Made by a program: the position numbers and the translations under genes. Positions 1 through 64,000 of a stretch of DNA of 64,000 nucleotides are shown piece after piece. The stretch is from Reinekea sp. Its GTDB lineage: Bacteria > Pseudomonadota > Gammaproteobacteria > Pseudomonadales > Natronospirillaceae. The notes under the pieces were generated by a model that was given only the letters and a program-made list of their open reading frames with translations, searched no databases and was not told the origin of the DNA. How positions within the stretch are numbered: the first letter of the stretch is position 1; the number at the start of each line of letters is the position of its first letter. Where the stretch lies: contig JARRJP010000013.1 of the NCBI GenBank assembly GCA_037389025.1, positions 54,305-118,304 of the forward strand. The letters run 5' to 3'.

Positions 1-532
1 CCTGTTTTAATAACAGGCAATGCACTGACTCAGGCACAATATCCACAATCGTTTTTCCATCGCATTTTTCGGACAACCGTACTTCTACAACATACTGGTT
101 ATGACCGATGGAAATGTACGCATTCACCATTGGGTAATTTAATGCCTGGGCAACTCTGATGCCCATGTCTTCTTCTGGATGAATAATTTGGCTGATGCCG
201 AGCCGCGATAAAATGCGATGATGTTCTGGCGTGACGGCCTTGACTCGAATATCTTCAACACCCTGTGTTTTCAAGTGCAGTGTACACAACAGGCTCGCTT
301 CCAGGTTTTCACCGATAGCGACAACGACGGCGTCGCAGTCTTTCAGGTTTAACTCTTCAAGTGCGGCTTCTGACGTTGCATCAGCAATCACCGCATGAGT
401 CAATTCATCTGCAATCGGGTTAACCAGCTTTGGCTCAATATCAACCCCTATCACCGAATGCCCTAGCCGCATTAACTCCAAACAGACTGACCTGCCAAAA
501 CGACCAAGGCCAATGACGGCAAACTGACTCAT
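1..532 (-). CDS. KtrA/TrkA-family K+ uptake regulatory subunit, 5' part (3' end lies beyond the window start)
   Basis: Not in the ORF track because it is open at the window edge. Manual minus-strand translation from ATG 532-530 gives MSQFAVIGLGRFGRSVCLELMRLGHSVIGVDIEPKLV...IIHPEEDMGIRVAQAL. This is a GxGxxG Rossmann TrkA-N domain followed by the start of TrkA-C. Confidence 0.8.
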   Translation of the reverse strand, partial: MSQFAVIGLGRFGRSVCLELMRLGHSVIGVDIEPKLVNPIADELTHAVIADATSEAALEELNLKDCDAVVVAIGENLEASLLCTLHLKTQGVEDIRVKAVTPEHHRILSRLGISQIIHPEEDMGIRVAQALNYPMVNAYISIGHNQYVVEVRLSEKCDGKTIVDIVPESVHCLLLKQ

Positions 533-666
533 AAAGTTGTGCTCCTGTGTGGCAAACGCAAAACCTGAAGTTTATCGAATTCAGGAAAGTAGATCAGGTA
601 GGGGTGAGTAAGTTGTTCGTTTTTACTTCGTGATTTTTTTGGGGGAGGAGAGGAGCTTTTCTGTCA

Positions 667-827
667 CCTGAATCCGAGACTCCATAGCAGCGCAGTGCGC
701 AAGCCATTGATTCCTGTTTGCTTCCCAAAAATTGGGGTGAACCTATGGGTGCACCTGCAATTTTTGAAAACCAAATAGAAATCAAGCTCTTTCACTCTGC
801 ATCCACTGAAGGAGTCACGGATTCAGG
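667..827 (-). repeat. Family-A MITE-like intergenic repeat (~160 bp), full copy
   Basis: Terminal inverted repeats CCTGAATCCGAGACTCC ... GGAGTCACGGATTCAGG. The interior is near-identical to the copies at 1921, 8735, 11057, 19394, 44266, 45107 and 56709. Confidence 0.9.
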
Positions 828-828
828 C

Positions 829-1797
829 TTACTTCTCCTGTAAAACCGCCCACTGCTCGCGTAAGCCCAGTAACTGTTCGCTCCAATAACGCGCGCTGCC
901 GAACCAGGTAAAGGCTTGTGGAAATGCCGGATCGTGCCAGCGTTTGGCAATCCACAATGTATGACGGATCATATGCGCAGTGCGTAAAGCATCAATTAAG
1001 CTGATTTCCGTGCGTGGAAAATCAGCAAACTGTTCATAACCTTCTTTTAGTTCACTTAATTGCAGCGTCTGTTCGGCATCGCTACCGGATAGCAGTTTCC
1101 AGATATCTTGCATGGCCGGGCCGGTCACGCAGTCATCGAAATCAACCAGCAACAGTGCATCATCGCGTGACAGGATATTACCCGCGTGGAAGTCGCCGTG
1201 AATCCGGAAGCAGTCAGCCTGGTTCAGTTGCTCTTCAAAGGGTTGCAGCAGCTTAGCCAGATGATTCAACGCATCAAGATAGTTGGCTCTCATGTCATCG
1301 GGCAGTAATGGGCTGTTATCAAAAAAGGCCAATGAATCCGTTGCCGCTGAAGCCAATGACAGGCGCTTACGGTGTTGAAAGGCATTCACTTTTCCAACGC
1401 TGTGCATCCGACCGAGCAGTTGGCCGATGCGGTACAGTTTGTCCGGGTCATCCAGTTCAAAGGCGTGCCCGGCACGCATCGGAAAGCAGGTAAGCAAAAA
1501 GCCGTCCCGTTCATGGACTATATCGCCCTGAATGCTCAACGCTGGCACAACAGGGATTTCCTGATCATACAGTTCCTGAGTGAAAATCAACTCTTCTCGA
1601 ACCTGTGCTTCGTTCCAGCGATCCGGGCGGTAGATTTTCATGACAATGGGCGTACTGTCTTCAATGCCAATACGATAGACGCGGTTTTCGTAGCTGTTCA
1701 GTGGATAGATGCGGTAATCAGACTCGATGTCGAGTGACTCCAGCCAGTCAATGATGCGATCCTGAGTCAGGGTTTGATAGGGAGGCGTAGGGCTCAT
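829..1797 (-). CDS. srkA: Stress-response serine/threonine kinase SrkA (YihE/RdoA family)
   Basis: 322-aa ORF. LNSYENRVYRIGIEDSTPIVMKIYRPDRW and HGDFHAGNIL...LVDFDD match the YihE/SrkA aminoglycoside-phosphotransferase-fold kinase. Confidence 0.85.
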   Translation of the reverse strand: MSPTPPYQTLTQDRIIDWLESLDIESDYRIYPLNSYENRVYRIGIEDSTPIVMKIYRPDRWNEAQVREELIFTQELYDQEIPVVPALSIQGDIVHERDGFLLTCFPMRAGHAFELDDPDKLYRIGQLLGRMHSVGKVNAFQHRKRLSLASAATDSLAFFDNSPLLPDDMRANYLDALNHLAKLLQPFEEQLNQADCFRIHGDFHAGNILSRDDALLLVDFDDCVTGPAMQDIWKLLSGSDAEQTLQLSELKEGYEQFADFPRTEISLIDALRTAHMIRHTLWIAKRWHDPAFPQAFTWFGSARYWSEQLLGLREQWAVLQEK

Positions 1798-1920
1798 AAG
1801 GGTGTCATCCGCATTTTATTGACCGTGAGTATAACAGTCTTGTTCTTTTATTGAGAGTGACTCTCAAGATGCTATTGCTGCAGTTCTATTGTGTCGAAAA
1901 GATTGTGGCGAAAAGATTAA

Positions 1921-2079
1921 CCTGAATCCGTGACTTCCAAGTGGATGGAGGGGTAAGAGCTTGATTTCTATTTGTTTTTCAAAAATTGCAGGTGCACCCG
2001 TAGGTTCACCCCAATTTTGGGGAAGCAAAGAGGAATCAATGGCTTGCGCACTGCGCCGCTATGGAGTCACGGATTCAGG
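1921..2079 (+). repeat. Family-A MITE-like repeat, full copy (inverted relative to the 667 copy)
   Basis: CCTGAATCCGTGACTTCC...GGAGTCACGGATTCAGG. Flanks are ATTAA / GTTAA. Confidence 0.9.
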
Positions 2080-2105
2080 GTTAATAAAGAACTTTGCCAT
2101 GTGAA

Positions 2106-2786
2106 TTATTTCAACGGTGTTCGTGCCAATGCCCAGACAGAAACAAATTTGCAACCATTGCGTTTTAATAATCGGGTGATGATATTTGCCGTAGCCCCCG
2201 TTGTAAGAACATCATCAATAATGGCAATCCGCTTTGGTGGCGTCGCGGTTAATTCAAATGCATTTTTCAATTCGTGTTGCCGCTCTTTGCGAGATAAGCC
2301 TTCCAGTGCTTGGGTCTGCTGGGTTCGTTTTAGCTGTTGGAATAATGGAATTTTCAACTCAGCCGCAATGTATTTAGCCAGAACAGTTGCCTGGTTATAA
2401 CCTCGTTCGGCTTGCTTACGGCGATGCATCGGAACTGCCAGCAAAGCATCAACAGGTTTGCGCAGAGTCTCCGAAATTGCCAGCCATTCGCGAACCAACG
2501 CTCGTCCGCTGGATTTGTCATGTTGATATTTAAACTGATGAATCAAAAAGCGGGCCAGGCCATCAAAGGTCCATGGTGCAATTACCTGATTCCAATCCGG
2601 CGGTTGTTTCAGGCAGTTTCCGCAAAGCTCGCCTGACTCGATCGGCACCGCACAGGCCTGGCAGGCAAGCTCAATTCGGGTCAGAAAACCACGACATACC
2701 GGGCAAAGGCCATCTGAAGGCTGCAAACAGGCAGGACAATGATTGCTAATCGAGTGTAGCCATTGCATTGATCGAAAAATAACCAT
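2106..2786 (-). CDS. comF: ComF-family phosphoribosyltransferase-like competence protein
   Basis: N-terminal Cys-rich CPAC...CPVC...CQAC...CGNC zinc-finger region. C-terminal PRTase motif IAIIDDVLTTGAT. Divergent from bioB, as in Pseudomonas-type loci. Confidence 0.8.
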   Translation of the reverse strand: MVIFRSMQWLHSISNHCPACLQPSDGLCPVCRGFLTRIELACQACAVPIESGELCGNCLKQPPDWNQVIAPWTFDGLARFLIHQFKYQHDKSSGRALVREWLAISETLRKPVDALLAVPMHRRKQAERGYNQATVLAKYIAAELKIPLFQQLKRTQQTQALEGLSRKERQHELKNAFELTATPPKRIAIIDDVLTTGATANIITRLLKRNGCKFVSVWALARTPLK

Positions 2787-2869
2787 TAGTTAAGTTTATA
2801 TTGCTTAGTAAATTGACAAGCCCTGATTCAGCGGTACTATCGCCTGCAATATATTGACAGGGTATCGAC

Positions 2870-3922
2870 ATGTCTGCCGCTACAGAACCGACCTTACGCT
2901 ATGACTGGACCGCTGAAGAAGTGGTCAAACTGTTTGAACTGCCGTTTAACGACTTGCTGTTTCAGGCAGCGTCAGTTCATCGCGCACATTTCAACCCCAA
3001 CGAAGTACAGGTTAGTACACTGTTGTCGATCAAAACCGGGGCCTGCCCTGAGGATTGCAAATATTGTCCGCAATCGGCGCATTACAATACCGGCCTGGAG
3101 AAAGAAAAACTGATCGAAGTGGAAAAGGTTATCGAGCAGGCCAAGGCTGCCAAGGCTGCTGGCGCTTCTCGTTTTTGCATGGGGGCCGCCTATCGTTCAC
3201 CAGCCAGAAAAGATTTTCCCTATATTCTGGAAATGGTGAAGAGCGTTAAGGATCTTGGCCTGGAAACCTGTATGACGCTGGGCATGCTTGAAAGTGAGCA
3301 AGCAGGAGCACTGGCCGAGGCCGGGCTTGATTACTATAACCATAACCTCGACACCTCACCGGAATACTATGGTGAGATTATCACTACCCGTACCTATGCG
3401 GATCGGCTGGAGACTCTGCAAAACGTCCGTGATGCCGGGATGAAAATCTGTTCCGGCGGTATTCTGGGCATGGGTGAGGGGGTTGATGACCGTGCCGGTC
3501 TGTTTATTCAACTGGCAAACATGAATCCACATCCCGAGAGTGTTCCAGTCAACATGTTGGTGCGGGTTGAAGGGACACCCTTTGCCGAGAATGAAGACCT
3601 TGACCCGATTGAATTTATACGTGCGATTGCTGTTGCCCGCATTATGATGCCGACCTCGCATGTACGCTTGAGTGCTGGCCGTGAAGTCATGAGCGAAGAA
3701 ACTCAGGCGATGGCTTTTTTTGCCGGGGCCAATTCTATTTTTTACGGCGAAAAATTGCTGACCACGGCCAATCCGGAAGCGAACCGCGACAAGACTTTGT
3801 TCAAAAAACTGGGCATCGAGCCTGAAAATCGCAGTTTTGACAGTGGCGAACCGGCACCGGCATTTGATCCGTCGACTTGTCCAAAGCGTAACAACGAAAA
3901 ATTTTACGACGCCAGTCTCTGA
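2870..3922 (+). CDS. bioB: Biotin synthase
   Basis: Radical-SAM [11 protein letters not shown] motif with 350-aa full-length BioB-like sequence. It is the first gene of a bioBFHCD operon. Confidence 0.95.
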
Positions 3923-3969
3923 GCGTCGCATCCGGAGGGCCGTCAGCGAGAGTTGACGGTCGCAAAACA

Positions 3970-5124
3970 TTGAAACATTTCTCTGATATTCCTGATTTGT
4001 TGGCAGAGCGTGAAGCCTCGCATCTGTTACGTCGTCGTGTTGAGTTACAGTCGGCTCAGTCCGTTACACCGGTTATTGATGGCAAGTTGTATCTGTCGTT
4101 TTGCAGTAACGACTATTTAGGCCTGGCGAACCATCCTGTCATCGCTGAACGAATGAAAGCGGCGATTGATGACTATGGTGTCGGAGCCGGTGCGTCACAT
4201 CTGATTGATGGTCATCACGCTGAGCATGAACAACTGGAGCGCGAGCTGGCTACCTTTTGCAAGCGCGAAGCTGCATTGGTATTCAGTACCGGTTATATGG
4301 CGAACCTGGGGGTTATGTCTGCCTTGATGGCGCGTCAGGACAGCATAGTGCAGGACCGACTGAACCACGCCTCTTTGATTGACGGCGCGCTGCTTGCTCA
4401 GTCAAATCTATTGCGATACCGACATAACGATATGGCGCATCTGCAACAGATGCTGGAGAGCACCAGTGGCAAAAAACTGATCGTGACCGATGGTGTTTTT
4501 TCAATGGACGGTGATTGTGCACCGCTGACGGAAATTGCCGATATCGCCCGGCAGCACAATGCCTGGCTGATGGTTGATGATGCACACGGCTTTGGTGTTC
4601 TTGGCCCGCAGGGTTCCGGCTTGGTTGGTCAGCTTGGTCTTGATAGCCAGCAGGTGCCATTGGTCGTCGGTACGCTGGGCAAGGCGTTTGGAACCTCCGG
4701 TGCCTTTGTCGCCGGTGATCAGACGACGATTGATTATCTGCTGCAATTTGCCCGCACTTATATGTATACAACAGCGAGCCCGCCGTCAGTGGCCGCCGCG
4801 ACACGCCAGGCGTTGCAACTGGTCAGACAGGCTGATGATCGCCGTGCTCACCTGACACAGCGGATTGCTCAGCTCAGAAACGGCATACAGGCGATGGGGT
4901 TCAGCCTGATGTCATCTGAAACCCCGATCCAGCCTGTTGTCGTGGGTGCCAATGCGGACGCTTTGCGTTTATCCGCCGTATTGCGTGAACGAGATATTAT
5001 GGTTACTGCCATTCGCCCACCAACGGTGCCGGAAGGTACGGCTCGGTTACGTATCACTCTCAGCGCCAGTCATACCGCCGAACAGGTTAATAGCCTGTTG
5101 AATGCTTTGGATGATGTCCGATGA
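3970..5124 (+). CDS. bioF: 8-amino-7-oxononanoate synthase
   Basis: 384-aa PLP enzyme with SNDYLGL, DDAHGFGVLG and GTLGKAFG (PLP lysine). TTG start in the ORF track. Confidence 0.9.
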   Translation: MKHFSDIPDLLAEREASHLLRRRVELQSAQSVTPVIDGKLYLSFCSNDYLGLANHPVIAERMKAAIDDYGVGAGASHLIDGHHAEHEQLERELATFCKREAALVFSTGYMANLGVMSALMARQDSIVQDRLNHASLIDGALLAQSNLLRYRHNDMAHLQQMLESTSGKKLIVTDGVFSMDGDCAPLTEIADIARQHNAWLMVDDAHGFGVLGPQGSGLVGQLGLDSQQVPLVVGTLGKAFGTSGAFVAGDQTTIDYLLQFARTYMYTTASPPSVAAATRQALQLVRQADDRRAHLTQRIAQLRNGIQAMGFSLMSSETPIQPVVVGANADALRLSAVLRERDIMVTAIRPPTVPEGTARLRITLSASHTAEQVNSLLNALDDVR

Positions 5125-5756
5125 ATATAGTCTGGATTCCCGGTTGGCAGTTTTCCGCCCAGGCCTTTCAACCGCTTTGGCGACATGCTGAGGTGACTGA
5201 ACCGAATGTGCTCGACTATGCCGCTATGGACTTAACGCTGTCGCAATGGCTCGACAAGCAGGTGCAGCATCTGGATCAGGATACCGTGCTGGTGGGCTGG
5301 TCTTTAGGCGGAATGCTTGCCTGTGAACTAGCCAAACGGTCGTCAAAAGTCCAAAAGGTTCTGGCGATTTGTGCCAATACCCGCTTTGCCGGTGGGCCGG
5401 GATTAGCCAATATCGTGGCCGACAGTTTTATGAGTCGCTATCAGCGTAATCCCGCCATTACCCGCAAAAAATTCGCGGCATTGGTGGATCGCCAACAAGT
5501 CAGCGAGATTGAAAACAGTCTGCTGGATGGCAATCATCTGAATACCCTTGAGTGGCTTTATGAGCTGAATATTACTGAGGAATTAGCCTGTCCGATTCAC
5601 GTTCTGCTTGCCGAGCAGGATCAGCTAGTGCCAGTAACCAGCGCGCAACAAGCCTGGCAACCGCTGGCTCAGACAGTCACTATACTCTCTGGTGAGCACA
5701 GTTTGCCGATTACCTCAGCAGCGGCGGTCGCCCAATGGGTGGGGCTGCATGGATAA
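5121..5756 (+). CDS. bioH: Pimeloyl-ACP methyl ester esterase, BioH-like alpha/beta hydrolase (short form)
   Basis: Nucleophile elbow GWSLGG. Sits between bioF and bioC with overlapping stop and start codons. Confidence 0.7.
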   Translation: MNIVWIPGWQFSAQAFQPLWRHAEVTEPNVLDYAAMDLTLSQWLDKQVQHLDQDTVLVGWSLGGMLACELAKRSSKVQKVLAICANTRFAGGPGLANIVADSFMSRYQRNPAITRKKFAALVDRQQVSEIENSLLDGNHLNTLEWLYELNITEELACPIHVLLAEQDQLVPVTSAQQAWQPLAQTVTILSGEHSLPITSAAAVAQWVGLHG

Positions 5757-6519
5757 ACAGGCTGTTGCCCGCCAATTCAGCAGCGCAGCACAGCAGTACG
5801 ATGCAGCGGCGCATCTGCAGCGCAAAATTGCGGATCGGTTATTGGCGCTGGTCAAGAATATTCAATTACCGGTCAGCGCAAAGATTGCGGATCTGGGCAC
5901 CGGAACCGGTTATTGTCTGCCAATGCTACAGCAGCAATTTAATCCTGCACGGCTATATGCACTGGATTTTTCCGATGCCATGCTGGATGTCGCACGTGCG
6001 CGCCAGCCAAACATTGAATGCATTCACGCCGATCTGGAAACGGCGCCATTTGAGCGCCAATCGCTTGATCTGGTGGTATCCAGCCTGGCCGTGCAATGGC
6101 TTGATAAGCCAGAGCCTTTTATCGCCAATATCACCAAAGCCTTAAAACCGGGCGGTGTGCTCGCATTGACAACGCTTGGGCCGAAAACGCTGTGGGAATT
6201 GAAGCTGGCCTGGGCGCAGGTGGATACCTATCGGCATGTCAATGACTTTCATGATGCTGTGGACTGGATTGAGGCTGTCTGGGAGTCGGAGTTGACACTT
6301 GAGTTATGGCGTGAAGAGCGTGTCGAAGTGCGCTATGACTCACCATTGGAACTGTTACGCGAATTGAAAGCGCTGGGGGCTAATCATGTTGATCGCGATC
6401 ATTCACCGCGAAGCAGTCATCTACGGCAGATGTTGCGTCAATATGATGGGTTTAAGCGCAGTGACGGGCGCTATCCGGCAACCTGGGATGCCTGTTATTT
6501 GATTGCGAGGAAGCGATGA
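5749..6519 (+). CDS. bioC: Malonyl-ACP O-methyltransferase
   Basis: SAM motif DLGTGTGY. I prefer the in-frame ATG at 5749, which overlaps the bioH stop, over the ORF-track start at 5692. Confidence 0.85.
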   Translation: MDKQAVARQFSSAAQQYDAAAHLQRKIADRLLALVKNIQLPVSAKIADLGTGTGYCLPMLQQQFNPARLYALDFSDAMLDVARARQPNIECIHADLETAPFERQSLDLVVSSLAVQWLDKPEPFIANITKALKPGGVLALTTLGPKTLWELKLAWAQVDTYRHVNDFHDAVDWIEAVWESELTLELWREERVEVRYDSPLELLRELKALGANHVDRDHSPRSSHLRQMLRQYDGFKRSDGRYPATWDACYLIARKR

Positions 6520-7211
6520 GAAAGCGATTTTTTATTACCGGCACCGATACTGAGATTGGCAAAACCACCGTCAGCGAAGCCCTGCTGCGCTCGGCCCAGG
6601 CGCATGGCTTATCAACCCTGGGCCTGAAGCCGTTGGCGGCCGGTGCTGACGATATTGATGGGCAGTGGCGTAACGGCGATGCCCTGACTCTTCAGGCGGC
6701 CTCCTCAGTGAAGGTTCCCTATGAAACGATCAATCCTGTTTTGCTTAAAGCGCCCATGGCACCTCATATCGCGGCTGAACGCGAGCAGCGTCGTGTCACG
6801 GTACAGTCATTAGCCGGTTTTTGTCGCGGTGCCTTTATGTCAAACCCGGTTGATTTCACCCTGGTCGAAGGCGCTGGTGGCTGGGTAGTCCCGGTCAACT
6901 CACGCGAAACCCTGGCAGATCTGGCCCGGGAACTCCAGCTTGAGGTTATTCTGGTCGTGGGTATGAAACTGGGCTGTCTGAATCATGCTTTACTGACTGC
7001 ACGAGCGATTCAGGCCGATGGTGTGAAACTGGCAGGCTGGGTTGCCAATCAATTATCCGCTGACATGAATGGTTTTAATGAAAACCTGCAAACTCTGCAA
7101 CGACTGATGCCTGCCCCAATGATTGGTCTTCTGCCTTTTATGAACAGCGATCAAGCGATAGCGGCCCAGTGGGCTGAGGCTATTCTTTTTGGGTCTGATC
7201 CCGTCAAATAA
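6516..7211 (+). CDS. bioD: Dethiobiotin synthetase
   Basis: P-loop GTDTEIGKT. 231 aa. ATGA overlap with bioC. Confidence 0.9.
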   Translation: MRKRFFITGTDTEIGKTTVSEALLRSAQAHGLSTLGLKPLAAGADDIDGQWRNGDALTLQAASSVKVPYETINPVLLKAPMAPHIAAEREQRRVTVQSLAGFCRGAFMSNPVDFTLVEGAGGWVVPVNSRETLADLARELQLEVILVVGMKLGCLNHALLTARAIQADGVKLAGWVANQLSADMNGFNENLQTLQRLMPAPMIGLLPFMNSDQAIAAQWAEAILFGSDPVK

Positions 7212-7502
7212 AGCGAAAGTAGTGTATTTTAAATGCGTTTTCGGGAAAAAGTTTCTCGAAACGCATTGTCATGAGTCCTTATTGCTTTCGACCTGATAAA
7301 AAGTTAGTAAGAACACCCCAGGGTTGAGTATTGCGAACTGACGCCACAATGACGGCCTGCCGGTCAAGATATTGGCAGGCTTTACTTTTGGCTAAATGAA
7401 AAAATAAAAAATTACACTTTTGATTGACTCATTGGTTAAAATATAGACAGGGCGTATTGCGTCGAGTGACTGGAAACGTCATTTGCTCAGGAGAGTTTGT
7501 TT

Positions 7503-7739
7503 ATGATCAGTTCTGCATTCAGTATTGGTGTTCAAGGGGTTCGCAATGGTTATGAGCAGTTGAACCGTAGTGCTGATCAGATTGCCAAAGCAAATCTCCC
7601 CCCGGAAGAAGGTGGTTCTGAGGAGCTGTATACGGCGGTGACTGAGCAGATCAGTGGCAAGCATCAAGTGCAAGCCAGTGCCAAAGTAATACAGGCCGCC
7701 AGTGATGCGCTGGGAAGTATTATCGATATTAAAGTTTGA
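7503..7739 (+). CDS. Small YjfB-like 'putative motility' family protein
   Basis: AGGAGAG Shine-Dalgarno 7 nt upstream of ATG 7503. The C-terminal ...ASAKVIQAASDALGSIIDIKV resembles the YjfB-family ending (lG..iDi.a). Confidence 0.45.
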   Translation: MISSAFSIGVQGVRNGYEQLNRSADQIAKANLPPEEGGSEELYTAVTEQISGKHQVQASAKVIQAASDALGSIIDIKV

Positions 7740-7756
7740 ATGGTGGATAGAAGTTT

Positions 7757-8728
7757 ATGTCAACGGTCAGTGGTGTTTTCCCAAATGCAATTACACCATC
7801 TTTTGCCCCGACATCTGACCCTGCGGAGCAGGCTCGCCTGCGCCGTCAGAATGAATCTGCTGTTTTCTCACCTGTAGAAGAAATTGACCAAAACTCAGAA
7901 ACCCGCCCTGCCAATATTGAGCAACCAGGTCGACTTGAAGCTGAATCGGCCACCAATGTTCGTCCCCAGTTCCACGCGCCGGAACAATCAGAGCCAGAAG
8001 TGACAGAAACGGCTCAGGCTGAAAAAGCAAGTCAACCAGACTCAATCATCGAGCGCGCAACGCAGCGTGATCCCGAGTCGACCCAGCGTGCAGAGCAGCA
8101 ACCTCAGGCTGGCCGAGAGGATCAAACCAGGCAAGAGAGCGCCGACCTGCAGGGGGAGATCGAACTGATCCGTGAGTTGGCCAGCCGTGATCGTGAAGTT
8201 AGGGCTCATGAACAGGCTCATCAGGCATCGGGCGGCGAGTATGCAGGCGCAGCCGTATTTAGTTACCGTCGGGGGCCTGATGGCAAGCAATATGCTGTCG
8301 GCGGTGAAGTCTCAATTGATATCTCCCGTGAGTCCAGTCCTGCCGATACCATTGATAAGGCAGAGCGGGTTCGCCGTGCCGCTCTGGCGCCTGCAGAGCC
8401 TTCGGCTCAGGATCGGCGTGTCGCCGCATTAGCGTCTCAGTTGGTATTGGAAGCGCAGGCAGCACTTCGTACCGAAGAGCGCCAGAAGACCGAAAAAACT
8501 GAAGAAGAGAGCGCTGAACAAGACGAATTACAGGTCGAAGAAAAAGCCAAGGTTGCCAAGAGTGATGAAGAGGAATCCGCCAAGGATGAAGAAGCATCAG
8601 GGGATAGCGAAGAAAGGCTTGATGAGATTCTGACTCGTACCGCTGAAACAGTGGCTGCTGCTCTGAACGCGGCTTATCAAACACAATCGGCTAAAGATGT
8701 TGGTTTTAATCTTGATACCACTGTTTGA
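7757..8728 (+). CDS. SprA-related / putative metalloprotease (CJM1_0395-type) family protein with an acidic C-terminus
   Basis: Core RDREVRAHEQAHQASGGEYAGAAVFSYRRGPDGKQYAVGGEVSIDIS is typical of the SprA-related family. Long E/Q/A-rich tails. Confidence 0.6.
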   Translation: MSTVSGVFPNAITPSFAPTSDPAEQARLRRQNESAVFSPVEEIDQNSETRPANIEQPGRLEAESATNVRPQFHAPEQSEPEVTETAQAEKASQPDSIIERATQRDPESTQRAEQQPQAGREDQTRQESADLQGEIELIRELASRDREVRAHEQAHQASGGEYAGAAVFSYRRGPDGKQYAVGGEVSIDISRESSPADTIDKAERVRRAALAPAEPSAQDRRVAALASQLVLEAQAALRTEERQKTEKTEEESAEQDELQVEEKAKVAKSDEEESAKDEEASGDSEERLDEILTRTAETVAAALNAAYQTQSAKDVGFNLDTTV

Positions 8729-8734
8729 TTTCAT

Positions 8735-8886
8735 CCTGAATCCGTGACTCCATAGCGGCGCAGTGCGCAAGCCATTGATTCCTATTTGCTTCCCAAAGAA
8801 CCTATGGGTGCACCTGCAATTTTTGAAAAACAAATAGAAATCAAGCTCTTACACTCTGCATCCACTGAAGAAGTCACGGATTCAGG
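8735..8886 (-). repeat. Family-A MITE-like repeat, full copy (short internal deletion)
   Basis: Perfect 5-bp direct repeat TTCAT abuts both TIRs. Confidence 0.9.
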
Positions 8887-8887
8887 T

Positions 8888-9565
8888 TCATGTTAATGGC
8901 TCGAAGCGGTAACCGGCACCATAAACGGAGTGAATAAAATCATGAGCTGGATTTAGCTGCTGCAGTTTCTTGCGAAGCTTCTTGATATGGGAGTCAATGG
9001 TTCTGTCCGAAACAATACGCTGGTCCTCATAAATCCGGTCGATAATCTGATCACGTGAAAAAATCTGTCTTGGATGGTCCATCAACAGCCGTAGCAGATT
9101 GACTTCCACGATCGTCAACTCGACCGTCTGTTGCCCCAGTTTTACCTGAGTGGAATCTTTCAATAATTTCAGCTCGCGATGAGCATTGTTTGATTGACTG
9201 AAATAGGCTTGGCGCCGTAGTAGTGTTTTTACTCTGGCCACCAGTTCTCGAAGGCTGAATGGCTTACATAAATAATCATCCGCACCCAGTTCCAGCCCGA
9301 TCAGACGATCAACTTCCTCAACCTTGGCCGTCGTCATGATGACGGGCACCATGCTGCTTTGGCGCAGTGTTCTGCAGATATCCAAACCGTCGCGCCCGGG
9401 CAGCATCAAATCCAGAATGACCAGATCGGTTTGATGAATTTCCAGCCACTCCATAGCTTCCTGGCCGTGATGGATAAGCGTTACCTCATGACCGGCAGCA
9501 ACCAGGTAATCACGTTCCAATTCAGCCAGGTGTCGTTCGTCTTCAACAATTAAAATATGACTCAT
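8888..9565 (-). CDS. OmpR/PhoB-family response regulator
   Basis: REC domain (ILIVEDE...DLVILDLMLPG) plus a winged-helix trans_reg_C domain (...IHSVYGAGYRFE). Confidence 0.9.
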   Translation of the reverse strand: MSHILIVEDERHLAELERDYLVAAGHEVTLIHHGQEAMEWLEIHQTDLVILDLMLPGRDGLDICRTLRQSSMVPVIMTTAKVEEVDRLIGLELGADDYLCKPFSLRELVARVKTLLRRQAYFSQSNNAHRELKLLKDSTQVKLGQQTVELTIVEVNLLRLLMDHPRQIFSRDQIIDRIYEDQRIVSDRTIDSHIKKLRKKLQQLNPAHDFIHSVYGAGYRFEPLT

Positions 9566-10983
9566 CTGTTGTCCTTGCCCACCTCCAGTGGAAATCTGAT
9601 AACCAGTTTGACACCGCCAAGGTCACTGTGTTTCGCGTGGATGCCCCCCTCATGTGCGGCGACAATATTCTGCACAATGGCAAGGCCTAGCCCGGCACCA
9701 CCTGAATCTCGTGAACGGGATTCATCGACTCGATACAACCGCTCAAACAGCTTGTCGAGATCGTGATCACCGACGCCGGGTGCAGAGTCCTGCCAGACAA
9801 CGACGGCATGGTTTTTTTCTGTAGTGAGAGAAACCTGCAATCTGCCGGGTTTATTAATATCGCTGTCGGTATAGCGCAGAGTGTTTTGAATCAGGTTATT
9901 GAATAACTGATTCAATCGCGTGTCATCGCCACGAATCCAGATGGAATGACGCGGCAGATCCGCTGATATCTGGAAATGGCCGGTTTCCGATTGCCCGAAG
10001 TGCGCCAATACTGATTCCAGTAGTGCATTCAAATTTAATGGTTCAAAGCGATAATTCAATGTACCTGCATCGGATTGCGATAACTGATGTAAATCGTTTA
10101 CCAGACGAGATAGCCTCTCAACCTGATCATGCATATTTGCAAGCCACTGTTCATTGACTGCACGCACCCCATCCTGGACGGCTTCAATATCGGCCAGAAA
10201 AAGCGCAACTGGTGTCCTCAATTCATGCGCAATATCGCTGACCCATTGCTGCCGATCGTACTGATTTTTTGCCAGGATAGTCGCGAGACGGTTGAAATCT
10301 TTTGCCAGTCGACCAAGTTCATCCTGACGCTTTTCATTCACTGAAACGGACAGATTACCGCTGGCCATCTGGCGCACAGCGCTGGTTAGTTTTGTGATCG
10401 GACGAACCAGCCAGCCAGAAAAAGGAACTGCCAGTGCTGCGGCAATCAGAATGCCGAAAACGCCTATAATCACCAGCCCTCGCTGTTGTTCTTGTTGAAA
10501 TAACTGATCGAACTCCTGATTGGCGCGTGAAGATGGCTCGAAACCAAGATAGGCCACCGTCGTGCCATCGGTATTCTGGACAGGTAACCAGACTCGTTTT
10601 CTATCGTCTGCATTAGCATGCTGTCCCAACAGAACTCTGCCCGTTGAGGCGTCTTTAATATTCAGATTGTCGATGAAATTACGCGGCCCCCCAGGCGGGT
10701 GGTTGACGCCGTGCCTCATCATATCCCGAGGTGAAAAAGACTGTCGCAACATCTGAAGCCACTCAGGATTGTTCCAGCGTAGCCAATCCCAGTTCTGTGC
10801 AAGATCATACTGTCTGGCAATACTGGTGATTAATGGCTGTAGCCGCAGGGTTTCCTGCTGAATGATGTAATCGGAAAAACTGCGATTAAACTGCAACGCA
10901 TTCAACGCCATCATACCAATGACCATCAGTACGTTGGCTGCGATCATCAGTATCAGTAGTTTGGCTCGAATAGACTTGAACAA
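9562..10983 (-). CDS. Membrane sensor histidine kinase (HAMP-HisKA-HATPase), partner of 8888-9565
   Basis: Two TM segments, H-box HELRTPV, and G-boxes DSAPGV and GGAGLGLAIV. 4-nt overlap with the regulator gene. Confidence 0.9.
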   Translation of the reverse strand: MFKSIRAKLLILMIAANVLMVIGMMALNALQFNRSFSDYIIQQETLRLQPLITSIARQYDLAQNWDWLRWNNPEWLQMLRQSFSPRDMMRHGVNHPPGGPRNFIDNLNIKDASTGRVLLGQHANADDRKRVWLPVQNTDGTTVAYLGFEPSSRANQEFDQLFQQEQQRGLVIIGVFGILIAAALAVPFSGWLVRPITKLTSAVRQMASGNLSVSVNEKRQDELGRLAKDFNRLATILAKNQYDRQQWVSDIAHELRTPVALFLADIEAVQDGVRAVNEQWLANMHDQVERLSRLVNDLHQLSQSDAGTLNYRFEPLNLNALLESVLAHFGQSETGHFQISADLPRHSIWIRGDDTRLNQLFNNLIQNTLRYTDSDINKPGRLQVSLTTEKNHAVVVWQDSAPGVGDHDLDKLFERLYRVDESRSRDSGGAGLGLAIVQNIVAAHEGGIHAKHSDLGGVKLVIRFPLEVGKDNR

Positions 10984-11056
10984 GGATGCACCTCAATAGA
11001 CGTTAGTGCGATCAGTCTATCGAAACATTGTGCAAAGAAAATGGATGATTCAGGTT

Positions 11057-11216
11057 CCTGAATCCGTGACTCCAGAGTGGATGCAGGGTGTAAGAGCTTG
11101 ATTTCTATTTGTTTTTCAAAAATTGCAGGTGCACCCATAGGTTCATTAAAATTTTTGGGAAGCAAAGAGGAATCAATGGCTTGCGTACTGCGCCGCTATG
11201 GAGTCTCGGATTCAGG
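11057..11216 (+). repeat. Family-A MITE-like repeat, full copy
   Basis: TIRs are intact. The 7-mer TCAGGTT is present on both flanks. Confidence 0.9.
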
Positions 11217-11221
11217 TCAGG

Positions 11222-11665
11222 TTAAGATCCCATGGCCAGATTGGAAATATCGGTGAACTGAGCCATCAGTTGTTCCAAAGCCGTTGAGTTGATCAGTTGG
11301 TAAAGCCGATCTTCACATGTCAGCGTACCTTGGATATAGCCACCGGCCATATTGGTATCCATCTCATCGACATTAAAATATTGCACACCTTCAACCTTAT
11401 CGACGGCCAAGCCGACCCGGCTCTCGGGAAAATCCAGAACCAGCATAAAGCTGGGGTCTTCAACGTAGCCGGTCCCGTTCATTTTCAGTACGTCCATAAC
11501 TGCCAGGGTTTCACCTCGCAGGCTGATCAGCCCGATGACGCCTGTGGCATGGCTGGGAACAGGGTTTAATGGTTGCCAGGGAACAACTTCCTTAATCAGC
11601 GTGGCCGGAAATGCCAGAGGCTCACCATTGAGCTGCACCACTACCCACATTTCTGTCGTTGACAT
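11222..11665 (-). CDS. cheW: CheW-like chemotaxis coupling protein (orphan)
   Basis: 147 aa. The single-domain CheW pattern ...VVPWQPLNPVPSHATGVIGLISLRGETLAVMDV. Confidence 0.75.
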   Translation of the reverse strand: MSTTEMWVVVQLNGEPLAFPATLIKEVVPWQPLNPVPSHATGVIGLISLRGETLAVMDVLKMNGTGYVEDPSFMLVLDFPESRVGLAVDKVEGVQYFNVDEMDTNMAGGYIQGTLTCEDRLYQLINSTALEQLMAQFTDISNLAMGS

Positions 11666-11810
11666 GAGACTTTCTCCTGATTCGCTTGTTCAGCGTAGTC
11701 ATCATCAGGATATGACGCAAACTTGAGTCAATACCGGTTAATAATGGAACGCTGATTTGCTGCTAGACTAATCTGATAAACCCTACATCGGCTCTGGTAG
11801 TGAAAAATTA

Positions 11811-13064
11811 ATGTCTTATTTACAGCAACTGAATCTGGCGTTTGACAAGTTGGCCAAAGCCAAAAATGTGGATGATCTGGCAAAGCGGGCGGTGATTGCG
11901 CTGCGCGAGCAATTACATTTTGATCGGGCCGGGATTCTCTGGTATGACGCCGAAAATAGTACTCAGGTTGGTACCTGGGGCACAGATGAACAGGGTCGGC
12001 TGCGCGAAGAGCATGACCTGTGCCTGCCAGTGTCGGATGACTTGTTGATCAAGCCTGGTAAGGAGCGCTTCCGGTTCAAACAGAATCATGATTTTTACGG
12101 TGTGCTGGATAAACCCATACCTGAAGGCTGGGTTTTTCAGGCACCGATCAGTTCAGAACAGGAGCTGTACGGCTGGTTATTTGTTGATAACCTGATTCAC
12201 CTGAAACCACTGACTGACGCGCAGTCCGAGATTATTCAGGCATTCGCCAACGCATTGGGTCAGTTGATTGTGCGCTGCAAGATCGAAGACTCGCTCATTG
12301 AAGCTGTGGATTCTCTGGTCACCAATGAAAACATCACAACGAGTGCACTGGAGCGTGTTAATGAACTGGAAGCCCAGTTGGATGGCAGTCGTAAACTGGT
12401 GCAGTTGGCCGAGCGTTTATCGGGCTTGATTCCTGTCAGTGCTCGTGCGGTTGGCAATCTGTTGAATTTTGTAACTTTGTTGCAGCCGGAACAGTTTAAT
12501 GTGGCTGATCGGGCGTTACTGGCATCGGCAAAAAAATCGGCAGATCAGCTCTCGCGTATTTTTAAATTTGCAGATGCTAAAGTGCATGAAGCGACAGACA
12601 ATGACGTACAGACCATGCCAGCCTCGCTGGTCAGAGACTACTGGTACAACTACTTTCATTCGTTGTTTCGCGCCACCTCTCACACCTTGGAAGTGCGTAG
12701 TGAGGATCCAACCATCAGCGTATCAGTGCCACTGATTCTGCTGACTCAATTGGTGAAAGAGTTGGTTTTCAATGCCTTACAGCACGGCCTGGAGGGCATG
12801 CAGGGTGGTTATACCCGCGTCTCTCTGTCTATGTGCAATGGCACCTTGACTGTACATGTTGAGGACTCTGGATCGGGTCTTGATGAAGAGCAGTATATGG
12901 AAGTGCAGAAAATGTTCGTCACCTCCAAACCCAATGAGCAGCTCGGCACCGGACTCAATGTTACCCTGCACTATGTAGAGCGTTGGTTGAATGGACAATT
13001 GGAGTTGGGACCTTCCGAGCTTGGCGGATTGCGATGTACGCTAAAGATTCCGGTGAGTAAGTGA
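11811..13064 (+). CDS. GAF-domain protein with a C-terminal HATPase_c (histidine-kinase-like) domain and no obvious H-box
   Basis: N-terminal GAF-like region. C-terminal NALQHG...HVEDSGSGL...GTGLNV ATPase motifs. Confidence 0.65.
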   Translation: MSYLQQLNLAFDKLAKAKNVDDLAKRAVIALREQLHFDRAGILWYDAENSTQVGTWGTDEQGRLREEHDLCLPVSDDLLIKPGKERFRFKQNHDFYGVLDKPIPEGWVFQAPISSEQELYGWLFVDNLIHLKPLTDAQSEIIQAFANALGQLIVRCKIEDSLIEAVDSLVTNENITTSALERVNELEAQLDGSRKLVQLAERLSGLIPVSARAVGNLLNFVTLLQPEQFNVADRALLASAKKSADQLSRIFKFADAKVHEATDNDVQTMPASLVRDYWYNYFHSLFRATSHTLEVRSEDPTISVSVPLILLTQLVKELVFNALQHGLEGMQGGYTRVSLSMCNGTLTVHVEDSGSGLDEEQYMEVQKMFVTSKPNEQLGTGLNVTLHYVERWLNGQLELGPSELGGLRCTLKIPVSK

Positions 13065-13066
13065 CA

Positions 13067-13152
13067 CCTGAATCCGTGACTCCAGAGTGGATTCAGGAAA
13101 TAGAAACCAAGCTCTTACACCCTACATCCACTGAAGAAATCACGGATTCAGG
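13067..13152. repeat. Family-A repeat, 86-bp collapsed derivative
   Basis: CCTGAATCCGTGACTCCAGAGTGGAT joined to ...ATCCACTGAAGAAATCACGGATTCAGG. It can fold as a long hairpin directly after the stop codon at 13064. Confidence 0.8.
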
Positions 13153-13208
13153 TGGAATTCAGTTCTAACTAGTGTCAGGCTGTGTAAAAACAACAAAAGA
13201 GATTTATC

Positions 13209-15131
13209 GTGACAGTCCTGTTCAAACCAACAGCGGCTGACATTCAACACTGTCAGCTGAGTGACTTTGCTGCTTTCGTCAGTCAACAAACCGGTCAATC
13301 CTATGATAGCTATGCACAGTTGCATCAGTTCAGCATTGAAGAAAAAGAAACCTTCTGGCGTCTGATCTGGCAATTTGCCGGCGTGCGCGGAGAGCTGAAC
13401 GGCAGAGTGCTCAATCAGAGTACCATGCCGGGCACACAGTGGTTTCCTGACAGTCGGCTCAATTTCGCTGACAACCTGCTTGCTGTTGGTCAAGCCCAGA
13501 AAACCGCACTGATTGCCGTCAGTGAAAATAGACAGGAGCAGACCATCAGTTATGCCGAGTTGCGCCATCAGGTCATGCAGCTTGCAGCCTATCTTGCTAA
13601 CGATTGTGGCGTTGAACCGGGTGACCGGGTCTGTGCCTATCTCGGTAATACTGCGGAAGCGATCATTGCAATGCTGGCGACGACCTACCTTGGGGCGGTC
13701 TGGTCATCAGCTTCACCGGACTTTGGTCTGGAAGGGGTTCTTGATCGCTTCAGTCAGATCGAACCCAAGGTCCTTATTGCCGGTAACGGTTATCAGTATG
13801 GTGGCAAGAGCTATCATCGGCATCAGCTGGTTCGACAGCTTGTCAGCGCGCTGCCATCCGCTGTACAGCTGATTTCAGTCCGGGTTCTTCCAGACGAACC
13901 AGAAATCAACGGCAGTGAATCCTTTGCAGCCATTATTCAGGGGCACCGACCTGAACCTGAACGGCATCTGTTCGACTTCAACCATCCGCTTTATATCCTG
14001 TTCTCATCCGGCACCACCGGTAAACCCAAATGTATTGTGCATGGGGCCGGTGGCACGCTGTTGCAGCACATTAAAGAATTACGTCTGCATGGTGATATCA
14101 GTGATCAGTCGGTCTTGTTCTACTTCACTACCACAGGTTGGATGATGTGGAACTGGCTTGCCTCCGGTTTGGTAACTGGTGCAACACTAGTGCTGTATGA
14201 CGGTAATCCCATGCACCCGCAACCAGATCGCCTTTGGACGTTGGTCGGCAAATGGTCCTGTACTCATTTCGGTACCAGTGCCAAATACCTGGCAAGCTGT
14301 CACAAGATGGCGCTGAAACCCGAGACTTCTGACCTCGATGCGCTGCGTGTTATTTTTTCCACGGGTTCACCATTGGCACCAGATGATTTCGACTGGGTCT
14401 ATCAGCAGGTCAAAGATTCAGTCATGTTGCATTCTATTTCTGGCGGCACTGATATTGTTTCCTGTTTTGTTGGCGGCAATCCGTGGTTGCCTGTGGTACG
14501 TGGTAAAATTCAGGCCGCTAATCTCGGTATGGCAGTTGAATCCTGGAATGAACAGGGTCAGCCGGTCATTAATGAACGCGGTGAATTGGTTTGCACCCAG
14601 CCAGCCCCCTGCATGCCGATAAAATTCTGGAACGATGAAACCGGTGAACGTTATCGGGCGGCCTACTTTGAGCGGTTTCCTGGTGTTTGGGCTCATGGTG
14701 ATTTCTGCTCCATCGATGAGCAAGGGCAGGTTGTGATTCTTGGCCGAAGTGACACGACACTCAATCCTGGTGGCGTTCGCATCGGCACTGCGGAAATATA
14801 TCGTCAAGTGGAAATGTTATCGCCGATTCAAGATTCACTGGTGGTGGGCAAACCAGTGGCGGGTGATATTGAAGTAATGCTCTTTGTCGTATTGGCTGGT
14901 GGCGAGTCATTGACTCAAGAACTACAACAACAGATCAAAACCACCATTCGTCAAAACACCACACCACGCCATGTGCCGAGGCACATTATTCAGGTACAGG
15001 CCATTCCATATACCCGTTCAGGAAAAAAAGTGGAGCTGGCGGTGATGCAGATCCTGCGAGGTGAAGAGCCAAAAAATCTCACCGCACTGGCCAATGCGGA
15101 CTGCTTGGATGAATATCGAGCGTTTAGATAA
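13209..15131 (+). CDS. Acetoacetyl-CoA synthetase (acetoacetate-CoA ligase)
   Basis: 640-aa adenylate-forming enzyme with ILFSSGTTGKPKCIVH. The N-terminal FWRLIWQFAGV region is typical of acetoacetyl-CoA synthetases. GTG start. Confidence 0.85.
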   Translation: MTVLFKPTAADIQHCQLSDFAAFVSQQTGQSYDSYAQLHQFSIEEKETFWRLIWQFAGVRGELNGRVLNQSTMPGTQWFPDSRLNFADNLLAVGQAQKTALIAVSENRQEQTISYAELRHQVMQLAAYLANDCGVEPGDRVCAYLGNTAEAIIAMLATTYLGAVWSSASPDFGLEGVLDRFSQIEPKVLIAGNGYQYGGKSYHRHQLVRQLVSALPSAVQLISVRVLPDEPEINGSESFAAIIQGHRPEPERHLFDFNHPLYILFSSGTTGKPKCIVHGAGGTLLQHIKELRLHGDISDQSVLFYFTTTGWMMWNWLASGLVTGATLVLYDGNPMHPQPDRLWTLVGKWSCTHFGTSAKYLASCHKMALKPETSDLDALRVIFSTGSPLAPDDFDWVYQQVKDSVMLHSISGGTDIVSCFVGGNPWLPVVRGKIQAANLGMAVESWNEQGQPVINERGELVCTQPAPCMPIKFWNDETGERYRAAYFERFPGVWAHGDFCSIDEQGQVVILGRSDTTLNPGGVRIGTAEIYRQVEMLSPIQDSLVVGKPVAGDIEVMLFVVLAGGESLTQELQQQIKTTIRQNTTPRHVPRHIIQVQAIPYTRSGKKVELAVMQILRGEEPKNLTALANADCLDEYRAFR

Positions 15132-15285
15132 AACGGATTCAGGTGAAAATGAACTCCCAAAGCTGAATAACCCCTATTGTCATTGCACATGGGCAGGTTC
15201 ATATTCAAAGATCTTACTATTTCTCTCCGTTGCACTCAGTAAATCATCTATACTAGTCATAAAGATCACAATGGGCGGTCGTTCT

Positions 15286-15837
15286 ATGAAAGGAATTGTG
15301 TTCATTGAGTTTAAACAGATGGTTGATGCTGTTTATGGTGAAGCGATGATGGATTATTTAATAGAAGCAGTTAATCCAGCTTCCGGTGGTAGCTATACCA
15401 GTGTTGGCACCTATCATCATACCGAGCTGACGATGATGATAGCTAAATTGAGTGAGCGCACACAAAAGCCAACAGCAGAGTTGACTCGTGCTTTCGGGCA
15501 CTATCTGGCACGGACATTTGTCGTTAAGTTTCCAGATTTTTTTAAGCAGGCACGGAATACGTTAGAATTTTTAAAGCGTATTGATAATCACATTCATGTT
15601 GAAGTGGCCAAGCTGTATCCAGATGCCGAATTGCCCGAATTCAGCTTTGATGATACCGATCCAGATGTTTTTATTCTTAATTATGCTTCAACAAGAAATT
15701 TGGCCGATTTAGCCCATGGTCTGATAAACGAAACGATTCTCTATTATGGAGAATCATATCAAGTTGAGCGTGAAAATCTGACAGAAGATAACACTATGCA
15801 ACGCACACGTTTTAAACTGGTCCAACGTAAACCATGA
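15286..15837 (+). CDS. hnoX: H-NOX (heme nitric oxide/oxygen binding) sensor protein
   Basis: MKGIVFIEFKQMV start, proximal His region NHIHVEVAKLYPDAELP and Y-x-S-x-R motif YASTR. I prefer ATG 15286 over the ORF-track start at 15061. Confidence 0.85.
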   Translation: MKGIVFIEFKQMVDAVYGEAMMDYLIEAVNPASGGSYTSVGTYHHTELTMMIAKLSERTQKPTAELTRAFGHYLARTFVVKFPDFFKQARNTLEFLKRIDNHIHVEVAKLYPDAELPEFSFDDTDPDVFILNYASTRNLADLAHGLINETILYYGESYQVERENLTEDNTMQRTRFKLVQRKP

Positions 15838-17777
15838 CTGAAGTCGAGCGACTGCGCCGCCGTTACGAGCGGGAAAAAATAGCGCGTGAAGAAGCCGAGC
15901 AAATTCTGGAAGCCAAAAGCCGGGAATTATTCGAGCGTAACAATGAGCTTAAAAACTTCAGCGAATCGTTGGAAAAGCTGGTAGAAGGAAGAACAGAAGA
16001 ATTGTTGAAAGCTCGCGATGCTGCTTTGGCAGCGACACGGGCCAAATCGCTGTTTATCGCCAACATGAGTCATGAAATTCGGACACCGCTGAATGGTGTG
16101 CTTGGCATGTTGAATATTCTTGCCAATGCTCAGCTTTCCGAACGTGAACAGCGCACGCTGAAAATTGCCCAGCAATCTGGCCGACACCTTTTGGGAATTG
16201 TGAACGATATTCTCGACTTCAGCAAAATTGATGCTGGAGAAATGACACTGCATCTTGAAGCTGTCAATCTAGTCGATCTGGTGCAACAGACTCTGGAACC
16301 CATGCGTTTTCAGGCTGAAGAAAAGAATACTGAGCTTGTTGCCGAGTATGCCAGTGATTTTCCGGATTTTATCCATATCGATTCCATTCGAACCAGGCAG
16401 ATTATCACCAACCTTGTTTCCAATGCGATTAAGTTTACCAACGTCGGCAAGGTGACTTTTTCGCTGGATTGGAAAGACGGCATGCTGATAATGTCGGTTT
16501 GTGACACAGGCATCGGAATGACACAAACCCAGCTAAAGCGAATTTTTGACGCCTTTGGCCAGGCAGATGATTCCATCACCCGACAATTTGGAGGAACCGG
16601 GCTTGGGCTGACCATAACCGCTCGTCTGACGACCTTGATGGGCGGTACCATCCATGTTGAAAGTACCAAAGACATGGGATCCGAGTTTATTGTCTGTTTG
16701 CCACTGCGCACTGCAAAACAGGCTATACCGATTATCGACTCCGACATCAATGAAGACACCCGTTTTAAAGCGCAGACAGTTCTGCTGGTTGAAGATAACG
16801 ACATTAACATTCATGTCGCAAAAAATGTTCTGGAACAGGCCAACCTTCAGTGTGATATCTGTAGAAATGGCGTTGAGGCCATCGCCGCAATTAAAGCTGA
16901 ATCCTATGCCTTGGTGTTCATGGATGTTCAAATGCCGGTTATGGACGGGTTAACAGCGACGCGAACGATTCGCCGATTGGGTTACAGTAAGGAAAAGCTG
17001 CCGATCATTGCCATGACAGCGCATGCAACCATGGATCATTATCAGGAATCGATGAATGCCGGTATGAATGGTCACGTGATCAAACCACTGGAGGTATCCA
17101 GCCTCATTCAGGAAATTGCCAAGTATTTGCCCGTAGACCGTTCCCCCGTATACCAGCCTGAGCAGAGCAAAACACAAAAAAGAATATATAAATACATTGA
17201 TGTCGCTGATGCCTTGTCACGGGTTGGTGGTAATGCCCGTTTACTCGCCCGCATCTGTAATACGTTCTATACAGTGAATAAAAACAGCGCCGACGCATTA
17301 CGCAGTCTAACCAGCAATAAGCAATGGCACGAAGCTGCCGTTCTTGTCCATACTATCAAGGGTTCGGCAGCCAATATCAGCGCTATGTTAATGTATGAAT
17401 CTGCCAGCAGGCTTGAAGAAACTATCCACCAGCAGCACTATGATGAATGCCCCGAGCTCATTGAACAGCTTATGACAGCCTGGTCTCTTACCGCACCTGA
17501 GGCTAAGGAAATTGCTGAGTCAGCTCGACCAAAACCAGCCAGTCGGGTGCCGGTTTCTGTGACGCTTTTTCTTAAAAAAATACGCTTGATCCACTCCTTA
17601 CTGAAGAGCGATATTTCAACTGCTGAAACAGAAATTGAAAAACTCAGTGATCAGGGTGTTCCCGAATCTGTTCAACAGCCATTTTCGGAATTTAAAAATG
17701 CAATAGACATATTCGATATCAAGCTCGCGGAGTACCTGGCGCACCAAATGATCAAGGAGATAGACTATGGCGGATAA
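15834..17777 (+). CDS. hnoK: H-NOX-associated hybrid histidine kinase (HisKA-HATPase-REC-HPt, cytoplasmic)
   Basis: H-box SHEIRTPLNG, G-box GGTGLGLTI, REC (VLLVEDNDIN...FMDVQMPVMDG) and HPt (HTIKGSAANI). 4-nt overlap with the H-NOX gene. Confidence 0.85.
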   Translation: MTEVERLRRRYEREKIAREEAEQILEAKSRELFERNNELKNFSESLEKLVEGRTEELLKARDAALAATRAKSLFIANMSHEIRTPLNGVLGMLNILANAQLSEREQRTLKIAQQSGRHLLGIVNDILDFSKIDAGEMTLHLEAVNLVDLVQQTLEPMRFQAEEKNTELVAEYASDFPDFIHIDSIRTRQIITNLVSNAIKFTNVGKVTFSLDWKDGMLIMSVCDTGIGMTQTQLKRIFDAFGQADDSITRQFGGTGLGLTITARLTTLMGGTIHVESTKDMGSEFIVCLPLRTAKQAIPIIDSDINEDTRFKAQTVLLVEDNDINIHVAKNVLEQANLQCDICRNGVEAIAAIKAESYALVFMDVQMPVMDGLTATRTIRRLGYSKEKLPIIAMTAHATMDHYQESMNAGMNGHVIKPLEVSSLIQEIAKYLPVDRSPVYQPEQSKTQKRIYKYIDVADALSRVGGNARLLARICNTFYTVNKNSADALRSLTSNKQWHEAAVLVHTIKGSAANISAMLMYESASRLEETIHQQHYDECPELIEQLMTAWSLTAPEAKEIAESARPKPASRVPVSVTLFLKKIRLIHSLLKSDISTAETEIEKLSDQGVPESVQQPFSEFKNAIDIFDIKLAEYLAHQMIKEIDYGG

Positions 17778-18912
17778 AAAGCGGATCTTGGTCGTTGACG
17801 ATTCACCGATCGAAATACGTGTACTGATAGAAATATTGAAAGATCAATATACAGTCGTTGCTGCTACCAGCGGCGACATGGCGCTGGAGATCATGCATGA
17901 ACAGAAACCTGATCTGGTGCTAATGGATATTTCAATGTCACCACTGGATGGTTATCAGACCTGTAAAATTATCAAGCAGACCGTAGACGACATACCGGTT
18001 ATTTTTGTTTCATCCAACTCCGATACCGGAGCGATACTCAAAGGATTTGAAGCCGGCGGACACGACTATATTGCCAAGCCGATTGAACTGAACATATTAA
18101 AGGAAAAAGTTCGTGTTACATTGGAACAGCTAGAAAAGCGCAACCAGCTTGTTCATGAGAAAGACGAAGTCTCTGAGCTGGTCATGGCCGCCATTACCAA
18201 CGTCAGTGATCTTGGTATTGTGCTGAATTTCCTACGCTATGGCACTCGCAAGCGTACGGCACAGGAACTGGCTGAATTGATGCTGGCATCATGCAAAGAA
18301 TACGAACTGAATGCTTCTGTTCTGGTTCTGGGTCATGATCAGGAACCCAATATCGCCAGTTGTGAGGTCGATATTCTTCCACTGGAAAAAGAAGTTCTGA
18401 TTCGGGCATTAAGCTTTAATGAGCGGTTGATGGAAAATGGCAATCGGCTGATTATTCATTTCGATACTGTCTCATTACTGATTAAAAATCTGCCGGAAAG
18501 TGAAAGTCGGCGTGGAGAGCTACGTGACTATCTGGTCATCCTGTGCGAGAACGCGCATGAACTGAATTGGAAAATTGTGCGCGATATGCATATCGGACAG
18601 CAACGGGCTGAAATGCTTTTGAGTGTTGTCGACGAATCCAAGGGTGTCCTTCATGACATAGCGGCATTTCAACATCACTATAAAGCCAGATGCCTTGGCA
18701 TGTTGGATGAACTGATACAGGAAATCCATACGCAGATGCCTGCCCTCAACATGACATCGGAACAGGAGGACAGGATCCGGGAAATTATTCATTCGAAATT
18801 GACGGGTTCAATAGAACGATTTGATAAAGAGTTTGAAGTGGACAAAAAAATGAAAAATCATATTGAAAGACTGGATAGCCTGACCACACAGATTATTAAC
18901 CTGAATCCGTGA
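17767..18912 (+). CDS. Response regulator: REC domain plus an uncharacterised C-terminal domain of about 250 aa
   Basis: REC: ILVVDDSPIE...LVLMDISMSPLDG...K. I do not recognise the C-terminal two-thirds. The stop codon lies inside a family-A repeat. Confidence 0.75.
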   Translation: MADKKRILVVDDSPIEIRVLIEILKDQYTVVAATSGDMALEIMHEQKPDLVLMDISMSPLDGYQTCKIIKQTVDDIPVIFVSSNSDTGAILKGFEAGGHDYIAKPIELNILKEKVRVTLEQLEKRNQLVHEKDEVSELVMAAITNVSDLGIVLNFLRYGTRKRTAQELAELMLASCKEYELNASVLVLGHDQEPNIASCEVDILPLEKEVLIRALSFNERLMENGNRLIIHFDTVSLLIKNLPESESRRGELRDYLVILCENAHELNWKIVRDMHIGQQRAEMLLSVVDESKGVLHDIAAFQHHYKARCLGMLDELIQEIHTQMPALNMTSEQEDRIREIIHSKLTGSIERFDKEFEVDKKMKNHIERLDSLTTQIINLNP

Positions 18913-18997
18913 CTCCATAGCGGCACAGTGCGCAAGCCATTGATTCCTCTTTGCTTCCCAAAAATTTCAATGAACCTATGGGTGCACCTGCAATTTT
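18900..18997 (-). repeat. Family-A repeat, truncated (left half only)
   Basis: Matches the first ~98 bp of the 8735/45107-type copies and then diverges. It contains the stop codons of both convergent neighbours. Confidence 0.85.
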
Positions 18998-19356
18998 CCT
19001 GGTCGGCCGCGTTGATATACCCCAGTAATGGTCATTAACGCTTTGACACAGAGCGTATCGTCATTACGGAAAATATTCTGCTCAAAGACTAGCCGAACTC
19101 GATCCTTCATTTTGGCCGTCAGCGTGATGTAAAAATGGTCGCCACTGGTGAGTGGGTGCTTGTAGTCCAGTTCGGCTCGTGTGACCACTAGATTTAAGCC
19201 TTGATCGGTCAGTTCGGCGAAATCACCGCCGCGACTGAGCAAGTATTCGTGCCGGGTATGTTCCAGATAATTCTGATAGACCGCATTATTAACGATACCC
19301 TGCATGTCGCATTCATAGTCACGTACTTTAAAATCGAGCCGAAATATTTTAGACAT
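18976..19356 (-). CDS. YbgC/4HBT-family acyl-CoA thioesterase
   Basis: 126 aa. Hotdog-fold motif VRDYECDMQGIVNNAVYQNYLEHTRHEYL. The last 6 codons (KLQVHP) are encoded by repeat sequence. Confidence 0.8.
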   Translation of the reverse strand: MSKIFRLDFKVRDYECDMQGIVNNAVYQNYLEHTRHEYLLSRGGDFAELTDQGLNLVVTRAELDYKHPLTSGDHFYITLTAKMKDRVRLVFEQNIFRNDDTLCVKALMTITGVYQRGRPGKLQVHP

Positions 19357-19393
19357 AAATTCCTGTTCCTGTAGCGGATAGTGTTGACACTAC

Positions 19394-19553
19394 CCTGAAT
19401 CCGTGATTCCAGAGTGAAGTCGGGGAGTAAGAGCTTGATTTCTATTTGTTCTTCAAAAGTTGCAGGAGCACCCGTAGGTTCACCGTAATTTTTGGGAAGC
19501 AAAGAGGAATCAATGGCTTGCGCACTGCACCGCTATGAAGTCACAGATTCAGG
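19394..19553 (+). repeat. Family-A MITE-like repeat, full copy (left edge of the AT-rich island)
   Basis: TIRs CCTGAATCCGTGATTCC...GAAGTCACAGATTCAGG. Flanks differ (ACTAC vs TTACA), so no clean target duplication. Confidence 0.9.
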
Positions 19554-19956
19554 TTACATTTTCAAGAGTTCTTGAATATAAGATCACTTGCATGTGCCTT
19601 GAGAAAACCTAGATTAAGAATAACGTTTTCAGATAGATTTAAATATTTCTTCAGTGACCAGCCCTTTCAAGGTGGTATATCAGCACGTTACCGGCAATAT
19701 AGGCAATTTTAGCTACATTTAAAGGGAATGGTCGAAATTGCAACAAAAAATTTCGGATTTAGCGAGTACTTTTCTTAAACTCGATTAGCTTTAGAGCCGC
19801 CAAAACACTGCTCTTTAAGGATTTCTCTAACTTTAGAGCTGGTTATTTTTTCACCTTGAAAGGGCTGCTAAAGTCATCGAATGTCTGCCCTTTTTATTTA
19901 TCAATCAGTGAAATAAAATCACCTTTTGGTGCATCAGGTAAAGGCCGAGTATATCG

Positions 19957-20178
19957 CTAAAAGTAACCAAATTGCTCTTCGATTTCAAAGGCCGTTTTCG
20001 CCTCCTCAAGTCTATCTCTTCCCGTTGAATCGGGATCATAAGCAAAATAGTTAATCCTCTCTTCTGGATCGGTATGCCTGAGTTCCTTAATCCCCTTGAT
20101 CTTAAGGACTTCTTCCGCAAACTCATCAGCAATTTCCCCAAGCTCACAAGGCGATCCTGTTGAGCTAGCCGTCATCAT
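19957..20178 (-). CDS. Hypothetical acidic 73-aa protein (last ORF of the island operon)
   Basis: GTGAGGT Shine-Dalgarno about 5 nt upstream of the ATGATG start. Starts 7 nt after the preceding stop. No family recognised. Confidence 0.5.
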   Translation of the reverse strand: MMTASSTGSPCELGEIADEFAEEVLKIKGIKELRHTDPEERINYFAYDPDSTGRDRLEEAKTAFEIEEQFGYF

Positions 20179-20185
20179 TGGGACC

Positions 20186-20335
20186 TCACTTTACCACGAC
20201 GTTGTTCGCACCAATATACTTGTATTCATCTACTGAAATAATACTGGCGGTCTCTTCTGCATTTAACTGGCCACATAGGAGAAGAACACTCGTCGAAAAT
20301 AACGCTGAAATATTTTTAACCATTCGTTTCTCCAT
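20186..20335 (-). CDS. Hypothetical 49-aa secreted peptide (signal-peptide-like N-terminus)
   Basis: ATG 20335 is 1 nt after the PdxJ-like stop. MEKRMVKNISALFSTSVLLLCGQLNA|EETASIISVDEYKYIGANNVVVK has an n-h-c signal layout with an A-x-A-like site. Confidence 0.4.
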   Translation of the reverse strand: MEKRMVKNISALFSTSVLLLCGQLNAEETASIISVDEYKYIGANNVVVK

Positions 20336-20336
20336 A

Positions 20337-21068
20337 TTAATCACTGCAAATTTCCAAGTACCTTGAAACCACTTGGTCAATGCCATATTCAATACACTCC
20401 ATGGTAAATGCATGACCTATAGAAACTTCAGATATGTCACCTAAATCCAGGAGCGCTCTCAGATTTTCTAGATTTAGATCGTGTCCAGCATTCACGCGAA
20501 CACCGTGCTTATTTGCCAACTGAACACATTGAAGATAACGCTCTTTTGCTTCTACAAAATTCGATTGATTGAACTTTGTGGCCCATTCCTCCGTATATAA
20601 TTCCACTGCACCTATATTGTTCTCAATTATGCTTCCCATTTGAGTGATATTTGCATCGAGGAACACTGCACAGCGAATATCTGAACTAGCAAACGCTTTA
20701 TTCAACATGGAGAGATACTCTCCTTCATTCTGTACATCATATCCATGGTCGGAGGTAAGCTGGTTATCATCATCGGGTACTAATGTACATTGGTGCGGCT
20801 TAACGTCCTTAACTAGTTCAATAAACCTTTCATTTGGATTACCTTCAATATTGAACTCTATTTCCGAGTGTTTTCTCAAAAGGTCTTTTATTTCATACAC
20901 ATCTTCATATCTAATGTGACGTTGATCGGGTCTGGGGTGAACCGTAAACCCCTTAACCCCCAAGCCAATCAACCTTTCTACAAAATAGCCTAAATTAGGG
21001 TAATCGTTACCCCGTGAGTTTCTCAGCAATGCAAGCTTATTCAGATTTACGCTAAATAGAGTGCTCAT
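20337..21068 (-). CDS. pdxJ: PdxJ-family (pyridoxine 5'-phosphate synthase-like) TIM-barrel enzyme, divergent paralogue
   Basis: VNLNKLALLRNSRG, FTVHPRPDQRHI, NIEGN, TLVPD, VNAGHDL and VSIGHAF align along the full length with E. coli PdxJ motifs recalled from memory. Confidence 0.8.
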   Translation of the reverse strand: MSTLFSVNLNKLALLRNSRGNDYPNLGYFVERLIGLGVKGFTVHPRPDQRHIRYEDVYEIKDLLRKHSEIEFNIEGNPNERFIELVKDVKPHQCTLVPDDDNQLTSDHGYDVQNEGEYLSMLNKAFASSDIRCAVFLDANITQMGSIIENNIGAVELYTEEWATKFNQSNFVEAKERYLQCVQLANKHGVRVNAGHDLNLENLRALLDLGDISEVSIGHAFTMECIEYGIDQVVSRYLEICSD

Positions 21069-21076
21069 AGAAATAC

Positions 21077-21865
21077 CTAAATTACGCAGGAAAGTGTTTT
21101 GTTAAATTCAATATTATAAAAATAGAGACCTCCATGCCCGAAAAGCATTACATAATACGAAGGTTCAAAATTGCATATTTTAAAGCGTTTATCTCCTGAC
21201 AAATCGGGATAAAGCTGGTGATTTGTTCCCTTTATAGTTGTATAGGGAACCCCTTGATATTCACCGTGAATATTCTGATGACAGTGACCAAAAAACACAT
21301 GTTTTACAATGTCACTAAAACAAGAAAGTAATTTATAAAATTTGTCGCTATTTTCCAGGCCAATATCATCATAACACTTAACATTGATTTGAAAAGGGTT
21401 GTGGTGCATAAAAAGATATACATCACGTTTGTCTTTGCTAGATTGTTCAAGAACTCTTTTCAACCAATTCATTCGAGAAGAACACAAACTTCCTGACGAC
21501 CGACCGGGGACTGTTGTATCAAGAAATATAAATATCTTGTTGCCATACGCTTTACTGAACTGTACATACCTTCCCTGATAAGTATCTAATTCAATATGAT
21601 TGCTAGCCTGGAGAAAGCTGTCGTGATTTCCTAACAAGGTGTGATATGGAATGGTCAATTCTTGGTTACATTCCGAAAAATATCTATAAGAGATCTCAGA
21701 ACCGTCATTAGATATATCACCCATGCAAAATATCGCCTGCGCATCTGTATGGTGTTCAGCTATATGAGAAACCGCCTTCCTGTAATTAATATCTGAATTA
21801 CAGGAATAGGTTTCAACACTCCTCCCAGTCAAATGGAGGTCCGACAGTAAAATATATTTCTCCAT
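21077..21865 (-). CDS. Calcineurin-like metallophosphoesterase (CpdA/GpdQ-like)
   Basis: Motifs SDLHL, GDISNDG, GNHD, MHH and GHCH in canonical order. Confidence 0.8.
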   Translation of the reverse strand: MEKYILLSDLHLTGRSVETYSCNSDINYRKAVSHIAEHHTDAQAIFCMGDISNDGSEISYRYFSECNQELTIPYHTLLGNHDSFLQASNHIELDTYQGRYVQFSKAYGNKIFIFLDTTVPGRSSGSLCSSRMNWLKRVLEQSSKDKRDVYLFMHHNPFQINVKCYDDIGLENSDKFYKLLSCFSDIVKHVFFGHCHQNIHGEYQGVPYTTIKGTNHQLYPDLSGDKRFKICNFEPSYYVMLFGHGGLYFYNIEFNKTLSCVI

Positions 21866-21879
21866 TTATAGGTTACTGC

Positions 21880-22539
21880 CTACAATCGATTGTCGACATC
21901 ACCAGAATAAACAGTACCTCTATACTGTATTACTATGGAATGGGTATCTACATCATGACGCCAGCCTTTAATATCGTATTTATTTTTTAGGTCTGAAACA
22001 GTGTCATCTATATTAAAAATGGTTTTGCCTGCAATTCTATTTCTGAATTCAGTTTCGCTTTCAATGGGTTTATCGGATATTTCAGATTCATACATTTCGT
22101 ACAGGATTCTAAAGAAACGTACTGTAAGTTTCTCTTTGAATGATTCGGATATACTCTTCTGCCATATTCCAGGCTGGGAATAGAAGACCTGCATTACTGA
22201 GCCGAGATATTTTGAAACGGTTAATGCTTTATAAACTTCAGACTTGTTATCCAACGCGTCACTTGGAGATAATACATAACCTAAATTAAGATATTCCGAT
22301 AAGCAAAGAACTGTCTTTTCAATAACTTCGTGCTGAGCCATTGAAGGAAACCTTGGCCCCAAATGATTTGCTATTTCAAATATGCTCCACTTTCCGTTAA
22401 TCAACTTCCAAGCAGAGTTTGAAAATTCATCTAATCGGCACAAATCCGTCAGCTTAATCAGAAAGATATCTCCGTTAACCACCCTCCTTCTAACCGCATG
22501 ATGTTTCACTAATACATCACCCAAGGCAACCATAGTCAT
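21880..22539 (-). CDS. PqqD-like (RiPP recognition element-type) N-terminal domain protein with an unknown C-terminal domain
   Basis: Residues ~20-90, RLDEFSNSAWKLINGKWSIFEIANHLGPRFPSMAQHEVIEKTVLCLSEYLNLGYV, parallel PqqD [33 protein letters not shown]...VVEFLQ. ATGA overlap with the upstream gene. Confidence 0.55.
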   Translation of the reverse strand: MTMVALGDVLVKHHAVRRRVVNGDIFLIKLTDLCRLDEFSNSAWKLINGKWSIFEIANHLGPRFPSMAQHEVIEKTVLCLSEYLNLGYVLSPSDALDNKSEVYKALTVSKYLGSVMQVFYSQPGIWQKSISESFKEKLTVRFFRILYEMYESEISDKPIESETEFRNRIAGKTIFNIDDTVSDLKNKYDIKGWRHDVDTHSIVIQYRGTVYSGDVDNRL

Positions 22540-23348
22540 ACCGCTTCTCTTCTCAAACAGTAAGCTTTTTCAACCATCTTTTCCGAAAGATGAAGTGCAG
22601 TATTCACATAGTCTCTTTTGTCATATTTGTTTATTGGTAGGTTATGCATGAAAGACCAGTAATCCAAATACACTTCCCTCGCGTCAATATCGCTTTCATA
22701 TATTGCTTCCAAAATTTTAAAACGATGCTTGTTTTTAGGGTTAGTCCACCCTTTGGAGTAAAGCAGCAAATCTATCGAAAATTCCAGGGTTTCCTGGGAT
22801 CGCCGAATCGCACCGGATATATTCCCGCTGTTCAGCATGCCTACAGTGTCATCGAAAGAATCATCTATATAAATACGCTTATTCTCAAAAAGATATCGAT
22901 TGATTTTTACGCGATCAAAACGATCAACAATATCTGCATAGGCATCAGTATTCCTAACAACACGGCAATTAAATATTCTATGTGCGAAATCAATTTCGTT
23001 TTCATCTAGCGCATCCAAAAAGCTATTTTCAGCGTTATCTACCTGTAAGCTATCTATTTTGGACGCGAGCCTATCTATGGACTCGTAGCTCCATATTTCC
23101 ACATCGACTCTTCTACTTTTAAAGTAATGGATTTGGATTTTAAACCTACAGCCATCAGTCACGAATTCTTTAATGGTATTGAGATCTTCGACCACCATAT
23201 ACACGTCAATATCAGAGCTATCATTTCCAATACCCTCCACCAACGAACCGGCTATCCATACTGGAGTACCTTCTGTAACTTGATTTCTAATAAGATCAAG
23301 TATTTCATCGTGGTGGACTCCTCCAATTGATTCATTCATATATTTCAC
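22536..23348 (-). CDS. Pol-beta superfamily nucleotidyltransferase with a helical C-terminal domain (paralogue of 30638-31678)
   Basis: GSLVEGIGNDSSDIDVYMVV (G-S...D-x-D) NTase motif. VDVEIWSYESIDRLASKIDSL is shared with the paralogue. Confidence 0.75.
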   Translation of the reverse strand: MKYMNESIGGVHHDEILDLIRNQVTEGTPVWIAGSLVEGIGNDSSDIDVYMVVEDLNTIKEFVTDGCRFKIQIHYFKSRRVDVEIWSYESIDRLASKIDSLQVDNAENSFLDALDENEIDFAHRIFNCRVVRNTDAYADIVDRFDRVKINRYLFENKRIYIDDSFDDTVGMLNSGNISGAIRRSQETLEFSIDLLLYSKGWTNPKNKHRFKILEAIYESDIDAREVYLDYWSFMHNLPINKYDKRDYVNTALHLSEKMVEKAYCLRREAV

Positions 23349-23351
23349 TCT

Positions 23352-23963
23352 CTACGCTATCAAGGGTTTTATCGCAGTTAGTACCTGATCTTTCGTTGAT
23401 GACAGATCGCCCGAATTATCGATAACCCGATACTTGATTTGAAATTTTCCGAACACATGGAGATAAGATTCACCAAACATCCTCATGAGTTCGATATCTT
23501 CATCGTCACCACAAGACTGCCTGTCTAGATACCGTTTTTCCAAGTTTGATATGCCAGCATCGATATATAAGGTCAGGTCAGGTTGAATAAATTTAGAAAG
23601 CAGGTCCTTTAAAGGTGTAACATCTTCAAAAATATCAATATAGGCGAGATAACAAGGCAGAAATCGGTCAAAGACAACATAATCGTAATTCTCCATGGCC
23701 TTAACATTCTGATCATAGCAACGAATAAAATCCAATAGTATCCCTAACCCTATGTTTTTCCCGAAGGCACTTTCTTTCCAGTCTCGCGAATCGCCGTACT
23801 TTCTTGGAAAGTATTTCTTTACTAAATTTAGGTTTCCATCTTCATATTTTGTACGTCTAAAGAAGAAGACGTTTTTCAGTATATTTGACTCTTCCAACAT
23901 GTTTACTATGGTGGATTTTCCACTTCCGTCTACACCACATATCGCAATCGATTTCATTCCCAA
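23352..23963 (-). CDS. dTMP-kinase-like P-loop kinase, paralogue 1
   Basis: Walker A ICGVDGSGKST. FPRKYGDSRDW and FDRF motifs are shared with 23967-24596 and 26474-27073. Confidence 0.7.
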   Translation of the reverse strand: MGMKSIAICGVDGSGKSTIVNMLEESNILKNVFFFRRTKYEDGNLNLVKKYFPRKYGDSRDWKESAFGKNIGLGILLDFIRCYDQNVKAMENYDYVVFDRFLPCYLAYIDIFEDVTPLKDLLSKFIQPDLTLYIDAGISNLEKRYLDRQSCGDDEDIELMRMFGESYLHVFGKFQIKYRVIDNSGDLSSTKDQVLTAIKPLIA

Positions 23964-23966
23964 AAC

Positions 23967-24596
23967 CTAAAGATAACTGGCAATTATTGATTTAACTTGA
24001 TTTAGCGTCTGCTCAAACGAACCATCATTACTCACGCTTTCCACGTCTAAATCAGAATTCTCGAAGAGATTGACATATGCCGCCAATAATTTCTTCTGGC
24101 ACTCTTTGGTTTCAAATTCATGAATGTCATCGGAACTGCTATCCATACGTTGCCGAATTAGCTCTTCTTTCAGAGTGATAAAAATCACCTTCTCTGGGGC
24201 CGGAACGGAATCTAAAATTTGTAGGGAAATATTGCTTGGCTGCTCATTAATTAGCGTAAAAGCCTTAAAACAAGGCGTATGCCTGTCTGTTACAACGAGC
24301 TTATATTGAGTCGAACTTCCTTCTAATACGGGTCTAATTACCTGATTGTAATAGTTTACATAATCTATCGCACAGCTAATTGCTATAGCCTGATTGAATT
24401 CCCCGCTATACCAATCTTCAATGCCATTTTTTCTAGGAAAGCATTTTTCCACTGTAGATTCTGCTATAGCAGGTCCTCGACCAACAAAATACACCTTCCC
24501 TTTCAACTCGGGTTCAGTTTCAAGTTTTTTAAAAATTGAGGTTTTTCCCACGCCGTCAATACCGCATAGGGAAATAACTGGAATTATTTTTTTCAT
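23967..24596 (-). CDS. dTMP-kinase-like P-loop kinase, paralogue 2
   Basis: Walker A LCGIDGVGKTS, then FPRKNGIEDW and TDRH. Confidence 0.7.
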   Translation of the reverse strand: MKKIIPVISLCGIDGVGKTSIFKKLETEPELKGKVYFVGRGPAIAESTVEKCFPRKNGIEDWYSGEFNQAIAISCAIDYVNYYNQVIRPVLEGSSTQYKLVVTDRHTPCFKAFTLINEQPSNISLQILDSVPAPEKVIFITLKEELIRQRMDSSSDDIHEFETKECQKKLLAAYVNLFENSDLDVESVSNDGSFEQTLNQVKSIIASYL

Positions 24597-25339
24597 TAAC
24601 TAGACACCATTAACTTAGCTGCTTCTTGATAATTAAATAGCCCATCAGACAATTCAACCACTGCGCCATTAAGAGCGTAGTTTGGTGACATTATCTGTTG
24701 GTAAATAGGCTCCACAACATTTTCCACTGCAAGCGGCCTTTCAATAACAAGTTGGCTACATAATTCATTTATGTATTCTTGTCCTTTATCAAATAGACCT
24801 ATACTGAAAACGCAAACACTTCTTCCAGAACCTGAAATCTCCATTGCTGCTGATCGAACAAAATTGCAGAGAGCGGTCGCGGTAGCGTTGTATAAACCGT
24901 TATATTTTACCGCCCCTTTTTCTCCCGCCAGACCAGTAATATTGATAAACTGCCAATTCTTCTTATGCTTTTTTAAATAACTAAAATAGCTGGCCATTGC
25001 TTCCACGGGAGCACGAAACCCCACCCGGGTGACGTTTTCTATTTCTTCTTGTGATATTTCATATACTGAAGAGTGGTTCCACATTCCACAACAGTAAAGC
25101 ACGGTGATATTTTCGTAATTATCTACTTCATCACGAATGACATCGCCTGCAACTACACTTTTGGCAGCTAAATCCATTGAGATTAATTTGATAACGAATT
25201 CTTCTTTGTTGAGACTATCTATATATTGGTTTTTATTTCTATAAACACCAATAATATTCACTTTTCCGCTCTCACCTAGTCTCTTAGAAATACTAAAACC
25301 GAGAAAAGAAGATATGCCATAGATAACAACCAGATTCAC
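24596..25339 (-). CDS. Short-chain dehydrogenase/reductase-like Rossmann protein
   Basis: VVIYGISSFLGFSISKRL glycine-rich dinucleotide motif. I prefer GTG 25339, just after the GT stop at 25341. The ORF-track ATG 25381 would overlap the GT gene by 41 nt. Confidence 0.55.
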   Translation of the reverse strand: MNLVVIYGISSFLGFSISKRLGESGKVNIIGVYRNKNQYIDSLNKEEFVIKLISMDLAAKSVVAGDVIRDEVDNYENITVLYCCGMWNHSSVYEISQEEIENVTRVGFRAPVEAMASYFSYLKKHKKNWQFINITGLAGEKGAVKYNGLYNATATALCNFVRSAAMEISGSGRSVCVFSIGLFDKGQEYINELCSQLVIERPLAVENVVEPIYQQIMSPNYALNGAVVELSDGLFNYQEAAKLMVSS

Positions 25340-25340
25340 T

Positions 25341-26471
25341 CTACATACACTCCAGTATTTTACGAATGGAATTCTCAGCATTTTCGAAACCGAGGTTCGG
25401 CTTTAGTTCTGTTTCTTCGGGATCAAGTTTACTTGCGCTTGTTATACACAAATCTAAGTCTTCGATAAACGAACAAAAATATGCATTTTCTGTTGACTCA
25501 GCAAATTCGGAGGCAATCAAGAATTGCTCGTCGTGTCCAGAGAGAGCCCATACGACCTTTCCTCCGGCTATATTTTTCACATCAGAAAGAAAACCAACAC
25601 CAGCACGAGATACAACCAATTTGGCCTCAGATAGGTATCTGTAGTACTCGAGAGATATTGAATCCACTACGAGCCGATCAATACCTGAAATCTTCTGTAA
25701 GGAGTTGTTTAACTCTTCCCCGAGGCATGAAAATACCTTTACGTGGCTACGTTTATCAAAACAGTTAAGTGCACTCTCTATAGCCTTGTGGGTATAGTCA
25801 TACGTTTCCGAAATCCATTGAGCGGCATCTACTTCCTCTGAACTATATGAAGCGGTATTTGAGGGGAACTCAACGCCGCCACCGTTCGCAATAACAACAA
25901 TATTGTCTTCGGTCTGAGCACCACAACTAGGTAGAGTATAAAAACCATGGCTCACAATCTTGCTAGAAATATTACTATTACTAATTAACGTTTTTTTCTC
26001 CGGCAGTTTATCCAAGGGTAGAAGGTAGTCACTCTCTCCTAGTAGACTCACCAGATAAGTAGAAGGCCCTTTATTTTTTGGCGTATCAATAAGTATTTCA
26101 GGGTTGAATAAGCCTACAGCTTTACAGCTGGTTCCCTTAGTAAGCGGCCCCATTAAATACTCACCACCAAAAAAACAAAGGTCTGCATTAATACTCTCTA
26201 TTAGCGGAAGTATATTTCGTACACCGTGATCGTAGGGGCATAAGCCCGGCCAATCCAAATACTCCTTACGCACATCCAGCTGATGCAGCTTGTATTCAAT
26301 ATCAATAGGGCCACGACCGGAAAGGAATTCATAACCGTTTGAATAGCTTGCGATATGCACTTCAAGCCCTTGATCATAAGCTGCTTTCGCCAGCGCTAAA
26401 CCCGGTATAACATGGCCCAACCCTGGCCGCCCCCTCAATACAAACAGAGCTACCTTCTTATTTAAATTCAT
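25341..26471 (-). CDS. GT-B fold glycosyltransferase (MurG/GT1/GT28-like)
   Basis: N-terminal GRPGLGHVIPGLALAKA and C-terminal VVSRAGVGFLSD...GHDEQFLIASEF resemble MurG/UGT-type donor-binding motifs. Confidence 0.65.
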   Translation of the reverse strand: MNLNKKVALFVLRGRPGLGHVIPGLALAKAAYDQGLEVHIASYSNGYEFLSGRGPIDIEYKLHQLDVRKEYLDWPGLCPYDHGVRNILPLIESINADLCFFGGEYLMGPLTKGTSCKAVGLFNPEILIDTPKNKGPSTYLVSLLGESDYLLPLDKLPEKKTLISNSNISSKIVSHGFYTLPSCGAQTEDNIVVIANGGGVEFPSNTASYSSEEVDAAQWISETYDYTHKAIESALNCFDKRSHVKVFSCLGEELNNSLQKISGIDRLVVDSISLEYYRYLSEAKLVVSRAGVGFLSDVKNIAGGKVVWALSGHDEQFLIASEFAESTENAYFCSFIEDLDLCITSASKLDPEETELKPNLGFENAENSIRKILECM

Positions 26472-26473
26472 GG

Positions 26474-27073
26474 TTATAGCGCTTCCAGAATATGTTCTAC
26501 AATTTCTGAGACGGAGTGCTCCAGCTCTTGAGTATTGTCTACCGTCACTACATCGGACATGTCAGAAAATAGACCATCATAGCTATCAGAAAGCTTTCGT
26601 ATTACATCTGGCGTTTCATCGTTACTCGGCCCTCCTCTAAGATGTTGCCTTTCTATAGCAACTTCGGGAGGTACTTTTATGTAAAAGGTTTTGTCCGGCG
26701 TCCTTACATTGTCAAACATCGAGAAATAGTCTTTATCTGTATTCACAGCTGACATGTACGACGTGTAACAATAACTATACCTATCACATATAACGATGGT
26801 ATTCTCCTTCATTAGAGGCTGAATGTATTTGTCATAGTGAGATATAAAATCCATACCCGTAGCAATAGAGACTAGCTGCGCAAATTTACCCCCACTCCAG
26901 TCCTGATCTCCACCCCAAAAATCGCAAATAAGGTTTACGTTGGTTTTAATATCCTTTTTCAGAGCAGTAGAATAATGCCCAATCTCCTGCAGGCGTTTGG
27001 ATACCAAATCTACCAAAGTAGATTTACCACAACCATCTACGCCACATAACACAAATAATTTTGATGAACTCAT
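26474..27073 (-). CDS. dTMP-kinase-like P-loop kinase, paralogue 3
   Basis: Walker A LCGVDGCGKST, then GGDQDW and CDRY. Confidence 0.7.
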   Translation of the reverse strand: MSSSKLFVLCGVDGCGKSTLVDLVSKRLQEIGHYSTALKKDIKTNVNLICDFWGGDQDWSGGKFAQLVSIATGMDFISHYDKYIQPLMKENTIVICDRYSYCYTSYMSAVNTDKDYFSMFDNVRTPDKTFYIKVPPEVAIERQHLRGGPSNDETPDVIRKLSDSYDGLFSDMSDVVTVDNTQELEHSVSEIVEHILEAL

Positions 27074-27085
27074 AGTTCTAATTCT

Positions 27086-27757
27086 CTATACAACGCGATA
27101 ACTTTCTAAAAGAGTCAATAGGTTATCGATATCTGACCGAGTAACTTCTCTGGTATTTTTTAAACTCTCAGGAGTTCTTTCCTTTGAGCCATAGCGCCAC
27201 CAGGTTTCTTTTGTTCCAAAATCGTAATGGATCGCTCTCTGTTTCTGAGCCGGTGAGCGCAACATTAAGGATATACACTTATCCTCTCCTACCGCTCTCA
27301 AGTTGTGGATAACAGAGTGGTCAATAAAGTAAGGGATATTCTTTACTTCATTTTTTATGTACACAGGTTTAATTTGGTCTGCGTCATGTAGAATCGAGCC
27401 GTCATCCATTGGGCTATACAAAGTATGTTTGTAGCCACCGTGCAGTATCAGACTTGTAAAGTTCATTCTGTGGCTGTGTGGAATATCACTGGAATGTGGA
27501 TACATCACATGCATACGCAGTCTCACGCCAGTTTCTTTGTCACTGAAGAGAACATATTTTTCGATATTATAGTCTTTCTCGCAGCGTCCAAATTTTTCTT
27601 CATCTTCATAGAGATCAGTTACCAATGATTTAAGTAGCTCCTTATCTTCACTCAAGTTCATCAGCGCATTTTTTGTGACGACTTCCACCGACTCGGTATC
27701 TTTCCAATCTAACGCCAAGACCGGCCCCAAGATGTCGTTTAGCTTTTCAATATTCAT
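27086..27757 (-). CDS. Hypothetical protein, possible cupin-fold metalloenzyme
   Basis: MHVMYPHSSDIPHSHRMNFTSLILHGGY...VIHNL is a His-rich beta-strand pattern reminiscent of cupin or cysteine-dioxygenase-like proteins. The assignment is weak. Confidence 0.35.
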   Translation of the reverse strand: MNIEKLNDILGPVLALDWKDTESVEVVTKNALMNLSEDKELLKSLVTDLYEDEEKFGRCEKDYNIEKYVLFSDKETGVRLRMHVMYPHSSDIPHSHRMNFTSLILHGGYKHTLYSPMDDGSILHDADQIKPVYIKNEVKNIPYFIDHSVIHNLRAVGEDKCISLMLRSPAQKQRAIHYDFGTKETWWRYGSKERTPESLKNTREVTRSDIDNLLTLLESYRVV

Positions 27758-27759
27758 AT

Positions 27760-28362
27760 CTATACCTTCCTAATGATAGCTTTTAACCATTTATCTTCCT
27801 TCCGGTGCGCTCGAGTGTCGATGGAAACCCAAAGTTCAACAATTTGAACACCAGGAATGTCATTTATAAACTGTTTGAACCTTTCCTCATTCATGTGAAC
27901 AAACAATCGGCCACTTTTTTCACTTATTTTGTCTTCGCTTCCATATTTATAAGAAGCGTAAAACACTCCGTCATTCTCCAAGTATGAAATAAGCTGTTTG
28001 TAAACAGATGCAAGATCTGCATAAGGAACATGCAACAGAGAGGCGCTCGCCCATATACCATCAAACTTTTGATTTCCGGGGTCATATGTATCAAACCTTT
28101 TATGCTTTACATCTACACCTGTTCGCTCTCTAGCTATGGAACACATCTCGAACGATGCATCAAAAGCATCGACGTCAAAACCTTTGGAAAGAAAAAAGTC
28201 GATGTCTCTCCCCGGCCCGCATCCTGCTTCTAAAATGGCACCACTATTTGCAATATATTTAGTGAACCTTTCCCGAGCATCGTCTACATTTTCTTCCAAA
28301 CTTCTCGATGTGAACTTGTTTGCATTCTCGTCGTAGTACTTAATTGTGTGCTCAACTAACAT
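27760..28362 (-). CDS. Class I SAM-dependent methyltransferase
   Basis: Motif I ILEAGCGPGRD, with post-I acidic residue FDVDAFDAS. 200 aa. Confidence 0.8.
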   Translation of the reverse strand: MLVEHTIKYYDENANKFTSRSLEENVDDARERFTKYIANSGAILEAGCGPGRDIDFFLSKGFDVDAFDASFEMCSIARERTGVDVKHKRFDTYDPGNQKFDGIWASASLLHVPYADLASVYKQLISYLENDGVFYASYKYGSEDKISEKSGRLFVHMNEERFKQFINDIPGVQIVELWVSIDTRAHRKEDKWLKAIIRKV

Positions 28363-28376
28363 TGCTAGCTTCCAAT

Positions 28377-29642
28377 CTAATATTTAAAAAATGGGGAATC
28401 GGCCTCTGCAAAAGGTATTAGCTCATCAAACCAGCTTGCGCTACCCGAATATTTTGATTTAAAAGGTATCTTCACTCTTGTCGAATCCCTATGCTGAATA
28501 AACTGCATTAGAAAATTCCCATTCTCGCCTGGCTCATAGTGGAGGATTTCAACCTTCCCATACTTTGTGCTCATTACCGGCCCACGAACGGTACGAGCCA
28601 GTCCGCTTGTCACCCGAATAGATTTATGAAAGATATTATATGCTTCCCAAAGCGGGACAGAGAAACAATTATTCGCTCCGGTGTCTCGTTCAACGAACAT
28701 ATAGTATGGAACAATCCCTCGATGTACCTGCGCTCTCCATAAGTTCGCCCAATTATCAGGGTTGTCATTTATGCCCTTTAATAAAGGCCCTTGGCTTCTT
28801 ATTACCGCTCCGGTGGACTGAATTGCGGCAATAGCTCTATCGGATATCTCGGTACTCATTTCTTTGGGGTGATTGTAGTGCGCCATAAAAGCCAAATGCT
28901 TACCCGAAATGGTCACCTTCCTAAACAGATTTAGAAGATCATCAGAATCAGAGTCTGTTACAAATCTTTGCGGCCAGAATGTAAGGGCTTTAGACCCGAT
29001 TCGAATATTTTCCACATGTAAAAAGTCTTTACCCAATAACGGCTCAATCATCTTTCTCAAATTACTGGTTTTCATAACCATGGGGTCACCACCGGTAATC
29101 AAGATGTCCGTTATATTTCGGTTAGCTCTTACATACTCCAGCAAGTCGGTAATTTCCTTCGACTCCATCCTCAACGGTTTATCACCAATAAATTGGGCCC
29201 ACCGAAAACAGAAAGTACAGTAGCTATGGCAAACCTGACCCGATGAAGGAAAGTAAAGAACGGTTCTTTCATATTTATGTTGCAAACCAGAAACCGGTAT
29301 TCCCCCCACTTCTGGTATATTCATTTTTAGCTGATCACCAGGGTGAGGGTTCAGCTCAGAACGTATTTCTTCTACTATTGGTCTAATGGACTCTCTTCCT
29401 AACGCTAACCCTTTCTTGATTTTCTCGTACTGCTCATTTGTGAGCATGCTTTTATTTGGAATAGTTAACCTGTATATAGGGTCATCTCTATAATTATCCC
29501 AATCAATCAATGAGTCGCAGACATACTCGTTAACACGAAAGGGCAGCACTTCAGAAACCACCTTTATTTCTTCCAGTGCTCTTTTTCCAATTTTCTTTGC
29601 TGAGTGTTCTGATGTTGTTATTATATTGCTACTTATAGACAT
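28377..29642 (-). CDS. KamA-family radical SAM enzyme (lysine 2,3-aminomutase-like)
   Basis: CHSYCTFCFRW CxxxCxxC cluster, ILITGGDPMVM, and a length and layout typical of KamA/EpmB/AblA-type PLP-dependent aminomutases. Confidence 0.8.
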   Translation of the reverse strand: MSISSNIITTSEHSAKKIGKRALEEIKVVSEVLPFRVNEYVCDSLIDWDNYRDDPIYRLTIPNKSMLTNEQYEKIKKGLALGRESIRPIVEEIRSELNPHPGDQLKMNIPEVGGIPVSGLQHKYERTVLYFPSSGQVCHSYCTFCFRWAQFIGDKPLRMESKEITDLLEYVRANRNITDILITGGDPMVMKTSNLRKMIEPLLGKDFLHVENIRIGSKALTFWPQRFVTDSDSDDLLNLFRKVTISGKHLAFMAHYNHPKEMSTEISDRAIAAIQSTGAVIRSQGPLLKGINDNPDNWANLWRAQVHRGIVPYYMFVERDTGANNCFSVPLWEAYNIFHKSIRVTSGLARTVRGPVMSTKYGKVEILHYEPGENGNFLMQFIQHRDSTRVKIPFKSKYSGSASWFDELIPFAEADSPFFKY

Positions 29643-29663
29643 GTATTTTCCGTAAATTCCCTA

Positions 29664-30650
29664 TCAAACAAGTTCATTTAGGGCTTGCTCGCACTGACGA
29701 TAATTGAATCTCGCATATTGTTTGTCTGCGCCAAAGGTTTCGCCACCTACCACCTTAAATTCTATGCCTTGGATACCTAACTTGCCGTTTTGGATTCTTT
29801 CGCCAGCTTTAAGCCACATATATTGAACAAGCAATCCAGTAACTTCATAACCCTCACCTGCAATTAGCCCGCTCACCGTGTCGAGTACTTTTTTAGATTT
29901 TTCCTTCTCGGCTTTGGCCCATTTGGAGAAATTATTCATATTCTCTGCCGCTGTAACTTGAGCAACTGAAGATACGGGGTTAAGAAATCTGCATTTAATC
30001 TCTACTAAGTTATCTATCAGAGACTTACAGGCATTTATAAACCCAACTCTTAACCCAGGCATTCCGGCCCATTTTGAAAGTGAATCAACAACTGCAACAT
30101 GGGTATCATCCACCTGCGCGGAAAACCGTTCACAGTCTCCAAAGGAATAATGAGCAAGACACTCATCAATTATCAACATACACCCGTTTTCTTTCGTCAC
30201 CGCTACTATTTTTTTCATCTCAGCACAGGAAAAGAAAAAACCTGTTGGGTTATGAGGGTTATTTACTATTAGTACCGAACATCGCTTAGAAGCGTCTTCT
30301 ATAGAACGAATGCTGGTATAAGAATACCGCTTAATATCGTAATCAAGGCCTCCAAATATCTTTGCGAACCCCGGCCAGGCGATATCTGATATAGCTACGC
30401 TTTTTTCTTTTCGTTGAAAAAATAGGGCAAGCAGCATCAGACCTTCTTTTACTCCGCTGGTGACCAACACATTATCAGTAGTTATATGGTTCGCATATTG
30501 GCTCTCAACGTAACGCGCTCTTAACTCATGCAACCCAAATTCGCAGGTGTAGTCTGCCACCGTAGAAATTTTAACTTGCGTCTTCATGAGCGCATCTGAA
30601 TATAAACCACCTCCAGCGTCCGCCAACACTGCTTTTTTCACGAGATCCAC
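29664..30650 (-). CDS. Class I/II PLP-dependent aminotransferase or decarboxylase (HisC/CobD-sized)
   Basis: VNNPHNPTG and DSLSKWAGMPGLRVGF (PLP lysine). 328 aa. Confidence 0.8.
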   Translation of the reverse strand: MDLVKKAVLADAGGGLYSDALMKTQVKISTVADYTCEFGLHELRARYVESQYANHITTDNVLVTSGVKEGLMLLALFFQRKEKSVAISDIAWPGFAKIFGGLDYDIKRYSYTSIRSIEDASKRCSVLIVNNPHNPTGFFFSCAEMKKIVAVTKENGCMLIIDECLAHYSFGDCERFSAQVDDTHVAVVDSLSKWAGMPGLRVGFINACKSLIDNLVEIKCRFLNPVSSVAQVTAAENMNNFSKWAKAEKEKSKKVLDTVSGLIAGEGYEVTGLLVQYMWLKAGERIQNGKLGIQGIEFKVVGGETFGADKQYARFNYRQCEQALNELV

Positions 30651-31678
30651 AGCCGAGTTGGTTCAGTTCCCTCAACATACACCTTGCTTCGATAGGTATA
30701 TTCCATATACTCATAGCTCTCCACATCAATATTCTTTAAATCATACCGGTTAGCTAATAACTCAATAGATTTGATATTATTTGGTGTAACGCTATATTTA
30801 TCTAGAATACTGATGGATAAATTATAAATTTGGTCACAAAAATCCAGACAATCTAGAACATACCTTTCTTTGTCTGAACTCTTCTCCATTTGATAACCAA
30901 TAAAATATATTAGCTTGAAGAAGTCACCGGAGAGCGAAGAGATATCCTGTTTTTTACTTTCTTGTAAATATGTATACATCCATTTTGGATCTACATTAGT
31001 ACAGCCATTTATATGCAAATACGCTTGCACTTGTCTCTTTAAGTTAATTTGAGATATTTCAACAGCACGATCGCGTTCCCCCTTTGATATAGCGCCAAAG
31101 ATGTCCAACAATATTGAAAAATCTGATGCCAACCAACGATAGGCAAGATAGCAGTACTTTTCTTTGGAGAATTGCGCCTGAATCTCTTTAAGCTTTCTTT
31201 CGTTTTTAATAGGAAGTGCTTCAAATATCCTATGTATAATGCTGTTTTCTCTATATTCTAGATACTTTGACAGCATTTCCAAATTACTAGTAGCGTACTC
31301 AAATAGACTCTCAACTTTATTGGCTACTTCCGCTATCGACCGGTAGCTTTTAAATTCAACATCAACTTTAATATTGGTTTCAGGTATTACCGTGTGAACC
31401 AAAAATACTTCTTCGTTCTCCACTTCCGAGATGTTGGTTGAGGTAACTATGGTTCTATTAACAGTTAACACTCTGTGGTGTTTTTCAAAATCGATTTCTT
31501 TTGCTTTAGGTAAGTTTTCTCTAAACACATAGATGTCTAGATCAGAGAATTTGTTACCTATACCTTCAATCAAGCTACTTGTGGCAATTATCAGGTCATC
31601 ATCACCAGCATAAGCATTATCCAGAATAAACTGAACTGGAACATTTACTTTACCATCTAATATTTTTATTGATTTCAT
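30638..31678 (-). CDS. Pol-beta superfamily nucleotidyltransferase with a helical C-terminal domain (paralogue of 22536-23348)
   Basis: SSLIEGIGNKFSDLDIYVF NTase motif, then VDVEFKSYRSIAEVANKVESL. 13-nt overlap with the downstream gene. Confidence 0.75.
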   Translation of the reverse strand: MKSIKILDGKVNVPVQFILDNAYAGDDDLIIATSSLIEGIGNKFSDLDIYVFRENLPKAKEIDFEKHHRVLTVNRTIVTSTNISEVENEEVFLVHTVIPETNIKVDVEFKSYRSIAEVANKVESLFEYATSNLEMLSKYLEYRENSIIHRIFEALPIKNERKLKEIQAQFSKEKYCYLAYRWLASDFSILLDIFGAISKGERDRAVEISQINLKRQVQAYLHINGCTNVDPKWMYTYLQESKKQDISSLSGDFFKLIYFIGYQMEKSSDKERYVLDCLDFCDQIYNLSISILDKYSVTPNNIKSIELLANRYDLKNIDVESYEYMEYTYRSKVYVEGTEPTRLWIS

Positions 31679-31693
31679 CTTTAGTACACATTT

Positions 31694-33058
31694 TTACACT
31701 ATGGTAGGTATTCTGGCTTCGGGTTTATACAATAGATTTTCAGCAGTCTTAATCGTCTTAACAATTCTCTCTGCCATAATGTTGAGTTCTTCTATGGTGC
31801 ATATGTAAGGTGGAGCAATTAATATGTGGTCACTCGTACCTTTCCCACTAAATCCCTCGCAGGCATAGAGTAGAATCTCGTTTTCCATTCCGATATTCTT
31901 AATAACATCAGGCATATTTATATTTTTCGAAAATGGTGTCTTATCAGACTTATTTGATACAAACTCAATAGATTGAAGAAATCCACGCCCCCTTATATCT
32001 CCCACTATCCCGCAAGAATTTAACTCCTCTTTCAATATCGAAGTTAGATACGCGCCGTTATTTTTTACCCTGCTTACCAAATCATTTTCTAGCACGTATT
32101 TCTGAGCAGCATAGCCAGCAGCACAAGACACGTTATGACCAACGTATGTACCAGCATGAATAAAACCAGATTTCATTTGTTCTATGCACACCGCAACTCG
32201 TTGACTACACAGCGTGGCCGCTAACGGCTGATACCCAGAGGCAATCGTTTTACCAACCGCAACAATGTCTGGCTGGATATTCTCAGCCTCGAATGCATAA
32301 TAATGTCCAGTTCTACCCAGGCCACACATAACCTCATCGAGAACCAATAGGATGTTGTATTTCTTGCATACTTTCGCGGTTTTCTCAAAGTAATCCTTTT
32401 CTGCCGTTACAGCTCCAGAAGTCGATCCGCCTACGGTTTCTATCAGGAAGCAGGAGATTTTCTCTGCACCAAGACGTTCTATCTCTTTTTCTAAGCTATT
32501 AATACAGTAGTCTATGTATTCGGTAGTGGTTTCAAAGGTGTCAACATTTCGATATGAGTTGCAAATTTTTATATTTTCGGAATGCCCGCTTTTTTTATCG
32601 CAAAAATATTTCTTTCTACTAAGCTGGCCACCTACTTCTAATGTTTTCAGAGAACCACCGTGATAGCTTAACTCTCGACACAGAACGATTTCTTTCTTGC
32701 CAAATCCGTTAAGTTTCCAATACTGGGCGGCCATTTTAATGGCCACTTCGATTGCCTCAGTACCTGATGGAGAAAAAACTACTCGAGAAAGCCTTCCCTT
32801 GGACTGTGTTACCAACAAGTCTGCTAGCTTTTCAGAAGCTTCCGAAGTAAAAGTTCCGGTGTGCGAAAATGGAACTTCTTTCAGCTGATTTATTGTCGCT
32901 TCGATAACAGCTTCATTGCTATAACCTAGAGATGCCACAGCTCCTGAGCAGCTATCCAAAAACCGACGGCCAGAACGATCGTTAACATATATACCACTAC
33001 TAGCAGCACAGAGGATTTTTTCAAAAGAACCCCTTTTAAGAATACTCGAGCCCATCAC
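31694..33058 (-). CDS. Class III PLP-dependent aminotransferase
   Basis: LVLDEVMCGLGRTGHYYAFE, DIVAVGKTIASG (PLP lysine) and SYHGGS. 454 aa. Confidence 0.85.
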   Translation of the reverse strand: MMGSSILKRGSFEKILCAASSGIYVNDRSGRRFLDSCSGAVASLGYSNEAVIEATINQLKEVPFSHTGTFTSEASEKLADLLVTQSKGRLSRVVFSPSGTEAIEVAIKMAAQYWKLNGFGKKEIVLCRELSYHGGSLKTLEVGGQLSRKKYFCDKKSGHSENIKICNSYRNVDTFETTTEYIDYCINSLEKEIERLGAEKISCFLIETVGGSTSGAVTAEKDYFEKTAKVCKKYNILLVLDEVMCGLGRTGHYYAFEAENIQPDIVAVGKTIASGYQPLAATLCSQRVAVCIEQMKSGFIHAGTYVGHNVSCAAGYAAQKYVLENDLVSRVKNNGAYLTSILKEELNSCGIVGDIRGRGFLQSIEFVSNKSDKTPFSKNINMPDVIKNIGMENEILLYACEGFSGKGTSDHILIAPPYICTIEELNIMAERIVKTIKTAENLLYKPEARIPTIV

Positions 33059-33069
33059 GCTTTCCTTAA

Positions 33070-33870
33070 CTAGAACCTTTCATAGTGGCGTTTTTCACAC
33101 ATTTTTTTGAATGTGTTTCTGACCAAATCACTTGCTTTGTTCACTTCGTAGTACCATTCAGGATGCCACTGCACAGCAATAACATCTCCCAGCTCAGGGT
33201 TAAGAGAAAAGGCTTCTACCACACCATCTTTACTAATGGCTTCAACTCTCAAACCAGAACCTAACTTATTGACTGCCTGTCTATGTAGGGAATTCACATC
33301 CAGTACTCTTTCAGTTTTATTCTTCTTGCTGTATTCCTGCGCAAGAATTCCGCCCTCTTGCAGGACTACTTTATGGGAATCTATGTATTTTTCTTCAAAA
33401 ACACCTGTGATGTGTACTCTGTGAGTTTCTATCTGCTCGTCCGTTGGAAGCTTTTGATACAAGGTCCCACCTAAAGCGACATTTATCTCCTGCATCCCAC
33501 GACATATTCCCATTAATGGAATTTTTTCCTCAATACACGCCAAGACCAAAGGCAAAGTGGTACTGTCTCTATCAAGGTCAATTCGGCTGAAATCAATATT
33601 TCCTTTCTCATCAAGAACTATATTTTCCTCGCCGTACTTTTTGGGCTCCACATTGGAGGGACTCCCCGTGAGAAGTACGCCATCCAACCTTTTGACAACT
33701 TCTCTTAATGTGCTGGCACGGGTTTGAGTATCTTTATACCTCCTCCCCATACAAGGAATCATAAGAGGGCTATACCCCAGACCTTTAACAATATAGTCCA
33801 GGTACTTATCAAATACTGAATGGTGGGGCGCATCCAATATTTCCACACAGCTAGATACTCCAATAATCAT
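33070..33870 (-). CDS. Peptidase C26 / gamma-glutamyl-GABA hydrolase (PuuD)-like class I glutamine amidotransferase
   Basis: Nucleophile elbow GICRGMQEINVALGGTL and the His region VQWHPEW. Confidence 0.8.
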   Translation of the reverse strand: MIIGVSSCVEILDAPHHSVFDKYLDYIVKGLGYSPLMIPCMGRRYKDTQTRASTLREVVKRLDGVLLTGSPSNVEPKKYGEENIVLDEKGNIDFSRIDLDRDSTTLPLVLACIEEKIPLMGICRGMQEINVALGGTLYQKLPTDEQIETHRVHITGVFEEKYIDSHKVVLQEGGILAQEYSKKNKTERVLDVNSLHRQAVNKLGSGLRVEAISKDGVVEAFSLNPELGDVIAVQWHPEWYYEVNKASDLVRNTFKKMCEKRHYERF

Positions 33871-33875
33871 AATTT

Positions 33876-34265
33876 TTACTCTATATTTTCAGCTTCACCT
33901 GGGTATTGGCCAAGCTCTCGTAGTTTTACGTAGTGAGGGATATCTTTAGTCGCGCGCTCAAACTCAGTATGACTAACACCAGGCATAGACAAACTTTTGG
34001 TGACACGCCCAGGAAATCTTCGCTTGTAATCTTCACGAAAGGCTTCCCAATCTGACAGTTCATTTACGGAGAAAACTCCCATCCAATCCCACTCGCCTGC
34101 CATGTTCATTGTGTGTGACCCGATGGTTTGCTTAACTTTCGGATACCAATCCTTAAAGAAGTTGTTAATTGCTTCTTGGCTCTTTGCTTCTTCTTCGGGC
34201 GTTTGTGCATAAAAAGCATCGTTATGTTTTACTAAATGAAAAATGAGGTACTTATAAGGCGCCAT
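33876..34265 (-). CDS. Hypothetical 129-aa protein, possibly a dimeric alpha+beta barrel (darcynin/Dabb-like) fold
   Basis: YLIFHLVKHND...WDWMGVFSVNELSDWEAFREDYKRRFPGR. This is only a pattern resemblance. Confidence 0.3.
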   Translation of the reverse strand: MAPYKYLIFHLVKHNDAFYAQTPEEEAKSQEAINNFFKDWYPKVKQTIGSHTMNMAGEWDWMGVFSVNELSDWEAFREDYKRRFPGRVTKSLSMPGVSHTEFERATKDIPHYVKLRELGQYPGEAENIE

Positions 34266-34277
34266 ATTTTTTACTTC

Positions 34278-35424
34278 CTATTGATTAGACAAGATTTGAA
34301 TAAGATTTCTGTATATTTCATTTTGAGCATTCAAGCTAAGATCAAATGCAGGACAAATGTGCGCATACTTTCTAACGCTATGCTTATCCCCACTTTTCTT
34401 CATTACAGATGTCCCTATATATGCCCACATATCGAAGCCCGTTAAATCAGACGCGAACTTAGCGGCCTGCTCTGAATTCATATCCAGGCGAATAGAGGTT
34501 GGGGTTACACTTATGCCAATTTTCAATAACTGCGGAAAATTCTGTCAGACCATGCGTGAATGTAAGTGGAGCTATCCCGGAAGACTGAACGGCCTCTGTA
34601 ATATCAGAAGATAAAAGAGTGCAGCTCAAGGGATGTAAACCGGAAGTCAACCCTTTGGATACAATTGAAACATCTGGTAATACCTGTTCTTCTTTTACAC
34701 CGCATGAAAGAAAAACACCATGCCTAAATGCACCTGATGCGACATCGTCTAGCACAACCAAAATTTCATGATTCCGGCAATAGGAAATAATGTCTCTTAA
34801 AACTTTACCGTCACTGTTAAACTTCCACCCTGTTGTTGGCTTTCCTTCAAGCAATAGCAATGCGGGGTAATGAATCCGCTTGCTTTCAACTAACTCTTTT
34901 AAATGATCAATAAATGTTGATCTATCTAAATTTTCATTACAGGCTAGGTATTCTTCCGATGGACATTCGTCAATGACAATCACACGCTTGTCTTTGGAAC
35001 CACCGGAAGCACGAGCCGATAGATTTCGACATAAATCTGTATTTCCATGATAACTACCTTTTCTTACAATAAAGCTTTGAATCTCTTTACCATATTTATA
35101 ATTACAGTAAACATTAGCTGCCCAGATACCAGATTCAATGGCATCAGAACCACTACTTGACCACAACATGTCTTTATATTTTTTGTTACATTGAGCAATG
35201 ACACTTTTCTGCAATTTTCTCTTCTGTTCTGACTCAAAACCAGCAGACGGAGCAATATGATTTAATACAGATTTTGAAAGCTCACAAAGCGTCTCAACAT
35301 TTGAAAAGTTTTGGGTTAATGACCCACCACTAATATCAACAAGAAACTTGCCATTCCCAAGGGAAAAATTAGAACCAATTTTTTCTTTGATATTGAGGAT
35401 ACTTTTATTCAAGTGACGTATCAT
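34278..35424 (-). pseudogene. Class III aminotransferase split by a frameshift near 34515-34530 (ORFs 34459-35424 and 34278-34526)
   Basis: The upstream ORF has LVVLDDVASGAFRHG and SIVSKGLTSG (PLP lysine). The downstream frame continues with the expected C-terminal ...HICPAFDLSLNAQNEIYRNLIQIL. The frames overlap around TTGAAAATTGG. Confidence 0.6.
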
Positions 35425-36056
35425 CAGGTACCAACCTGCAATTCTTCATCTTCTAAAAGAACCGCTTTCGTAATATCCACAATAGACACGATTGGTATAT
35501 CTAGATTTCTAGAGATACTTTCTAGTTCGGATTTTCGAGCAATAGAACCAGCAGAATTTAATATTTCACAAATCACACCAGCCCCCCCGATCCCAGCTAA
35601 ATCAAGTAAGTCTACGATCGCTTCAGTATGCCCATCTCTTACTTTCAGGCCACCTGGCTTAGCTAATAGAGTTGGAATATGACCAGGAGTACAGAATAAT
35701 TCAGGGGTGCTATCGATATCACTTAACGCCTGTATTGTCTCACTACGATCTTCTGCAGAAATACCTGAAGAACCATTGGCAAGGGAAACAGGACAACCAA
35801 AAGGAGTATCATGCACATCCTTATTATTGCTACGTAAACGTGTAATTTCAAACTTTTCTGCAAACTCACTTGGCAAAGAAACACACAAAAATCCCTTTGC
35901 AAAAGTCAACGCAAAATTCACCAATGCTGGAGTAGCATATTTTCCACTAAAAGCAAGGTCACCTTCACCCTCTCTATCATCTCGATCACGAATTATTATC
36001 GGTTTACCAGAAACCAAATAATCGATAGCCTTGTCTACTGATTTTGAATATTTCAT
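35424..36056 (-). CDS. ribB: RibB-family 3,4-dihydroxy-2-butanone-4-phosphate synthase-like enzyme
   Basis: DRDDREGEGDLAF, GISAEDR, TPGHIPTL, DGHTEA and GVICEI align with E. coli RibB catalytic motifs recalled from memory. Confidence 0.85.
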   Translation of the reverse strand: MKYSKSVDKAIDYLVSGKPIIIRDRDDREGEGDLAFSGKYATPALVNFALTFAKGFLCVSLPSEFAEKFEITRLRSNNKDVHDTPFGCPVSLANGSSGISAEDRSETIQALSDIDSTPELFCTPGHIPTLLAKPGGLKVRDGHTEAIVDLLDLAGIGGAGVICEILNSAGSIARKSELESISRNLDIPIVSIVDITKAVLLEDEELQVGT

Positions 36057-36086
36057 AATGTGTCCACACGCTAGATCATACTAGTT

Positions 36087-36317
36087 TTAGGTAACAATTA
36101 ATGCTGGAGAAAAAGTTGAATGCTGATCTTCGGGAATGCCAATTGAAGAGCCAGCCTCAGGCGCAATTGCTACTATTGCGATAGTATTCGGAACCTTATC
36201 TTTTTTTATTCTTAAGTTATTACAAATAATATTTTTTTGATTTTCGGTTAACTCAATTGTAGTTGTAGTTGCCATATTAATATCCGATTGCAGTTGTTTA
36301 TTTGTAAAAATAGCCAT
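36087..36317 (-). CDS. Small leader ORF of the island operon (62-94 aa depending on start); candidate precursor or scaffold peptide
   Basis: Open frame 36087-36371 with ATGs at 36335, 36317 and 36275. From 36275 it reads MATTTTIELTENQKNIICNNLRIKKDKVPNTIAIVAIAPEAGSSIGIPEDQHSTFSPALIVT. Ends 30 nt upstream of the ribB-like gene. No known family. Confidence 0.4.
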   Translation of the reverse strand: MAIFTNKQLQSDINMATTTTIELTENQKNIICNNLRIKKDKVPNTIAIVAIAPEAGSSIGIPEDQHSTFSPALIVT

Positions 36318-36359
36318 AACACTCGGCTGCGTCATCTTCCCGGTTGCCTGAGCTCTCTC

Positions 36360-36880
36360 TGCTGTCGGCAAAGGTTTTTTTCATGCGGCGATACAGTGTG
36401 AGCGTTTCCGCACTAATAACCACGCCTGGGTGCTTCTTCCAGTTATAATAGGTCGACTTTCATGACTTGACAAAGTGTCACAACTGGATAGTGCTCAGAC
36501 TCTCCTTTAACGAATTCAAACTTTACTTCATTTATTTCGCAAAGAAGGCACTGGTCTTTTTTAAAATATCTTTCTCCATGCACAATTCTTTATTTTCTTT
36601 ATGGAGGCGCTTGAGTTCTTCGTGTTCATCTTCGACTAAGGCAACACCTTCACGCTGAGCTTAAATTTTTCTTTTCATTTATAGAGTAAGAATCGTGCAA
36701 TGCTCAACGAATTCGCGGCTTGGGTAACGGAATAACCTTGCTATAATGCTAAAGCTTCAGCCTCTTCTTTAAATTCTTTCGTATATTGCTTGTGAGTTCG
36801 TTTCTGACTCATACTGACACCGTAACTGATTGGCGGTTATTGTCTCTCAATTAAGTGTCCGGTGCCATTAGACCACTACA
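36360..36880 (-). mobile_element. IS3-family element, 5' fragment (IRL plus degenerate orfA and start of orfB), truncated
   Basis: The minus strand from 36880 reads TGTAGTGGTCTAATGGCACC..., then MSQKRTHKQYTKEFKEEAEALAL*, several more stops, an A-rich slippery region and ...YNWKKHPGVVISAETLTLYRR. Confidence 0.7.
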
Positions 36881-36896
36881 GACTTAATTTAATAGA

Positions 36897-37319
36897 TCAT
36901 GAAATTTCTTTTTTTACATGAGCCCATTTTTTTGGCGTATAACCATACCAGCGTTTAAATGATTCTATAAATGCACTTGAGCTTCTAAAAAACAAAAATT
37001 TAGACACCTGATCAACAGTACAACCTTCAAAGGATAGCAAAAATAACGCATACGGCTTTCTAATCTCATCTTTAACCCCTAAATATGTCATTTTTCGATC
37101 TCTCAATCTTCTATATAAAGTTCTTTCACTAACACATAGAGATGAGCAAACCCCATGCAAATCAAAAGGATTTTTACTATTACTATTAATCTTTTTAATA
37201 ATAACTAGAAAAACGCTTCTCAAAAAATCATCTTTACAATACTTAATGTTGATATGATTGATAATTTTCCTAATTGACTTTTTTGAAACTTTTTCCATTT
37301 TCATTTCCATTGAAGGCAA
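36897..37319 (-). CDS. AraC/XylS-family HTH regulator (DNA-binding domain only, 140 aa)
   Basis: LCVSERTLYRRLRD...TVDQVSKFLFFRSSSAFIESFKRWYGYTPKKW is the double-HTH AraC C-terminal signature. Confidence 0.75.
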   Translation of the reverse strand: MPSMEMKMEKVSKKSIRKIINHINIKYCKDDFLRSVFLVIIKKINSNSKNPFDLHGVCSSLCVSERTLYRRLRDRKMTYLGVKDEIRKPYALFLLSFEGCTVDQVSKFLFFRSSSAFIESFKRWYGYTPKKWAHVKKEIS

Positions 37320-37574
37320 GGATTATAAAAATTCAATAGGCTCTACTATCTTAAAAAGATATAAAAATACGAATAAGCAAGAATTATCATTTTTCATGTT
37401 TATTTATAAAAATTCAACAATAAAAATATCGATTATCTGCCAATAGCACCTTAGTGATAAGCAAATCACACCCATTAAAAAAGAGATCTTAGAATCTTGG
37501 CAATTTCCACGATATTTTAACGTCATTAATTATCCGAATTGTTATGGTAAGTATCAATAAAATCTCAGTATGAG

Positions 37575-37834
37575 ATGAGCTGGATCGGTTGAAATCCGAG
37601 TTCAATCGATTATCTTTTGAAGGTAAAGTCTCTTGGGAAATTCGATTGCTCATGCAAAGCATGCTGGCTCTATTGGATATCATCTGTGCCATTTTTCTGG
37701 AAAGGAACACGACCAAAACTCCAGTCAATTCCAACAAGCCGTCCTCTCAAAACGGAAAATATGAAACGACTCTGCCACACAAAGGCAGTAAAGGAAAAGG
37801 GAAGTATGAAGCGACTCTGTCGGCCAACAATACC
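37575..37834 (+). mobile_element. Transposase N-terminal fragment (IS66/IS1182-like), truncated by IS3 insertion
   Basis: Coiled-coil DELDRLKSEFNRL... followed by KTPVNSNKPSSQNGK, which resembles the NS.NSSKPPS motif of these transposases. It ends abruptly at the IS3 end at 37835. Confidence 0.35.
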
Positions 37835-38330
37835 TGTGACCTGGTCAAGCATTACTGACCAGTCCAGTTAAGCAGCCTTTGCCATTATTTCATTATCTGT
37901 TTTAAACTGTATTGGACTTTTGTAGCCCAAGTAGGAATGAAGTCTTTTGCTGTTGTAATGCATGACAATATAATTCAGAACATCTGCTTGCGCTTCTGCT
38001 CGTGTTTGGTAATGACACCACTGAACTTGCTCTTGCTTTAACGTGCCAAAAACAATTTCGCTTACTGCGCTGTTCCAACAATTTCCTTTGTGGCTCATGC
38101 TACCAACAAAGTGATGATCCTCCAGTAGTTTTCGATACTCACTCGCTCGTGTACTGATAGCCACGATCCGAATAGATCAATCAGCCCAGCTTTTGACTGT
38201 CTTTGCCATCTTTAACGCATCACACACTAATGCTGCTGTCATTCGACTACTCGTGCTCCAACCGACCACTCGGCGTGAGTACAAATTTATGATCACCGTA
38301 AGATAGAGCCAGCCTTCTTGCGTCGTAACT
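37835..38330 (-). mobile_element. IS3-family element, 3' fragment (orfB integrase core, frameshifted and 5'-truncated)
   Basis: [39 protein letters not shown]..(frameshift)..YSDRG and ORF 37868-38164 with SMSHKGNCWNSAVSEIVFGTLKQE...YNSKRLHSYLGYKSPIQF (rve DDE domain). Confidence 0.8.
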
Positions 38331-38798
38331 ACTCACCCCAAAAGCCACAATTTCCCCCGCCAACACCATCTGTCTCGCAATCAACGGATTCACTCCCTTA
38401 CTTGCCATACTCTGCAAATAACTAGTGTCTGTCCGGAAGCGTCTAATCCATTGAATTTAAAAAATAAATTGACCAATTCCAAATAAAACGGCCTTGTGGT
38501 TTTGTAAAATTGCTTTCGCCAAAAAAGAATCCAACCAAACCCAAGGCTTGGCCATGCGGAAAAACCACACAGCTCAAACCAGTATATTCGATTCCTACTG
38601 CGACCCAGAAACCGGAACTGCGAACACCAAACGGAAACAAGTCACTGATCCAGCAAATATTTAAACACAGAATATTGGTGATTCAACAGCAAGATGATTT
38701 GGTTGCTGCTGTATGCGGCACAGCAAAACACCTGATTGATCGACTCAACCTGGCAACAACGCTAATATCCAACCAAACCCAGACGACAGTAATCTTTT

Positions 38799-39848
38799 AT
38801 GTATTTCGGAAGTGATAATCAGGCCGGAGCATCGGCACAGGTCTTTGCGACTCTGCAGCAGGCCAATGAAGGTATCACCGCAGCCTATGGTGATGATGAA
38901 TGGACGACGAAGGCGGTCGGTCGTTTACGCGAGTTATTTGAATGCGATGCTGAAGTGTTTCTGGTCAGCACCGGTACGGCGGCAAATTCATTGGCGTTAT
39001 CGTGCCTGGTCAACCCGTGGGAGAGCATTGTCTGTCACGGCCAGGCTCATATCATCAACGACGAACTGACTGCACCGGAGTTCTTTACCGGTGGTGCGCG
39101 CTTGATCGGCCTTGACTTGACAAAACCGATGCTGTCAGCGACCTCGCTGACAGAATTACTGAGGCAGGGAGCGGCCCATCCACCGCACAATGCGCTACCA
39201 AAAGCGCTCAGCATTACTCAGATAACCGAATCGGGTCAGGTCTATTCGCTGGAGCATATCAGTGAACTGACTACACTTGCCCAACGGCACGGTTTGCGCG
39301 TTCACATGGACGGCGCACGCTTCGCCAATGCCATTGCCGCATTAGGTTGTACACCTGCTGAAATGACCTGGAAATCCGGTGTCGATGTATTAAGCCTTGG
39401 CGCAACAAAAAACGGAGCCTTATGCGCAGAAGCCGTTATCTTTTTTGATCGGGGACAAGCAAGCAATTTTATTGCGCAACGCAAGCGTTCCGGTCATCTG
39501 ATATCCAAAAGCCGCTGGTTGGGTGCGCAATTTTGCGGATGGTTAGATAACAATCATTGGCTCACGCTGGCACAACATGCCAACCAAATGGCTGATCACC
39601 TGCAAACCGCCTTGCAGCAGCACAGCGAGTACAAGCTTGTCTGGCCGGTAAAAGCCAATGAAGTGTTCGTAGTGATGAGCCAGAAAAATATCGATAGATT
39701 GCGTAGCTTCGGTGCAATATTCTATGACTGGCCAAACGCTTTTTTACCCGCCGGGCTGGCATTGACGGAGGACCACCGGGTTGTCCGTCTGGTTACCTCA
39801 TTCCGTACAACAGAAGATGAAGTGCAACAGTTTATTTCTGCACTTTAG
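38799..39848 (+). CDS. ltaE: Low-specificity L-threonine aldolase
   Basis: MYFGSDNQAGASAQV start, STGTAANSLAL and LSLGATKNG (PLP lysine), as in the beta-eliminating lyase / threonine aldolase family. Confidence 0.8.
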   Translation: MYFGSDNQAGASAQVFATLQQANEGITAAYGDDEWTTKAVGRLRELFECDAEVFLVSTGTAANSLALSCLVNPWESIVCHGQAHIINDELTAPEFFTGGARLIGLDLTKPMLSATSLTELLRQGAAHPPHNALPKALSITQITESGQVYSLEHISELTTLAQRHGLRVHMDGARFANAIAALGCTPAEMTWKSGVDVLSLGATKNGALCAEAVIFFDRGQASNFIAQRKRSGHLISKSRWLGAQFCGWLDNNHWLTLAQHANQMADHLQTALQQHSEYKLVWPVKANEVFVVMSQKNIDRLRSFGAIFYDWPNAFLPAGLALTEDHRVVRLVTSFRTTEDEVQQFISAL

Positions 39849-39964
39849 CCATTCCCTCTATGCAATGTAAATTCCGAAAACGGCCAGATTTAAGGACCCT
39901 ATTCTGGCGTAATATCTCTTCGGAAACATCCTGACTCAAAAAATTATCGTACAAGGAACATTGC

Positions 39965-40858
39965 ATGAAAAAGATTGATCTCTTCACTCTGGTCTTGCTA
40001 TCGGCAATATGGGGAGCATCATTTCTGTTTATGCGTGTGGCCTCTGATGATTTTGGTCCCTGGTCACTGGTCTTTATTCGCATGTTCAGCGCGTTTCTGT
40101 GCATTTCACCACTACTGTTCAAAGCAGGAACGCTGCGTCGTATCGCCAGAAACATCCTGCCACTGACGATTCTCGCCTTGTTTAATCAGGTATTGCCCTT
40201 CACGCTGTTTGCTTTTGCAACACTGCGCCTGGAAGCCGGTTTTACCTCGTTGTTGAACGCCACAACGCCCATCATGACGGCAATAGTGGGGACTTTATTG
40301 TTCGCTGCCCCCATTTACCGTCACCAGATAATCGGTCTGGCGTTTTCCTTTTTCGGTATTTTTGTACTGTCATCAGACAAGATGGACTTCACCAGTGGTG
40401 GCGAAGGCTGGTCAATCATCGCAGGGCTGACTGCCTGCCTGTGTTATGCCTGGTCGGCGAACTACACCAAGCGATTCTCGGAGCTGAGCGCCTCGGAAAT
40501 GGCCGTCGGCACTATGTTTACCAGCAGCCTGCTATTGGTTATTCCTGGTGTACTGTACTGGCCTGCTGTGATGCCAGATGGCATTACCTGGCTTAGCGCA
40601 TTGCTACTGGGAGCGTTTTGTACCGGCGTCGCTTTTATGCTGTTTTATCGGCTGGTGCGCAGTGCCGGAGCGCTGTCATCGACGACCGTAACAATTCTAG
40701 TGCCTATTTTTGCAATCTGTTGGGGCGCACTACTACTTGAGGAAACAATCTCATTACGAATGCTGGTTGGTATGGTTCTGGCGCTCGCGGGCACCGCCGT
40801 TACAATCAGGCTGGTAAAACTTCCGACGACGGCGAAAAGCCTTGAGAATCAACACTAG
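39965..40858 (+). CDS. EamA/DMT-family transporter
   Basis: 297 aa with ~10 TM segments and the tandem EamA-domain layout. Confidence 0.8.
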   Translation: MKKIDLFTLVLLSAIWGASFLFMRVASDDFGPWSLVFIRMFSAFLCISPLLFKAGTLRRIARNILPLTILALFNQVLPFTLFAFATLRLEAGFTSLLNATTPIMTAIVGTLLFAAPIYRHQIIGLAFSFFGIFVLSSDKMDFTSGGEGWSIIAGLTACLCYAWSANYTKRFSELSASEMAVGTMFTSSLLLVIPGVLYWPAVMPDGITWLSALLLGAFCTGVAFMLFYRLVRSAGALSSTTVTILVPIFAICWGALLLEETISLRMLVGMVLALAGTAVTIRLVKLPTTAKSLENQH

Positions 40859-41028
40859 GAGGCTGTCCGAGAATGGCGTTTGAAAACGAGATACAGTTTT
40901 GGGTGATTCAAAAGTTTCTTTATACTACCTGTCAGTTGAATTAGTTGAAATTAAAGTATTGTTTAGATGTACTTGAGCATCGTCGTATTTTGGGTCGGCG
41001 ACCTTGTGCCTTATTCTCGGACAGCCAC
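40859..41028 (+). mobile_element. Family-B MITE (170 bp), copy 1
   Basis: TIR GAGGCTGTCCGAGAAT...ATTCTCGGACAGCCAC, flanked by CTAG on both sides (40855-40858 and 41029-41032). About 85-90% identical by eye to the copy at 41780. Confidence 0.85.
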
Positions 41029-41532
41029 CTAGAACGATGCTGCAGCCCGCGCAGCCTGATCATATACTCCGGACATGGTACGCAGAAACTTGGCCATGTT
41101 GCCAAGTTCCTCACGGCTGACACCCAGGGTAGCCAGTGAATCGACCAGACAGTCCTTGCGCACATCCCGGTATTTCAGACACAGGGTGGCACCGCTGTCA
41201 CTGGTGGTATAAAAGGTTTCTTTGCCTACCTTCTCACTTGACACGAGTCCCAGCTTACCCAGTTTTCGCAATGAGTAAGAGACCGTGTGGGTATCATCGA
41301 TATTCAGCATAAAGCAGATATCGGCAATACGTTTCGGTCGTTCCCGGTGATGCACGTTGTGCAGGATCAGAATATCGATCGAACTGAGTTCCTTGTTACC
41401 TGCTGCCGCCATGCAGTGAATCAGCCAGCGCGAAAAGGCGTTATTGGCCATGGTCAGCGCATATTCAAATTCACTGAGTTCGGTGCCGCTTTCACTCAGA
41501 TGGCTGGAGGAAACAATAGAGGTTTTGATCAT
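41029..41532 (-). CDS. Winged-helix (MarR-like) DNA-binding transcriptional regulator
   Basis: 167 aa. ...SIDILILHNVHHRERPKRIADICFMLNIDDTHTVSYSLRKLGKLGLVSSEKVGKETFY is a wHTH pattern. Confidence 0.65.
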   Translation of the reverse strand: MIKTSIVSSSHLSESGTELSEFEYALTMANNAFSRWLIHCMAAAGNKELSSIDILILHNVHHRERPKRIADICFMLNIDDTHTVSYSLRKLGKLGLVSSEKVGKETFYTTSDSGATLCLKYRDVRKDCLVDSLATLGVSREELGNMAKFLRTMSGVYDQAARAAASF

Positions 41533-41557
41533 TAGGGTATTGCCTTTCGTGATTGGT

Positions 41558-41617
41558 CAGTATTACCAGTGTCATCGGCTAATACTGGGCTGGACGATAA
41601 TACTGTAGAGGATACTG
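41558..41617. promoter_or_regulatory. Array of ATACTG-type half sites upstream of the wHTH regulator (candidate operator)
   Basis: CAGTATTACCAGTG (41558-41571), then AATACTGGG (41581), AATACTGTA (41598) and GATACTGGC (41611). Confidence 0.25.
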
Positions 41618-41779
41618 GCATCTATGGCGGGAAGGAAGGGGTGTCATGGCAAAGCGATCTACCAGCCTGTTAATCCACTCTGCTGTTCAGTGAAGCGACC
41701 GGAAAAAGGCATCCTGTCTTATTTCAACCTGAATCCGCGATCACTCTCTGTACCCAACCTGAAATCGGATAGTATCTAG

Positions 41780-41949
41780 GAGGCTGTCCGAGAATAGCGT
41801 TTAAAAACGAAATATAGTTTTAGGTGAATCGAAAGTTTCTTTATGCTACCTATCAGTCTAATTAATTGAAATCAAAGTATTTTATGGATGTACTTACACA
41901 TCGCCGTATTTTGGGTCGGCGACCTTGTGCCTTGTTCTCGGACAGCCTC
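41780..41949 (+). mobile_element. Family-B MITE (170 bp), copy 2
   Basis: Same orientation as copy 1. Left flank CTAG, right flank CCAG. TIR GAGGCTGTCCGAGAA / TTCTCGGACAGCCTC. Confidence 0.85.
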
Positions 41950-42071
41950 CCAGGCTAATTTTCACCGCTCTCGACCTATGGTGACATTTCCGGGCCAGTT
42001 TGATCCGTCCAATTGGAAGTGAGCGGTAAATGTTTGGCGTCTGCTGTGCACAGCTTTTCAGAGACGTTCAA

Positions 42072-42866
42072 TCAATAAAATGCAAACGCTCCGAATCCGC
42101 GAACACGATCTTTCTTTCCGGTTGTGTCGGCAGAAGTCGACATGCCAAGACATTTTGAATCAAGCTGCTTTTCTTTTGCCAATAGTAAAAAAGCATTTAA
42201 GACGTTGTAGCCGCATGCCTGTTCATATTGGAAAGTCGAATCATATAAGCGAACACGTTCACTTGATCTCTGGTTTTCTTCCACTACCTTTTCATAAGGT
42301 TTGTGACGACTGAGTCCAGTGCTGATGATAAATAGCGTCTCGTTATCGCCCCAAAGCTCAAGCAGAGTCTCTTTGATCTTTGGTGAATCCTGATTACCTA
42401 CAACAATGGGAACAATTTGAAAATCATCCAAGGCAACCTGTAGAAACGGCAACTGTACTTCCAGACTGTGCTCTTTTCGGTGTGCTTCTGCATTTTTTTC
42501 AAACATTGGATGTTCACAAAATTGTTTAATCGCTGTCTTATCAACATTGACTGTACCCAGAGGTGTCTGGAAGGCGTCTTCGATCGGCAGTGCCAGGGTA
42601 TCAAGTGGTGTTTTATGAGAGGGGCCAAGTAATACCACGCGACGGATAGTGTCATAGACGGTATCCAGCTGTTGGTATGCCAGCGCTGCTGTCTGTGCAG
42701 AATATTGATAAGAAGAATGTGGCACAACCAAGGCTTTGGGTGGGCGTGGAATCAATCGTCCTTTGTGTTCCAGCCAAGCCTCTACCTGTGCCAGTAGACG
42801 TTGTGTGTCGGCCTCATAAAGCGTGCCAGCAAAAGCGGGTAGGCGAATGTTCATGTTGAAGCTCAT
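42072..42866 (-). CDS. MEMO1-family protein (AmmeMemoRadiSam system protein B-like)
   Basis: PAFAGTLYEAD..., ALVVPHSSYQYS and VVLLGPSH are typical Memo-like motifs. Confidence 0.75.
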   Translation of the reverse strand: MSFNMNIRLPAFAGTLYEADTQRLLAQVEAWLEHKGRLIPRPPKALVVPHSSYQYSAQTAALAYQQLDTVYDTIRRVVLLGPSHKTPLDTLALPIEDAFQTPLGTVNVDKTAIKQFCEHPMFEKNAEAHRKEHSLEVQLPFLQVALDDFQIVPIVVGNQDSPKIKETLLELWGDNETLFIISTGLSRHKPYEKVVEENQRSSERVRLYDSTFQYEQACGYNVLNAFLLLAKEKQLDSKCLGMSTSADTTGKKDRVRGFGAFAFY

Positions 42867-42949
42867 TTGGTGACTTGGTTGCTAAAAAGACTAAGCCAGA
42901 AGACATGATTCGCTTTGCTTCAGGTCAACGATTGGGTAACTCAGTTAAA

Positions 42950-43570
42950 TTATCGCTGTCGGCTGCGCAACCATTGCCTGGAAACCCGGTAGCCAACATA
43001 GGCTGCAACACCCACCGGACCGGCTGCCCAGCGAGCAGCTGATTTAAGTCCCCAGTCGAGCGCCAGGTCTTTTGCAATGTTACCAGCAGCTTTTCGCTTG
43101 GAGGCTGTACTGGTATTCCCTGGTGCGCTGAGTGTGCCGAGTCCTCGGCTGATGGCTTCCAAACCGGGATGGATTGCCCCAAGCACTGTATCAACCCACT
43201 CTATCTGAGCTGAGCGTTGGTCTCCCATAATGGCCCAGTGGCATAGATGCTCGCAATTATTGGAGTGGACGTTGTATTTCTCTTCGCCCAGTCGGCTTAA
43301 GGCACGTAATACGCAGTCCTCACGAGAAAACCGTCGTTTTTGATATTCTCTGACATAAACTGTTCTACCATCAGCGAAACCATTGAGGTCGGCAATTTCA
43401 AGTGGCCCTGAATCCAGGTGTCGTATCCAGCCAGCATAATGAATGACCAGCGCCTCACCTTCGTTATTTTCGCCCAGATATAAACCGTGATGGCTGTAGC
43501 CTTGTCTGAGAATCCACAGATGGTCTCCCTGCCTTGGCAAGGTATCAGGTGCCAGTTTATATGACGCCAT
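42950..43570 (-). CDS. LRAT/NlpC-P60 (H-box/NC domain) family protein with a C-terminal hydrophobic tail
   Basis: YSHHGLYLG (His box) and NCEHLCHW (catalytic Cys motif). C-terminal AAGPVGVAAYVGY segment. Confidence 0.7.
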   Translation of the reverse strand: MASYKLAPDTLPRQGDHLWILRQGYSHHGLYLGENNEGEALVIHYAGWIRHLDSGPLEIADLNGFADGRTVYVREYQKRRFSREDCVLRALSRLGEEKYNVHSNNCEHLCHWAIMGDQRSAQIEWVDTVLGAIHPGLEAISRGLGTLSAPGNTSTASKRKAAGNIAKDLALDWGLKSAARWAAGPVGVAAYVGYRVSRQWLRSRQR

Positions 43571-43654
43571 AGATCAATCTCTATTGAACTTTATGGCTCT
43601 AAGGTAGTCTGCTTTATTCAGGAATACATTGGAAAGATGTCATGAGTTCACCTC

Positions 43655-44185
43655 GTGCTGAGTCCGGTTGTAGACGTGCAATATCTGATGGGTGGTCTCG
43701 CTCCAGATTGCCAACAAGCTATGCCATTGCAGCAACAGGAAGCTATTAAAGGGTATTGGCAGAAAATCCAGACAATGTTTGGGACGGAATTTAATTTCAG
43801 CTTTTGGACTGAGAACGCCCCTCGGCGATCAACTTATCCTGCCTGTCGAGCGGTAATAGCAGCCCGCTGGCAGCAGGCTGAGCTCGCAATGATTGATGCC
43901 ATTCAAAATGCCTATTATTTGCGTGCAATGAACCCTTCGGATGTTTCCACTCACGTTCGACTGGCCGGAGAGTTGGCGCTGGATGTTGAAAAGTTCAGTG
44001 TTGATCTTGAGAGCGATGCATTGGAAACCGCTTTTCAGCGGGAGTTGGCTTATGCTCGCTCTTTGCCGGTCAATGGCTTTCCATCTATGGTTCTGGTTGT
44101 TGACGGTCGTGCGACGGCTGTACCGCTTGACTACCGGAACCATGAAACGGCGGTAATCTTTGTGAAAACACAATTACAGTCGTGA
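43655..44185 (+). CDS. DsbA-family thioredoxin-fold protein, apparently lacking the N-terminal CxxC segment
   Basis: GTG start. It begins at ...VQYLMGGLAPD, which in related DsbA-like proteins lies ~40-50 aa after the CxxC. Only 84 bp of intergenic DNA lie upstream. Confidence 0.5.
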   Translation: MLSPVVDVQYLMGGLAPDCQQAMPLQQQEAIKGYWQKIQTMFGTEFNFSFWTENAPRRSTYPACRAVIAARWQQAELAMIDAIQNAYYLRAMNPSDVSTHVRLAGELALDVEKFSVDLESDALETAFQRELAYARSLPVNGFPSMVLVVDGRATAVPLDYRNHETAVIFVKTQLQS

Positions 44186-44265
44186 GCGGTCAATTCGGTT
44201 AAAAGTGACTATCTGCCGTTTATTCAACTTGCTACATTGAAATACTCTGTTTGGGTGTTTAAGTA

Positions 44266-44426
44266 CCTGAATCCGTGACTTCTTCAGTGGATGCAGGGTG
44301 TAAGAGCTTGATTTCTATTTGTTTTGCAAAACTTGCAGGTGCACCCATAGATTCACCCCAATTTTTGAGAAGCAAAGAGGAATCAATGGCTTGCGCACTG
44401 CGCCGCGATGAAGTCACGGATTCAGG
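44266..44426 (+). repeat. Family-A MITE-like repeat, full copy
   Basis: TIRs are intact. The 6-mer TAAGTA is on both flanks. Confidence 0.9.
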
Positions 44427-44472
44427 TAAGTACTTAAACGTATATTGTTAGGAACCTTAAGGAGTCCCTGTT

Positions 44473-44844
44473 ATGCGTCCGATTCTCGACATTGAGCATA
44501 TTCACGCGGCAATTCACGATCAACTGGGTGGCAACCCGCGCTATATTGAAGAGATTAAAAAAGCGATTGCGCAACATCCTGTCGTCGTCGTGGGTATGAA
44601 GCAGAATCCTTTTGTCAAACGTGCACGGCAGGTGCTCAATGAAAAAGGCATTAAATATGAGTACTTGGAGTACGGCTCTTATTTTTCGCAGTGGCGTTTG
44701 CGCTTGGCGATTAAAATGTGGACTGGGTATGTCACATTTCCCCAGATCTTTGTAGCGGGTACCTTAATTGGTGGTAATGATGAATTAAGAGCTATGCTGT
44801 CAGGTGATGTGTCTGAGTTACCGGTGGCATTGAAGGGGCAGTAA
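44473..44844 (+). CDS. Glutaredoxin-fold protein without any cysteine
   Basis: VVVVGMKQNPFVKRARQVLNEKGIKYEY...TFPQIFVAGTLIGGNDEL matches the Grx layout. The CxxC/CGFS position reads NPFV, and the 123-aa protein has no Cys. Confidence 0.65.
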   Translation: MRPILDIEHIHAAIHDQLGGNPRYIEEIKKAIAQHPVVVVGMKQNPFVKRARQVLNEKGIKYEYLEYGSYFSQWRLRLAIKMWTGYVTFPQIFVAGTLIGGNDELRAMLSGDVSELPVALKGQ

Positions 44845-44865
44845 TGTTGCTGGAAAGGCCAAGTT

Positions 44866-44896
44866 AAAAAACGGATCAGTTAACTGATCCGTTTTT
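44866..44896 (+). terminator. Rho-independent (bidirectional) terminator after the Grx-like gene
   Basis: AAAAAACGGATCAG-TTAA-CTGATCCGTTTTT: a 9-bp perfect stem and 4-nt loop, with an A-run upstream and a T-run downstream. Confidence 0.8.
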
Positions 44897-45106
44897 GTTG
44901 TAGGGGCCAGTGTAGTGTCTCAAATAAAACGCATATTAAGATAATCCACCGATTTAAAGTTGCGGCATAGGTATTATTCGGTAAAACGGCGGCCCGCTCT
45001 TCGAGAAGCTCTCCAGAAGTCCACCGCTTCGTTCCAGCTCTTGATAAAGGAGGGGCCTTCGAGCTGCGCCTCGTAGTGAACATCTGGAGGGGCTTTCTTA
45101 ATACAG

Positions 45107-45266
45107 TCTGAATCCGTGACTCCATAGCGGCGCAGTGCGCAAGCCATTGATTCCTATTTGCTTCCCAAAAATTGGGGTGAACCTATGGGTACACCTGCAA
45201 TTTTTGAAAAACAAATAGAAATCAAGTTCTTACACTCTGCATCCACTCTGGAGTCACGGATTCAGG
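45107..45266 (-). repeat. Family-A MITE-like repeat, full copy
   Basis: Perfect 5-bp direct repeat TACAG abuts both ends. Inverted relative to the copy at 44266. Confidence 0.9.
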
Positions 45267-45307
45267 TACAGGTTTTATTCAAGATACAACACTAGTTGTT
45301 GTATCAA

Positions 45308-46675
45308 TTAGTTGATGGCAGGAATGCTTTCGAGGTCAAGATTGTCCTGTGAAATTAAAACTACATCCGAAAGATTACTGAAATCCGCAATGACCTCATA
45401 GGTTGCCATATCCAAAATCAGGTCGGCCTGTTTATTGCCGTTGACGGTTATTTGGCCGATTATAGTTCTGTCTGAATCGAAATCGCTATTCACATCAGCC
45501 ACATAGACTATGCGAACATCCTGCATCGTATTGGTGCTGTCATACAGGTAGGCAGTATCCACCTCATCATCTTTGACGTTTAAGTTCAAACCCAGCCCTA
45601 GTTTGGTATTACCTACCGTGAGCGCCAGTTTGCCGTCAAAATTCAAGTAGTTTACTGAGTCAGCCTCATAAGAAAGATTGTCGGCGGTCATCTCATAGTT
45701 CATCTCAGCGATAAACAGGGTGTTATTAGAGGTTTTTTCTGTCAAATCTAGCTTGACAGAAAATTCCATGTCTATGTCGTCATAGTATTGACCAGTATAA
45801 TAGCTGTAACTGTTCCCGAAGTCTGACTCTACAACGACTTTGGTTGTTGCATTCAGGGTGTCACCCTGGCTGTTGGTCAGAGACCCATTAATGTCAAAGC
45901 CAAAGTTTTCCCTGGTACTTTCGAATTGTTCTTCTGGATCAAAAGCAGAAGAGAAGGCAGCGTCTCCTGATAATGATATATCGGCAATCTGTGCTTCTGC
46001 GTCGTTAAGCGCGATTTCAAATGCATATGGTTCTGCATCCTTAATCCGACCCTGATTGAACGCGTCGAGATAATTCAGCTCGAATTTGCCCGAGGTTGCT
46101 GATACAAGGGTGCCAATATCATCTGAAATATTCAGGTTGGACAGAGCAATTGAAAAGCTGTCATCCGTTATCGCAATATCGTTAATTATCATGACCAGGC
46201 TTAAATCCAAGGTGTTGGTCACCTGTGAGTTTGAGCTGGCGATGTCTGAACCGGATATGGTAATGGTGGAGCCCGTTCGGTTAATGGAAATTCCACTGCT
46301 GGTGATGGCCGAAGTGGCAAGGTTTTCGAAGTTGACTTCGACCAGATTATTATTGCTGTCAGCAACGATCGCCGGGTCAATATAGTTATCAAAGTCGATA
46401 ACAAAATTTTCGATAACCTCACCCCAGACCGTCAACGCTTGGGTGTTAACTTCTGATATATCCTGATTCAATTGAAGCGAGAAACCTGATAACAGTTCCT
46501 GCACTTCATTGATCGGTTGATTGACATTTTGAATACTGACAGCAAATTTATGTGCCGCTTCTGCCTCGGGTAGAGTTTTTTTATCTTTATCACCTGAGTC
46601 GGAGTTGCAGGCATACATCAGAGCTGAGGAAACAAGAAGTAATCCTGTAGCATATTTTTTTAACATGGCTTTCAA
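45308..46675 (-). CDS. Lipoprotein of unknown function (paralogue of 48211-49608)
   Basis: Lipobox LLLVSSALMYAC. Shares AEAAHKFAVSIQ / INRTGSTITISGSDI / ...ADLILDMATYEVIADFSNLSDVVLISQD blocks with the paralogue. Confidence 0.7.
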   Translation of the reverse strand: MKAMLKKYATGLLLVSSALMYACNSDSGDKDKKTLPEAEAAHKFAVSIQNVNQPINEVQELLSGFSLQLNQDISEVNTQALTVWGEVIENFVIDFDNYIDPAIVADSNNNLVEVNFENLATSAITSSGISINRTGSTITISGSDIASSNSQVTNTLDLSLVMIINDIAITDDSFSIALSNLNISDDIGTLVSATSGKFELNYLDAFNQGRIKDAEPYAFEIALNDAEAQIADISLSGDAAFSSAFDPEEQFESTRENFGFDINGSLTNSQGDTLNATTKVVVESDFGNSYSYYTGQYYDDIDMEFSVKLDLTEKTSNNTLFIAEMNYEMTADNLSYEADSVNYLNFDGKLALTVGNTKLGLGLNLNVKDDEVDTAYLYDSTNTMQDVRIVYVADVNSDFDSDRTIIGQITVNGNKQADLILDMATYEVIADFSNLSDVVLISQDNLDLESIPAIN

Positions 46676-46857
46676 TCCTTAAGCTAACATCAAATATGTC
46701 GACATAGTCGAGCCAAGACAGTATAACCGGCTCCTTTAATTGTTGTTATATTTTTTATTACCCGGATAGAGCAATGATTTTGCGTAGTCTTTTGTTCAGA
46801 TATTAAAACCGGTTTTTTTGATTCATGATCATTTTGAAGATATCAGGGTATTGTTAA

Positions 46858-48162
46858 TTGTTAGCCATTTTACTTAGCAGTGTTTTGTTCCCCGGAACAA
46901 CCGCATTGGATCCGGTTTCCCTTCTGGTTATGGATGGGACAATGACTGAAGTGGTCGGCGGTTCAGCTTTGGTTACGGGTTTGCCAATTACTTTTTTGTC
47001 AGATATCCAGAGCACTAATCTGAATGGTGCTGAGTTGGGTTATACAACCTATTCAAACGGCTTTGTTGCCAATGCTGAACAGAAAACGACACAGTTGTAT
47101 TTTGGTTTGATTCAACAAGCGCAACGTTATCACTATCATTTAGACAGTGAGCAATACGACCTTTACGTAGAGAATGCGGAGCCCTTTATTGGCTTTGGCA
47201 ATGACTATCTGCAACTTTATATGTCGCCTGAAAACTGGAAAATCCATTCAGGTATTTCAGCCTTTGGTGCGCAGTTGAATGCATCATTCGGCCACTGGCA
47301 ATTGCCTCTACAGGTGGAGGTCCGTTCAGACAAGCTTGATGTTAACGAACAACTTGATTTCCTATTGCAACAGAATCGTTGCAACGTCAGCGCACAATGG
47401 TGGGCATTGCAACTGAAGGCTGTCTGCGATTGGCGTGAAAATTCATTTGAGTTTTCTGGTCTTTCTGCGGCCTATCATAACGATGTATGGCAGCTTGAGG
47501 CTGGCTATCGGAACAATGAATTTAACGCTTCAGATGACTGGCAGATTGATCAAATAATTAACGGTGACACTGAAACCAATATTTCGCAACAGCGTTGGTT
47601 TGCGGCAGTTGCATATCAGGAATGGGAGTTGAGCTATCAATCTCGAGTGGTGGATGGCGATATGCTATCCCAGTTGGATATTCAGGATAGATTGGTGTCC
47701 GGTGTCGGTAAGGGGCGTTACTTCGTGACTGGTCAGTTTGATTTTCGTCAGCGCCAGCTAGGGCTACAACCACCAGTGTGGGACAGCGCATGGGGGCGGT
47801 TCTCATGGCCGCTTTCCTTAAGCTACATTGATGATGTCGAAGTGAATGCCGATATCTATGAACCATTACTGTTTCTGGGTTTGCCGGTATTGACTGATAG
47901 TCAGGCGTTATCGATTGAGTCGGTACTGGTGTCTGTTGCCCAATTCCAATGGCAGAAAGAATGGCATGGATGGATAGTATTCAGTGAAGCCAGTCAAGTG
48001 ATTCCACTGTCTGTTCAGGAAACCAAGTCAGGATCTGAAAGCGGAGGCGGTGGCGGCGGCAATGGCGGTGGCGAGCCAACAACGCCCGTGGAACCGGATG
48101 AGAAGAAGGCACTGTTCTGGCCCGGTTTTTCATTAAAAGTTGGTCTGAGATGGCAGTTTTAA
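46858..48162 (+). CDS. Predicted outer-membrane beta-barrel protein
   Basis: Alternating-hydrophobicity strands and an OMP-type C-terminal signature ...LKVGLRWQF. Gly-rich insert GSESGGGGGGNGGGEP. TTG start with a weak signal peptide. Confidence 0.5.
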   Translation: MLAILLSSVLFPGTTALDPVSLLVMDGTMTEVVGGSALVTGLPITFLSDIQSTNLNGAELGYTTYSNGFVANAEQKTTQLYFGLIQQAQRYHYHLDSEQYDLYVENAEPFIGFGNDYLQLYMSPENWKIHSGISAFGAQLNASFGHWQLPLQVEVRSDKLDVNEQLDFLLQQNRCNVSAQWWALQLKAVCDWRENSFEFSGLSAAYHNDVWQLEAGYRNNEFNASDDWQIDQIINGDTETNISQQRWFAAVAYQEWELSYQSRVVDGDMLSQLDIQDRLVSGVGKGRYFVTGQFDFRQRQLGLQPPVWDSAWGRFSWPLSLSYIDDVEVNADIYEPLLFLGLPVLTDSQALSIESVLVSVAQFQWQKEWHGWIVFSEASQVIPLSVQETKSGSESGGGGGGNGGGEPTTPVEPDEKKALFWPGFSLKVGLRWQF

Positions 48163-48210
48163 TCGGGACGTTCAGCCCTCTGCGTTGCTATTGAGTCTCG
48201 GATTCAGGTT

Positions 48211-49608
48211 CTATTGACGGAAATCAGTGGATGAGGTTGCAGCAGTATCGCCTTTGGAAACCAGTAAAACATCATTGAGTTGATCAAAACTGGCAATAAC
48301 TTCTCCACTTTCCAGTTTGAGGTATATGTCGGCGAGTTCGATATTATCAACAACAATGTTTCCGATAGTCACTGTATTGGCATCGAAATCAGGTTTGCTC
48401 TCCGGTAGCAGAGTCATAGAAATCTTGAAGTTTTTATCGATTGCATCGTTCAAGGTAAAATGAAAAACATTGTCTTGATCGCTTTGCGTTTTTCGATCCG
48501 TCTCCACATTCAAGTCCAAGCTCAAGCGATTATTGCCAATGGTTAGATGAATGACACCGTTGAACTCAATCTCCAGATTGTTGTCGCTGGGAAAACTGGC
48601 ACCATCCTGAGTCTGGGGTGAACTTAATTTATAGCTCAGACTGGCAATGATTGGCGTGGTATCGTTGGCGGCACCGCTGAGATCAATATCAACATTAACT
48701 GTTCCGCTGATTTCGGAAGTGCTCGGGCTGTTTCCATCTGGACGAATTCTGTCATCGGTATAGTTCAATGCTCCTGTTAGCGGAGCTGAAAAGCTATTTC
48801 CGGAGTTGCTTCCTAAGATTCCGCTGATATCCATAGATAATTTCACCTGCTCGGATGTATCGTCGTTGTCTTCATTGGGTAGAGTGAGAACCGAAATACT
48901 GCCATTCCCAGTCAGAGTAAGAACACCAGATAACACAACGGCTCCGTTTTCAAGGTCAATGCGACTCATGTTCGGCGTAGGCTGGTTATTGTTCGGATAT
49001 GTCGAGCTTTCAAAGCTCATCGATATTACACAGGAGCTGGCTGTGATACTGGTCTGATAGTCGTCACTGACTGTCAACGCGCTGACCGAAAGAAGCAGTG
49101 TGTTGTCGTCAACCGTTGTATCAGACAGGCTGATCACGAACGATGCATCAATACTGTTATTAGTTGTTCTGGCGTGTCCGACAATGCCTGTCCCAGTCAC
49201 CGTGATCACAGTGCCACTGCGTTGTATGAAGATGCCATGACCTTGATTATTCCGGGTTATCGGTAACTGTTGCCAGTCTACTGACATGATGTTGCCGTCA
49301 TTATCAACCGTCAGTGCGCCGAAAAGATAATCTCCCAGATCATCAAACAGGATAGATAATGCGTCACCCATCGCATTGAGTCGGTCTGCCCGAATGGTTT
49401 GAAGATCATCGGCCGTTTGCAGAGCAAAGTTTTCCAGACCGGTTTGTGAATCCAGAATGGGACCGATGGAACCCTGCAGCCGTTGTGCAAAACTGTACGC
49501 GGCCTCTGCCCTTTCTGGCGTATAAGCTTTGGTCGTGTCTGCGGGTTGGCAAGCATATAGCACCAGCATCGCAGTTATAACGGCTGTCACAGAAGTGTGG
49601 TTCATCAT
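48211..49608 (-). CDS. Lipoprotein of unknown function (paralogue of 45308-46675)
   Basis: I prefer ATG 49608 (MMNHTSVTAVITAMLVLYAC lipobox). The ORF-track start at 49722 would overlap hemF. Confidence 0.7.
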   Translation of the reverse strand: MMNHTSVTAVITAMLVLYACQPADTTKAYTPERAEAAYSFAQRLQGSIGPILDSQTGLENFALQTADDLQTIRADRLNAMGDALSILFDDLGDYLFGALTVDNDGNIMSVDWQQLPITRNNQGHGIFIQRSGTVITVTGTGIVGHARTTNNSIDASFVISLSDTTVDDNTLLLSVSALTVSDDYQTSITASSCVISMSFESSTYPNNNQPTPNMSRIDLENGAVVLSGVLTLTGNGSISVLTLPNEDNDDTSEQVKLSMDISGILGSNSGNSFSAPLTGALNYTDDRIRPDGNSPSTSEISGTVNVDIDLSGAANDTTPIIASLSYKLSSPQTQDGASFPSDNNLEIEFNGVIHLTIGNNRLSLDLNVETDRKTQSDQDNVFHFTLNDAIDKNFKISMTLLPESKPDFDANTVTIGNIVVDNIELADIYLKLESGEVIASFDQLNDVLLVSKGDTAATSSTDFRQ

Positions 49609-49708
49609 ACCTATTTGCTGATATCCGGCTAAAGGAGTGCCGATGGTGGATTGATAGTTATAGCCTAAAAATAATCCGGCAGTGCGACTGAACCGCCGGA
49701 TTATCTGT

Positions 49709-50632
<924 letters not shown>

Positions 50633-50638
50633 TTAGTT

Positions 50639-51199
50639 TCAGGCGCGCAAGTATTCATCTGATTTAAGATCAATGATTGTGCTTGAATGGCCCGGTGTTT
50701 GAACCTGGCCGGTAAGTAAATAATCGATTTCTTTACCCAAGTGCTGGCGTACTTGAAAGCTGGTCGTTAATGCCGGTCGATTGGAGCGGTTTGCGCTGGT
50801 GGATACTAATGGGATCCGGGTACGTTGGCAGAGCTTTGCCGCAACGGGATGTGAGGTGACGCGCACCGCAACGGTCGTTCTTCCTCCGGTAATCCAGTCA
50901 GGCAGTATGCCGTTGTGGGGAATAACCCAGGTTGTTGGCCTGGGCCAGCTCTGTTTAAGCTTGTCGCGCTGGCCTTGTGTTAGCGGCTGCAGGTAGGGTG
51001 TCAAACGCTCGATGTTATCGGCAATAAGAATCAGGCCTTTGGAAATCGGGCGCCCTTTAATTCGCAGAATCCGGCCGACGGCATCGGCATTGAACGGGTC
51101 ACAGCCCAGGCCATAGACCCCTTCAGTCGGGTAAGCAATGATGCCACCGCTCAGAATGCAATCTGACGAGACCTTGACATGATGACAATAACACCCCAT
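50639..51199 (-). CDS. tsaC: L-threonylcarbamoyladenylate synthase type 1
   Basis: IIAYPTEGVYGLGCDP, KGRPISKGLILI and PLVSTSAN are YrdC/TsaC motifs. Confidence 0.85.
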   Translation of the reverse strand: MGCYCHHVKVSSDCILSGGIIAYPTEGVYGLGCDPFNADAVGRILRIKGRPISKGLILIADNIERLTPYLQPLTQGQRDKLKQSWPRPTTWVIPHNGILPDWITGGRTTVAVRVTSHPVAAKLCQRTRIPLVSTSANRSNRPALTTSFQVRQHLGKEIDYLLTGQVQTPGHSSTIIDLKSDEYLRA

Positions 51200-51270
51200 A
51201 TAATCCTGAAACCTTTGAAAAGCAGCGGCTAAGAGTAGCGGTGATGCTAAAGACAGGCAAATCTGTTGCG

Positions 51271-52380
51271 TTATAGCAGGATGTACCCTCCTGGTTGTTG
51301 CTCGATCACTCCGCTCAGTTCGAGTTCCAAAACCGGTTCAAGTAATTGATGTACAGAAAGGCTCAAGCGATGAGCGAGCACATCCAATGGTTGTTGTTCC
51401 GTCTTAAGCGTATTAACTATCTGGCGTTGAACATCGGATAAACCTTCCAGGGGGTCATGATGTACAGTGTGTCGGGTATTTTGCTGCCACTTCAGATGAT
51501 TCAGAATATCATCAGCACTGGATAGCAGATAGGCTCCGTCCTGAATCAGGCGATGGCAGCCATCGCTGTTAGGGTTATCAATATCTCCAGGCATGGCAAA
51601 GATATCACGGCCCTGCTCCAGAGCATGTTGTGCCGTTATCAGCGAGCCACTTTTCAATGATGCTTCGATAATGATCAGAACTTCTGAGAGGCCGCTGATA
51701 AGCCGATTCCTGCGCGGGAAGTGACCCGGTCGAGGCGGTGTTCCAAGTGAGTATTCAGATAGCAGCAGTCCGCTCTGAGTCAGATTCTGGAACATCAACC
51801 GGTTTGATTTCGGATATACGATGTCGACACCGCAGCCCAGAATAGCGATGGTTGAACCATTACTGTCCAGCGTTGCCTGATGGCAGGCAGCATCAATGCC
51901 TTTTGCGCCGCCGCTGGTGATGGTCAGGTCTGATTCCGCAAGGCGTTGGCTGATATGAGCCGCATGCCTCATTGCCCTGTGGCTGGCCTGGCGGCTACCA
52001 ACCATTCCAATTTGAGGCTTTGCCAGAGCGCTTAGTTGGCCTCTGGCCCATAACACCAGTGGCGCTTCATAAATCTGTGTGAGTTGATCAGGATATGCAG
52101 AGTCGGTTAGCGTCAGCAGGTGATTATTTTCCAATTCTGCCCAGCGCAATTGTTCGAGTGCTTTGCGGTGAACAGGATGTTGTTCACCAAGCAGATTCAT
52201 TTCCCGAATGGTTGTTTTAATGCGATCCGGCAGTGGCCAGCGGTCAGGATGCAAAAACAGGGCTTGTGGTGAATCGACCAGTGCTAATAGCTGGTGGGCT
52301 CTTTTCAGGCCGATTTCAGGGATAAGAACCCAGCGTAGCCAGGCCAGTGTATCGTTGGACATGATTAACTCCTTGCTCAC
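51271..52380 (-). CDS. dprA: DNA processing protein DprA (Smf)
   Basis: MVGSRQAS...GGAKGIDAACHQ...PGHFPRRNRLISGLS Rossmann-like DprA core plus a C-terminal wHTH. Confidence 0.9.
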   Translation of the reverse strand: MSKELIMSNDTLAWLRWVLIPEIGLKRAHQLLALVDSPQALFLHPDRWPLPDRIKTTIREMNLLGEQHPVHRKALEQLRWAELENNHLLTLTDSAYPDQLTQIYEAPLVLWARGQLSALAKPQIGMVGSRQASHRAMRHAAHISQRLAESDLTITSGGAKGIDAACHQATLDSNGSTIAILGCGVDIVYPKSNRLMFQNLTQSGLLLSEYSLGTPPRPGHFPRRNRLISGLSEVLIIIEASLKSGSLITAQHALEQGRDIFAMPGDIDNPNSDGCHRLIQDGAYLLSSADDILNHLKWQQNTRHTVHHDPLEGLSDVQRQIVNTLKTEQQPLDVLAHRLSLSVHQLLEPVLELELSGVIEQQPGGYILL

Positions 52381-52460
52381 TATGTTATTAGCCTTAGTCC
52401 TTAAGGTTGCGAGTTACTATACTCGATGTTTGTTTATTTGTTGATCGATTTTTTTCAGGC

Positions 52461-52488
52461 AATAAAAAAGGAACCCGAAGGTTCCTTT
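52461..52488 (-). terminator. Rho-independent terminator downstream of the LysM gene
   Basis: AAAGGAACC-CGAA-GGTTCCTTT: a 9-bp stem. On the minus strand it is followed by TTTTTTATT. Confidence 0.8.
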
Positions 52489-52503
52489 GATTGATAACGT
52501 TAA

Positions 52504-52535
52504 CCTGAATCCGTTGAGGAAGTCACGGATTCAGG
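52504..52535. repeat. Family-A repeat reduced to its TIR hairpin (32 bp)
   Basis: CCTGAATCCGT-TGAGGAAGTC-ACGGATTCAGG. Confidence 0.8.
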
Positions 52536-52549
52536 GTTAAGTCAGGAAC

Positions 52550-53626
52550 TTAGAAGCCAGGATCCGTAATTCTATCACCTGTCTGCATTGGTAGTTTGGC
52601 TGAGAGGATCAGACCGTAAGACATCTTTCTAAATGTACGGAATACCATCAACATACCGCCTTCTTCACTTGGCAGTTGAATACGTTCGTCGGTTACAGGG
52701 TCGCGAATTCGGTCGCCCACGTGGTCGACACGAAAAATATTGCCTGGTTCTACACCTTCGCGCTCCCCGACATTCAGCAGTACGATATCGAATTGGCCGA
52801 TATTCTGAACACCACGTGCAACATCAATAATTTCACCATTCAGACCTTGTGGTGGCTCGCTTGGGTAGAACACGGATTCGAGTAGCGCTTGGTCCGAAGG
52901 CAAAATGCGATCACCAATGGCAATTTGCTGGTTGGAACGCAGCACGTCAAAGGTGGCAATGTCGCCATCCAGGCTATTCAAACGTCCACTGCCCACTTCG
53001 ATGGCTTCATAACCCAGGACTTCTTTGGTATTTGGATCACGATAACGATCACCGATTCGATAGACCTGATAGACCGATAAATCTGGTGAGAACTCACCGC
53101 GACCATAAATGCGGTCACCGGCACCCAGTAATAATCGGCCGTCTGAACCACTGATAATGTAAGGCGCAGAGTTCATCTGCTCGTCAGGCAAAATACGGTT
53201 ACCGGACAGGAAGCCCTCAACATGTTCGCGAGGTATTGCGGGTATGGCACCAAAAATAGGAGTTGATCGGGCTTGTGGACGTAGCTTAACCACACCGTTC
53301 TCATTGGCCTGTTCTGGATTGATTTTGATGGTATTGGCGGAATCACCACGTTGTACAACGGTAAAACGTTGTTCTCCACCGACGGTGATCAGGGCAATGA
53401 CATCACCCGGGTAAATTAAATGCGGATTTTCGACCTGTGGGTTGTTGTACCAGATTTCTTGCCATTTCCACGGATCTCTCAGAAATCTGCTGGCAATGTC
53501 CCACAAGGTATCACCCTTGACGACTACATAACGGTCAGGTACATCCTGATTTATTATCAGTTCATCAGCCAGGGCCATGCCCATGGTCGAACAGAACATG
53601 AATAAAACTGCGATGATTTTCCTCAT
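52550..53626 (-). CDS. LysM peptidoglycan-binding domain protein (conserved dprA/def-neighbour)
   Basis: Signal peptide MRKIIAVLFMFCSTMGMALA from ATG 53626. LysM: YVVVKGDTLWDIASRFLRDPWKWQEIW. Confidence 0.8.
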   Translation of the reverse strand: MRKIIAVLFMFCSTMGMALADELIINQDVPDRYVVVKGDTLWDIASRFLRDPWKWQEIWYNNPQVENPHLIYPGDVIALITVGGEQRFTVVQRGDSANTIKINPEQANENGVVKLRPQARSTPIFGAIPAIPREHVEGFLSGNRILPDEQMNSAPYIISGSDGRLLLGAGDRIYGRGEFSPDLSVYQVYRIGDRYRDPNTKEVLGYEAIEVGSGRLNSLDGDIATFDVLRSNQQIAIGDRILPSDQALLESVFYPSEPPQGLNGEIIDVARGVQNIGQFDIVLLNVGEREGVEPGNIFRVDHVGDRIRDPVTDERIQLPSEEGGMLMVFRTFRKMSYGLILSAKLPMQTGDRITDPGF

Positions 53627-53944
53627 GGCCAGATTCCCTATACAATTTGGCGTTGGCGGCTGGACATAAAACATATTGTCATTCTTTCTTTTCGGTTCAA
53701 CTCGTATACACAGACCAATTGGCCTGCAATTATCTATAATGACCAGTCAATATACGGCATTGAAGGATTATTGCTCCGATCCGAGTCACAAGAGTGAACA
53801 TTTTTAGTTTAGCAGTCAATTGCTTAGCACAACACCTTAAAGCCAAATCTGAACAAATTGACTCAGTTTTGTTAACTGGGTAACAATTTGTCAGAAATTG
53901 GATTTGGCTGGCAAGATAAATTAACAGTGGTGAATCAATACATT

Positions 53945-54454
53945 ATGGCATTACTCGATATTTTGGAATTTCCTGATCCCCGGCTTCGTACCATTGCAAA
54001 GCCGGTTGCAGAGGTGACCGATGAACTGCGTCAACTGGCTGATGATATGCTGGAGACCATGTACAACGCTCCCGGTATTGGCCTGGCAGCCTCTCAGATC
54101 AATGTACACAAGCGTCTGATCGTGCTTGATGTGTCGGAAGACCAGAACGAACCTCATGTTCTGTTTAATCCCGAATACGACATTTTGGGTGACATTATTG
54201 AATATCAGGAAGGTTGTCTGTCTGTTCCAGGTTTCTATGAAAATGTAGGGCGTTACAACAAGATTCGCGCTCGTGCGCTGAACCGAGCTGGTGAAGCCAT
54301 TGAGTTTATTGCGGATGACCTGTTGGCGATCTGCATTCAACATGAAATCGATCATCTGGATGGCAAACTGTTCGTGGATTACCTATCTGGACTGAAACGT
54401 AGCCGAATCAAGAAAAAGCTCGAAAAAAATCACAAGTTGGCGACCAAAGCATAA
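53945..54454 (+). CDS. def: Peptide deformylase
   Basis: [17 protein letters not shown] and HEIDHLDG motifs. I prefer ATG 53945 ([14 protein letters not shown]). Confidence 0.95.
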
Positions 54455-54457
54455 GAT

Positions 54458-55399
54458 ATGGCATTTAAAATAATTTTTGCGGGCACCCCCGATTTTGCGG
54501 TTGCGCATCTGGATACGTTGCTTGGCAGTGAACATGAGGTTATCGCCGTTTATAGCCAGCCGGATCGCCCCGCCGGAAGAGGGCGTAAGTTGACCGCCTC
54601 TCCGGTAAAAGCACTGGCACAGCAGCATCATATTCCGGTATATCAGCCGACGAATTTTAAATCTGATGAAGCGGTAGCTGAGTTACAGGCCCTGAATGCT
54701 GATCTGATGGTGGTTGTGGCCTACGGTTTGATTCTGCCTTCTGTTGTATTGAATGCACCTCGCCTGGGTTGCATCAACGTTCATGCCTCTCTTTTACCAC
54801 GTTGGCGTGGTGCTGCACCGATTCATCGCGCCTTGCTGGCGGGTGATCAAACGACAGGTGTTACCATCATGCAGATGGATGCAGGGTTGGATACCGGCGA
54901 TATGCTGGTGAAAAGCGAATGTCCGATTCTGGCAACTGATACCAGCGAGGATTTACATGATCGCTTGACCAGTATCGGTGGTTTGGCATTGCTTGATGCA
55001 TTGAACCAGTTGGCGTCAGGTACAGCCGCACCTGAAAAGCAGGATGATGCTTTGGCCAATTATGCCCACAAACTGGAAAAAGCCGAAGGCAAAATTGATT
55101 GGCGACAGTCAGCGGACGCGATAGACCGTCAGATTCGTGGCCTGACGCCATGGCCCGGCGCCTATACCCGATGGCAGGACGATAACGTACGTATTCACCG
55201 TGCCAGTATCGCTAAACTTGAGACTGAAAAAACACCAGGCAGCATTATTCAGCTCGATAACAAAAGCCTGTCGGTTGCCACCGGTCAGGGGGTGATTCAG
55301 TTGGAGCAGCTGCAAATGCCGGGTAAAAAAGCCATGGCAGTTGCTGATGTCCTCAATGCCCGCCGAGAACAGTTCGAAGCCCACCCCCATTTTGACTAA
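54458..55399 (+). CDS. fmt: Methionyl-tRNA formyltransferase
   Basis: IIFAGTPDFAV and NVHASLLPRWRGAAPI motifs. 313 aa. Confidence 0.95.
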   Translation: MAFKIIFAGTPDFAVAHLDTLLGSEHEVIAVYSQPDRPAGRGRKLTASPVKALAQQHHIPVYQPTNFKSDEAVAELQALNADLMVVVAYGLILPSVVLNAPRLGCINVHASLLPRWRGAAPIHRALLAGDQTTGVTIMQMDAGLDTGDMLVKSECPILATDTSEDLHDRLTSIGGLALLDALNQLASGTAAPEKQDDALANYAHKLEKAEGKIDWRQSADAIDRQIRGLTPWPGAYTRWQDDNVRIHRASIAKLETEKTPGSIIQLDNKSLSVATGQGVIQLEQLQMPGKKAMAVADVLNARREQFEAHPHFD

Positions 55400-55411
55400 T
55401 TCTGAGATAAC

Positions 55412-56695
55412 ATGAAAAATACCCGCCTGCTGGCTGCCGAAATACTGCTGAATGTTGTCGATAACGGCCGCTCCCTGAATGATGAGCTACCACGGGCATC
55501 AGAACAGGTCGATCCCGATCAGCAGGCCTTTTTGCACCAGCTGGTTTACGGCAGTACTCGCTTTTATTTCGCTTTGGATGAGTTAATTCAGGGTATTGTT
55601 GAGAAGCCGATAAAAGGCAAAGAGCGTCTTGTTCATATGCTGCTTGCCATAGGTCTTTATCAGCTTTGGAAGCTGGATGTTGCGGATCATGCTGCGATTA
55701 ATGAAACGGTTGATGCAACTGTCGGTGCCAAAAAGCAATGGGCCAGGAATCTGGTAAATGCCAGCCTGCGCCGATTTCAGCGTGAACGGGAGTCTCTGTT
55801 AGCCGTGATGCGGCGACAGGAGTCTTTTCCTGGCTGGCTTAACAAACGGCTGCGTCAGGCTTATCCACAGCACTATGCTGATATCTGTGCTCAGTCCAAT
55901 ATTCCCGGCCCGATGACGCTACGGGTAAATACCCGGCAGAACTCTCGCAGTGACTGGATGGCGAATGCTCAGCAAGAAGGATTCGAGTTGCTAGCCACCG
56001 ATCACTCTGCGGTGGGGTTAACACTGGCTTCTCCGGCACCGGTCCATGCCTTACCTGGTTTTGAGCGGGGCTTGGTTTCTGTCCAGGATGAAGCCGCTCA
56101 GATGTGCGCGCAGATACTTAAGGTTCAGGATGGCGAACGCGTCCTGGATGCCTGTGCGGCACCGGGTGGCAAAACCGGTCATTTACTGGAATATGCGGAT
56201 ATTGAACTTACTGCGCTGGATGTGGACCAGAAACGTTTGCAGCGGGTTGCAGAGAATCTGAATCGCATCGGTCTGTCGGCTGATCTGCGAGTGGCGGATG
56301 CCGCTGATCTGTCGAGTTGGTGGCAAGATGAGCCGTATGATGTCATTCTGCTTGATGCCCCCTGCTCAGGTACCGGAGTGATACGTCGTCATCCAGATAT
56401 CAAGCTGCTTCGTAAATCGGCTGATATCAAACAGTTGGGCCAGGTACAGAAGGCACTGCTGGATCAGCTGTGGAAAACGCTGAAACCTGGTGGTCGATTA
56501 TTGTATGCAACCTGCTCAGTCCTGCCTGATGAGAATACCGATCAGATCAGCGCTTTTTTGCAGCGAACACAAAATGCCGAGTTGGTGCCAATGGCATTAA
56601 GCAGTGATGTTGATGTGCCTTGCGGGGTGCAGTGGTTGCCAAAACAGAGTAGTCATGACGGCTTTTATTTTGCACTGTTAAAAAAGCAGTCATAA
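55412..56695 (+). CDS. rsmB: 16S rRNA (cytosine967-C5)-methyltransferase
   Basis: N-terminal NusB-like domain. [27 protein letters not shown] and YATCS motifs. Confidence 0.9.
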
Positions 56696-56708
56696 TCCTA
56701 TTGTCATA

Positions 56709-56857
56709 CCTGAATCCGTGACTTCTTCAGTGGATGCAGGGTGTAAGAGCTTGATTTCGATTTGTTTTTCAAAAATCGTAGGTTCACCCCGATTTTTGGG
56801 AAGCAAAGAGGGATCAATGGCTTGCGCACCGCGCCGCTATGGAGTCACGGATTCAGG
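56709..56857 (+). repeat. Family-A MITE-like repeat, full copy (internal 11-bp deletion)
   Basis: Perfect 5-bp direct repeat TCATA abuts both ends. It lies between rsmB and trkA. Confidence 0.9.
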
Positions 56858-56897
56858 TCATAAAAAACAACAAAGCCTAGGGCGCAGGAACAGTCTT

Positions 56898-58274
56898 TTG
56901 AAAATCATCTTACTGGGTGCTGGTCAGGTTGGTGGCACATTGGCCGAAAACCTTGCTTCAGAAGAAAATGACATCACCATCATTGATACCGATGCCGCAC
57001 GATTACGTGAGTTACAGGACCGAATCGATATCCGCACGATAACCGGTTTGGCGTCGTTGCCTGATGTGCTCTCCAGAGCCGGGGCTGAAGATGCCGACAT
57101 GCTGATAGCGGTCACCAACAGTGATGAAGTGAACATGATCGCCTGTCAGGTTGCGCGCACCCTGTTTCGTACTCCCACCAAGATTGCCCGTATTCGTGAT
57201 CCGCAATATATCCGTGAAAGCGACAAACTGTTTACGCCGGAGACAGTGCCGGTTGATGTTCTGATCAGCCCCGAGCAATTAGTTACCAACTACATTCACC
57301 GTCTCATCGATACGCCGGGAGCACTTCAAGTACTGGATTTTGCCGACGGCAAACTGCAACTGGTGGCGGTGAAAGCAGTTCACGGTGGGTTGCTTGTGGG
57401 GCAGGAGCTGCGTTTTCTGAAGCATCATATGCCATCAATCGACACTCGGGTTGCCGCCATATTCCGTAAAGGCCGCGCCATTATTCCAGAAGGGTCGACG
57501 GTGATAGAAGCCGAAGATGAGGTCTTTTTCCTCGCTGGCAGCAGCGATATTCGGGCTGTTATGAGTGAGCTGCGCCGCAAGGAAAGCAATTACAAGCGCA
57601 TCGTCATTGCCGGGGGAGGAAACATTGGTTATCGGCTGGCCAGAAGCATCGAAAACCGCTATTCCGTCAAAGTTCTGGAGCATAATGAAAAACGCTGTCA
57701 TTGGCTCAGTAACCATTTGAAGCATGCCATCGTGCTGCGCGGTGATGCCTCGGATCAGGAATTGCTGCTGGATGAGAACATCGAAGATACTGACGTCTTC
57801 CTGGCCCTGACCAACGATGATGAAGCCAACATAATGGCCTCAATGCTGGCCAAACGCCTGGGGGCGCGCAAGGTGATGACGCTGATTAACAACACCGCCT
57901 ACGTTGACCTGGTTCAGGGAGGGGATATTGATATCGCTATTTCACCATCACAGTCCACTATCGGCAGCTTGTTGACTCATGTGCGGCGTGGCGACATTGT
58001 GAATGTTCACTCACTGCGTCGTGGTGCAGCCGAAGCGATTGAGGCGGTTGCTCATGGTGATCGCAAGTCATCGAAGGTGGTTGGTCGTGCGATAGAAGAC
58101 ATTGATTTGCCCGAAGGCTGCTCAATCGGGGCTATCGTGCGTAACGACGAAGTCATTATCGCTCATGACCACACCGTTATTGAAACCGACGACCACGTGA
58201 TATTGTTTCTGATCGATAAACGTTACACGGCGGATGTTGAACGTCTGTTCCAGGTCGGTTTTACCTTTTTCTAA
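56898..58274 (+). CDS. trkA: Trk system K+ uptake protein TrkA
   Basis: TTG 56898 gives the canonical 458-aa TrkA starting (M)[16 protein letters not shown]. The upstream 60 codons of ORF 56718 are repeat-derived. Confidence 0.9.
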
Positions 58275-58289
58275 ACGAAGGATCGCTTT

Positions 58290-59738
58290 ATGCAGTTTCG
58301 ACTGACTTTGAAAATACTGGGCTTGTTGCTCATGGTTTTCAGCCTGTCGATGTTACCGTCCATTGTTGTTTCACTGCTATATGACGATGGCGCACATATC
58401 GCGTTTATCATCACGTTTCTGTTGGAGCTGGCCTGCGGATTTTGCATGTGGTACCCGGTACGCCGACATAATCGGGATTTGCGCACTCGCGATGGCTTTA
58501 TTGTAACCGTCATGTTCTGGCTGGTACTGGCGGTGGCCGGGTCAGTGCCGCTCTACCTGGCACCGACGATGGAGCTTGATTACACTGATGCGTTTTTTGA
58601 GTCGTTAAGTGGTTTAACGACGACCGGTGCTACGGTCATTACCGGCATTGATTTTCTGCCCAAGAGCATTCTTTTTTATCGCCAGCAACTGCAGTGGCTG
58701 GGAGGAATGGGCATTATTGTTCTGGCCGTTGCCGTGTTGCCGATTCTGGGTATTGGTGGAATGCAGTTGTATCGTGCTGAAACACCAGGACCGATGAAAG
58801 ACTCGAAACTGACGCCGCGTATTGCCGAGACGGCCAAGGCGTTGTGGTACATCTATCTGGCGCTCACCATTGTCTGTGCCTTGGCCTATTGGCTGGCCGG
58901 AATGGATGGATTTGATGCGATATCGCACAGCTTTTCAACAGTCGCCATTGGCGGTTTTTCCACTCATGACGCCTCTATCGGTTACTTCAACAGCGTTGCG
59001 ATTGAAATGGTGGCGGTTGTGTTCATGCTGCTGTCGGCTGCCAACTTCGCTCTGCACTATGTGGCGTGGAACTCCAAATCTGTAAAGCATTACCTCAGGG
59101 ATCCCGAGTATAAATTCTTCCTGCAGATTGCATTGTTACTGGTATTGCTGACGATTTTGGTACTTTGGATCAGTCATTCCTCCAACTTCTGGGAAGCCGC
59201 CCGCTACGGTTTGTTTGAAACCGTCAGTGTGCTGACCACGACCGGCTATGGTTCAACAGGCTTTTCCAGCTGGCCACATCTGCTGCCCTATTTATTGTTC
59301 ATGTCTTCATTTATTGGTGGTTGCGCGGGATCGACCGCCGGCGGCATGAAAGTTATGCGTGTGCTGTTGATTCTTAAGCAAGGGATTCGTGAAATAAAAC
59401 GTTTGATTCATCCGGCCGGGGTTTTCCCGATTAAAGTTGGCAATCTTGGGGTTGGTGATAAGGTGGTGGAGTCGGTCTGGGGATTTTTCAGCGTTTATAT
59501 TATGGTTTACGCAGTCAATTTTTCTGGATTGTTAGCAACCGGGCTGGACTTCCATACGGCATGGTCAGCCGTTGGTTCGGCTCTGAACAATCTCGGGCCA
59601 GGTTTGGGGGATGTGGCTTTGAACTATGGTTCCATCCCGGGTGCAGCAAAGTGGTTGCTGTGCGTGGCTATGTTGCTGGGACGATTGGAGATATTTACAT
59701 TGCTGGTTCTGTTAACGCCGCAATACTGGCGCTCCTGA
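58290..59738 (+). CDS. trkH: Trk system K+ uptake protein TrkH
   Basis: 482-aa polytopic membrane protein with repeated TTTG/GxG selectivity-filter-like motifs (SGLTTTGATV, LTTTGYGS). Confidence 0.9.
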   Translation: MQFRLTLKILGLLLMVFSLSMLPSIVVSLLYDDGAHIAFIITFLLELACGFCMWYPVRRHNRDLRTRDGFIVTVMFWLVLAVAGSVPLYLAPTMELDYTDAFFESLSGLTTTGATVITGIDFLPKSILFYRQQLQWLGGMGIIVLAVAVLPILGIGGMQLYRAETPGPMKDSKLTPRIAETAKALWYIYLALTIVCALAYWLAGMDGFDAISHSFSTVAIGGFSTHDASIGYFNSVAIEMVAVVFMLLSAANFALHYVAWNSKSVKHYLRDPEYKFFLQIALLLVLLTILVLWISHSSNFWEAARYGLFETVSVLTTTGYGSTGFSSWPHLLPYLLFMSSFIGGCAGSTAGGMKVMRVLLILKQGIREIKRLIHPAGVFPIKVGNLGVGDKVVESVWGFFSVYIMVYAVNFSGLLATGLDFHTAWSAVGSALNNLGPGLGDVALNYGSIPGAAKWLLCVAMLLGRLEIFTLLVLLTPQYWRS

Positions 59739-59908
59739 GCAACTATGCCGACAGGGTGGCAAGGGGCATTTGCCCCTATAGAGCCTAGCCCGGAAACTTC
59801 ACCAAAGATCGAAGATAGGTGATAAATTGTCTTCCGCATCGACAAGTTAAGCTGCCCTACACTCGTGAGTTGCAGCAGATTTCCGAGCGTTTTGGTGAAT
59901 TTTCCTGA

Positions 59909-60553
59909 CTAGAATTCAAATGTAATTCCAAAACTAAGAGCCGAAATATCTATGCTGTAACCGTCAGGCACCTCAATGGTGTCTCCCTGATTGCTGCTGA
60001 CAGTGGTAAGTGAAGCGCTATTTGTTGAATAGCGAACAAATATTCCAGGTATTACCCTCTTTGGATTGTCTACATTTTGTATAGCCGTATATCTCAATTC
60101 AGCGTTATAGCCAAAAGAAGACGCCAGTTCGGCTATCACCTTATCACTACCTACTTGACCTACATATTTGGGCAGGAATAGATAGGAAAGCCCACCGGCA
60201 ATAGATAATTGACGACTGAGATCTAATTTACCTGTCAGGTAAACAGGCAGGTAACTGAAGCGATGATTCATTGCTTCCCCGCTGAGGCTATCACCGGTTT
60301 GTGCCTCCCAGTTCAATCCTGCTCTGAGGTTGAGTGCAGCAGGTCCTAGTTGGAATACATCTTTACTCAATAAAAAGCTAAAACCATCGCCTGGGACCAA
60401 CTTGTTTGTTGAGCCATCTGGATAGATATAGGTAAAAATAGGCTGGTCGCTCATTCCGACGCCGTAAGCCAAGTCGATACCCCACCCTTCGGCAATCGCT
60501 AAATTGAATACTGAGCTTGTTGCAAATAGAATTGTTGAAATTAAAGACTTCAT
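59909..60553 (-). CDS. Small outer-membrane beta-barrel protein
   Basis: Signal peptide MKSLISTILFATSSVFNLAIA, alternating strands and C-terminal ...FGITFEF. Confidence 0.6.
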   Translation of the reverse strand: MKSLISTILFATSSVFNLAIAEGWGIDLAYGVGMSDQPIFTYIYPDGSTNKLVPGDGFSFLLSKDVFQLGPAALNLRAGLNWEAQTGDSLSGEAMNHRFSYLPVYLTGKLDLSRQLSIAGGLSYLFLPKYVGQVGSDKVIAELASSFGYNAELRYTAIQNVDNPKRVIPGIFVRYSTNSASLTTVSSNQGDTIEVPDGYSIDISALSFGITFEF

Positions 60554-60783
60554 CTTATTCCTTGTATCACGTTCTAATCGTTAGTATATCTGGCCTCCTA
60601 TCATGCCGAATTTGACTCCGAGGCCTTTCCATCGACAGAGATATATTCGGGCATAGGTAGAAATTAATTATGACTTAAGTGTTAGGTTGATTCCAAGTAC
60701 AGTCGCCATATCCCATGACCACAGTAGGCACTGCATGTATAATGCCCTCCCATTTTTCAAGCTAATTTGACTGGAAGACCCTC

Positions 60784-61764
60784 GTGACAACCAAAACGCC
60801 AGAGACCAAAACCTTTCAAGGGCTGATTCTTACCCTGCAACAATACTGGGCCGATCAAGGCTGTGTCATTCTGCAACCACTGGATATGGAAGTTGGCGCC
60901 GGTACATCACATCCCGCAACCTTCTTACGCGCATTAGGCCCGGAGACATGGAACGCCGCCTATGTGCAGCCATCTCGACGCCCAACCGATGGTCGCTATG
61001 GAGAGAACCCGAACCGTTTGCAGCATTACTATCAGTATCAGGTGGTTCTGAAGCCGAACCCGGATAACTTTCAGGAATTGTATCTGGGTTCGCTGGCGGC
61101 GATCGGTGTTGATCTGGAAACCAACGATGTCCGTTTTGTTGAAGATAACTGGGAAAACCCGACGCTGGGTGCCTGGGGTCTTGGCTGGGAAATCTGGATG
61201 AATGGGATGGAAGTCACTCAGTTTACCTATTTTCAGCAGGTCGGCGGTATCGAATGTTATCCGGTAACCGGCGAAATTACCTACGGTCTGGAACGTCTTG
61301 CCATGTATATTCAGGGTGTTGACAGTGTTTATGATCTGATCTGGACCATTGGTCCGGATGGTAAACCAGTCACTTACGGTGATGTTTTCCATCAAAACGA
61401 AGTTGAGCAGTCCACCTACAACTTTGAATACGCCAATGTCGACGAACTGTTCCATCAGTTTGATTATCATGCCGCAGAAGCTGAAAAGCTGATTGAAAAT
61501 GATTTACCTCTACCTGCTTACGAGCAAATCTTAAAATCCGCTCATACCTTTAATCTGCTTGATGCCCGTAAAGCGATTTCTGTGACTGAGCGCCAACGTT
61601 ATATCCTGCAAATCCGCACCCTGTCGCGCACGGTTGCGCAATCCTATTTCAACTCTCGTTTGCGTCTGGGCTTCCCGCAAGCACCGGAAGCGTTGCGTAA
61701 TGAAGTGATTGCCAAAGAAAAAGCTGCAGCCGAAAAAGCGGCCAAGAAAAAGGGGAAAAAATAA
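60784..61764 (+). CDS. glyQ: Glycine--tRNA ligase alpha subunit
   Basis: [34 protein letters not shown]... is nearly identical in pattern to E. coli GlyQ. GTG start. Confidence 0.95.
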
Positions 61765-63809
61765 TGTCGCAAGCTGATTTTCTGATTGAACTGGGTACCG
61801 AAGAGTTACCACCAAAGGCACTGCGCAATCTTAAAAATGCGTTTGCGGATGGCATTATTGATCGCCTGCACAAGGCCGGACTATCATTTGAAACAGCTGA
61901 GAGCTACGCCGCTCCGCGTCGGCTCGCGTTGATGATAAATAAGCTGCAACTGAATCAACCGGATGAGACGATTGAACGTCGCGGGCCTTCCGCATCGGCA
62001 CCTGCAAAAGCGATTGAAGGTTTTGCGGCTTCGTGTGGAGTCAGTGTTGATCAACTGGAAACATTAGAAACAGATAAAGGCGCCTGGTTGGTTTATCGGG
62101 GAGTTAAACCTGGAAAGGAAACCAAGGCGTTATTACCTGAAATTATTCAGCAGACCCTGGATACCCTACCGATTCCAAAACGGATGCGCTGGGCAGATCG
62201 CCGTGATGAATTTGTTCGACCGGTAAAATGGTTATTGCTATTGCTGGGTGATGAAGTTGTTCCGGCTGAAATTTATGGCGTCAAGTCCGGCAATACAACG
62301 CGTGGTCATCGCTTCCATGCGCCGGGTGAGATCGTCATTCCTGACGCCGGCAGCTACGTCAGTCTGTTAGAGGATGAAGGTAAAGTTCTGGCGTCTTATG
62401 GGCAACGCCATCGTTTGATTGAAGCTGAAGCCAAAAAAGCCGCTGCGGAAAAAGGGGTGATTGCTGTTATCGATTCGGATCTGCTTGATGAAGTCACTGC
62501 ATTGACTGAATGGCCAGTTGCGCTCGTCGGTCAATTCGAAGAACGATTTCTCGATGTTCCTGCGGAAGCACTGATGTCCTCAATGGAAGAACATCAGAAG
62601 TATTTCCCGACGGTTGATCAGGATGGCAGAATTCAGCCTTATTTTGTTTTCATCGCTAACCTGGAATCGAAAGATCCTCAAGTGGTCATCCATGGTAATG
62701 AACGGGTGATCCGACCACGCCTCGCCGATGCGGCCTTCTTCTGGGAAACAGACAAGAAAACACCACTGGCTGACCGTGTTGAAAAACTGAAAACCGTTAA
62801 ATTCCAGGAACAGCTAGGCAGCGTTTACGACAAAGCAGAACGTATAAAAAATATCGCCGGGCACGTAGCAGAGCAGATAGATGCCTCGGTTTCAGAAGCT
62901 GAACGCGCAGCGTTTCTTGCCAAGGCAGACCTGGTCACAGACATGGTGTTTGAGTTTACCGATCTGCAAGGTATTGCTGGACGTTATTACGCGCTGTCCG
63001 ATGGTGAGCCAGAAGCTGTTGCTGAAGCGATTTTGGAACAATACAAACCAGCCGGTGCCGGTGATGCCTTACCTGCCTCACGGGAAGGTATGGCGGTAGC
63101 CCTGGCTGATCGCCTGGATAACCTGTCTGGTTTATTTGGTATTGGTCAACCGCCAACAGGTACTAAAGATCCGTTTGCACTGCGTCGTGCAGCACTGGGT
63201 GTTCTACGCATTATTGTTGAGCGAGAGCTGAATCTTGATTTGGCCGAGCTTGTGGAATTTGCCGCCCGCCAGCACGCCAATCTGCCAAAACAGGACAGTG
63301 TTGTTTCTGATGTTGTCAGCTATGCTCTGGATCGTTTCAGTGCCTGGTATGCCGATGAAGGTATTCGTACCGAAGTTTTCCAGTCGGTGCGGGCTTTGAA
63401 TCCAACGCGACCATACGACATTGATCTGCGAGTTCGTGCTGTCGCACAATTCAGTAAATTGGAGCAGGCAGAAGCGTTAGCCGCCGCCAATAAGCGAGTT
63501 TCCAATTTACTGGCAAAGGTTGACGGTGACATTACAAGTGATATTAACACTGCATTGTTTGAGCAGGCTGTTGAAGGTAAATTGCTTAGTGCTTTGGACG
63601 CTGTAACGCATAGTGTTACCGAGTCCGTTAATGCATCGGATTATGCGAAAGCATTAACCGACCTGGCTGGTCTGCGTGACGTTGTTGATAGATTTTTTGA
63701 TCAGGTCATGGTGATGGCCGAGGATTTGAACGTTAGAAATAATCGCTTGGCGCTGTTGGCAAAACTTCGCGGTCTGTTTATGCAGGTGGCTGATATTTCA
63801 GTTCTTTAA
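61764..63809 (+). CDS. glyS: Glycine--tRNA ligase beta subunit
   Basis: 681 aa. LIELGTEELPPKAL start. The start shares one base with the glyQ stop (TAATG, position 61764). Confidence 0.95.
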   Translation: MSQADFLIELGTEELPPKALRNLKNAFADGIIDRLHKAGLSFETAESYAAPRRLALMINKLQLNQPDETIERRGPSASAPAKAIEGFAASCGVSVDQLETLETDKGAWLVYRGVKPGKETKALLPEIIQQTLDTLPIPKRMRWADRRDEFVRPVKWLLLLLGDEVVPAEIYGVKSGNTTRGHRFHAPGEIVIPDAGSYVSLLEDEGKVLASYGQRHRLIEAEAKKAAAEKGVIAVIDSDLLDEVTALTEWPVALVGQFEERFLDVPAEALMSSMEEHQKYFPTVDQDGRIQPYFVFIANLESKDPQVVIHGNERVIRPRLADAAFFWETDKKTPLADRVEKLKTVKFQEQLGSVYDKAERIKNIAGHVAEQIDASVSEAERAAFLAKADLVTDMVFEFTDLQGIAGRYYALSDGEPEAVAEAILEQYKPAGAGDALPASREGMAVALADRLDNLSGLFGIGQPPTGTKDPFALRRAALGVLRIIVERELNLDLAELVEFAARQHANLPKQDSVVSDVVSYALDRFSAWYADEGIRTEVFQSVRALNPTRPYDIDLRVRAVAQFSKLEQAEALAAANKRVSNLLAKVDGDITSDINTALFEQAVEGKLLSALDAVTHSVTESVNASDYAKALTDLAGLRDVVDRFFDQVMVMAEDLNVRNNRLALLAKLRGLFMQVADISVL

Positions 63810-63840
63810 TCTTTTTATAACGCTCAAGTATTTATGAGAG

Positions 63841-63868
63841 GCAGGCTTTTCAGTCTGCCTTTTTATTT
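63841..63868 (+). terminator. Rho-independent terminator after glyS
   Basis: GCAGGCT-TTTC-AGTCTGC (7-bp stem including one G-T pair) followed by CTTTTTATTT. Confidence 0.6.
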
Positions 63869-63883
63869 GTGCTATTTTACACC

Positions 63884-63978
63884 TTTTCAATGAATCTATG
63901 GGTGCCCTACTATTTTTGCAAAACAAATAGAAATCAAGCATTTACACTCTGCATCCACTCTGGAGTCTCGGATTCAGG
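63884..63978 (-). repeat. Family-A repeat, truncated (right half only)
   Basis: ...TTTTCAATGAATCTATGGGTGCC...AAATAGAAATCAAGC...CATCCACTCTGGAGTCTCGGATTCAGG. Confidence 0.8.
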
Positions 63979-64000
63979 TTACAGTCTGCAAGATCCTGTT

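Follow-up and report, generated by a model that had tools for sequence, protein, structure and literature searches.

To our knowledge, the substrates established for KamA-type enzymes are few, namely lysine, glutamate and arginine. The locus described here raises the question of what such an enzyme does within a biosynthetic island that has not been described: which amino acid would it rearrange, and for which pathway? The gene lies in a biosynthetic island that is AT-rich (about 36-42% GC) and is encoded on one strand, at positions 20337..36272 (minus strand) of a 64,000-nucleotide stretch of Reinekea sp. DNA, to which we refer as the window. Our preferred answer, to which we assign a probability of roughly 0.55, is that the gene product is a radical 2,3-aminomutase of an orphan subfamily, dependent on PLP and SAM, and that this activity would provide a free beta-amino acid for the island's pathway, made by an enzyme encoded either in the island or at another place in the genome.

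An open reading frame spans exactly positions 28377..29642 on the minus strand, begins with ATG and encodes 421 amino acids; the plus strand across this interval is full of stop codons. The strand was not given in the original prediction. The frame is separated by 21 nt from the upstream gene and by 14 nt from the next gene. Seawater metagenome contigs from a different study, which are approximately 94-95% identical, span both junctions, i.e., those with the upstream PLP-enzyme gene and with the downstream methyltransferase gene. Because these independent contigs bridge the junctions, the position of the gene in its operon is not an assembly artefact.

We confirmed that this frame encodes a KamA-type PLP/radical-SAM enzyme. 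Its assignment to the KamA/EpmB family, as originally proposed, is borne out, at levels far above chance, by a match to TIGR00238 (E 6e-39, 133.9 bits, which is below the curated family cut-off of 199.2 bits) and by matches to the lysine 2,3-aminomutase (LAM) structure PDB 2A5H, both by sequence (E 2e-21) and by profile (3e-35). The AF2 model of the protein has a pLDDT of 91, and Foldseek returned LAM 2A5H as its top structural match (E 4e-20, TM 0.65-0.67, ~408 columns), with the next match at ~1e-6. The predicted fold is far closer to LAM than to any other solved structure. A search of the ESM Atlas returned the same subfamily and nothing else, and a PDB search with the C-terminal fragment of the protein was uninformative.

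The expected catalytic features are present. The two motifs on which the original prediction was built, CHSYCTFCFRW and ILITGGDPMVM, contain respectively the CxxxCxxC [4Fe-4S] motif (C138, C142 and C145; 29208..29231, minus strand) and the GGD SAM-binding motif (G184-G185-D186; 29085..29093, minus strand). In the subfamily alignment, G184 is invariant, G185 is kept in 42 and D186 in 45 of 46 sequences. R147, two residues beyond the last of these cysteines, aligns with LAM R134 in the sequence comparison with 2A5H. The candidate PLP-binding lysine is K363 (28554..28556, minus strand), within a GK motif found in 41/46 subfamily sequences. It is located 17 residues past an SG motif, and the conserved Lys of four EpmBs from the same bacterial family has the identical spacing. 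Its counterpart is presumably LAM K337, which has the same 17-residue SG spacing. In LAM, R134 is reported to be the alpha-carboxylate binder and K337 the PLP lysine (Lepore et al. 2005; Ruzicka & Frey 2007). H258, E261, N292/D293 and PYY of our protein are also conserved. Neither the cluster cysteines nor the candidate PLP lysine have been lost, a possibility that had been raised against the prediction. The claim that the enzyme is not of the SPASM class holds as well: the protein has only 5 Cys residues (42, 138, 142, 145 and 326), and therefore no SPASM/twitch auxiliary cluster. Pfam found no SPASM or Fer4 auxiliary-cluster domains in it. It also has no RRE domain of its own.

The curated models exclude the protein from the orthologues of AblA/KamA (TIGR03820, 123.6 bits versus a cut-off of 525.4), EpmB (TIGR03821, 95.8 versus 369.3), glutamate 2,3-aminomutase (TIGR04368, 111.6 versus 650) or arginine 2,3-aminomutase (TIGR04468, 101.8 versus 600). 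Another contig of the same genome carries a separate EpmB, scoring 356 bits. With this separate EpmB and with equivalog models so far below their cut-offs, we saw none of the tight clustering with housekeeping EpmB or AblA that had been named as an objection to the prediction.

Two sites that bear on substrate specificity differ from those of LAM and EpmB. R319 (28686..28688, minus strand), found 7 residues past the PYY Pro, is at the position of LAM D293 and of the EpmB Asp; it is paired with D293 in HMMER's own alignment, and the comparison with EpmBs agrees. V356 (28575..28577, minus strand) is at the position of LAM D330 and of the EpmB Glu, by alignment with EpmBs and relatives. EpmBs of the same bacterial family keep the Asp and the Glu at these sites. 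D293 and D330 are reported to be the two acidic ligands of the lysine epsilon-ammonium in LAM (Lepore et al. 2005; Ruzicka & Frey 2007). Because both are replaced here, lysine or arginine is probably not the substrate. From these residues, lysine is an unlikely substrate, and one with an anionic or neutral distal group, e.g., glutamate or a phosphorylated amino acid, appears more likely. Glutamate 2,3-aminomutase reportedly has Lys and Asn at the positions of LAM D293 and D330 (Ruzicka & Frey 2007); compared to that pattern, our protein has a basic residue (Arg) at the first site and Val at the second. The examples of beta-lysine and beta-arginine given with the original prediction are disfavoured by the replacement of both acidic side-chain ligands.

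These observations also bear on the suggestion that the enzyme is an ordinary LAM that makes beta-lysine, which we regard as very improbable. The source annotations of its relatives do read 'lysine 2,3-aminomutase', LAM is the best structural match, and one subfamily member (P0124) is fused to a lysine/ornithine-type N-monooxygenase domain. However, both epsilon-ammonium ligands are lost, although they are kept in the EpmBs of the genome's own family, and the AblA and EpmB model scores are about a quarter of their cut-offs. Moreover, the C-terminal Zn cysteines are absent, and the island has no ablB, efp/epmA or lysine fermentation genes. The 'lysine 2,3-aminomutase' label on most database records of the subfamily is probably wrong.

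We found more than 8000 relatives. Among clusters reduced to 50%-identity representatives, 244 score below 1e-30, compared to only 1e-21 for LAM. On these scores, the protein is a member of a large uncharacterised orphan subfamily of KamA, on which we found no paper in the literature. The subfamily as a whole obtains 42-151 bits against TIGR00238, which places it as a divergent KamA branch outside the coverage of that model. A member occurs in 9.5% (~10%) of the sampled genomes of the same order, where it is normally a stand-alone gene. The closest relatives (50-57% identity) are also stand-alone and keep R319. When 80 stand-alone loci were clustered, there was no island gene and no neighbour conserved across genera, and the immediate neighbours were functionally unrelated. 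At 7 such loci, no Rfam riboswitch match adjoined the gene. The island gives the subfamily the first connection to a pathway that we found.

The island encodes a conserved 62-aa peptide, a RibB-like protein, aminotransferases, a C26 hydrolase, two nucleotidyltransferases (NTases), three kinases, a GT, an SDR, an RRE-like protein, a phosphoesterase and PdxJ. The flanks of the KamA-type gene are as originally described. Directly upstream is AT12, a HisC/CobD/GntC-like class I/II PLP enzyme (29664..30650, minus strand; PF00155, E 1.5e-34), which also occurs together with an island KamA gene on a 16,654-bp Logan contig. Directly downstream is a SAM-dependent methyltransferase (27760..28362, minus strand; Methyltransf_25, E 2e-12). 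Beyond AT12 lies NT2 (30638..31678, minus strand), a rare pol-beta-type nucleotidyltransferase that serves as the marker gene of the island family, with 16 homologues among 5.8 billion proteins. The match of the 'PqqD' gene (21880-22539) to the Pfam PqqD model is sub-threshold (E 0.019, 15.8 bits). Matches to promoters and terminators did not exceed the shuffle expectation.

Two further leads were rejected. The 32 loci and L130 in which NT2 relatives occur, in metagenomes and on a Neorhizobium plasmid, share only the NT2-C26 pair, which is accompanied by other kinases and by no KamA. A daptide-like system was suggested by a peptide with a C-terminal Thr, an aminotransferase and a methyltransferase, but the daptide models scored far below their cut-offs.

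The island is rare and horizontally acquired, and the KamA-type gene is an optional part of it. The window copy groups with two others (P0002 and P0003) in a single clade (SH-aLRT 99) with long branches, indicating fast evolution. All three have a homologue of NT2 on the same contig; for the Sedimenticola MAG, the two accession numbers differ by two. The gene content of the 16,520-bp Sedimenticola, 16,654-bp Logan and 6,406-bp ENA contigs was deduced from matching contig sizes and accession numbers. By contrast, another genome of this family (G419) has an S. salsuginis-type island in which 18 genes are collinear and exactly the KamA-type gene is absent. At the corresponding position there is a 149-nt spacer, in which neither blastn-short nor tblastn found a KamA remnant, and the methyltransferase gene directly follows AT12. 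The same genome has a stand-alone subfamily copy on another contig, with 56% identity, on a 2.8-kb lineage-specific segment.

This pattern can be explained in two ways. Under our preferred reading, the gene would be an optional module that was present in ancestral islands and was lost from the S. salsuginis-type island, and the stand-alone paralogue, encoded outside the island, could make up for it with the same product. Alternatively, the enzyme might catalyse an optional alpha-to-beta conversion of one unit, so that window-type islands would make a 'beta' congener and the S. salsuginis-type island an 'alpha' congener, with the stand-alone gene unrelated to the island. The clean presence or absence of the gene between otherwise collinear islands fits this alternative. 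So does the divergence of the island clade, which has, along with its long branches, its own substitution at a specificity site (S356V): the residue is Ser in 117/117 close stand-alone relatives and Val in all island-clade copies. Because of this difference at the D330-equivalent site, the island-clade and stand-alone enzymes may make different products. In addition, no other protein has diverged as far between the two islands as the neighbouring AT12 (49%, versus 51-93% for the others). However, of 13 genomes in the genus, the one with the KamA-less island alone has a subfamily gene, and this gene lies on a lineage-specific segment; across the family, such a gene occurs in just 3 of 38 genomes (G000, G419 and G336). 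We estimated the probability that a KamA-less island and a stand-alone copy co-occur by chance as about 3-10%, with a single KamA-less island to draw on (n=1), so that coincidence is unlikely. We therefore consider the conversion of one optional unit to be unlikely, if somewhat less so than the other alternatives. The same pattern of occurrence, in the island or elsewhere in the genome, lends circumstantial support to the earlier proposal of a beta-amino acid building block supplied by the enzyme, and the gene probably supplies an unusual beta-amino acid to the island.

A possible mechanism for this preferred reading can be outlined from the conserved residues only, by analogy with LAM. The [4Fe-4S] cluster held by C138, C142 and C145 would cleave SAM to a 5'-deoxyadenosyl radical, which would take the beta-hydrogen from an alpha-amino acid bound to PLP as an external aldimine. 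K363 would be the internal aldimine lysine, R147 would hold the alpha-carboxylate, and the amino group would move from C2 to C3. The free beta-amino acid would then be consumed by the island's scaffold-peptide, kinase and nucleotidyltransferase pathway, and the adjoining HisC/CobD-like PLP enzyme and methyltransferase may process it further. A more ambitious version of this hypothesis, which we offer tentatively and hold to be rather more doubtful, is that the orphan subfamily in general shifts the amino group of a non-basic (acidic or phosphorylated) amino acid from C2 to C3, that the product is a required building block for a new class of natural products, with a scaffold peptide as the assembly platform and kinases and nucleotidyltransferases for ligation, and that the activity is interchangeable between island and stand-alone genes. 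On that broader hypothesis, the enzyme would be the first of the radical-SAM aminomutases to be linked to an RRE/scaffold-peptide pathway.

The substrate need not be free, however. It could be an amino acid that carries the scaffold peptide, a nucleotide or a phosphate on its side chain before the enzyme acts, leaving the alpha-amine and alpha-carboxylate free, with R319 reading the phosphate or nucleotide handle. The gene's location between the nucleotidyltransferase/PLP pair and the kinase block, the RRE-like protein and 62-aa peptide of the operon, and the Arg in place of Asp at the distal-group site are all consistent with a tethered substrate, and the kinase, NTase and RRE modules of fosfazinomycin biosynthesis can act on peptide-bound intermediates (PMC13622209). 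We nonetheless consider it improbable: the protein itself lacks an RRE domain, and its closest relatives, which share R319, are stand-alone with no peptide, RRE, NTase or conserved neighbours nearby, which points to a common free metabolite.

It is also important to consider whether the window copy is functional. Relative to copies that are otherwise identical or 95% identical, it has a 63-nt in-frame gap (at 29600..29601, minus strand). The 21 missing N-terminal residues are predicted to be structured in orthologues and include an RF(K/R)VY(T/G) motif that more than 90% of relatives share. Moreover, the first aminotransferase gene of the island is frameshifted and split in the window, and is intact (419 aa) in the S. 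salsuginis-type island. The window copy may thus not be fully functional, and it could be an inactive or impaired allele in a degenerating island, a scenario that is compatible with any function of the intact orthologues. We think that such decay is quite unlikely, given that all catalytic residues are intact and that the protein is 442 aa long but otherwise identical on a Logan contig that probably comes from the same sample. The EpmB of the same assembly also has a 29-aa in-frame gap in comparison with its congeners, so in-frame gaps may be artefacts here, and the missing 21-aa segment in particular may be an assembly artefact.

S. salsuginis, which has apparently been cultured, offers a natural comparison, in that it has the same island without the gene and a stand-alone copy elsewhere; the function can therefore be tested by genetics and metabolomics. 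Once established, it would correct a widespread annotation and better define the product of the island.

Comparison with known systems clarifies what may be shared. The enzyme resembles LAM/KamA (Clostridium subterminale, PDB 2A5H) and AblA in its fold, CxxxCxxC and GGD motifs, alpha-carboxylate Arg and PLP Lys spacing, and presumably in its radical/PLP 1,2-amino shift. However, it is only ~22% identical to LAM, has R319 for D293 and V356 for D330, lacks the C-terminal Zn-cysteine site, differs in its N- and C-terminal regions and has no lysine-fermentation or ablB context. EpmB (YjeK, the aminomutase of EF-P beta-lysylation) shares the KamA family and an identical SG...K tail spacing, but keeps the Asp and Glu lysine ligands and is about 100 aa shorter. 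Glutamate 2,3-aminomutase (Eam; IdnL4) reportedly has a basic residue in place of LAM D293 too (Lys in Eam, Arg here), but belongs to a different clade and differs at the second specificity site, which is Val or Ser in the orphan subfamily versus Asn. BlsG, the arginine 2,3-aminomutase of blasticidin S biosynthesis, also belongs to the KamA family and is devoted to a cluster for secondary metabolism, although the Arg at the distal-group site of our protein argues against a guanidinium substrate.

Two natural-product systems can be compared in gene context. In the incednine cluster, the KamA-type IdnL4 and the PLP decarboxylase IdnL3 make a beta-amino acid starter unit (PMC11284099); a KamA-type gene and a PLP-enzyme gene share a cluster in both cases, but our island has no polyketide or adenylation machinery. 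The late-stage activation-ligation module of fosfazinomycin includes no KamA-type enzyme and its kinases are of other families, and the island lacks phosphonate genes and an asparagine-synthetase-like enzyme. Nevertheless, that module consists of the FzmZ peptide, the FzmT RRE, the FzmU nucleotidyltransferase and the kinases FzmF/FzmK (PMC13622209), and the island follows the same logic, with several kinases and pol-beta-type NTases alongside a small conserved peptide and an RRE-like protein.

The gene lies on the minus strand at 28377-29642, where it forms a single open frame with an ATG start encoding 421 aa; the plus strand across the same interval is closed by many stops. This is the frame that the original prediction had assigned to a KamA-type radical SAM enzyme, and its motifs were confirmed: the CxxxCxxC motif corresponds to C138/C142/C145 and the GGD motif to G184-G185-D186. 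Because the protein has only five cysteines in all, it does not carry a SPASM/twitch domain, again as predicted. The flanking genes are also those expected: a class I/II PLP enzyme (AT12; 29664-30650, minus strand) lies 21 nt upstream, and a SAM methyltransferase (MT; 27760-28362, minus strand) begins 14 nt past the gene. All three belong to a block of some 20 closely spaced genes on the minus strand (20337-36272), which we call the island. Its GC content, ~36-42%, is lower than that of its surroundings (45-49%), and transposase remnants are found at its upstream end. Seawater metagenome contigs from a separate study, ~94-95% identical, span 20194-36203. Since these contigs bridge both junctions of the KamA-type gene, its operon position is real.

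For this protein, Pfam gave only a sub-threshold Radical_SAM match. The NCBIfam KamA-family model TIGR00238 matched with an E-value of 6e-39, at 133.9 bits against a cut-off of 199.2 bits. All models of characterised equivalogs scored well under their respective cut-offs, namely AblA (124 against 525 bits), glutamate 2,3-aminomutase (112 against 650), arginine 2,3-aminomutase (102 against 600) and EpmB, the EF-P beta-lysylation aminomutase (96 against 369). Among solved structures, sequence comparison identified a single relative, lysine 2,3-aminomutase (LAM; PDB 2A5H), with an E-value of 2e-21 for the single sequence and 3e-35 for a subfamily profile. An AlphaFold model drawing on 46 sequences of the subfamily (pLDDT 91.2) likewise matched 2A5H best (E 4e-20, TM 0.65-0.67, ~408 columns), and the runners-up, including viperin, SkfB and RlmN, were at ~1e-6. 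The predicted placement in the KamA/EpmB family is therefore upheld, and no tight clustering with EpmB or AblA was seen. Moreover, the source genome has its own EpmB on a different contig (TIGR03821, 356 bits), so the island protein is not the housekeeping enzyme.

We inspected the substrate-binding residues using HMMER alignments, which place R147 opposite LAM R134 and R319 opposite LAM D293. The C-terminal SG-x15-GK is equal in length to the corresponding segment of four EpmBs of the same family (SG[YF]LLPRLV[RK]E[IV]PxxxSK). In these EpmBs the first site (position +7 from the PYY proline) is Asp and the second (position +10 from the SG serine) is Glu; the island protein has R319 and V356, respectively, at these equivalents of LAM D293 and D330. 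The cluster cysteines and the candidate PLP lysine, K363, are all present; K363 is kept in 41 of 46 diverse subfamily members, and the Cys triad, GGD, H258, E261, N292/D293 and PYY are also conserved in the subfamily. In LAM, the alpha-carboxylate is reportedly bound by R134, PLP by K337 and the epsilon-ammonium of lysine by D293 and D330; glutamate 2,3-aminomutase reportedly has Lys and Asn at the latter two sites. Judged from these alignments, the residues needed to shift the amino group of a free alpha-amino acid by PLP/radical chemistry are intact, the lysine-specific ligands are lost, and the site for the distal group has become cationic through R319. The substrate is thus probably neither lysine nor arginine.

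A word-indexed search returned at least 8000 proteins, of which the best 120 are 51-58% identical to the query, with one at 95%. Their sources include Marinobacter, Halomonas, Alcanivorax, Ectothiorhodospira, Oceanospirillum and Nitrosococcus and, further afield, Myxococcota, Phycisphaerae and Nitrospinota, and the labels that prevail in the databases are 'lysine 2,3-aminomutase' and 'KamA family radical SAM protein'. An exhaustive search gave 244 clusters (50%-identity representatives) below 1e-30. We found no paper on this subfamily. The protein thus belongs to a large orphan subfamily that is probably mis-annotated. A subfamily gene occurs in 38 of 400 sampled genomes of the same order (9.5%), in a strongly lineage-patterned manner. 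Around stand-alone relatives, i.e., those outside islands, 80 fetched loci revealed neither co-occurring island genes nor neighbours conserved across genera, and Rfam detected no known riboswitch upstream in 7 loci. In Halopseudomonas formosensis, a tandem glycine riboswitch (L034:2096-2308) lies ~8 kb from the stand-alone gene and is probably unrelated. Two fusions were found. In P0124 (882 aa), a subfamily KamA domain (46% identity) that retains R319 and V356 is fused to an N-monooxygenase domain of the lysine/ornithine type; in P0248 (1148 aa), a more distant KamA domain is fused to a DdaG-like ATP-grasp ligase and a RidA/FkbO-like domain.

The island copies form a lineage of their own. The protein, with its 442-aa Logan form P0001, groups with P0002 and P0003 in one clade (SH-like 100 in FastTree; SH-aLRT 99 in IQ-TREE under LG+C20), whose stem and terminal branches are long relative to those of the stand-alone copies. 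Differences fixed in this clade versus 117 close stand-alone relatives include W259P/G, E328S, R273A/L and, at the D330-equivalent site, S356V. NT2, a pol-beta-type nucleotidyltransferase encoded two genes upstream, has 16 homologues among 5.8 billion proteins, and a search of 400 further genomes from the order yielded none. NT2 homologues and the closest KamA relatives are encoded together on two Logan contigs (24,821 bp and 16,654 bp) and on a Sedimenticola MAG contig (16,520 bp). By accession number, NT2 (MET0106404) and KamA (MET0106406) of the latter are separated by a single gene, the arrangement also found in the window. AT12 has three non-self homologues, on the 16,654-bp Logan contig, on a 6,406-bp ENA contig and in S. 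salsuginis. Separately, NT2 (30638-31678) and a C26 hydrolase (33070-33870) have counterparts that are adjacent in at least 15 metagenome loci and a Neorhizobium megaplasmid (L088-L108, L130). Companions there are NDK-, guanylate-kinase- or thymidylate-kinase-like kinases, a split transketolase, an SDR, an ATP-grasp enzyme and an MFS transporter. C26 itself has gamma-glutamyl-CDP-amidate hydrolase of the Campylobacter phosphoramidate pathway as its second-ranking NCBIfam match, a hint of phosphoramidate-type chemistry.

Among 38 genomes of the family, only one other, G419, has NT2 (69% identity). Its island is collinear with that of the window, with identities of 82% for the peptide, 75% for RibB, 72% for C26, 67% for AT3b, MT, K1 and NT1, 66% for GT and SDR, 64% for K2, 61% for K3, 58% for the phosphoesterase, 56% for AT3a (an intact 419 aa in G419), 51% for RRE and 49% for AT12. 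The best-conserved island proteins are two without a family match, of 129 aa (33876-34265; 93%) and 223 aa (27086-27757; 85%), compared with 49-75% for family-matched enzymes. Between AT12 and MT, G419 has a 149-nt spacer, in which blastn-short and tblastn found no KamA remnant. No homologue of PdxJ (window 20337-21068) follows the G419 phosphoesterase or occurs elsewhere in the 35 kb fetched, so PdxJ, like KamA, is a variable end module. Because the more distant islands carry KamA at the same position, the most parsimonious scenario is that the ancestral island had the gene and that the G419 lineage lost it.

G419 has a stand-alone subfamily gene on a different contig (56% identity, host-like 61% GC, stand-alone clade). 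Of five congeners compared, G424 is the most similar; there, the sequences that flank this gene are 73 bp apart, and it therefore sits on a 2.8-kb lineage-specific segment (L128:9848-12550, contig C5), back-to-back with a gene for an EamA-type transporter, a family of amino-acid/metabolite exporters. Within the whole family, only the window's genome (in the island), G419 and G336 have the subfamily gene, and within G419's genus only 1 of 13 genomes does. The probability of such co-occurrence by chance is ~3% given the family background and ~10% given that of the order. From this one case we infer that the loss would be tolerated in a host able to provide the activity itself. The KamA-type gene is an optional module of the island, and its activity may be provided by an island copy or by a gene at another genomic site.

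Three genes of this assembly have gaps. The KamA-type protein is identical to P0001 except that it lacks 21 residues past position 14, through a 63-nt in-frame gap (29600-29601, minus strand, codons 14/15) that is evident against both P0001 and the 95% relative. The segment is present in that relative, P0002, P0003 and stand-alone members, and its motif RF-K-V-Y-T-x-R is conserved in more than 90% of the 117 relatives. When the 442-aa form was modelled, the segment was predicted with high confidence to be ordered (pLDDT > 90 from residue 21, strand at 24-26). A GCA microhomology flanks the gap at both ends. The class III aminotransferase AT3a is split or frameshifted in the window (34278-35424) versus a single 419-aa frame in G419 (L121:8746-10005), and its region has 476 letters in the seawater relative versus 363 in the window (34433-34797). 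Finally, compared with three congeners, EpmB of the same assembly (contig C32, L084:1411-2391) has a 29-aa in-frame internal gap that takes out a core strand (RxHTRTP...RIT), so that either this EpmB is defective or the gap is an assembly artefact of this MAG. All three gaps may reflect real decay or assembly artefacts.

The island also encodes a RibB-type DHBP synthase, class III aminotransferases, the PuuD-like C26 hydrolase, two pol-beta nucleotidyltransferases, three dTMP-kinase-like kinases, a GT, an SDR, an RRE-like protein and a conserved 62-aa peptide. This gene set points to a chemistry in which phosphorylated small molecules would undergo activation and ligation, perhaps to the 62-aa peptide. 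The KamA-type enzyme would most likely supply a beta-amino acid unit to this pathway, in line with the original prediction, which as a whole is supported; AT12 (HisC/CobD/GntC-like) and MT may process the unit further. The recently described kinase/kinase/nucleotidyltransferase/RRE module of fosfazinomycin follows the same logic of activation and ligation that we propose for the island (PMC13622209). In incednine biosynthesis, the glutamate-aminomutase-like IdnL4 is paired with the PLP decarboxylase IdnL3, a precedent for a KamA-type enzyme acting with a PLP enzyme to provide a beta-amino acid (PMC11284099).

Follow-up and report, generated by a model that had tools for sequence, protein, structure and literature searches.

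A RibB paralogue of Reinekea sp. as the probable source of a small, sugar-derived phosphate unit in a peptide-linked natural product

The RibB paralogue encoded in the window (the whole 64,000-nucleotide stretch of Reinekea sp. DNA analysed here) probably serves not vitamin B2 synthesis but the making of a peptide-linked natural product, to which it would contribute a small phosphate building block derived from a sugar. We show here, from its sequence and a structural model, that the predicted protein has the fold and the catalytic residues of RibB. Sequence comparison also shows that its gene is under purifying selection, and that it is co-inherited and translationally coupled with a divergent class III aminotransferase, AT3a. 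The fuller reading, to which we give about an even chance, is that the protein is a working member of a rare and old RibB side branch, recruited into a horizontally moving, ribosomal-peptide-based cluster in which a DHBP-type product would be aminated, activated and attached to a peptide of 62 residues. The preliminary description of this DNA knew of no such use of RibB chemistry in a characterised pathway, and a literature search likewise found no paper using this chemistry in a natural-product pathway.

Active site and divergence of the RibB paralogue

The gene lies at positions 35424..36056 on the minus strand and encodes a protein of 210 amino acids with a DHBP-synthase fold. The Pfam profile PF00926 (DHBP_synthase) matches it at full length (187.7 bits, E 2e-55, profile positions 2-190 of 191), above the gathering cut-off of 26.4 bits. 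The catalytic RibB motifs had been described as retained, and all five that were quoted are indeed present in the translation: DRDDREGEGD at residues 24-33, GISAEDR at 98-104, PGH at 124-126, DGHTEA at 141-146 and CEI at 163-165. The equivalents of V. cholerae R38, E39, E41, D43, C68, H137, R151, H154, T155 and E175 are all kept; apart from the metal ligands and the acidic loop, we take Arg38, Cys68, His137, Arg151, Thr155 and Glu175 of the V. cholerae enzyme to be further active-site residues. Glu39 and His154 of V. cholerae RibB are metal ligands (PMC9305975), and the roles of Glu41 and Asp43 have been described (PMC5228156). In the paralogue, E29 and H143, which are equivalent to the metal ligands, together with E31 and D33 of the acidic loop, are invariant across the clade to which the protein belongs, as are R28, C58, H126, R140, T144 and E164. 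The AlphaFold2 model has a pLDDT of 95.6, and the best 47 matches found with it by Foldseek are all RibB (TM up to 0.90), including V. cholerae RibB with bound Ru5P at TM 0.89 and an rmsd of 1.5 Å. The paralogue therefore has its fold in common with housekeeping RibB and RibBA (EC 4.1.99.12; PF00926, TIGR00506; V. cholerae PDB 4P8E, 7UF1), is identical to them in metal ligands and acid/base residues, and has a similar stand-alone size of about 210 amino acids.

In contrast to this agreement in fold and active site, the paralogue stands apart from housekeeping RibB on a separate long branch. In the tree it falls within a monophyletic clade of stand-alone RibB homologues, of which about 20-27 sequences were found against about 12,000 RibB-like representatives. 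Identity to ordinary RibBs nowhere exceeds 45% in the clade, whose branch measures about 1 substitution per site. The NCBIfam ribB equivalog domain, TIGR00506, has a curated cut-off of 177.45 bits; the paralogue reaches 162.9 bits, and every clade member tested stays below the cut-off (8/8, the seven others at 131.7-169.3 bits), whereas the genome's own RibBA scores 239.1, P0022 257.6 and P0180 225.5 bits. About a dozen near-invariant positions are altered, the clade departing from other RibBs at N30, M49, A85, T87, S89, E/D91, F128, P129, R131, V137, L138 and P158; these positions are 86-100% conserved in other RibBs, with the exception of T87 (82%). Because such positions are otherwise near-invariant, the product of the paralogue may differ from DHBP. 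As a separate matter, the motifs TPFGxP and PGHxxT were dropped as a sign of new chemistry, since both are carried by two fused RibBA proteins that fall outside the clade in the tree and pass the equivalog cut-off.

No member of the clade was found on plasmids in a tblastn search against 72,556 plasmids, in which all matches were below 43% identity, and scans of genome and metagenome contigs returned only Saccharospirillum salsuginis and two ordinary RibBs. Between the paralogue and its S. salsuginis counterpart pN is 0.16 and pS 0.79, the latter saturated; given saturation of dS between the two orthologous clusters, we report pN and pS and no dN/dS ratio. RibB is among the four most conserved of the 17 genes common to the clusters of the window and S. 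salsuginis.

Accessory status and coupling to AT3a

The paralogue is accessory, since the genome holds an ordinary ribD-ribBA-ribH-nusB operon on another contig (C105). The preliminary description had proposed a search for a separate housekeeping ribB or ribBA and would have given up its reading had this been the only ribB in the genome; with a genomic ribBA present besides the paralogue, that is not the case. The two proteins are only 38% identical. A second RibB copy is absent in 39 of 40 relatives, the remaining one (G034) having three copies, all at most 38% identical, while S. salsuginis likewise carries one RibB copy in its cluster and a housekeeping copy elsewhere. The surrounding island, from about 20000 to 38000, has a GC content of 36-42% against 45-54% in its flanks, and the paralogue gene itself has 40% GC as compared to 51.6% for the genome's own ribBA. 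No other riboflavin enzyme family was recognised by profile search among the 20 operon proteins, and no ribA, ribD, ribH or ribE is present in the island, which bears out the earlier picture of an AT-rich operon without other riboflavin genes. Unlike housekeeping RibB, the paralogue thus has no riboflavin gene or FMN riboswitch nearby and sits in a foreign operon, adjoining a precursor-type peptide and an aminotransferase. The Rfam search gave no match, and so no FMN riboswitch, anywhere in the window; this absence is non-discriminating, however, because the housekeeping ribBA locus is likewise without one.

The paralogue had been called the first enzyme of the operon. This holds for the enzyme genes, but it is not the first gene, as a gene for a 62-residue peptide (36087..36275, minus strand) lies 30 nt upstream, with no terminator-like site found between the two. 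At its other end, the sequence TGATG at 35426-35422 places the RibB stop codon and the ATG of AT3a on a shared base, 35424, as described before. The overlap of ribB and AT3a is 1 nt in the window and 17 nt in S. salsuginis, which has a syntenic 18-gene cluster with both genes. Within the subclade of the window, to which this comparison applies, RibB and AT3a lie on one contig in six cases, including S. salsuginis. Contig sharing was read from equal longest-contig sizes across the lists of RibB, AT3a and K1 homologues (K1 being a kinase of the cluster, see below): RibB and AT3a homologues coincide on contigs of 371514, 24821, 11287, 16520 and 3718 bp, the last of which barely exceeds the combined size of both genes, and K1 homologues are found on the same contigs of 24821, 371514 and 16520 bp. 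With overlaps in two genera and shared contigs in four further assemblies, the position of RibB directly upstream of the aminotransferase is a conserved coupling, not an accident.

AT3a itself (34278..35424, minus strand) is by profile match a very divergent class III PLP enzyme, and comparison with P0118 shows that it is broken. Its first frame (34459-35424, 321 aa) keeps the lysine motif SKGLTSG, and a C-terminal remnant (34278-34526) stands in another frame. The preliminary description had spoken of a repaired 34278-35424, but the damage goes beyond a simple frameshift: relative to P0118, an otherwise identical allele of 419 aa, a deletion of about 110 nt removes some 36 codons (residues 303-338) and changes the frame. 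The pathway in the strain of the window is therefore probably interrupted. The orthologue of S. salsuginis, a marine bacterium that is cultured and non-pathogenic, is intact (419 aa). Of four near-identical assemblies, three carry a damaged AT3a, so that the enzyme may not be needed or the cluster may be in decay.

A candidate pathway and its likeness to known systems

The 62-residue peptide gene, a candidate scaffold or precursor, starts with ATG, and its product ends in ...FSPALIVT. S. salsuginis has a 65-aa ORF at the corresponding place (L015:9765-9962) with 80% identity to this peptide; over the last 29 residues the two differ at a single position, and both end in Thr. Beyond AT3a, all further genes of the operon also lie on the minus strand. 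The nearest encodes a 129-aa protein (33876..34265), the most conserved in the cluster with 93% identity to S. salsuginis; by language-model features only, this protein resembles darcynin/DUF6616 proteins. Profile matches identify a Peptidase C26 or PuuD-like gamma-glutamyl amide hydrolase (33070..33870) and AT3b, a typical omega-amine transaminase of class III (31694..33058). NTase1 (30638..31678), with a weak match to the MTPAP palm domain, is a paralogue of the pol-beta-type nucleotidyltransferase NTase2 encoded further along. It is followed by a class I/II PLP enzyme (29664..30650), whose best models (GntC, CobD and HisC) all score below their cut-offs, and by a KamA-family radical SAM aminomutase (28377..29642) that is absent from the S. 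salsuginis cluster. Next come a class I SAM methyltransferase (27760..28362; profile match), a 223-aa protein with 85% identity to S. salsuginis (27086..27757), the dTMP-kinase-like kinase K1 (26474..27073; profile match), a 376-aa protein with only faint GT28-like similarity (25341..26471), a short-chain dehydrogenase (24596..25381; profile match) and two more dTMP-kinase-like kinases recognised by profile (23352..24596; K2 at 23967-24596 and K3 at 23352-23963). The segment 21880..23348 holds NTase2 (22536-23348; weak Pfam matches, 22.1 bits) and a 219-aa protein (21880-22539) with a sub-threshold PqqD match (PF05402, 15.8 bits, E 0.019; cut-off 23.4). The operon closes with a metallophosphoesterase (21077..21865; profile match) and a PdxJ paralogue (20337..21068), which is absent from the S. 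salsuginis cluster and has a housekeeping counterpart elsewhere in the genome. Going by these assignments, the operon contains four PLP enzymes, no recognised flavoenzyme family among its 20 proteins and, RibB aside, no enzyme that could build a small phosphorylated carbon skeleton.

The preliminary description had suggested that DHBP is diverted and transaminated to an amino-polyol phosphate, a reading that is partly supported here. In the pathway that we propose, RibB would remove formate from ribulose-5-phosphate to give DHBP, a C4 keto-phosphate, or a closely related compound, and AT3a would turn the methyl ketone into an amine, yielding an aminobutanediol phosphate. Since dTMP kinases phosphorylate phosphomonoesters, this compound might be handled like a nucleoside monophosphate and raised by the dTMP-kinase-like kinases to a di- and triphosphate-like species. 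A pol-beta-type nucleotidyltransferase, assisted by the PqqD-like protein, would then transfer the phospho-alkyl group to the 62-residue peptide, following the logic of FzmF, FzmK, FzmU, FzmT and FzmZ. Possibly the dehydrogenase, AT3b and the methyltransferase turn the conserved C-terminal Thr of the peptide into an amine that acts as acceptor, in a daptide-like manner.

The closest parallel to such a scheme is the late assembly of fosfazinomycin, where two kinases together with a nucleotidyltransferase join a scaffold peptide to a phosphonate in triphosphate-like form (PMC13622209). As in that system (FzmZ peptide, FzmF and FzmK kinases, FzmU nucleotidyltransferase, FzmT RRE), a peptide, kinases, a nucleotidyltransferase and a methyltransferase are found here in one operon, and the nucleotidyltransferase adjoins a small protein that is PqqD-like, if only by the sub-threshold PF05402 match. 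The shared logic would be that a small phosphorus-bearing acid is activated as an NTP surrogate and ligated to a peptide. [quoted passage not shown] A second parallel touches the end of the peptide and not RibB itself. Daptides are modified at the C terminus by the oxidative decarboxylase DapB/C, the class III aminotransferase DapD and a methyltransferase (PMC12670281), and the window likewise has a peptide with an invariant C-terminal Thr in an operon with a class III aminotransferase, an NAD-type dehydrogenase and a methyltransferase. Unlike in daptides, the dehydrogenase belongs to the SDR family and not to PF00465, and AT3b, at 217.7 bits, remains under the cut-off of the daptide aminotransferase model.

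Other readings and significance

It is conceivable, if unlikely, that the paralogue performs altered chemistry and converts a pentulose phosphate to another product, such as 1-deoxy-D-xylulose-5-P (DXP) or another deoxy-ketose phosphate, which would feed the aminotransferase and, where present, PdxJ. DXP is the normal substrate of PdxJ, with which the window cluster ends, and all clade members tested fall short of the ribB equivalog cut-off. In E. coli RibB, one substitution in the TTG(V/I)SxxDR loop (G108S or D113G, 'nDXP') is enough to make cells produce DXP (PMC3424233, PMC8227265), which shows that alterations in this loop can turn the scaffold towards a different ketose phosphate. The loop also varies in the clade: 8 of 20 members have S, A or E in place of the Asp that corresponds to D113, and Ser replaces the preceding Thr in 19 of 20. 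RibB Thr108 has been termed strictly conserved (PMC5228156), but 14 of 78 ordinary RibBs likewise have Ser at this lid-loop position. Moreover, the E. coli enzymes are laboratory mutants, whereas the paralogue, whose loop reads S-S-G-I-S-A-E-D-R against the ordinary T-T-G-(V/I)-S-x-x-D-R, keeps the Gly and the Asp as Gly98 and Asp103 (G108 and D113 in E. coli) and has only the adjoining Thr as Ser. Because two equivalog-passing fused RibBAs outside the clade carry TPFGxP and PGHxxT, these motifs are compatible with ordinary function, and the absence of PdxJ from the S. salsuginis cluster further weakens the case. We regard as similarly improbable the broader claim of a neofunctionalised RibB that does not serve flavins, in which a keto-sugar phosphate, be it DHBP, DXP-like or other, would be aminated, pyrophosphorylated to an NTP surrogate by the dTMP-kinase-like enzymes and put on a ribosomal peptide by a nucleotidyltransferase.

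There is also a small chance that RibB shields the producer, as an additional or insensitive copy, from a cluster product or released warhead that inhibits DHBP synthase or another DHBP-using step. A foreign cluster that contains a duplicate of an essential enzyme, in a genome with its own housekeeping copy, is the classic signature of self-resistance. PdxJ shows the same pattern, and RibB has retained its catalytic residues but changed at other near-invariant positions. Phosphonothrixin reportedly inhibits DHBP synthase, according to a report in the reference list of the flavophos paper, and we count this in favour. The flavophos cluster itself provides a precedent, since it too harbours a duplicate of an essential enzyme of the riboflavin pathway, the lumazine synthase BsfB, which confers resistance, is not needed for biosynthesis and can be replaced in protection by any lumazine synthase (PMC12871164). 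Unlike BsfB, the RibB paralogue is deeply divergent, belonging to an old clade and not being a recent copy with few changes, and it is the first enzyme gene of an operon, translationally coupled to an aminotransferase in two genera. Without RibB, the operon would have no maker of a phosphorylated small-molecule skeleton for its three kinases. The S. salsuginis cluster, moreover, has no PdxJ, so duplicates of essential genes are not a constant trait of this cluster. Less probable still is a role in cofactor supply, with the extra RibB raising riboflavin or FMN for cluster enzymes and the PdxJ copy perhaps raising PLP likewise. Lone ribB genes (luxH) are known in some lux operons, and a PdxJ copy would suit an operon with four PLP enzymes. 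However, the lack of a recognised flavoenzyme family among the 20 proteins and of ribA, ribD, ribH and ribE in the island argues against this role, as does the distance of the paralogue from ordinary RibBs, with its failure at the equivalog cut-off; a flavin role would also leave the coupling to the aminotransferase unexplained.

The skeletal rearrangement catalysed by RibB is among the oddest in primary metabolism and, to our knowledge, is known so far only as a riboflavin step. If the reading we favour, a dedicated RibB branch in a peptide-scaffolded cluster, is true, it would represent a second biological use of this chemistry. Neofunctionalisation, if true, would be the first use of the rearrangement in secondary metabolism, in its strongest form with a product other than DHBP, and would make the cluster a phosphate-ester counterpart of fosfazinomycin phosphonate ligation. 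A dedicated RibB branch would also serve as a natural experiment on how few substitutions suffice to redirect the enzyme, which bears on the present use of RibB mutants as an engineering shortcut to DXP. Should RibB turn out to be a resistant target copy, it would hint at a natural compound that inhibits the riboflavin pathway, which is a target for antibacterials and herbicides. Finally, if the building-block role is true, it would tell us which small molecule probably enters a pathway of 18-20 genes that is otherwise opaque.

An accessory RibB coupled to an aminotransferase

The RibB reading frame (35424-36056, minus strand) encodes 210 residues that match Pfam DHBP_synthase over nearly the full profile (187.7 bits, E 2e-55), and its translation contains all of the catalytic motifs claimed in the preliminary description. 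Two further claims were also borne out: the stop codon shares base 35424 with the ATG of AT3a, a divergent class III aminotransferase (34278-35424, minus strand; TGATG at 35426-35422), and the setting is AT-rich, with 36-42% GC at about 20000-38000 versus 45-54% on either side. Within this region about 20 tightly packed minus-strand genes make up one operon, in which, as had been stated, no other gene belongs to a riboflavin family. RibB is the first enzyme gene but not the first gene, because a conserved 62-aa peptide gene (36087-36275, minus strand) lies 30 nt ahead of it, with no terminator-like site found between the two.

[quoted passage not shown] A separate housekeeping gene, whose presence had been left to be checked, thus exists, and the window RibB is not the only ribB. 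GC content is 40% for the accessory gene versus 51.6% for the housekeeping one. Among 40 related genomes searched, 39 have a single, ordinary ribBA-type match, and the remaining one has three, each at most 38% identical to the window RibB. The window RibB is an accessory, foreign copy. In the genome's own RibBA (locus L001:1435-2598) and its relatives, the residue immediately preceding the catalytic Glu is Val rather than Cys (LVEIM versus ICEI); Cys occupies this position in 99% of the other sampled RibBs, and the Val variant appears to be lineage-typical.

A syntenic cluster is found in Saccharospirillum salsuginis KCTC 22169, with a RibB 75% identical to the window's, an intact AT3a of 419 aa and a ribB/AT3a overlap of 17 nt. 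Its gene order is peptide, RibB, AT3a, a 129-aa protein, a C26 hydrolase, AT3b (an omega-type class III aminotransferase; window 31694-33058, minus strand), the nucleotidyltransferase NTase1, a class I/II PLP enzyme, a methyltransferase, a 223-aa protein, the kinase K1, a 376-aa protein, an SDR, kinases K2 and K3, NTase2, a PqqD-like protein and a phosphoesterase. Because the KamA-type aminomutase (28377-29642) and the PdxJ paralogue (20337-21068) of the window are both missing from this otherwise syntenic cluster, they are optional additions to an 18-gene core; outside the cluster, the S. salsuginis genome carries a housekeeping ribBA of its own and one pdxJ. In further assemblies, where contig sharing was inferred by matching longest-contig sizes between match lists, homologues of clade RibB and AT3a share contigs of 371514, 24821, 11287, 16520 (a Sedimenticola MAG) and 3718 bp, three of the five also carrying a K1 homologue. 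Including the window, the pair was seen six times, always inside the window's subclade. Compared with its S. salsuginis counterpart, the window RibB has a pN of 0.16 and a saturated pS of 0.79, and it ranks in the top four for conservation among the 17 genes common to both clusters; it is being kept functional. Its accessory status and its aminotransferase coupling are solid.

AT3a itself is damaged in the window, and more heavily than by a simple frameshift. Relative to P0118, a 419-aa allele with which it otherwise agrees, the window protein (P0117) is missing residues 303-338, reflecting a deletion of about 110 nt together with a change of frame. Four states exist among near-identical assemblies: besides these two, P0101, from a MAG labelled Reinekea sp., has lost about 30 residues in frame, and P0116 is truncated after about residue 300, so that in two other assemblies this part of AT3a is damaged in different ways. 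Either AT3a has decayed repeatedly in this lineage or the stretch is prone to misassembly.

A rare branch of the RibB family

Only about 20 among 5.8 billion clustered proteins are 47-82% identical to the window RibB, all the rest being at most 45% identical. These 20 group together (SH-aLRT 100) in a tree of 101 RibB domains, about 1 substitution per site from all others, and the housekeeping enzymes from the window's genome, S. salsuginis and relatives lie together elsewhere. When 1.84 billion representatives were searched exhaustively with a clade profile (HMMER), 12,107 RibB-like proteins emerged, only about 8-10 of them scoring within the clade range, and a second tree gave a 27-member clade with a support of 98. 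On TIGR00506, the NCBIfam ribB equivalog domain (cut-off 177.45 bits), the eight clade members tested score 131.7-169.3 bits, each short of the cut-off, and three ordinary enzymes, among them the RibBA of this genome, reach 225-258 bits.

Residues R28, E29, E31, D33, C58, H126, R140, H143, T144 and E164 are invariant in the clade (R38, E39, E41, D43, C68, H137, R151, H154, T155 and E175 in V. cholerae numbering). The clade departs from ordinary RibB at N30 (G/S/A), M49 (A), A85 (P), T87 (G), S89 (P), E/D91 (S/T), F128 (A/P/S), P129 (T), R131 (I/L), V137 (L), L138 (R/K) and P158 (G), positions that are 86-100% conserved in other sequences with the sole exception of T87 (82%). An AlphaFold2 model of the window RibB (pLDDT 95.6) superposes on substrate-bound V. 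cholerae RibB with a TM of 0.89 and an rmsd of 1.5 A. By sequence and fold the protein belongs to the DHBP synthase superfamily; it lies outside the isofunctional RibB family by the NCBI curated criterion and not within a riboflavin operon. It may work like RibB.

The clade's motifs TPFGxP and PGHxxT were considered as a sign of a new reaction, a reading that we dropped: two RibB-GTP cyclohydrolase II fusions from outside the clade (P0180, P0218) have both (the latter as PGHxYT) and pass the TIGR00506 cut-off. Because of these proteins, the motifs look like compatible co-variation of two neighbouring strands, apparently convergent in the fused enzymes.

Neighbouring genes of the cluster

The operon encodes three dTMP-kinase-like kinases (K1-K3), a pair of pol-beta-type nucleotidyltransferases, a small protein matching PqqD weakly and the conserved peptide; its other genes encode three or four PLP enzymes, two hydrolytic enzymes (a gamma-glutamyl-amide hydrolase and a phosphoesterase), a methyltransferase and a dehydrogenase. 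Apart from RibB, it contains no enzyme able to create a small phosphorylated carbon skeleton. Against the daptide aminotransferase model AT3b reaches 217.7 bits, which is below cut-off.

Both the window peptide and its S. salsuginis counterpart (L015:9765-9962) end in ...FSPALIVT, with one difference over the C-terminal 29 residues. The 129-aa protein (33876-34265, minus strand) is 93% identical between the two genera versus 49-85% for its neighbours; it had no match in Pfam or NCBIfam and resembles darcynin/DUF6616 proteins by language-model features only. The C26 hydrolase (33070-33870, minus strand) matches PuuD and, weakly, gamma-glutamyl-CDP-amidate hydrolase (50.5 bits, below cut-off), an enzyme of the Campylobacter phosphoramidate pathway, which builds N-P bonds via nucleotide-like intermediates. 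For the class I/II PLP enzyme (29664-30650, minus strand) the best NCBIfam match is GntC, the guanitoxin cyclodehydratase, at 98.5 bits, with the threonine-phosphate decarboxylase CobD next at 96.2 bits; each falls far short of its cut-off. Like HisC, CobD takes phosphorylated substrates.

Just upstream of the peptide gene, stop-riddled frames (36400-36860, minus strand) resemble, by eye, IS3-type transposase remnants; they sit between it and a short AraC-like ORF (36897-37319), at whose position S. salsuginis has a full 270-aa AraC-family gene in divergent orientation (L015:8771-9583). Farther upstream there (L015:1011-8620), a GATase and chorismate-binding pair of the aminodeoxychorismate/anthranilate synthase type is joined by a class IV aminotransferase, an ATP-grasp enzyme, a GNAT and a deacetylase-family protein as well as an EamA transporter; this group may extend that cluster or form a separate one.

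[quoted passage not shown]

DHBP is both a phosphomonoester and a methyl ketone; such ketones are aminated by omega-type class III transaminases, and phosphomonoesters are phosphorylated by dTMP kinases. The simplest coherent model therefore runs from ribulose-5-phosphate to transfer onto the peptide, the steps beyond the fold and catalytic residues of RibB and its AT3a coupling being ones we infer. RibB would convert ribulose-5-phosphate to DHBP, the co-translated AT3a would turn this into an aminobutanediol phosphate, K1-K3 would raise it to a di- or triphosphate, and a nucleotidyltransferase with the PqqD-like protein would transfer the activated group to the peptide. In fosfazinomycin assembly, a phosphonate is raised to a triphosphate-like species by two kinases, and a nucleotidyltransferase encoded beside a discrete RRE ligates the donor to a modified scaffold peptide (PMC13622209, preprint). 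The window operon has several kinases, two nucleotidyltransferases and a peptide, and its small protein with the weak PqqD match is a candidate for the RRE. Because of the conserved C-terminal Thr, AT3b, the SDR and the methyltransferase, which recall C-terminal amine formation in daptides (PMC12670281), the acceptor would perhaps be a C-terminal amine made in the same way.

RibB might instead protect the producer, as a duplicate of an essential enzyme. Such duplication within a cluster is a classic pattern of self-resistance, and phosphonothrixin, which reportedly inhibits DHBP synthase, was counted in its favor. A protective lumazine synthase in the flavophos cluster provides a precedent (PMC12871164). 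However, the depth of the clade, the place of RibB as first enzyme gene, its coupling to AT3a and an operon without any other skeleton-forming enzyme make this unlikely. [quoted passage not shown] E. coli RibB G108S and D113G do yield DXP (PMC3424233, PMC8227265), the clade varies in this loop, where 19 of 20 members have Ser for Thr and 8 of 20 have lost the Asp, and every tested member is below the equivalog cut-off, yet the window RibB keeps both the Gly and the Asp. An extra RibB raising riboflavin output for cluster enzymes is very unlikely, as no flavoenzyme was recognised within the operon.

We give the route through RibB, AT3a, the kinases and a nucleotidyltransferase to the peptide roughly even chances of being right. 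The diversion and transamination of DHBP suggested in the preliminary description is plausible, and the literature searched did not place a RibB homologue in a natural-product pathway. The window RibB probably represents a rare RibB branch that has been recruited to a peptide-scaffolded cluster.

Follow-up and report, generated by a model that had tools for sequence, protein, structure and literature searches.

Examination of the window (the whole stretch of 64,000 nucleotides that was analysed) identified an island of 20 genes, read from the minus strand as an operon, at the 5' end of which lies a small gene for a protein of 62 residues. The features of this locus are as follows.

36300 to 36700, minus strand: remnants of IS3-family transposase (C-terminal part of OrfA and N-terminal part of OrfB, containing stops) that abut the 5' end of the operon
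36087 to 36371, minus strand: maximal stop-to-stop ORF around the small gene
36276 to 36371, minus strand: upstream part of the maximal ORF, non-coding for the small protein and crossing the IS3 OrfB debris
36087 to 36275, minus strand: coding sequence of the small protein, 62 aa plus stop, MATTTTIELTENQKNIICNNLRIKKDKVPNTIAIVAIAPEAGSSIGIPEDQHSTFSPALIVT
35424 to 36056, minus strand: RibB-like 3,4-dihydroxy-2-butanone-4-phosphate synthase (Pfam DHBP_synthase, E 2e-55)
34278 to 35424, minus strand: first class-III aminotransferase, disrupted by a frameshift and with approximately 27 residues missing
24596 to 34265, minus strand: middle of the operon, containing TMK1 and p346 together with a conserved 129-aa protein, a Peptidase_C26/GATase, a class-III aminotransferase, a class-I/II aminotransferase, a KamA-like radical SAM protein, a methyltransferase, a 223-aa protein, a GT-B-like 376-aa protein and an SDR
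30638 to 31678, minus strand: p346, a second nucleotidyltransferase, paralogue of NT270 with identical catalytic motifs
26474 to 27073, minus strand: TMK1, a dTMP-kinase-like P-loop kinase
23967 to 24596, minus strand: TMK2, a dTMP-kinase-like P-loop kinase
23352 to 23963, minus strand: TMK3, a dTMP-kinase-like P-loop kinase
22536 to 23348, minus strand: NT270, a Pol-beta-type nucleotidyltransferase (GSLVEGIGNDSSDIDVY … DVE) with invariant S35, D46, D48, D82 and E84
21880 to 22539, minus strand: p219, with an N-terminal PqqD-like (RRE-type) domain at residues ~14-91
21077 to 21865, minus strand: metallophosphoesterase, at the end of the operon
20337 to 21068, minus strand: PdxJ-like pyridoxine-5'-phosphate synthase, at the end of the operon

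The product of the small gene begins with MATTT and ends with FSPALIVT, and translation from the ATG at 36275 gave exactly the 62 aa quoted in the initial annotation. The gap of 30 nt to the ribB-like gene given there was also correct, with the stop codon ending at 36087 and the ATG of the RibB-like gene at 36056. As judged from homologous N-termini, ATG 36275 is the true start, because nearly all of the eight close homologues begin with MATTT at a length of 62 aa; two homologues are annotated as longer, with unrelated N-terminal extensions. The alternative starts put forward at 36317 and 36335 (76 and 82 aa) were discarded as artefacts of the IS remnant, being unconserved and reading IS3 OrfB debris. 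This debris, which had been described as abutting the 5' end, was identified as OrfA and OrfB remnants extending from approximately 36300 to 36700, with a further transposase fragment found at 37868-38164. The ribosome-binding site is indeed weak, as had been noted: the window offers only cGGAtattaatATG, with a weak SD-like GGA at 36284-36286, and the homologues carry Shine-Dalgarno sequences of GAGG, AGGAG or GGAGG positioned 6-9 nt before the start. Scanning for promoters and terminators upstream of the small gene gave counts no higher than in shuffled sequence, and this includes motifs such as the promoter-like TTGTCA-17-TATTAT at 36473 to 36445. The copy in the window may be decaying, and may go unexpressed on account of the weak Shine-Dalgarno, the upstream IS remnant and the broken aminotransferase. 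An intact homologous cluster is present in Saccharospirillum salsuginis KCTC 22169.

Close homologues of the small protein (n=8) were found to share 69-82% identity with it. Pairwise comparison gave saturated pS values of 0.58-0.89 versus pN values of 0.11-0.20, with pN falling to 0.03-0.15 for residues 32-62. On this substitution pattern, the small gene is real and encodes a selectively constrained protein of 62 aa. Profile searching widened the family to approximately 37 proteins of 61-75 aa, with all named members annotated as hypothetical protein. The statement of the initial annotation that the protein belongs to no recognised family held for Pfam, NCBIfam and the PDB, where the sole match, a TetR fragment (E 1.5), was dismissed as chance. 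No family was found with PADLOC, neither the region nor the small peptide was matched in E. coli and plasmid collections, and full-text literature searches (tail motif, DUF6001, RibB/PdxJ with scaffold peptide, thymidylate kinase with RiPP) returned nothing on this family. Only L9, Q13, P29, G46, F55 and P57 are invariant across the family, with T/S10 resembling a helix cap. No invariant residue has a nucleophilic side chain, and a molecule might therefore be attached through the C-terminal carboxylate or else at a backbone or C-H position.

Structural modelling with AF2 (37 sequences) predicted a bipartite layout. Residues 1-45 were modelled as a β-α-β-α domain with pLDDT of 85-96, moderately conserved and beginning with a β-strand (TTTTIEL) followed by a helix, while residues 46-62 were modelled with low confidence, pLDDT dropping from 65 to 49. 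This low-confidence tail, with the pattern G-x-P-x6-F-S-P-A-L-I-V-T, contains the best-conserved segment of the family, F-S-P-A-L-x-x-x, at 0.78 compared to approximately 0.5 elsewhere. The final residue follows the type of cluster, being Thr in 12 of 12 members from RibB-type clusters and mostly Met in members from the compact cassettes described below. No known fold could be assigned, since Foldseek searches with two AF2 models gave nothing better than E ~0.4-1, with no ribbon-helix-helix (RHH) protein among the matches. The leader-plus-core layout suggested previously is supported, with a correction to the N-terminal half, for which the prediction is a small domain that folds and not a floppy leader. 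Residues 1-45 are predicted to act as a recognition domain and residues 46-62 as a flexible tail.

As a check, it had been proposed with the initial annotation to see whether the ORF, and its C-terminus in particular, is conserved. The ORF was found intact and first in all five RibB-led clusters with visible 5' ends (the window, Saccharospirillum, Sedimenticola, and the L003 and L007 types), with the C-terminal octapeptide its most conserved part. Position at the head of the operon is usual, as had been claimed, but not universal, the gene being last in its operon in L022. The small protein is also conserved in clusters without ribB. Across eight of eight independent contexts, taking in Sorangium, Burkholderia, Duganella, metagenomes and the window, the small gene co-occurs with a Pol-beta-type nucleotidyltransferase, a PqqD-like domain and one to three dTMP-kinase-like genes, the latter always present and of a family that differs from FzmF of the fosfazinomycin pathway. 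Six of these are compact cassettes (Sorangium, Burkholderia stagnalis, Duganella and metagenomes) in which the small gene is followed by the nucleotidyltransferase, the PqqD-like gene, and a B12-radical SAM gene with a dTMP-kinase-like gene; those in Sorangium, Burkholderia and Duganella adjoin AlkZ-like genes, and the cassette comprises five genes in Burkholderia stagnalis and Duganella sp. BJB1802. In L022, two dTMP-kinase-like genes precede the small gene, which faces a fusion of the nucleotidyltransferase with the PqqD-like domain, a domain that depending on context is adjacent to, overlapping or fused with the nucleotidyltransferase. The conserved partner of the small gene is the module of nucleotidyltransferase, PqqD-like protein and dTMP-kinase-like enzymes encoded at the opposite end of the operon, and not its RibB-like neighbour. 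Within the RibB-type subfamily, the window is the one source of the pairing of the small gene with a PqqD-like gene, the sequence examined of the other clusters stopping before their 3' ends. A word-indexed search with the 219-aa PqqD-like protein matched only itself, with no ortholog in other RibB-type clusters, and it missed the cassette orthologues because an identity of 18-29% is too divergent for such a search. Scans of GTDB genomes and JGI metagenomes with the 129-aa protein retrieved no more than Saccharospirillum and three contigs, short and rearranged, that do not carry the small gene and do not rule it out either. On a Bacillus plasmid, a nucleotidyltransferase paired with a 'PqqD family protein' recurs among other peptide-pathway genes.

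With regard to the partner enzymes, NT270 is an ortholog of the nucleotidyltransferase encoded beside the small gene in all compact cassettes (31.6% identity to the L016 protein, E 1e-36), and its gene overlaps that of p219 by 4 nt. Compared on its own to PqqD-like models, p219 remained sub-threshold (Pfam E 0.019; NCBIfam E 0.02-0.04). The presence of a PqqD-like domain in the operon, as initially annotated, was confirmed by way of orthologous proteins of 80-95 aa: PF05402 was the top match for six of seven partner proteins, one of them above the cut-off (up to 27.9 bits against 23.4), a PDB profile search with these orthologues gave PqqD (3g2b) as best match (E 0.009), and hhalign related them to p219 with a probability of 96.8% (E 2.4e-10). 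The C-terminal extension of p219, approximately 125 aa with no function assigned, is fused to this domain. Among the kinases, TMK2 shares 34% identity with the kinase encoded ahead of the small gene in L022, and TMK1 is the best match in the window to those of the cassettes. The best relative in NCBIfam of the cassette B12-radical SAM protein is the RiPP enzyme ApyD. A role in anti-phage defence would have in its favour only that PADLOC matched the kinases and radical SAM protein, at domain level, to the candidate system PDC-M51. No dedicated leader protease or exporter was identified among the 20 genes of the window, and a C39-ABC transporter was found upstream in L007 only.

The conserved ORF and tail, and the co-occurrence with PqqD-like domain and nucleotidyltransferase in every context, support the earlier proposal of a candidate precursor or scaffold peptide. 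As its gene is always accompanied by those for a nucleotidyltransferase, for nucleotide-kinase-like enzymes and for a chaperone that binds peptides, the small protein is probably a natural-product scaffold peptide; that is, with slightly better than even confidence, a candidate ribosomally made substrate (precursor or scaffold) for a peptide-directed nucleotidyltransferase module. Such a module has been described for the late-stage assembly of fosfazinomycin, where the scaffold peptide FzmZ, the discrete RRE FzmT, the adjacent nucleotidyl transferase FzmU and a pair of kinases, FzmF and FzmK, were reconstituted in vitro (Cha et al., bioRxiv 2026, preprint, PMC13622209). In the proposed pathway, the PqqD-like domain of p219 would bind the folded N-terminal domain (residues 1-45) of the small peptide and so present the flexible conserved tail to NT270 (22536-23348). 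The kinases would further phosphorylate a nucleotide or small phospho-molecule to the di- or triphosphate, and the nucleotidyltransferase would move the activated molecule onto the tail, as FzmF/FzmK/FzmU do on FzmZ. The RibB-like, PdxJ-like, aminotransferase, methyltransferase and SDR proteins might make or tailor the phospho-metabolite, or the C-terminal Thr, with the product being freed by Peptidase_C26, the phosphoesterase or a housekeeping peptidase. Against a scaffold peptide count the predicted self-folding of the N-terminal 45 residues, which would also suit a small non-substrate subunit, the lack of a protease or exporter in the cluster, the single-copy gene, the absence of an invariant nucleophilic side chain and the finding that the RRE of fosfazinomycin is dispensable in vitro (PMC13622209). 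A leader protease or exporter is not strictly defining, since such a protease is missing from the fosfazinomycin cluster too.

More speculatively, and with low confidence, the island may represent an undescribed class of peptide-templated biosynthesis. A vitamin-precursor-like phospho-metabolite would be made by the RibB-like, PdxJ-like and aminotransferase proteins, converted to an NTP surrogate by the dTMP-kinase-like enzymes and ligated by the RRE-guided nucleotidyltransferase to the conserved C-terminal tail of the 62-aa scaffold, yielding a masked antimetabolite such as an analogue of the B6 or riboflavin pathway. In the compact B12-radical-SAM cassettes of Sorangium, Burkholderia and Duganella, this chemistry would be present in its minimal form.

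Other explanations were weighed against a scaffold role. That the ORF is spurious, or a cis-regulatory leader of the attenuator or riboswitch type, would fit its location directly upstream of the ribB-like gene and its weak ribosome-binding site in the window; it is already refuted by the conservation pattern, both the low pN against saturated pS and the retention of the protein in clusters without ribB. Rfam and tRNA scans of the window found nothing, and with no Rfam match a riboswitch or attenuator is unsupported. It is also very improbable that the gene encodes an RHH-like regulator or antitoxin whose Thr-rich ribbon would contact DNA. The N-terminal β-strand leading into an LTxxQ helix, and the first position in most operons, are reminiscent of such proteins, but no RHH or other family match was obtained in Pfam or NCBIfam and no sequence or fold match in the PDB; moreover, the second element is a β-strand and not helix B, the L022 gene lies last in its operon, and the conserved hydrophobic C-terminal tail would be left unexplained.

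An accessory or regulatory subunit that undergoes no covalent modification, for example an adaptor, inhibitor or assembly factor of the nucleotidyltransferase/kinase complex bound via the C-terminal hydrophobic motif, is an unlikely explanation. The autonomous domain modelled by AF2, the single-copy gene, the missing invariant nucleophile and the lack of protease or exporter would all suit it. PqqD-like domains have a documented role in binding precursor peptides for modifying enzymes, and constant pairing with such a domain argues against a subunit of this kind, as do the placement of the strongest conservation in a segment predicted to be unstructured and the co-variation of the terminal residue with the enzyme set. 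Unlikely, too, is a classical RiPP, in which the conserved tail is itself the product with no small molecule appended. For the RibB-type clusters, the C-terminal Thr (last in all 12 members) might be oxidatively decarboxylated, transaminated and methylated, a chemistry consistent with the two class-III aminotransferases of the cluster, its SDR and its methyltransferase. Daptide chemistry at a C-terminal Thr employs an oxidative decarboxylase together with an aminotransferase and a methyltransferase, besides an accessory protein of the RRE-fusion type (Ren et al. 2023, doi 10.1101/2023.03.08.531785). For the compact cassettes, the tail might be C-methylated by the B12-radical SAM protein, with the nucleotidyltransferase and kinases serving in tailoring or activation. 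The kinship of that radical SAM protein to ApyD, a RiPP enzyme, also speaks for a RiPP. However, a set of 20 genes in which RibB, PdxJ, a phosphoesterase, three aminotransferases and three nucleotide-type kinases bear the mark of small-molecule pathways far exceeds the needs of tailoring a tail, neither protease nor exporter is encoded, and the tail is not hydrophobic-helical, unlike daptide cores.

If the small protein is a scaffold peptide, an unannotated family of 61-75 aa would mark natural-product pathways missed by current RiPP tools, and would offer a new handle for genome mining; the family has no Pfam or NCBIfam model. The fosfazinomycin logic of an RRE, a nucleotidyltransferase and kinases acting on a scaffold peptide would then be a general strategy and not a one-off, with new cases in unrelated Proteobacteria and Myxococcota that employ other kinases. 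For the unusual island with its RibB-like, PdxJ-like and three aminotransferase genes, the peptide provides a concrete experimental entry. If a scaffold role is wrong, the gene would still encode one of the many conserved small proteins that have no assigned function.

Comparison to known systems revealed partial resemblances. LysW-type amino-group carrier proteins function in the lysine and arginine pathways of Thermus and Sulfolobus, and share with the small protein a length of ~55-60 aa, a folded domain of small size and a C-terminal tail that is both conserved and flexible; the kinase, aminotransferase and hydrolase of the cluster could likewise act on a tethered intermediate. The small protein differs in possessing no zinc-ribbon cysteines and no acidic EDWGE tail, there is no ATP-grasp LysX, and no sequence or fold similarity to LysW was detected by PDB sequence search or Foldseek. 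The pathways of PQQ (PqqA/PqqD/PqqE) and mycofactocin (MftA/MftB/MftC) yield a small-molecule end product derived from a peptide. They have in common with the present system a small precursor whose C-terminal motif is strongly conserved, a chaperone of the PqqD family and a radical SAM enzyme, the last found here in the compact cassettes. Their motifs, E-x3-Y of PqqA and the C-terminal GVY of MftA, are not present in the tail FSPALIVT, the radical SAM proteins here are KamA-like (window) or B12-binding (cassettes) and not of the SPASM type, equivalents of PqqB/C or MftD/E/F are lacking, and those pathways are without nucleotidyltransferase and dTMP-kinase-like partners.

The lasso peptides paeninodin and pseudomycoidin undergo C-terminal phosphorylation and glycosylation (PMC6993621). 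A PqqD-like protein, a kinase and an enzyme of nucleotidyltransferase fold are shared with these systems, where they act on the C-terminal residue of the peptide; here, no lasso cyclase or leader peptidase is encoded, the kinases are dTMP-kinase-like and not HPr-kinase-like, and the peptide family is unrelated. Daptides share the invariant C-terminal Thr (with RibB-type and not cassette-type members), a class-III aminotransferase and a methyltransferase, and an accessory protein without other annotation to which a recognition domain is fused. As to MpaB/C/D/M-type enzymes, the cluster shows no more than the presence of families (class-III aminotransferase, SDR, methyltransferase). The recognition domain is N-terminal here and C-terminal in daptides, the small peptide is without a hydrophobic helical core, and the cluster additionally encodes RibB, PdxJ, nucleotidyltransferases and kinases.

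The fosfazinomycin system differs from that of the window in that FzmZ is 22 aa, whereas the small peptide has 62 aa, an N-terminal domain predicted to fold and no Tyr, hence no N-terminal YxxP motif. The recognition domain here is fused to a 125-aa extension, the kinases are dTMP-kinase-like while FzmF is an ATP-grasp enzyme, and Pfam identified no Asn_synthase (FzmA-like), PEP-mutase (PepM) or phosphonate genes in the window cluster. NT270 is likened to FzmU by proposed role and gene context. Common to both are a short ribosomal peptide, its gene long overlooked, encoded within a large 'small-molecule' cluster with no dedicated protease, kinases (which in fosfazinomycin build an NTP-like donor), and a discrete PF05402-type protein encoded right beside the nucleotidyltransferase, here in the window (with the 4-nt overlap) and in all cassettes. 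By this analogy, FzmZ/T/U of fosfazinomycin is best read as the closest precedent for the module of RRE, nucleotidyltransferase and kinases.

A stop-to-stop ORF was located at 36087..36371 on the reverse strand, which from the ATG at 36275 encodes a protein of 62 aa, its position and sequence having been correctly given in the initial annotation. It is the first of approximately twenty co-directional genes (36275 down to 20337) on an island with a GC content of ~38% versus ~49% in its flanks, with 30 nt between its stop codon and a downstream RibB homologue (Pfam DHBP synthase, E 2e-55). A search of 5.8 billion proteins retrieved seven homologues with 69-82% identity across all 62 residues. 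Five of these are annotated at exactly 62 aa with the start MATTT, the remaining two being annotated as longer with unrelated N-terminal extensions. Five codon alignments gave a pS of 0.58-0.89 (synonymous sites being saturated) versus a pN of 0.11-0.20, with pN down to 0.03-0.15 in the C-terminal half of the protein. Homologues possess GAGG, AGGAG or GGAGG 6-9 nt 5' of the MATTT ATG, while the window has GGA only, in agreement with the weak ribosome-binding site described earlier. As judged from sequence, the small gene is a real protein-coding gene with its start at ATG 36275. The alternative versions of 76 and 82 aa are not upheld, as the extension runs into an IS remnant and shows no conservation. 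A spurious ORF or attenuator is refuted by the selection pattern and by conservation in clusters without ribB. Scans of the window for Rfam families and tRNAs identified neither.

The small gene was found to be first in its cluster, immediately 5' of the RibB-like gene, in four settings besides the window:

Saccharospirillum salsuginis (loci L001/L009)
a Sedimenticola MAG (locus L002)
a metagenomic lineage (loci L003-L006)
a metagenomic lineage (loci L007-L008)

Gene order downstream of it is collinear across these RibB-type clusters, and every homologous RibB-type operon whose 5' end is visible has the small gene. Absence of the KamA-like gene from the Saccharospirillum cluster (L009) shows it to be dispensable. 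No gene of the cluster is more highly conserved than the one for a 129-aa protein (33876-34265, reverse strand), which belongs to no Pfam or NCBIfam family and is 84-100% identical across lineages in which other cluster genes are 35-97% identical. Its farther relatives lie on short, rearranged contigs that do not include the small gene and do not rule it out either, and at two such distant loci (L013, L014) it adjoins KamA-like or PdxJ-like genes. A mosaic relationship was observed between 33876-36275 of the window and 2896-5420 of L003. Identity to the L003 lineage is 81% for the small protein, 82% for the RibB-like protein and 70% for the first aminotransferase, with all genes after the latter being 90-100% identical and the 129-aa protein identical; this pattern is suggestive of recombination close to the cluster's 5' end. 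At L007 (1455-5631), the small gene is immediately preceded by a co-directional gene set that is typical of peptide export and missing from the window, encoding a C39-peptidase ABC transporter, an HlyD-type adaptor and a GerE regulator.

The small gene is intact in the window, with its native 5' region supplanted by IS debris and a weak Shine-Dalgarno sequence, and its expression in this strain is uncertain. The IS3 debris reported at its 5' end was confirmed, and at the right edge of the island (36300-38700) mobile-element and regulator sequences survive as decayed fragments:

up to ~36300, IS3 OrfA/OrfB remnants, upstream of the small gene
36897-37319, AraC-type C-terminal fragment of 140 aa, beyond the IS3 remnants
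37868-38164, remnant of a transposase C-terminus, beyond the IS3 remnants

Core genes (threonine aldolase, EamA) restart at 38799. A 4HBT-thioesterase gene at the island's left edge is flanked by a 101-nt inverted repeat (18897-18997 and 19456-19556; 90% complementary, 458 nt apart). The first class-III aminotransferase gene of the operon (34278-35424, reverse strand) is probably a pseudogene, with a frameshift such that the 419-aa L003 ortholog aligns in two frames with ~27 residues missing between them. Compared with the otherwise identical contig L012 (2835-4163), the KamA-like radical SAM gene (28377-29642, reverse strand) has lost 21 aa in frame close to its N-terminus, with its CxxxCxxC motif intact.

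Profile searches of 1.84 billion representatives and then of an indexed database enlarged the family to ~37 proteins of 61-75 aa, named solely as 'hypothetical protein', which split into two subfamilies. Subfamily A (MATTT…FSPALI[VI]T) has 62 aa and a terminal Thr in 12 of 12 aligned members; an additional profile match, P0014, has 61 aa and likewise ends in Thr. Subfamily B possesses a short N-terminal extension and a tail of F[SA]PA[LIM]xx, with Met as the last residue in 17 of 25. One compact cassette layout recurs at six subfamily B loci (Sorangium sp. So ce726, Burkholderia stagnalis, Duganella sp. BJB1802 and three metagenome contigs), in the order small gene, ~280-aa protein, 80-95-aa protein (its gene often overlapping the preceding one), B12-binding radical SAM enzyme and dTMP-kinase-like kinase. 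The L021 cassette yielded no kinase, and in the shortest cassette contig (L016) the kinase gene is cut off by the contig end. The corresponding genes of the window are:

21880-22539, reverse strand, PqqD-like domain protein
22536-23348, reverse strand, Pol-beta-type nucleotidyltransferase
23352-24596, two dTMP-kinase-like proteins
26474-27073, dTMP-kinase-like protein
30638-31678, second nucleotidyltransferase paralogue

The ~280-aa cassette protein is a homologue of the 22536-23348 product (31.6% identity, E 1e-36) and contains the Pol-beta nucleotidyltransferase motif GS…DxD…DxE, which does not vary among ten sequences, the second paralogue being one of them. PF05402 (PqqD) was the top Pfam match for five of six 80-95-aa proteins, one above gathering score; their profile gave PqqD structures as best PDB matches and aligned with residues 14-91 of the 21880-22539 product (hhalign 96.8%, E 2.4e-10). 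An intermediate member (52% identity) at L022 (3-3749) comes last, behind two dTMP-kinase-like genes, has a strong Shine-Dalgarno sequence and faces a convergent 381-aa gene, whose product matches Pfam DUF6001 (31.7 bits). This gene may be a nucleotidyltransferase-PqqD fusion, an assignment kept tentative because its C-terminal PqqD-like segment is only a weak Pfam match (E 0.045) with negligible hhalign support. A nucleotidyltransferase and a PqqD-like domain (weak in L022) accompany the small protein in eight of eight contexts, and dTMP-kinase-like kinases in all but L021. In the window these partners are grouped at 21880-24596, the nucleotidyltransferase and PqqD-like genes with a 4-nt overlap. 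On a Bacillus sp. ZJS3 plasmid (NZ_CP094456.1; L025, 4926-8921), a homologous nucleotidyltransferase is directly followed by a 'PqqD family protein', in the company of a CPBP protease, a CYTH protein and an MFS transporter, and the pair is therefore a wider peptide-pathway module. No member of the small-protein family was found at this locus, so the enzyme pair serves other peptide families too.

An AlkZ-like gene (PF06224) adjoins all five long subfamily B cassettes, in either orientation, the proteins being 32-41% mutually identical; none was found in the window:

L017, 13390-14439
L018, 13528-14691
L019, 13424-14596
L020, 13148-14356
L021, 13669-14832

As AlkZ-like DNA glycosylases are a family conferring self-resistance to genotoxins, the cassette product could target DNA. 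PADLOC matched the dTMP-kinase-like window proteins to the candidate defence models PDC-M51B and VakA (E 1e-9 to 1e-11) and the cassette B12-radical SAM enzyme (L017, 11305-12750) to PDC-M51A (E 4e-11), which probably represents domain-level similarity only.

AlphaFold modelling with a 37-sequence alignment (pLDDT 82.9 overall) predicted the following elements at pLDDT 85-96:

residues 2-8, β1
residues 11-21, α1
residues 31-37, β2
residues 39-44, α2

Over residues 46-62 confidence drops from 65 to 49, with no secondary structure. An earlier 8-sequence model hinted at a third strand, and neither model had a fold match in the PDB. Conservation runs opposite to fold confidence, peaking in the last eight residues (mean majority frequency of 0.78 family-wide and 0.96 in subfamily A, versus ~0.5 elsewhere). 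L9, Q13, P29, G46, F55 and P57 are invariant family-wide, with no invariant nucleophilic side chain across the family. A folded recognition domain with a conserved flexible tail, as predicted here, would be expected in a scaffold or carrier peptide and not in a regulator; an RHH-like regulator has neither profile nor fold support. An accessory subunit that is not itself a substrate would also fit the autonomous predicted fold and the absence of an invariant nucleophile. The tail being itself the product, as in a classical RiPP, is unlikely; for subfamily A, daptide-like processing of the invariant Thr is plausible. On balance, and with moderate confidence, we regard the small protein as a putative scaffold peptide of a module of nucleotidyltransferase, RRE (peptide-recognition domain) and kinase. 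The precursor or scaffold role proposed in the initial annotation is thereby supported as a candidate, with its start codon and the identity of its conserved partners corrected and its 'leader' predicted to be folded.

PqqD-like domains hold precursor peptides for modifying enzymes in the PQQ, mycofactocin and lasso peptide pathways. The same role has been described for the daptide pathway (doi 10.1101/2023.03.08.531785). By the fosfazinomycin analogy, the dTMP-kinase-like enzymes would ready a nucleotide or phospho-metabolite as a di- or triphosphate donor, which the RRE-guided nucleotidyltransferase would move onto the tail of the small protein. Further enzymes encoded on the window island act in the synthesis or handling of phosphorylated small molecules (RibB-like, PdxJ-like (NCBIfam 282 bits), three aminotransferases, an SDR, a methyltransferase and a metallophosphoesterase), and its Peptidase_C26-type hydrolase could free a product.

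The small-protein family and its link to a nucleotidyltransferase, RRE and kinase are absent from Pfam and NCBIfam, and nothing was found on them in the searchable literature. The general logic of such a module acting on a peptide is already known, the closest worked example being the very recent one of fosfazinomycin (PMC13622209). In that pathway, which uses the 22-aa scaffold peptide FzmZ, a discrete RRE (FzmT) is encoded beside the nucleotidyl transferase FzmU, two kinases convert a phosphonate to a triphosphate-like NTP surrogate, FzmU joins this surrogate to the modified C-terminus of the peptide, and housekeeping peptidases release the product (PMC13622209).
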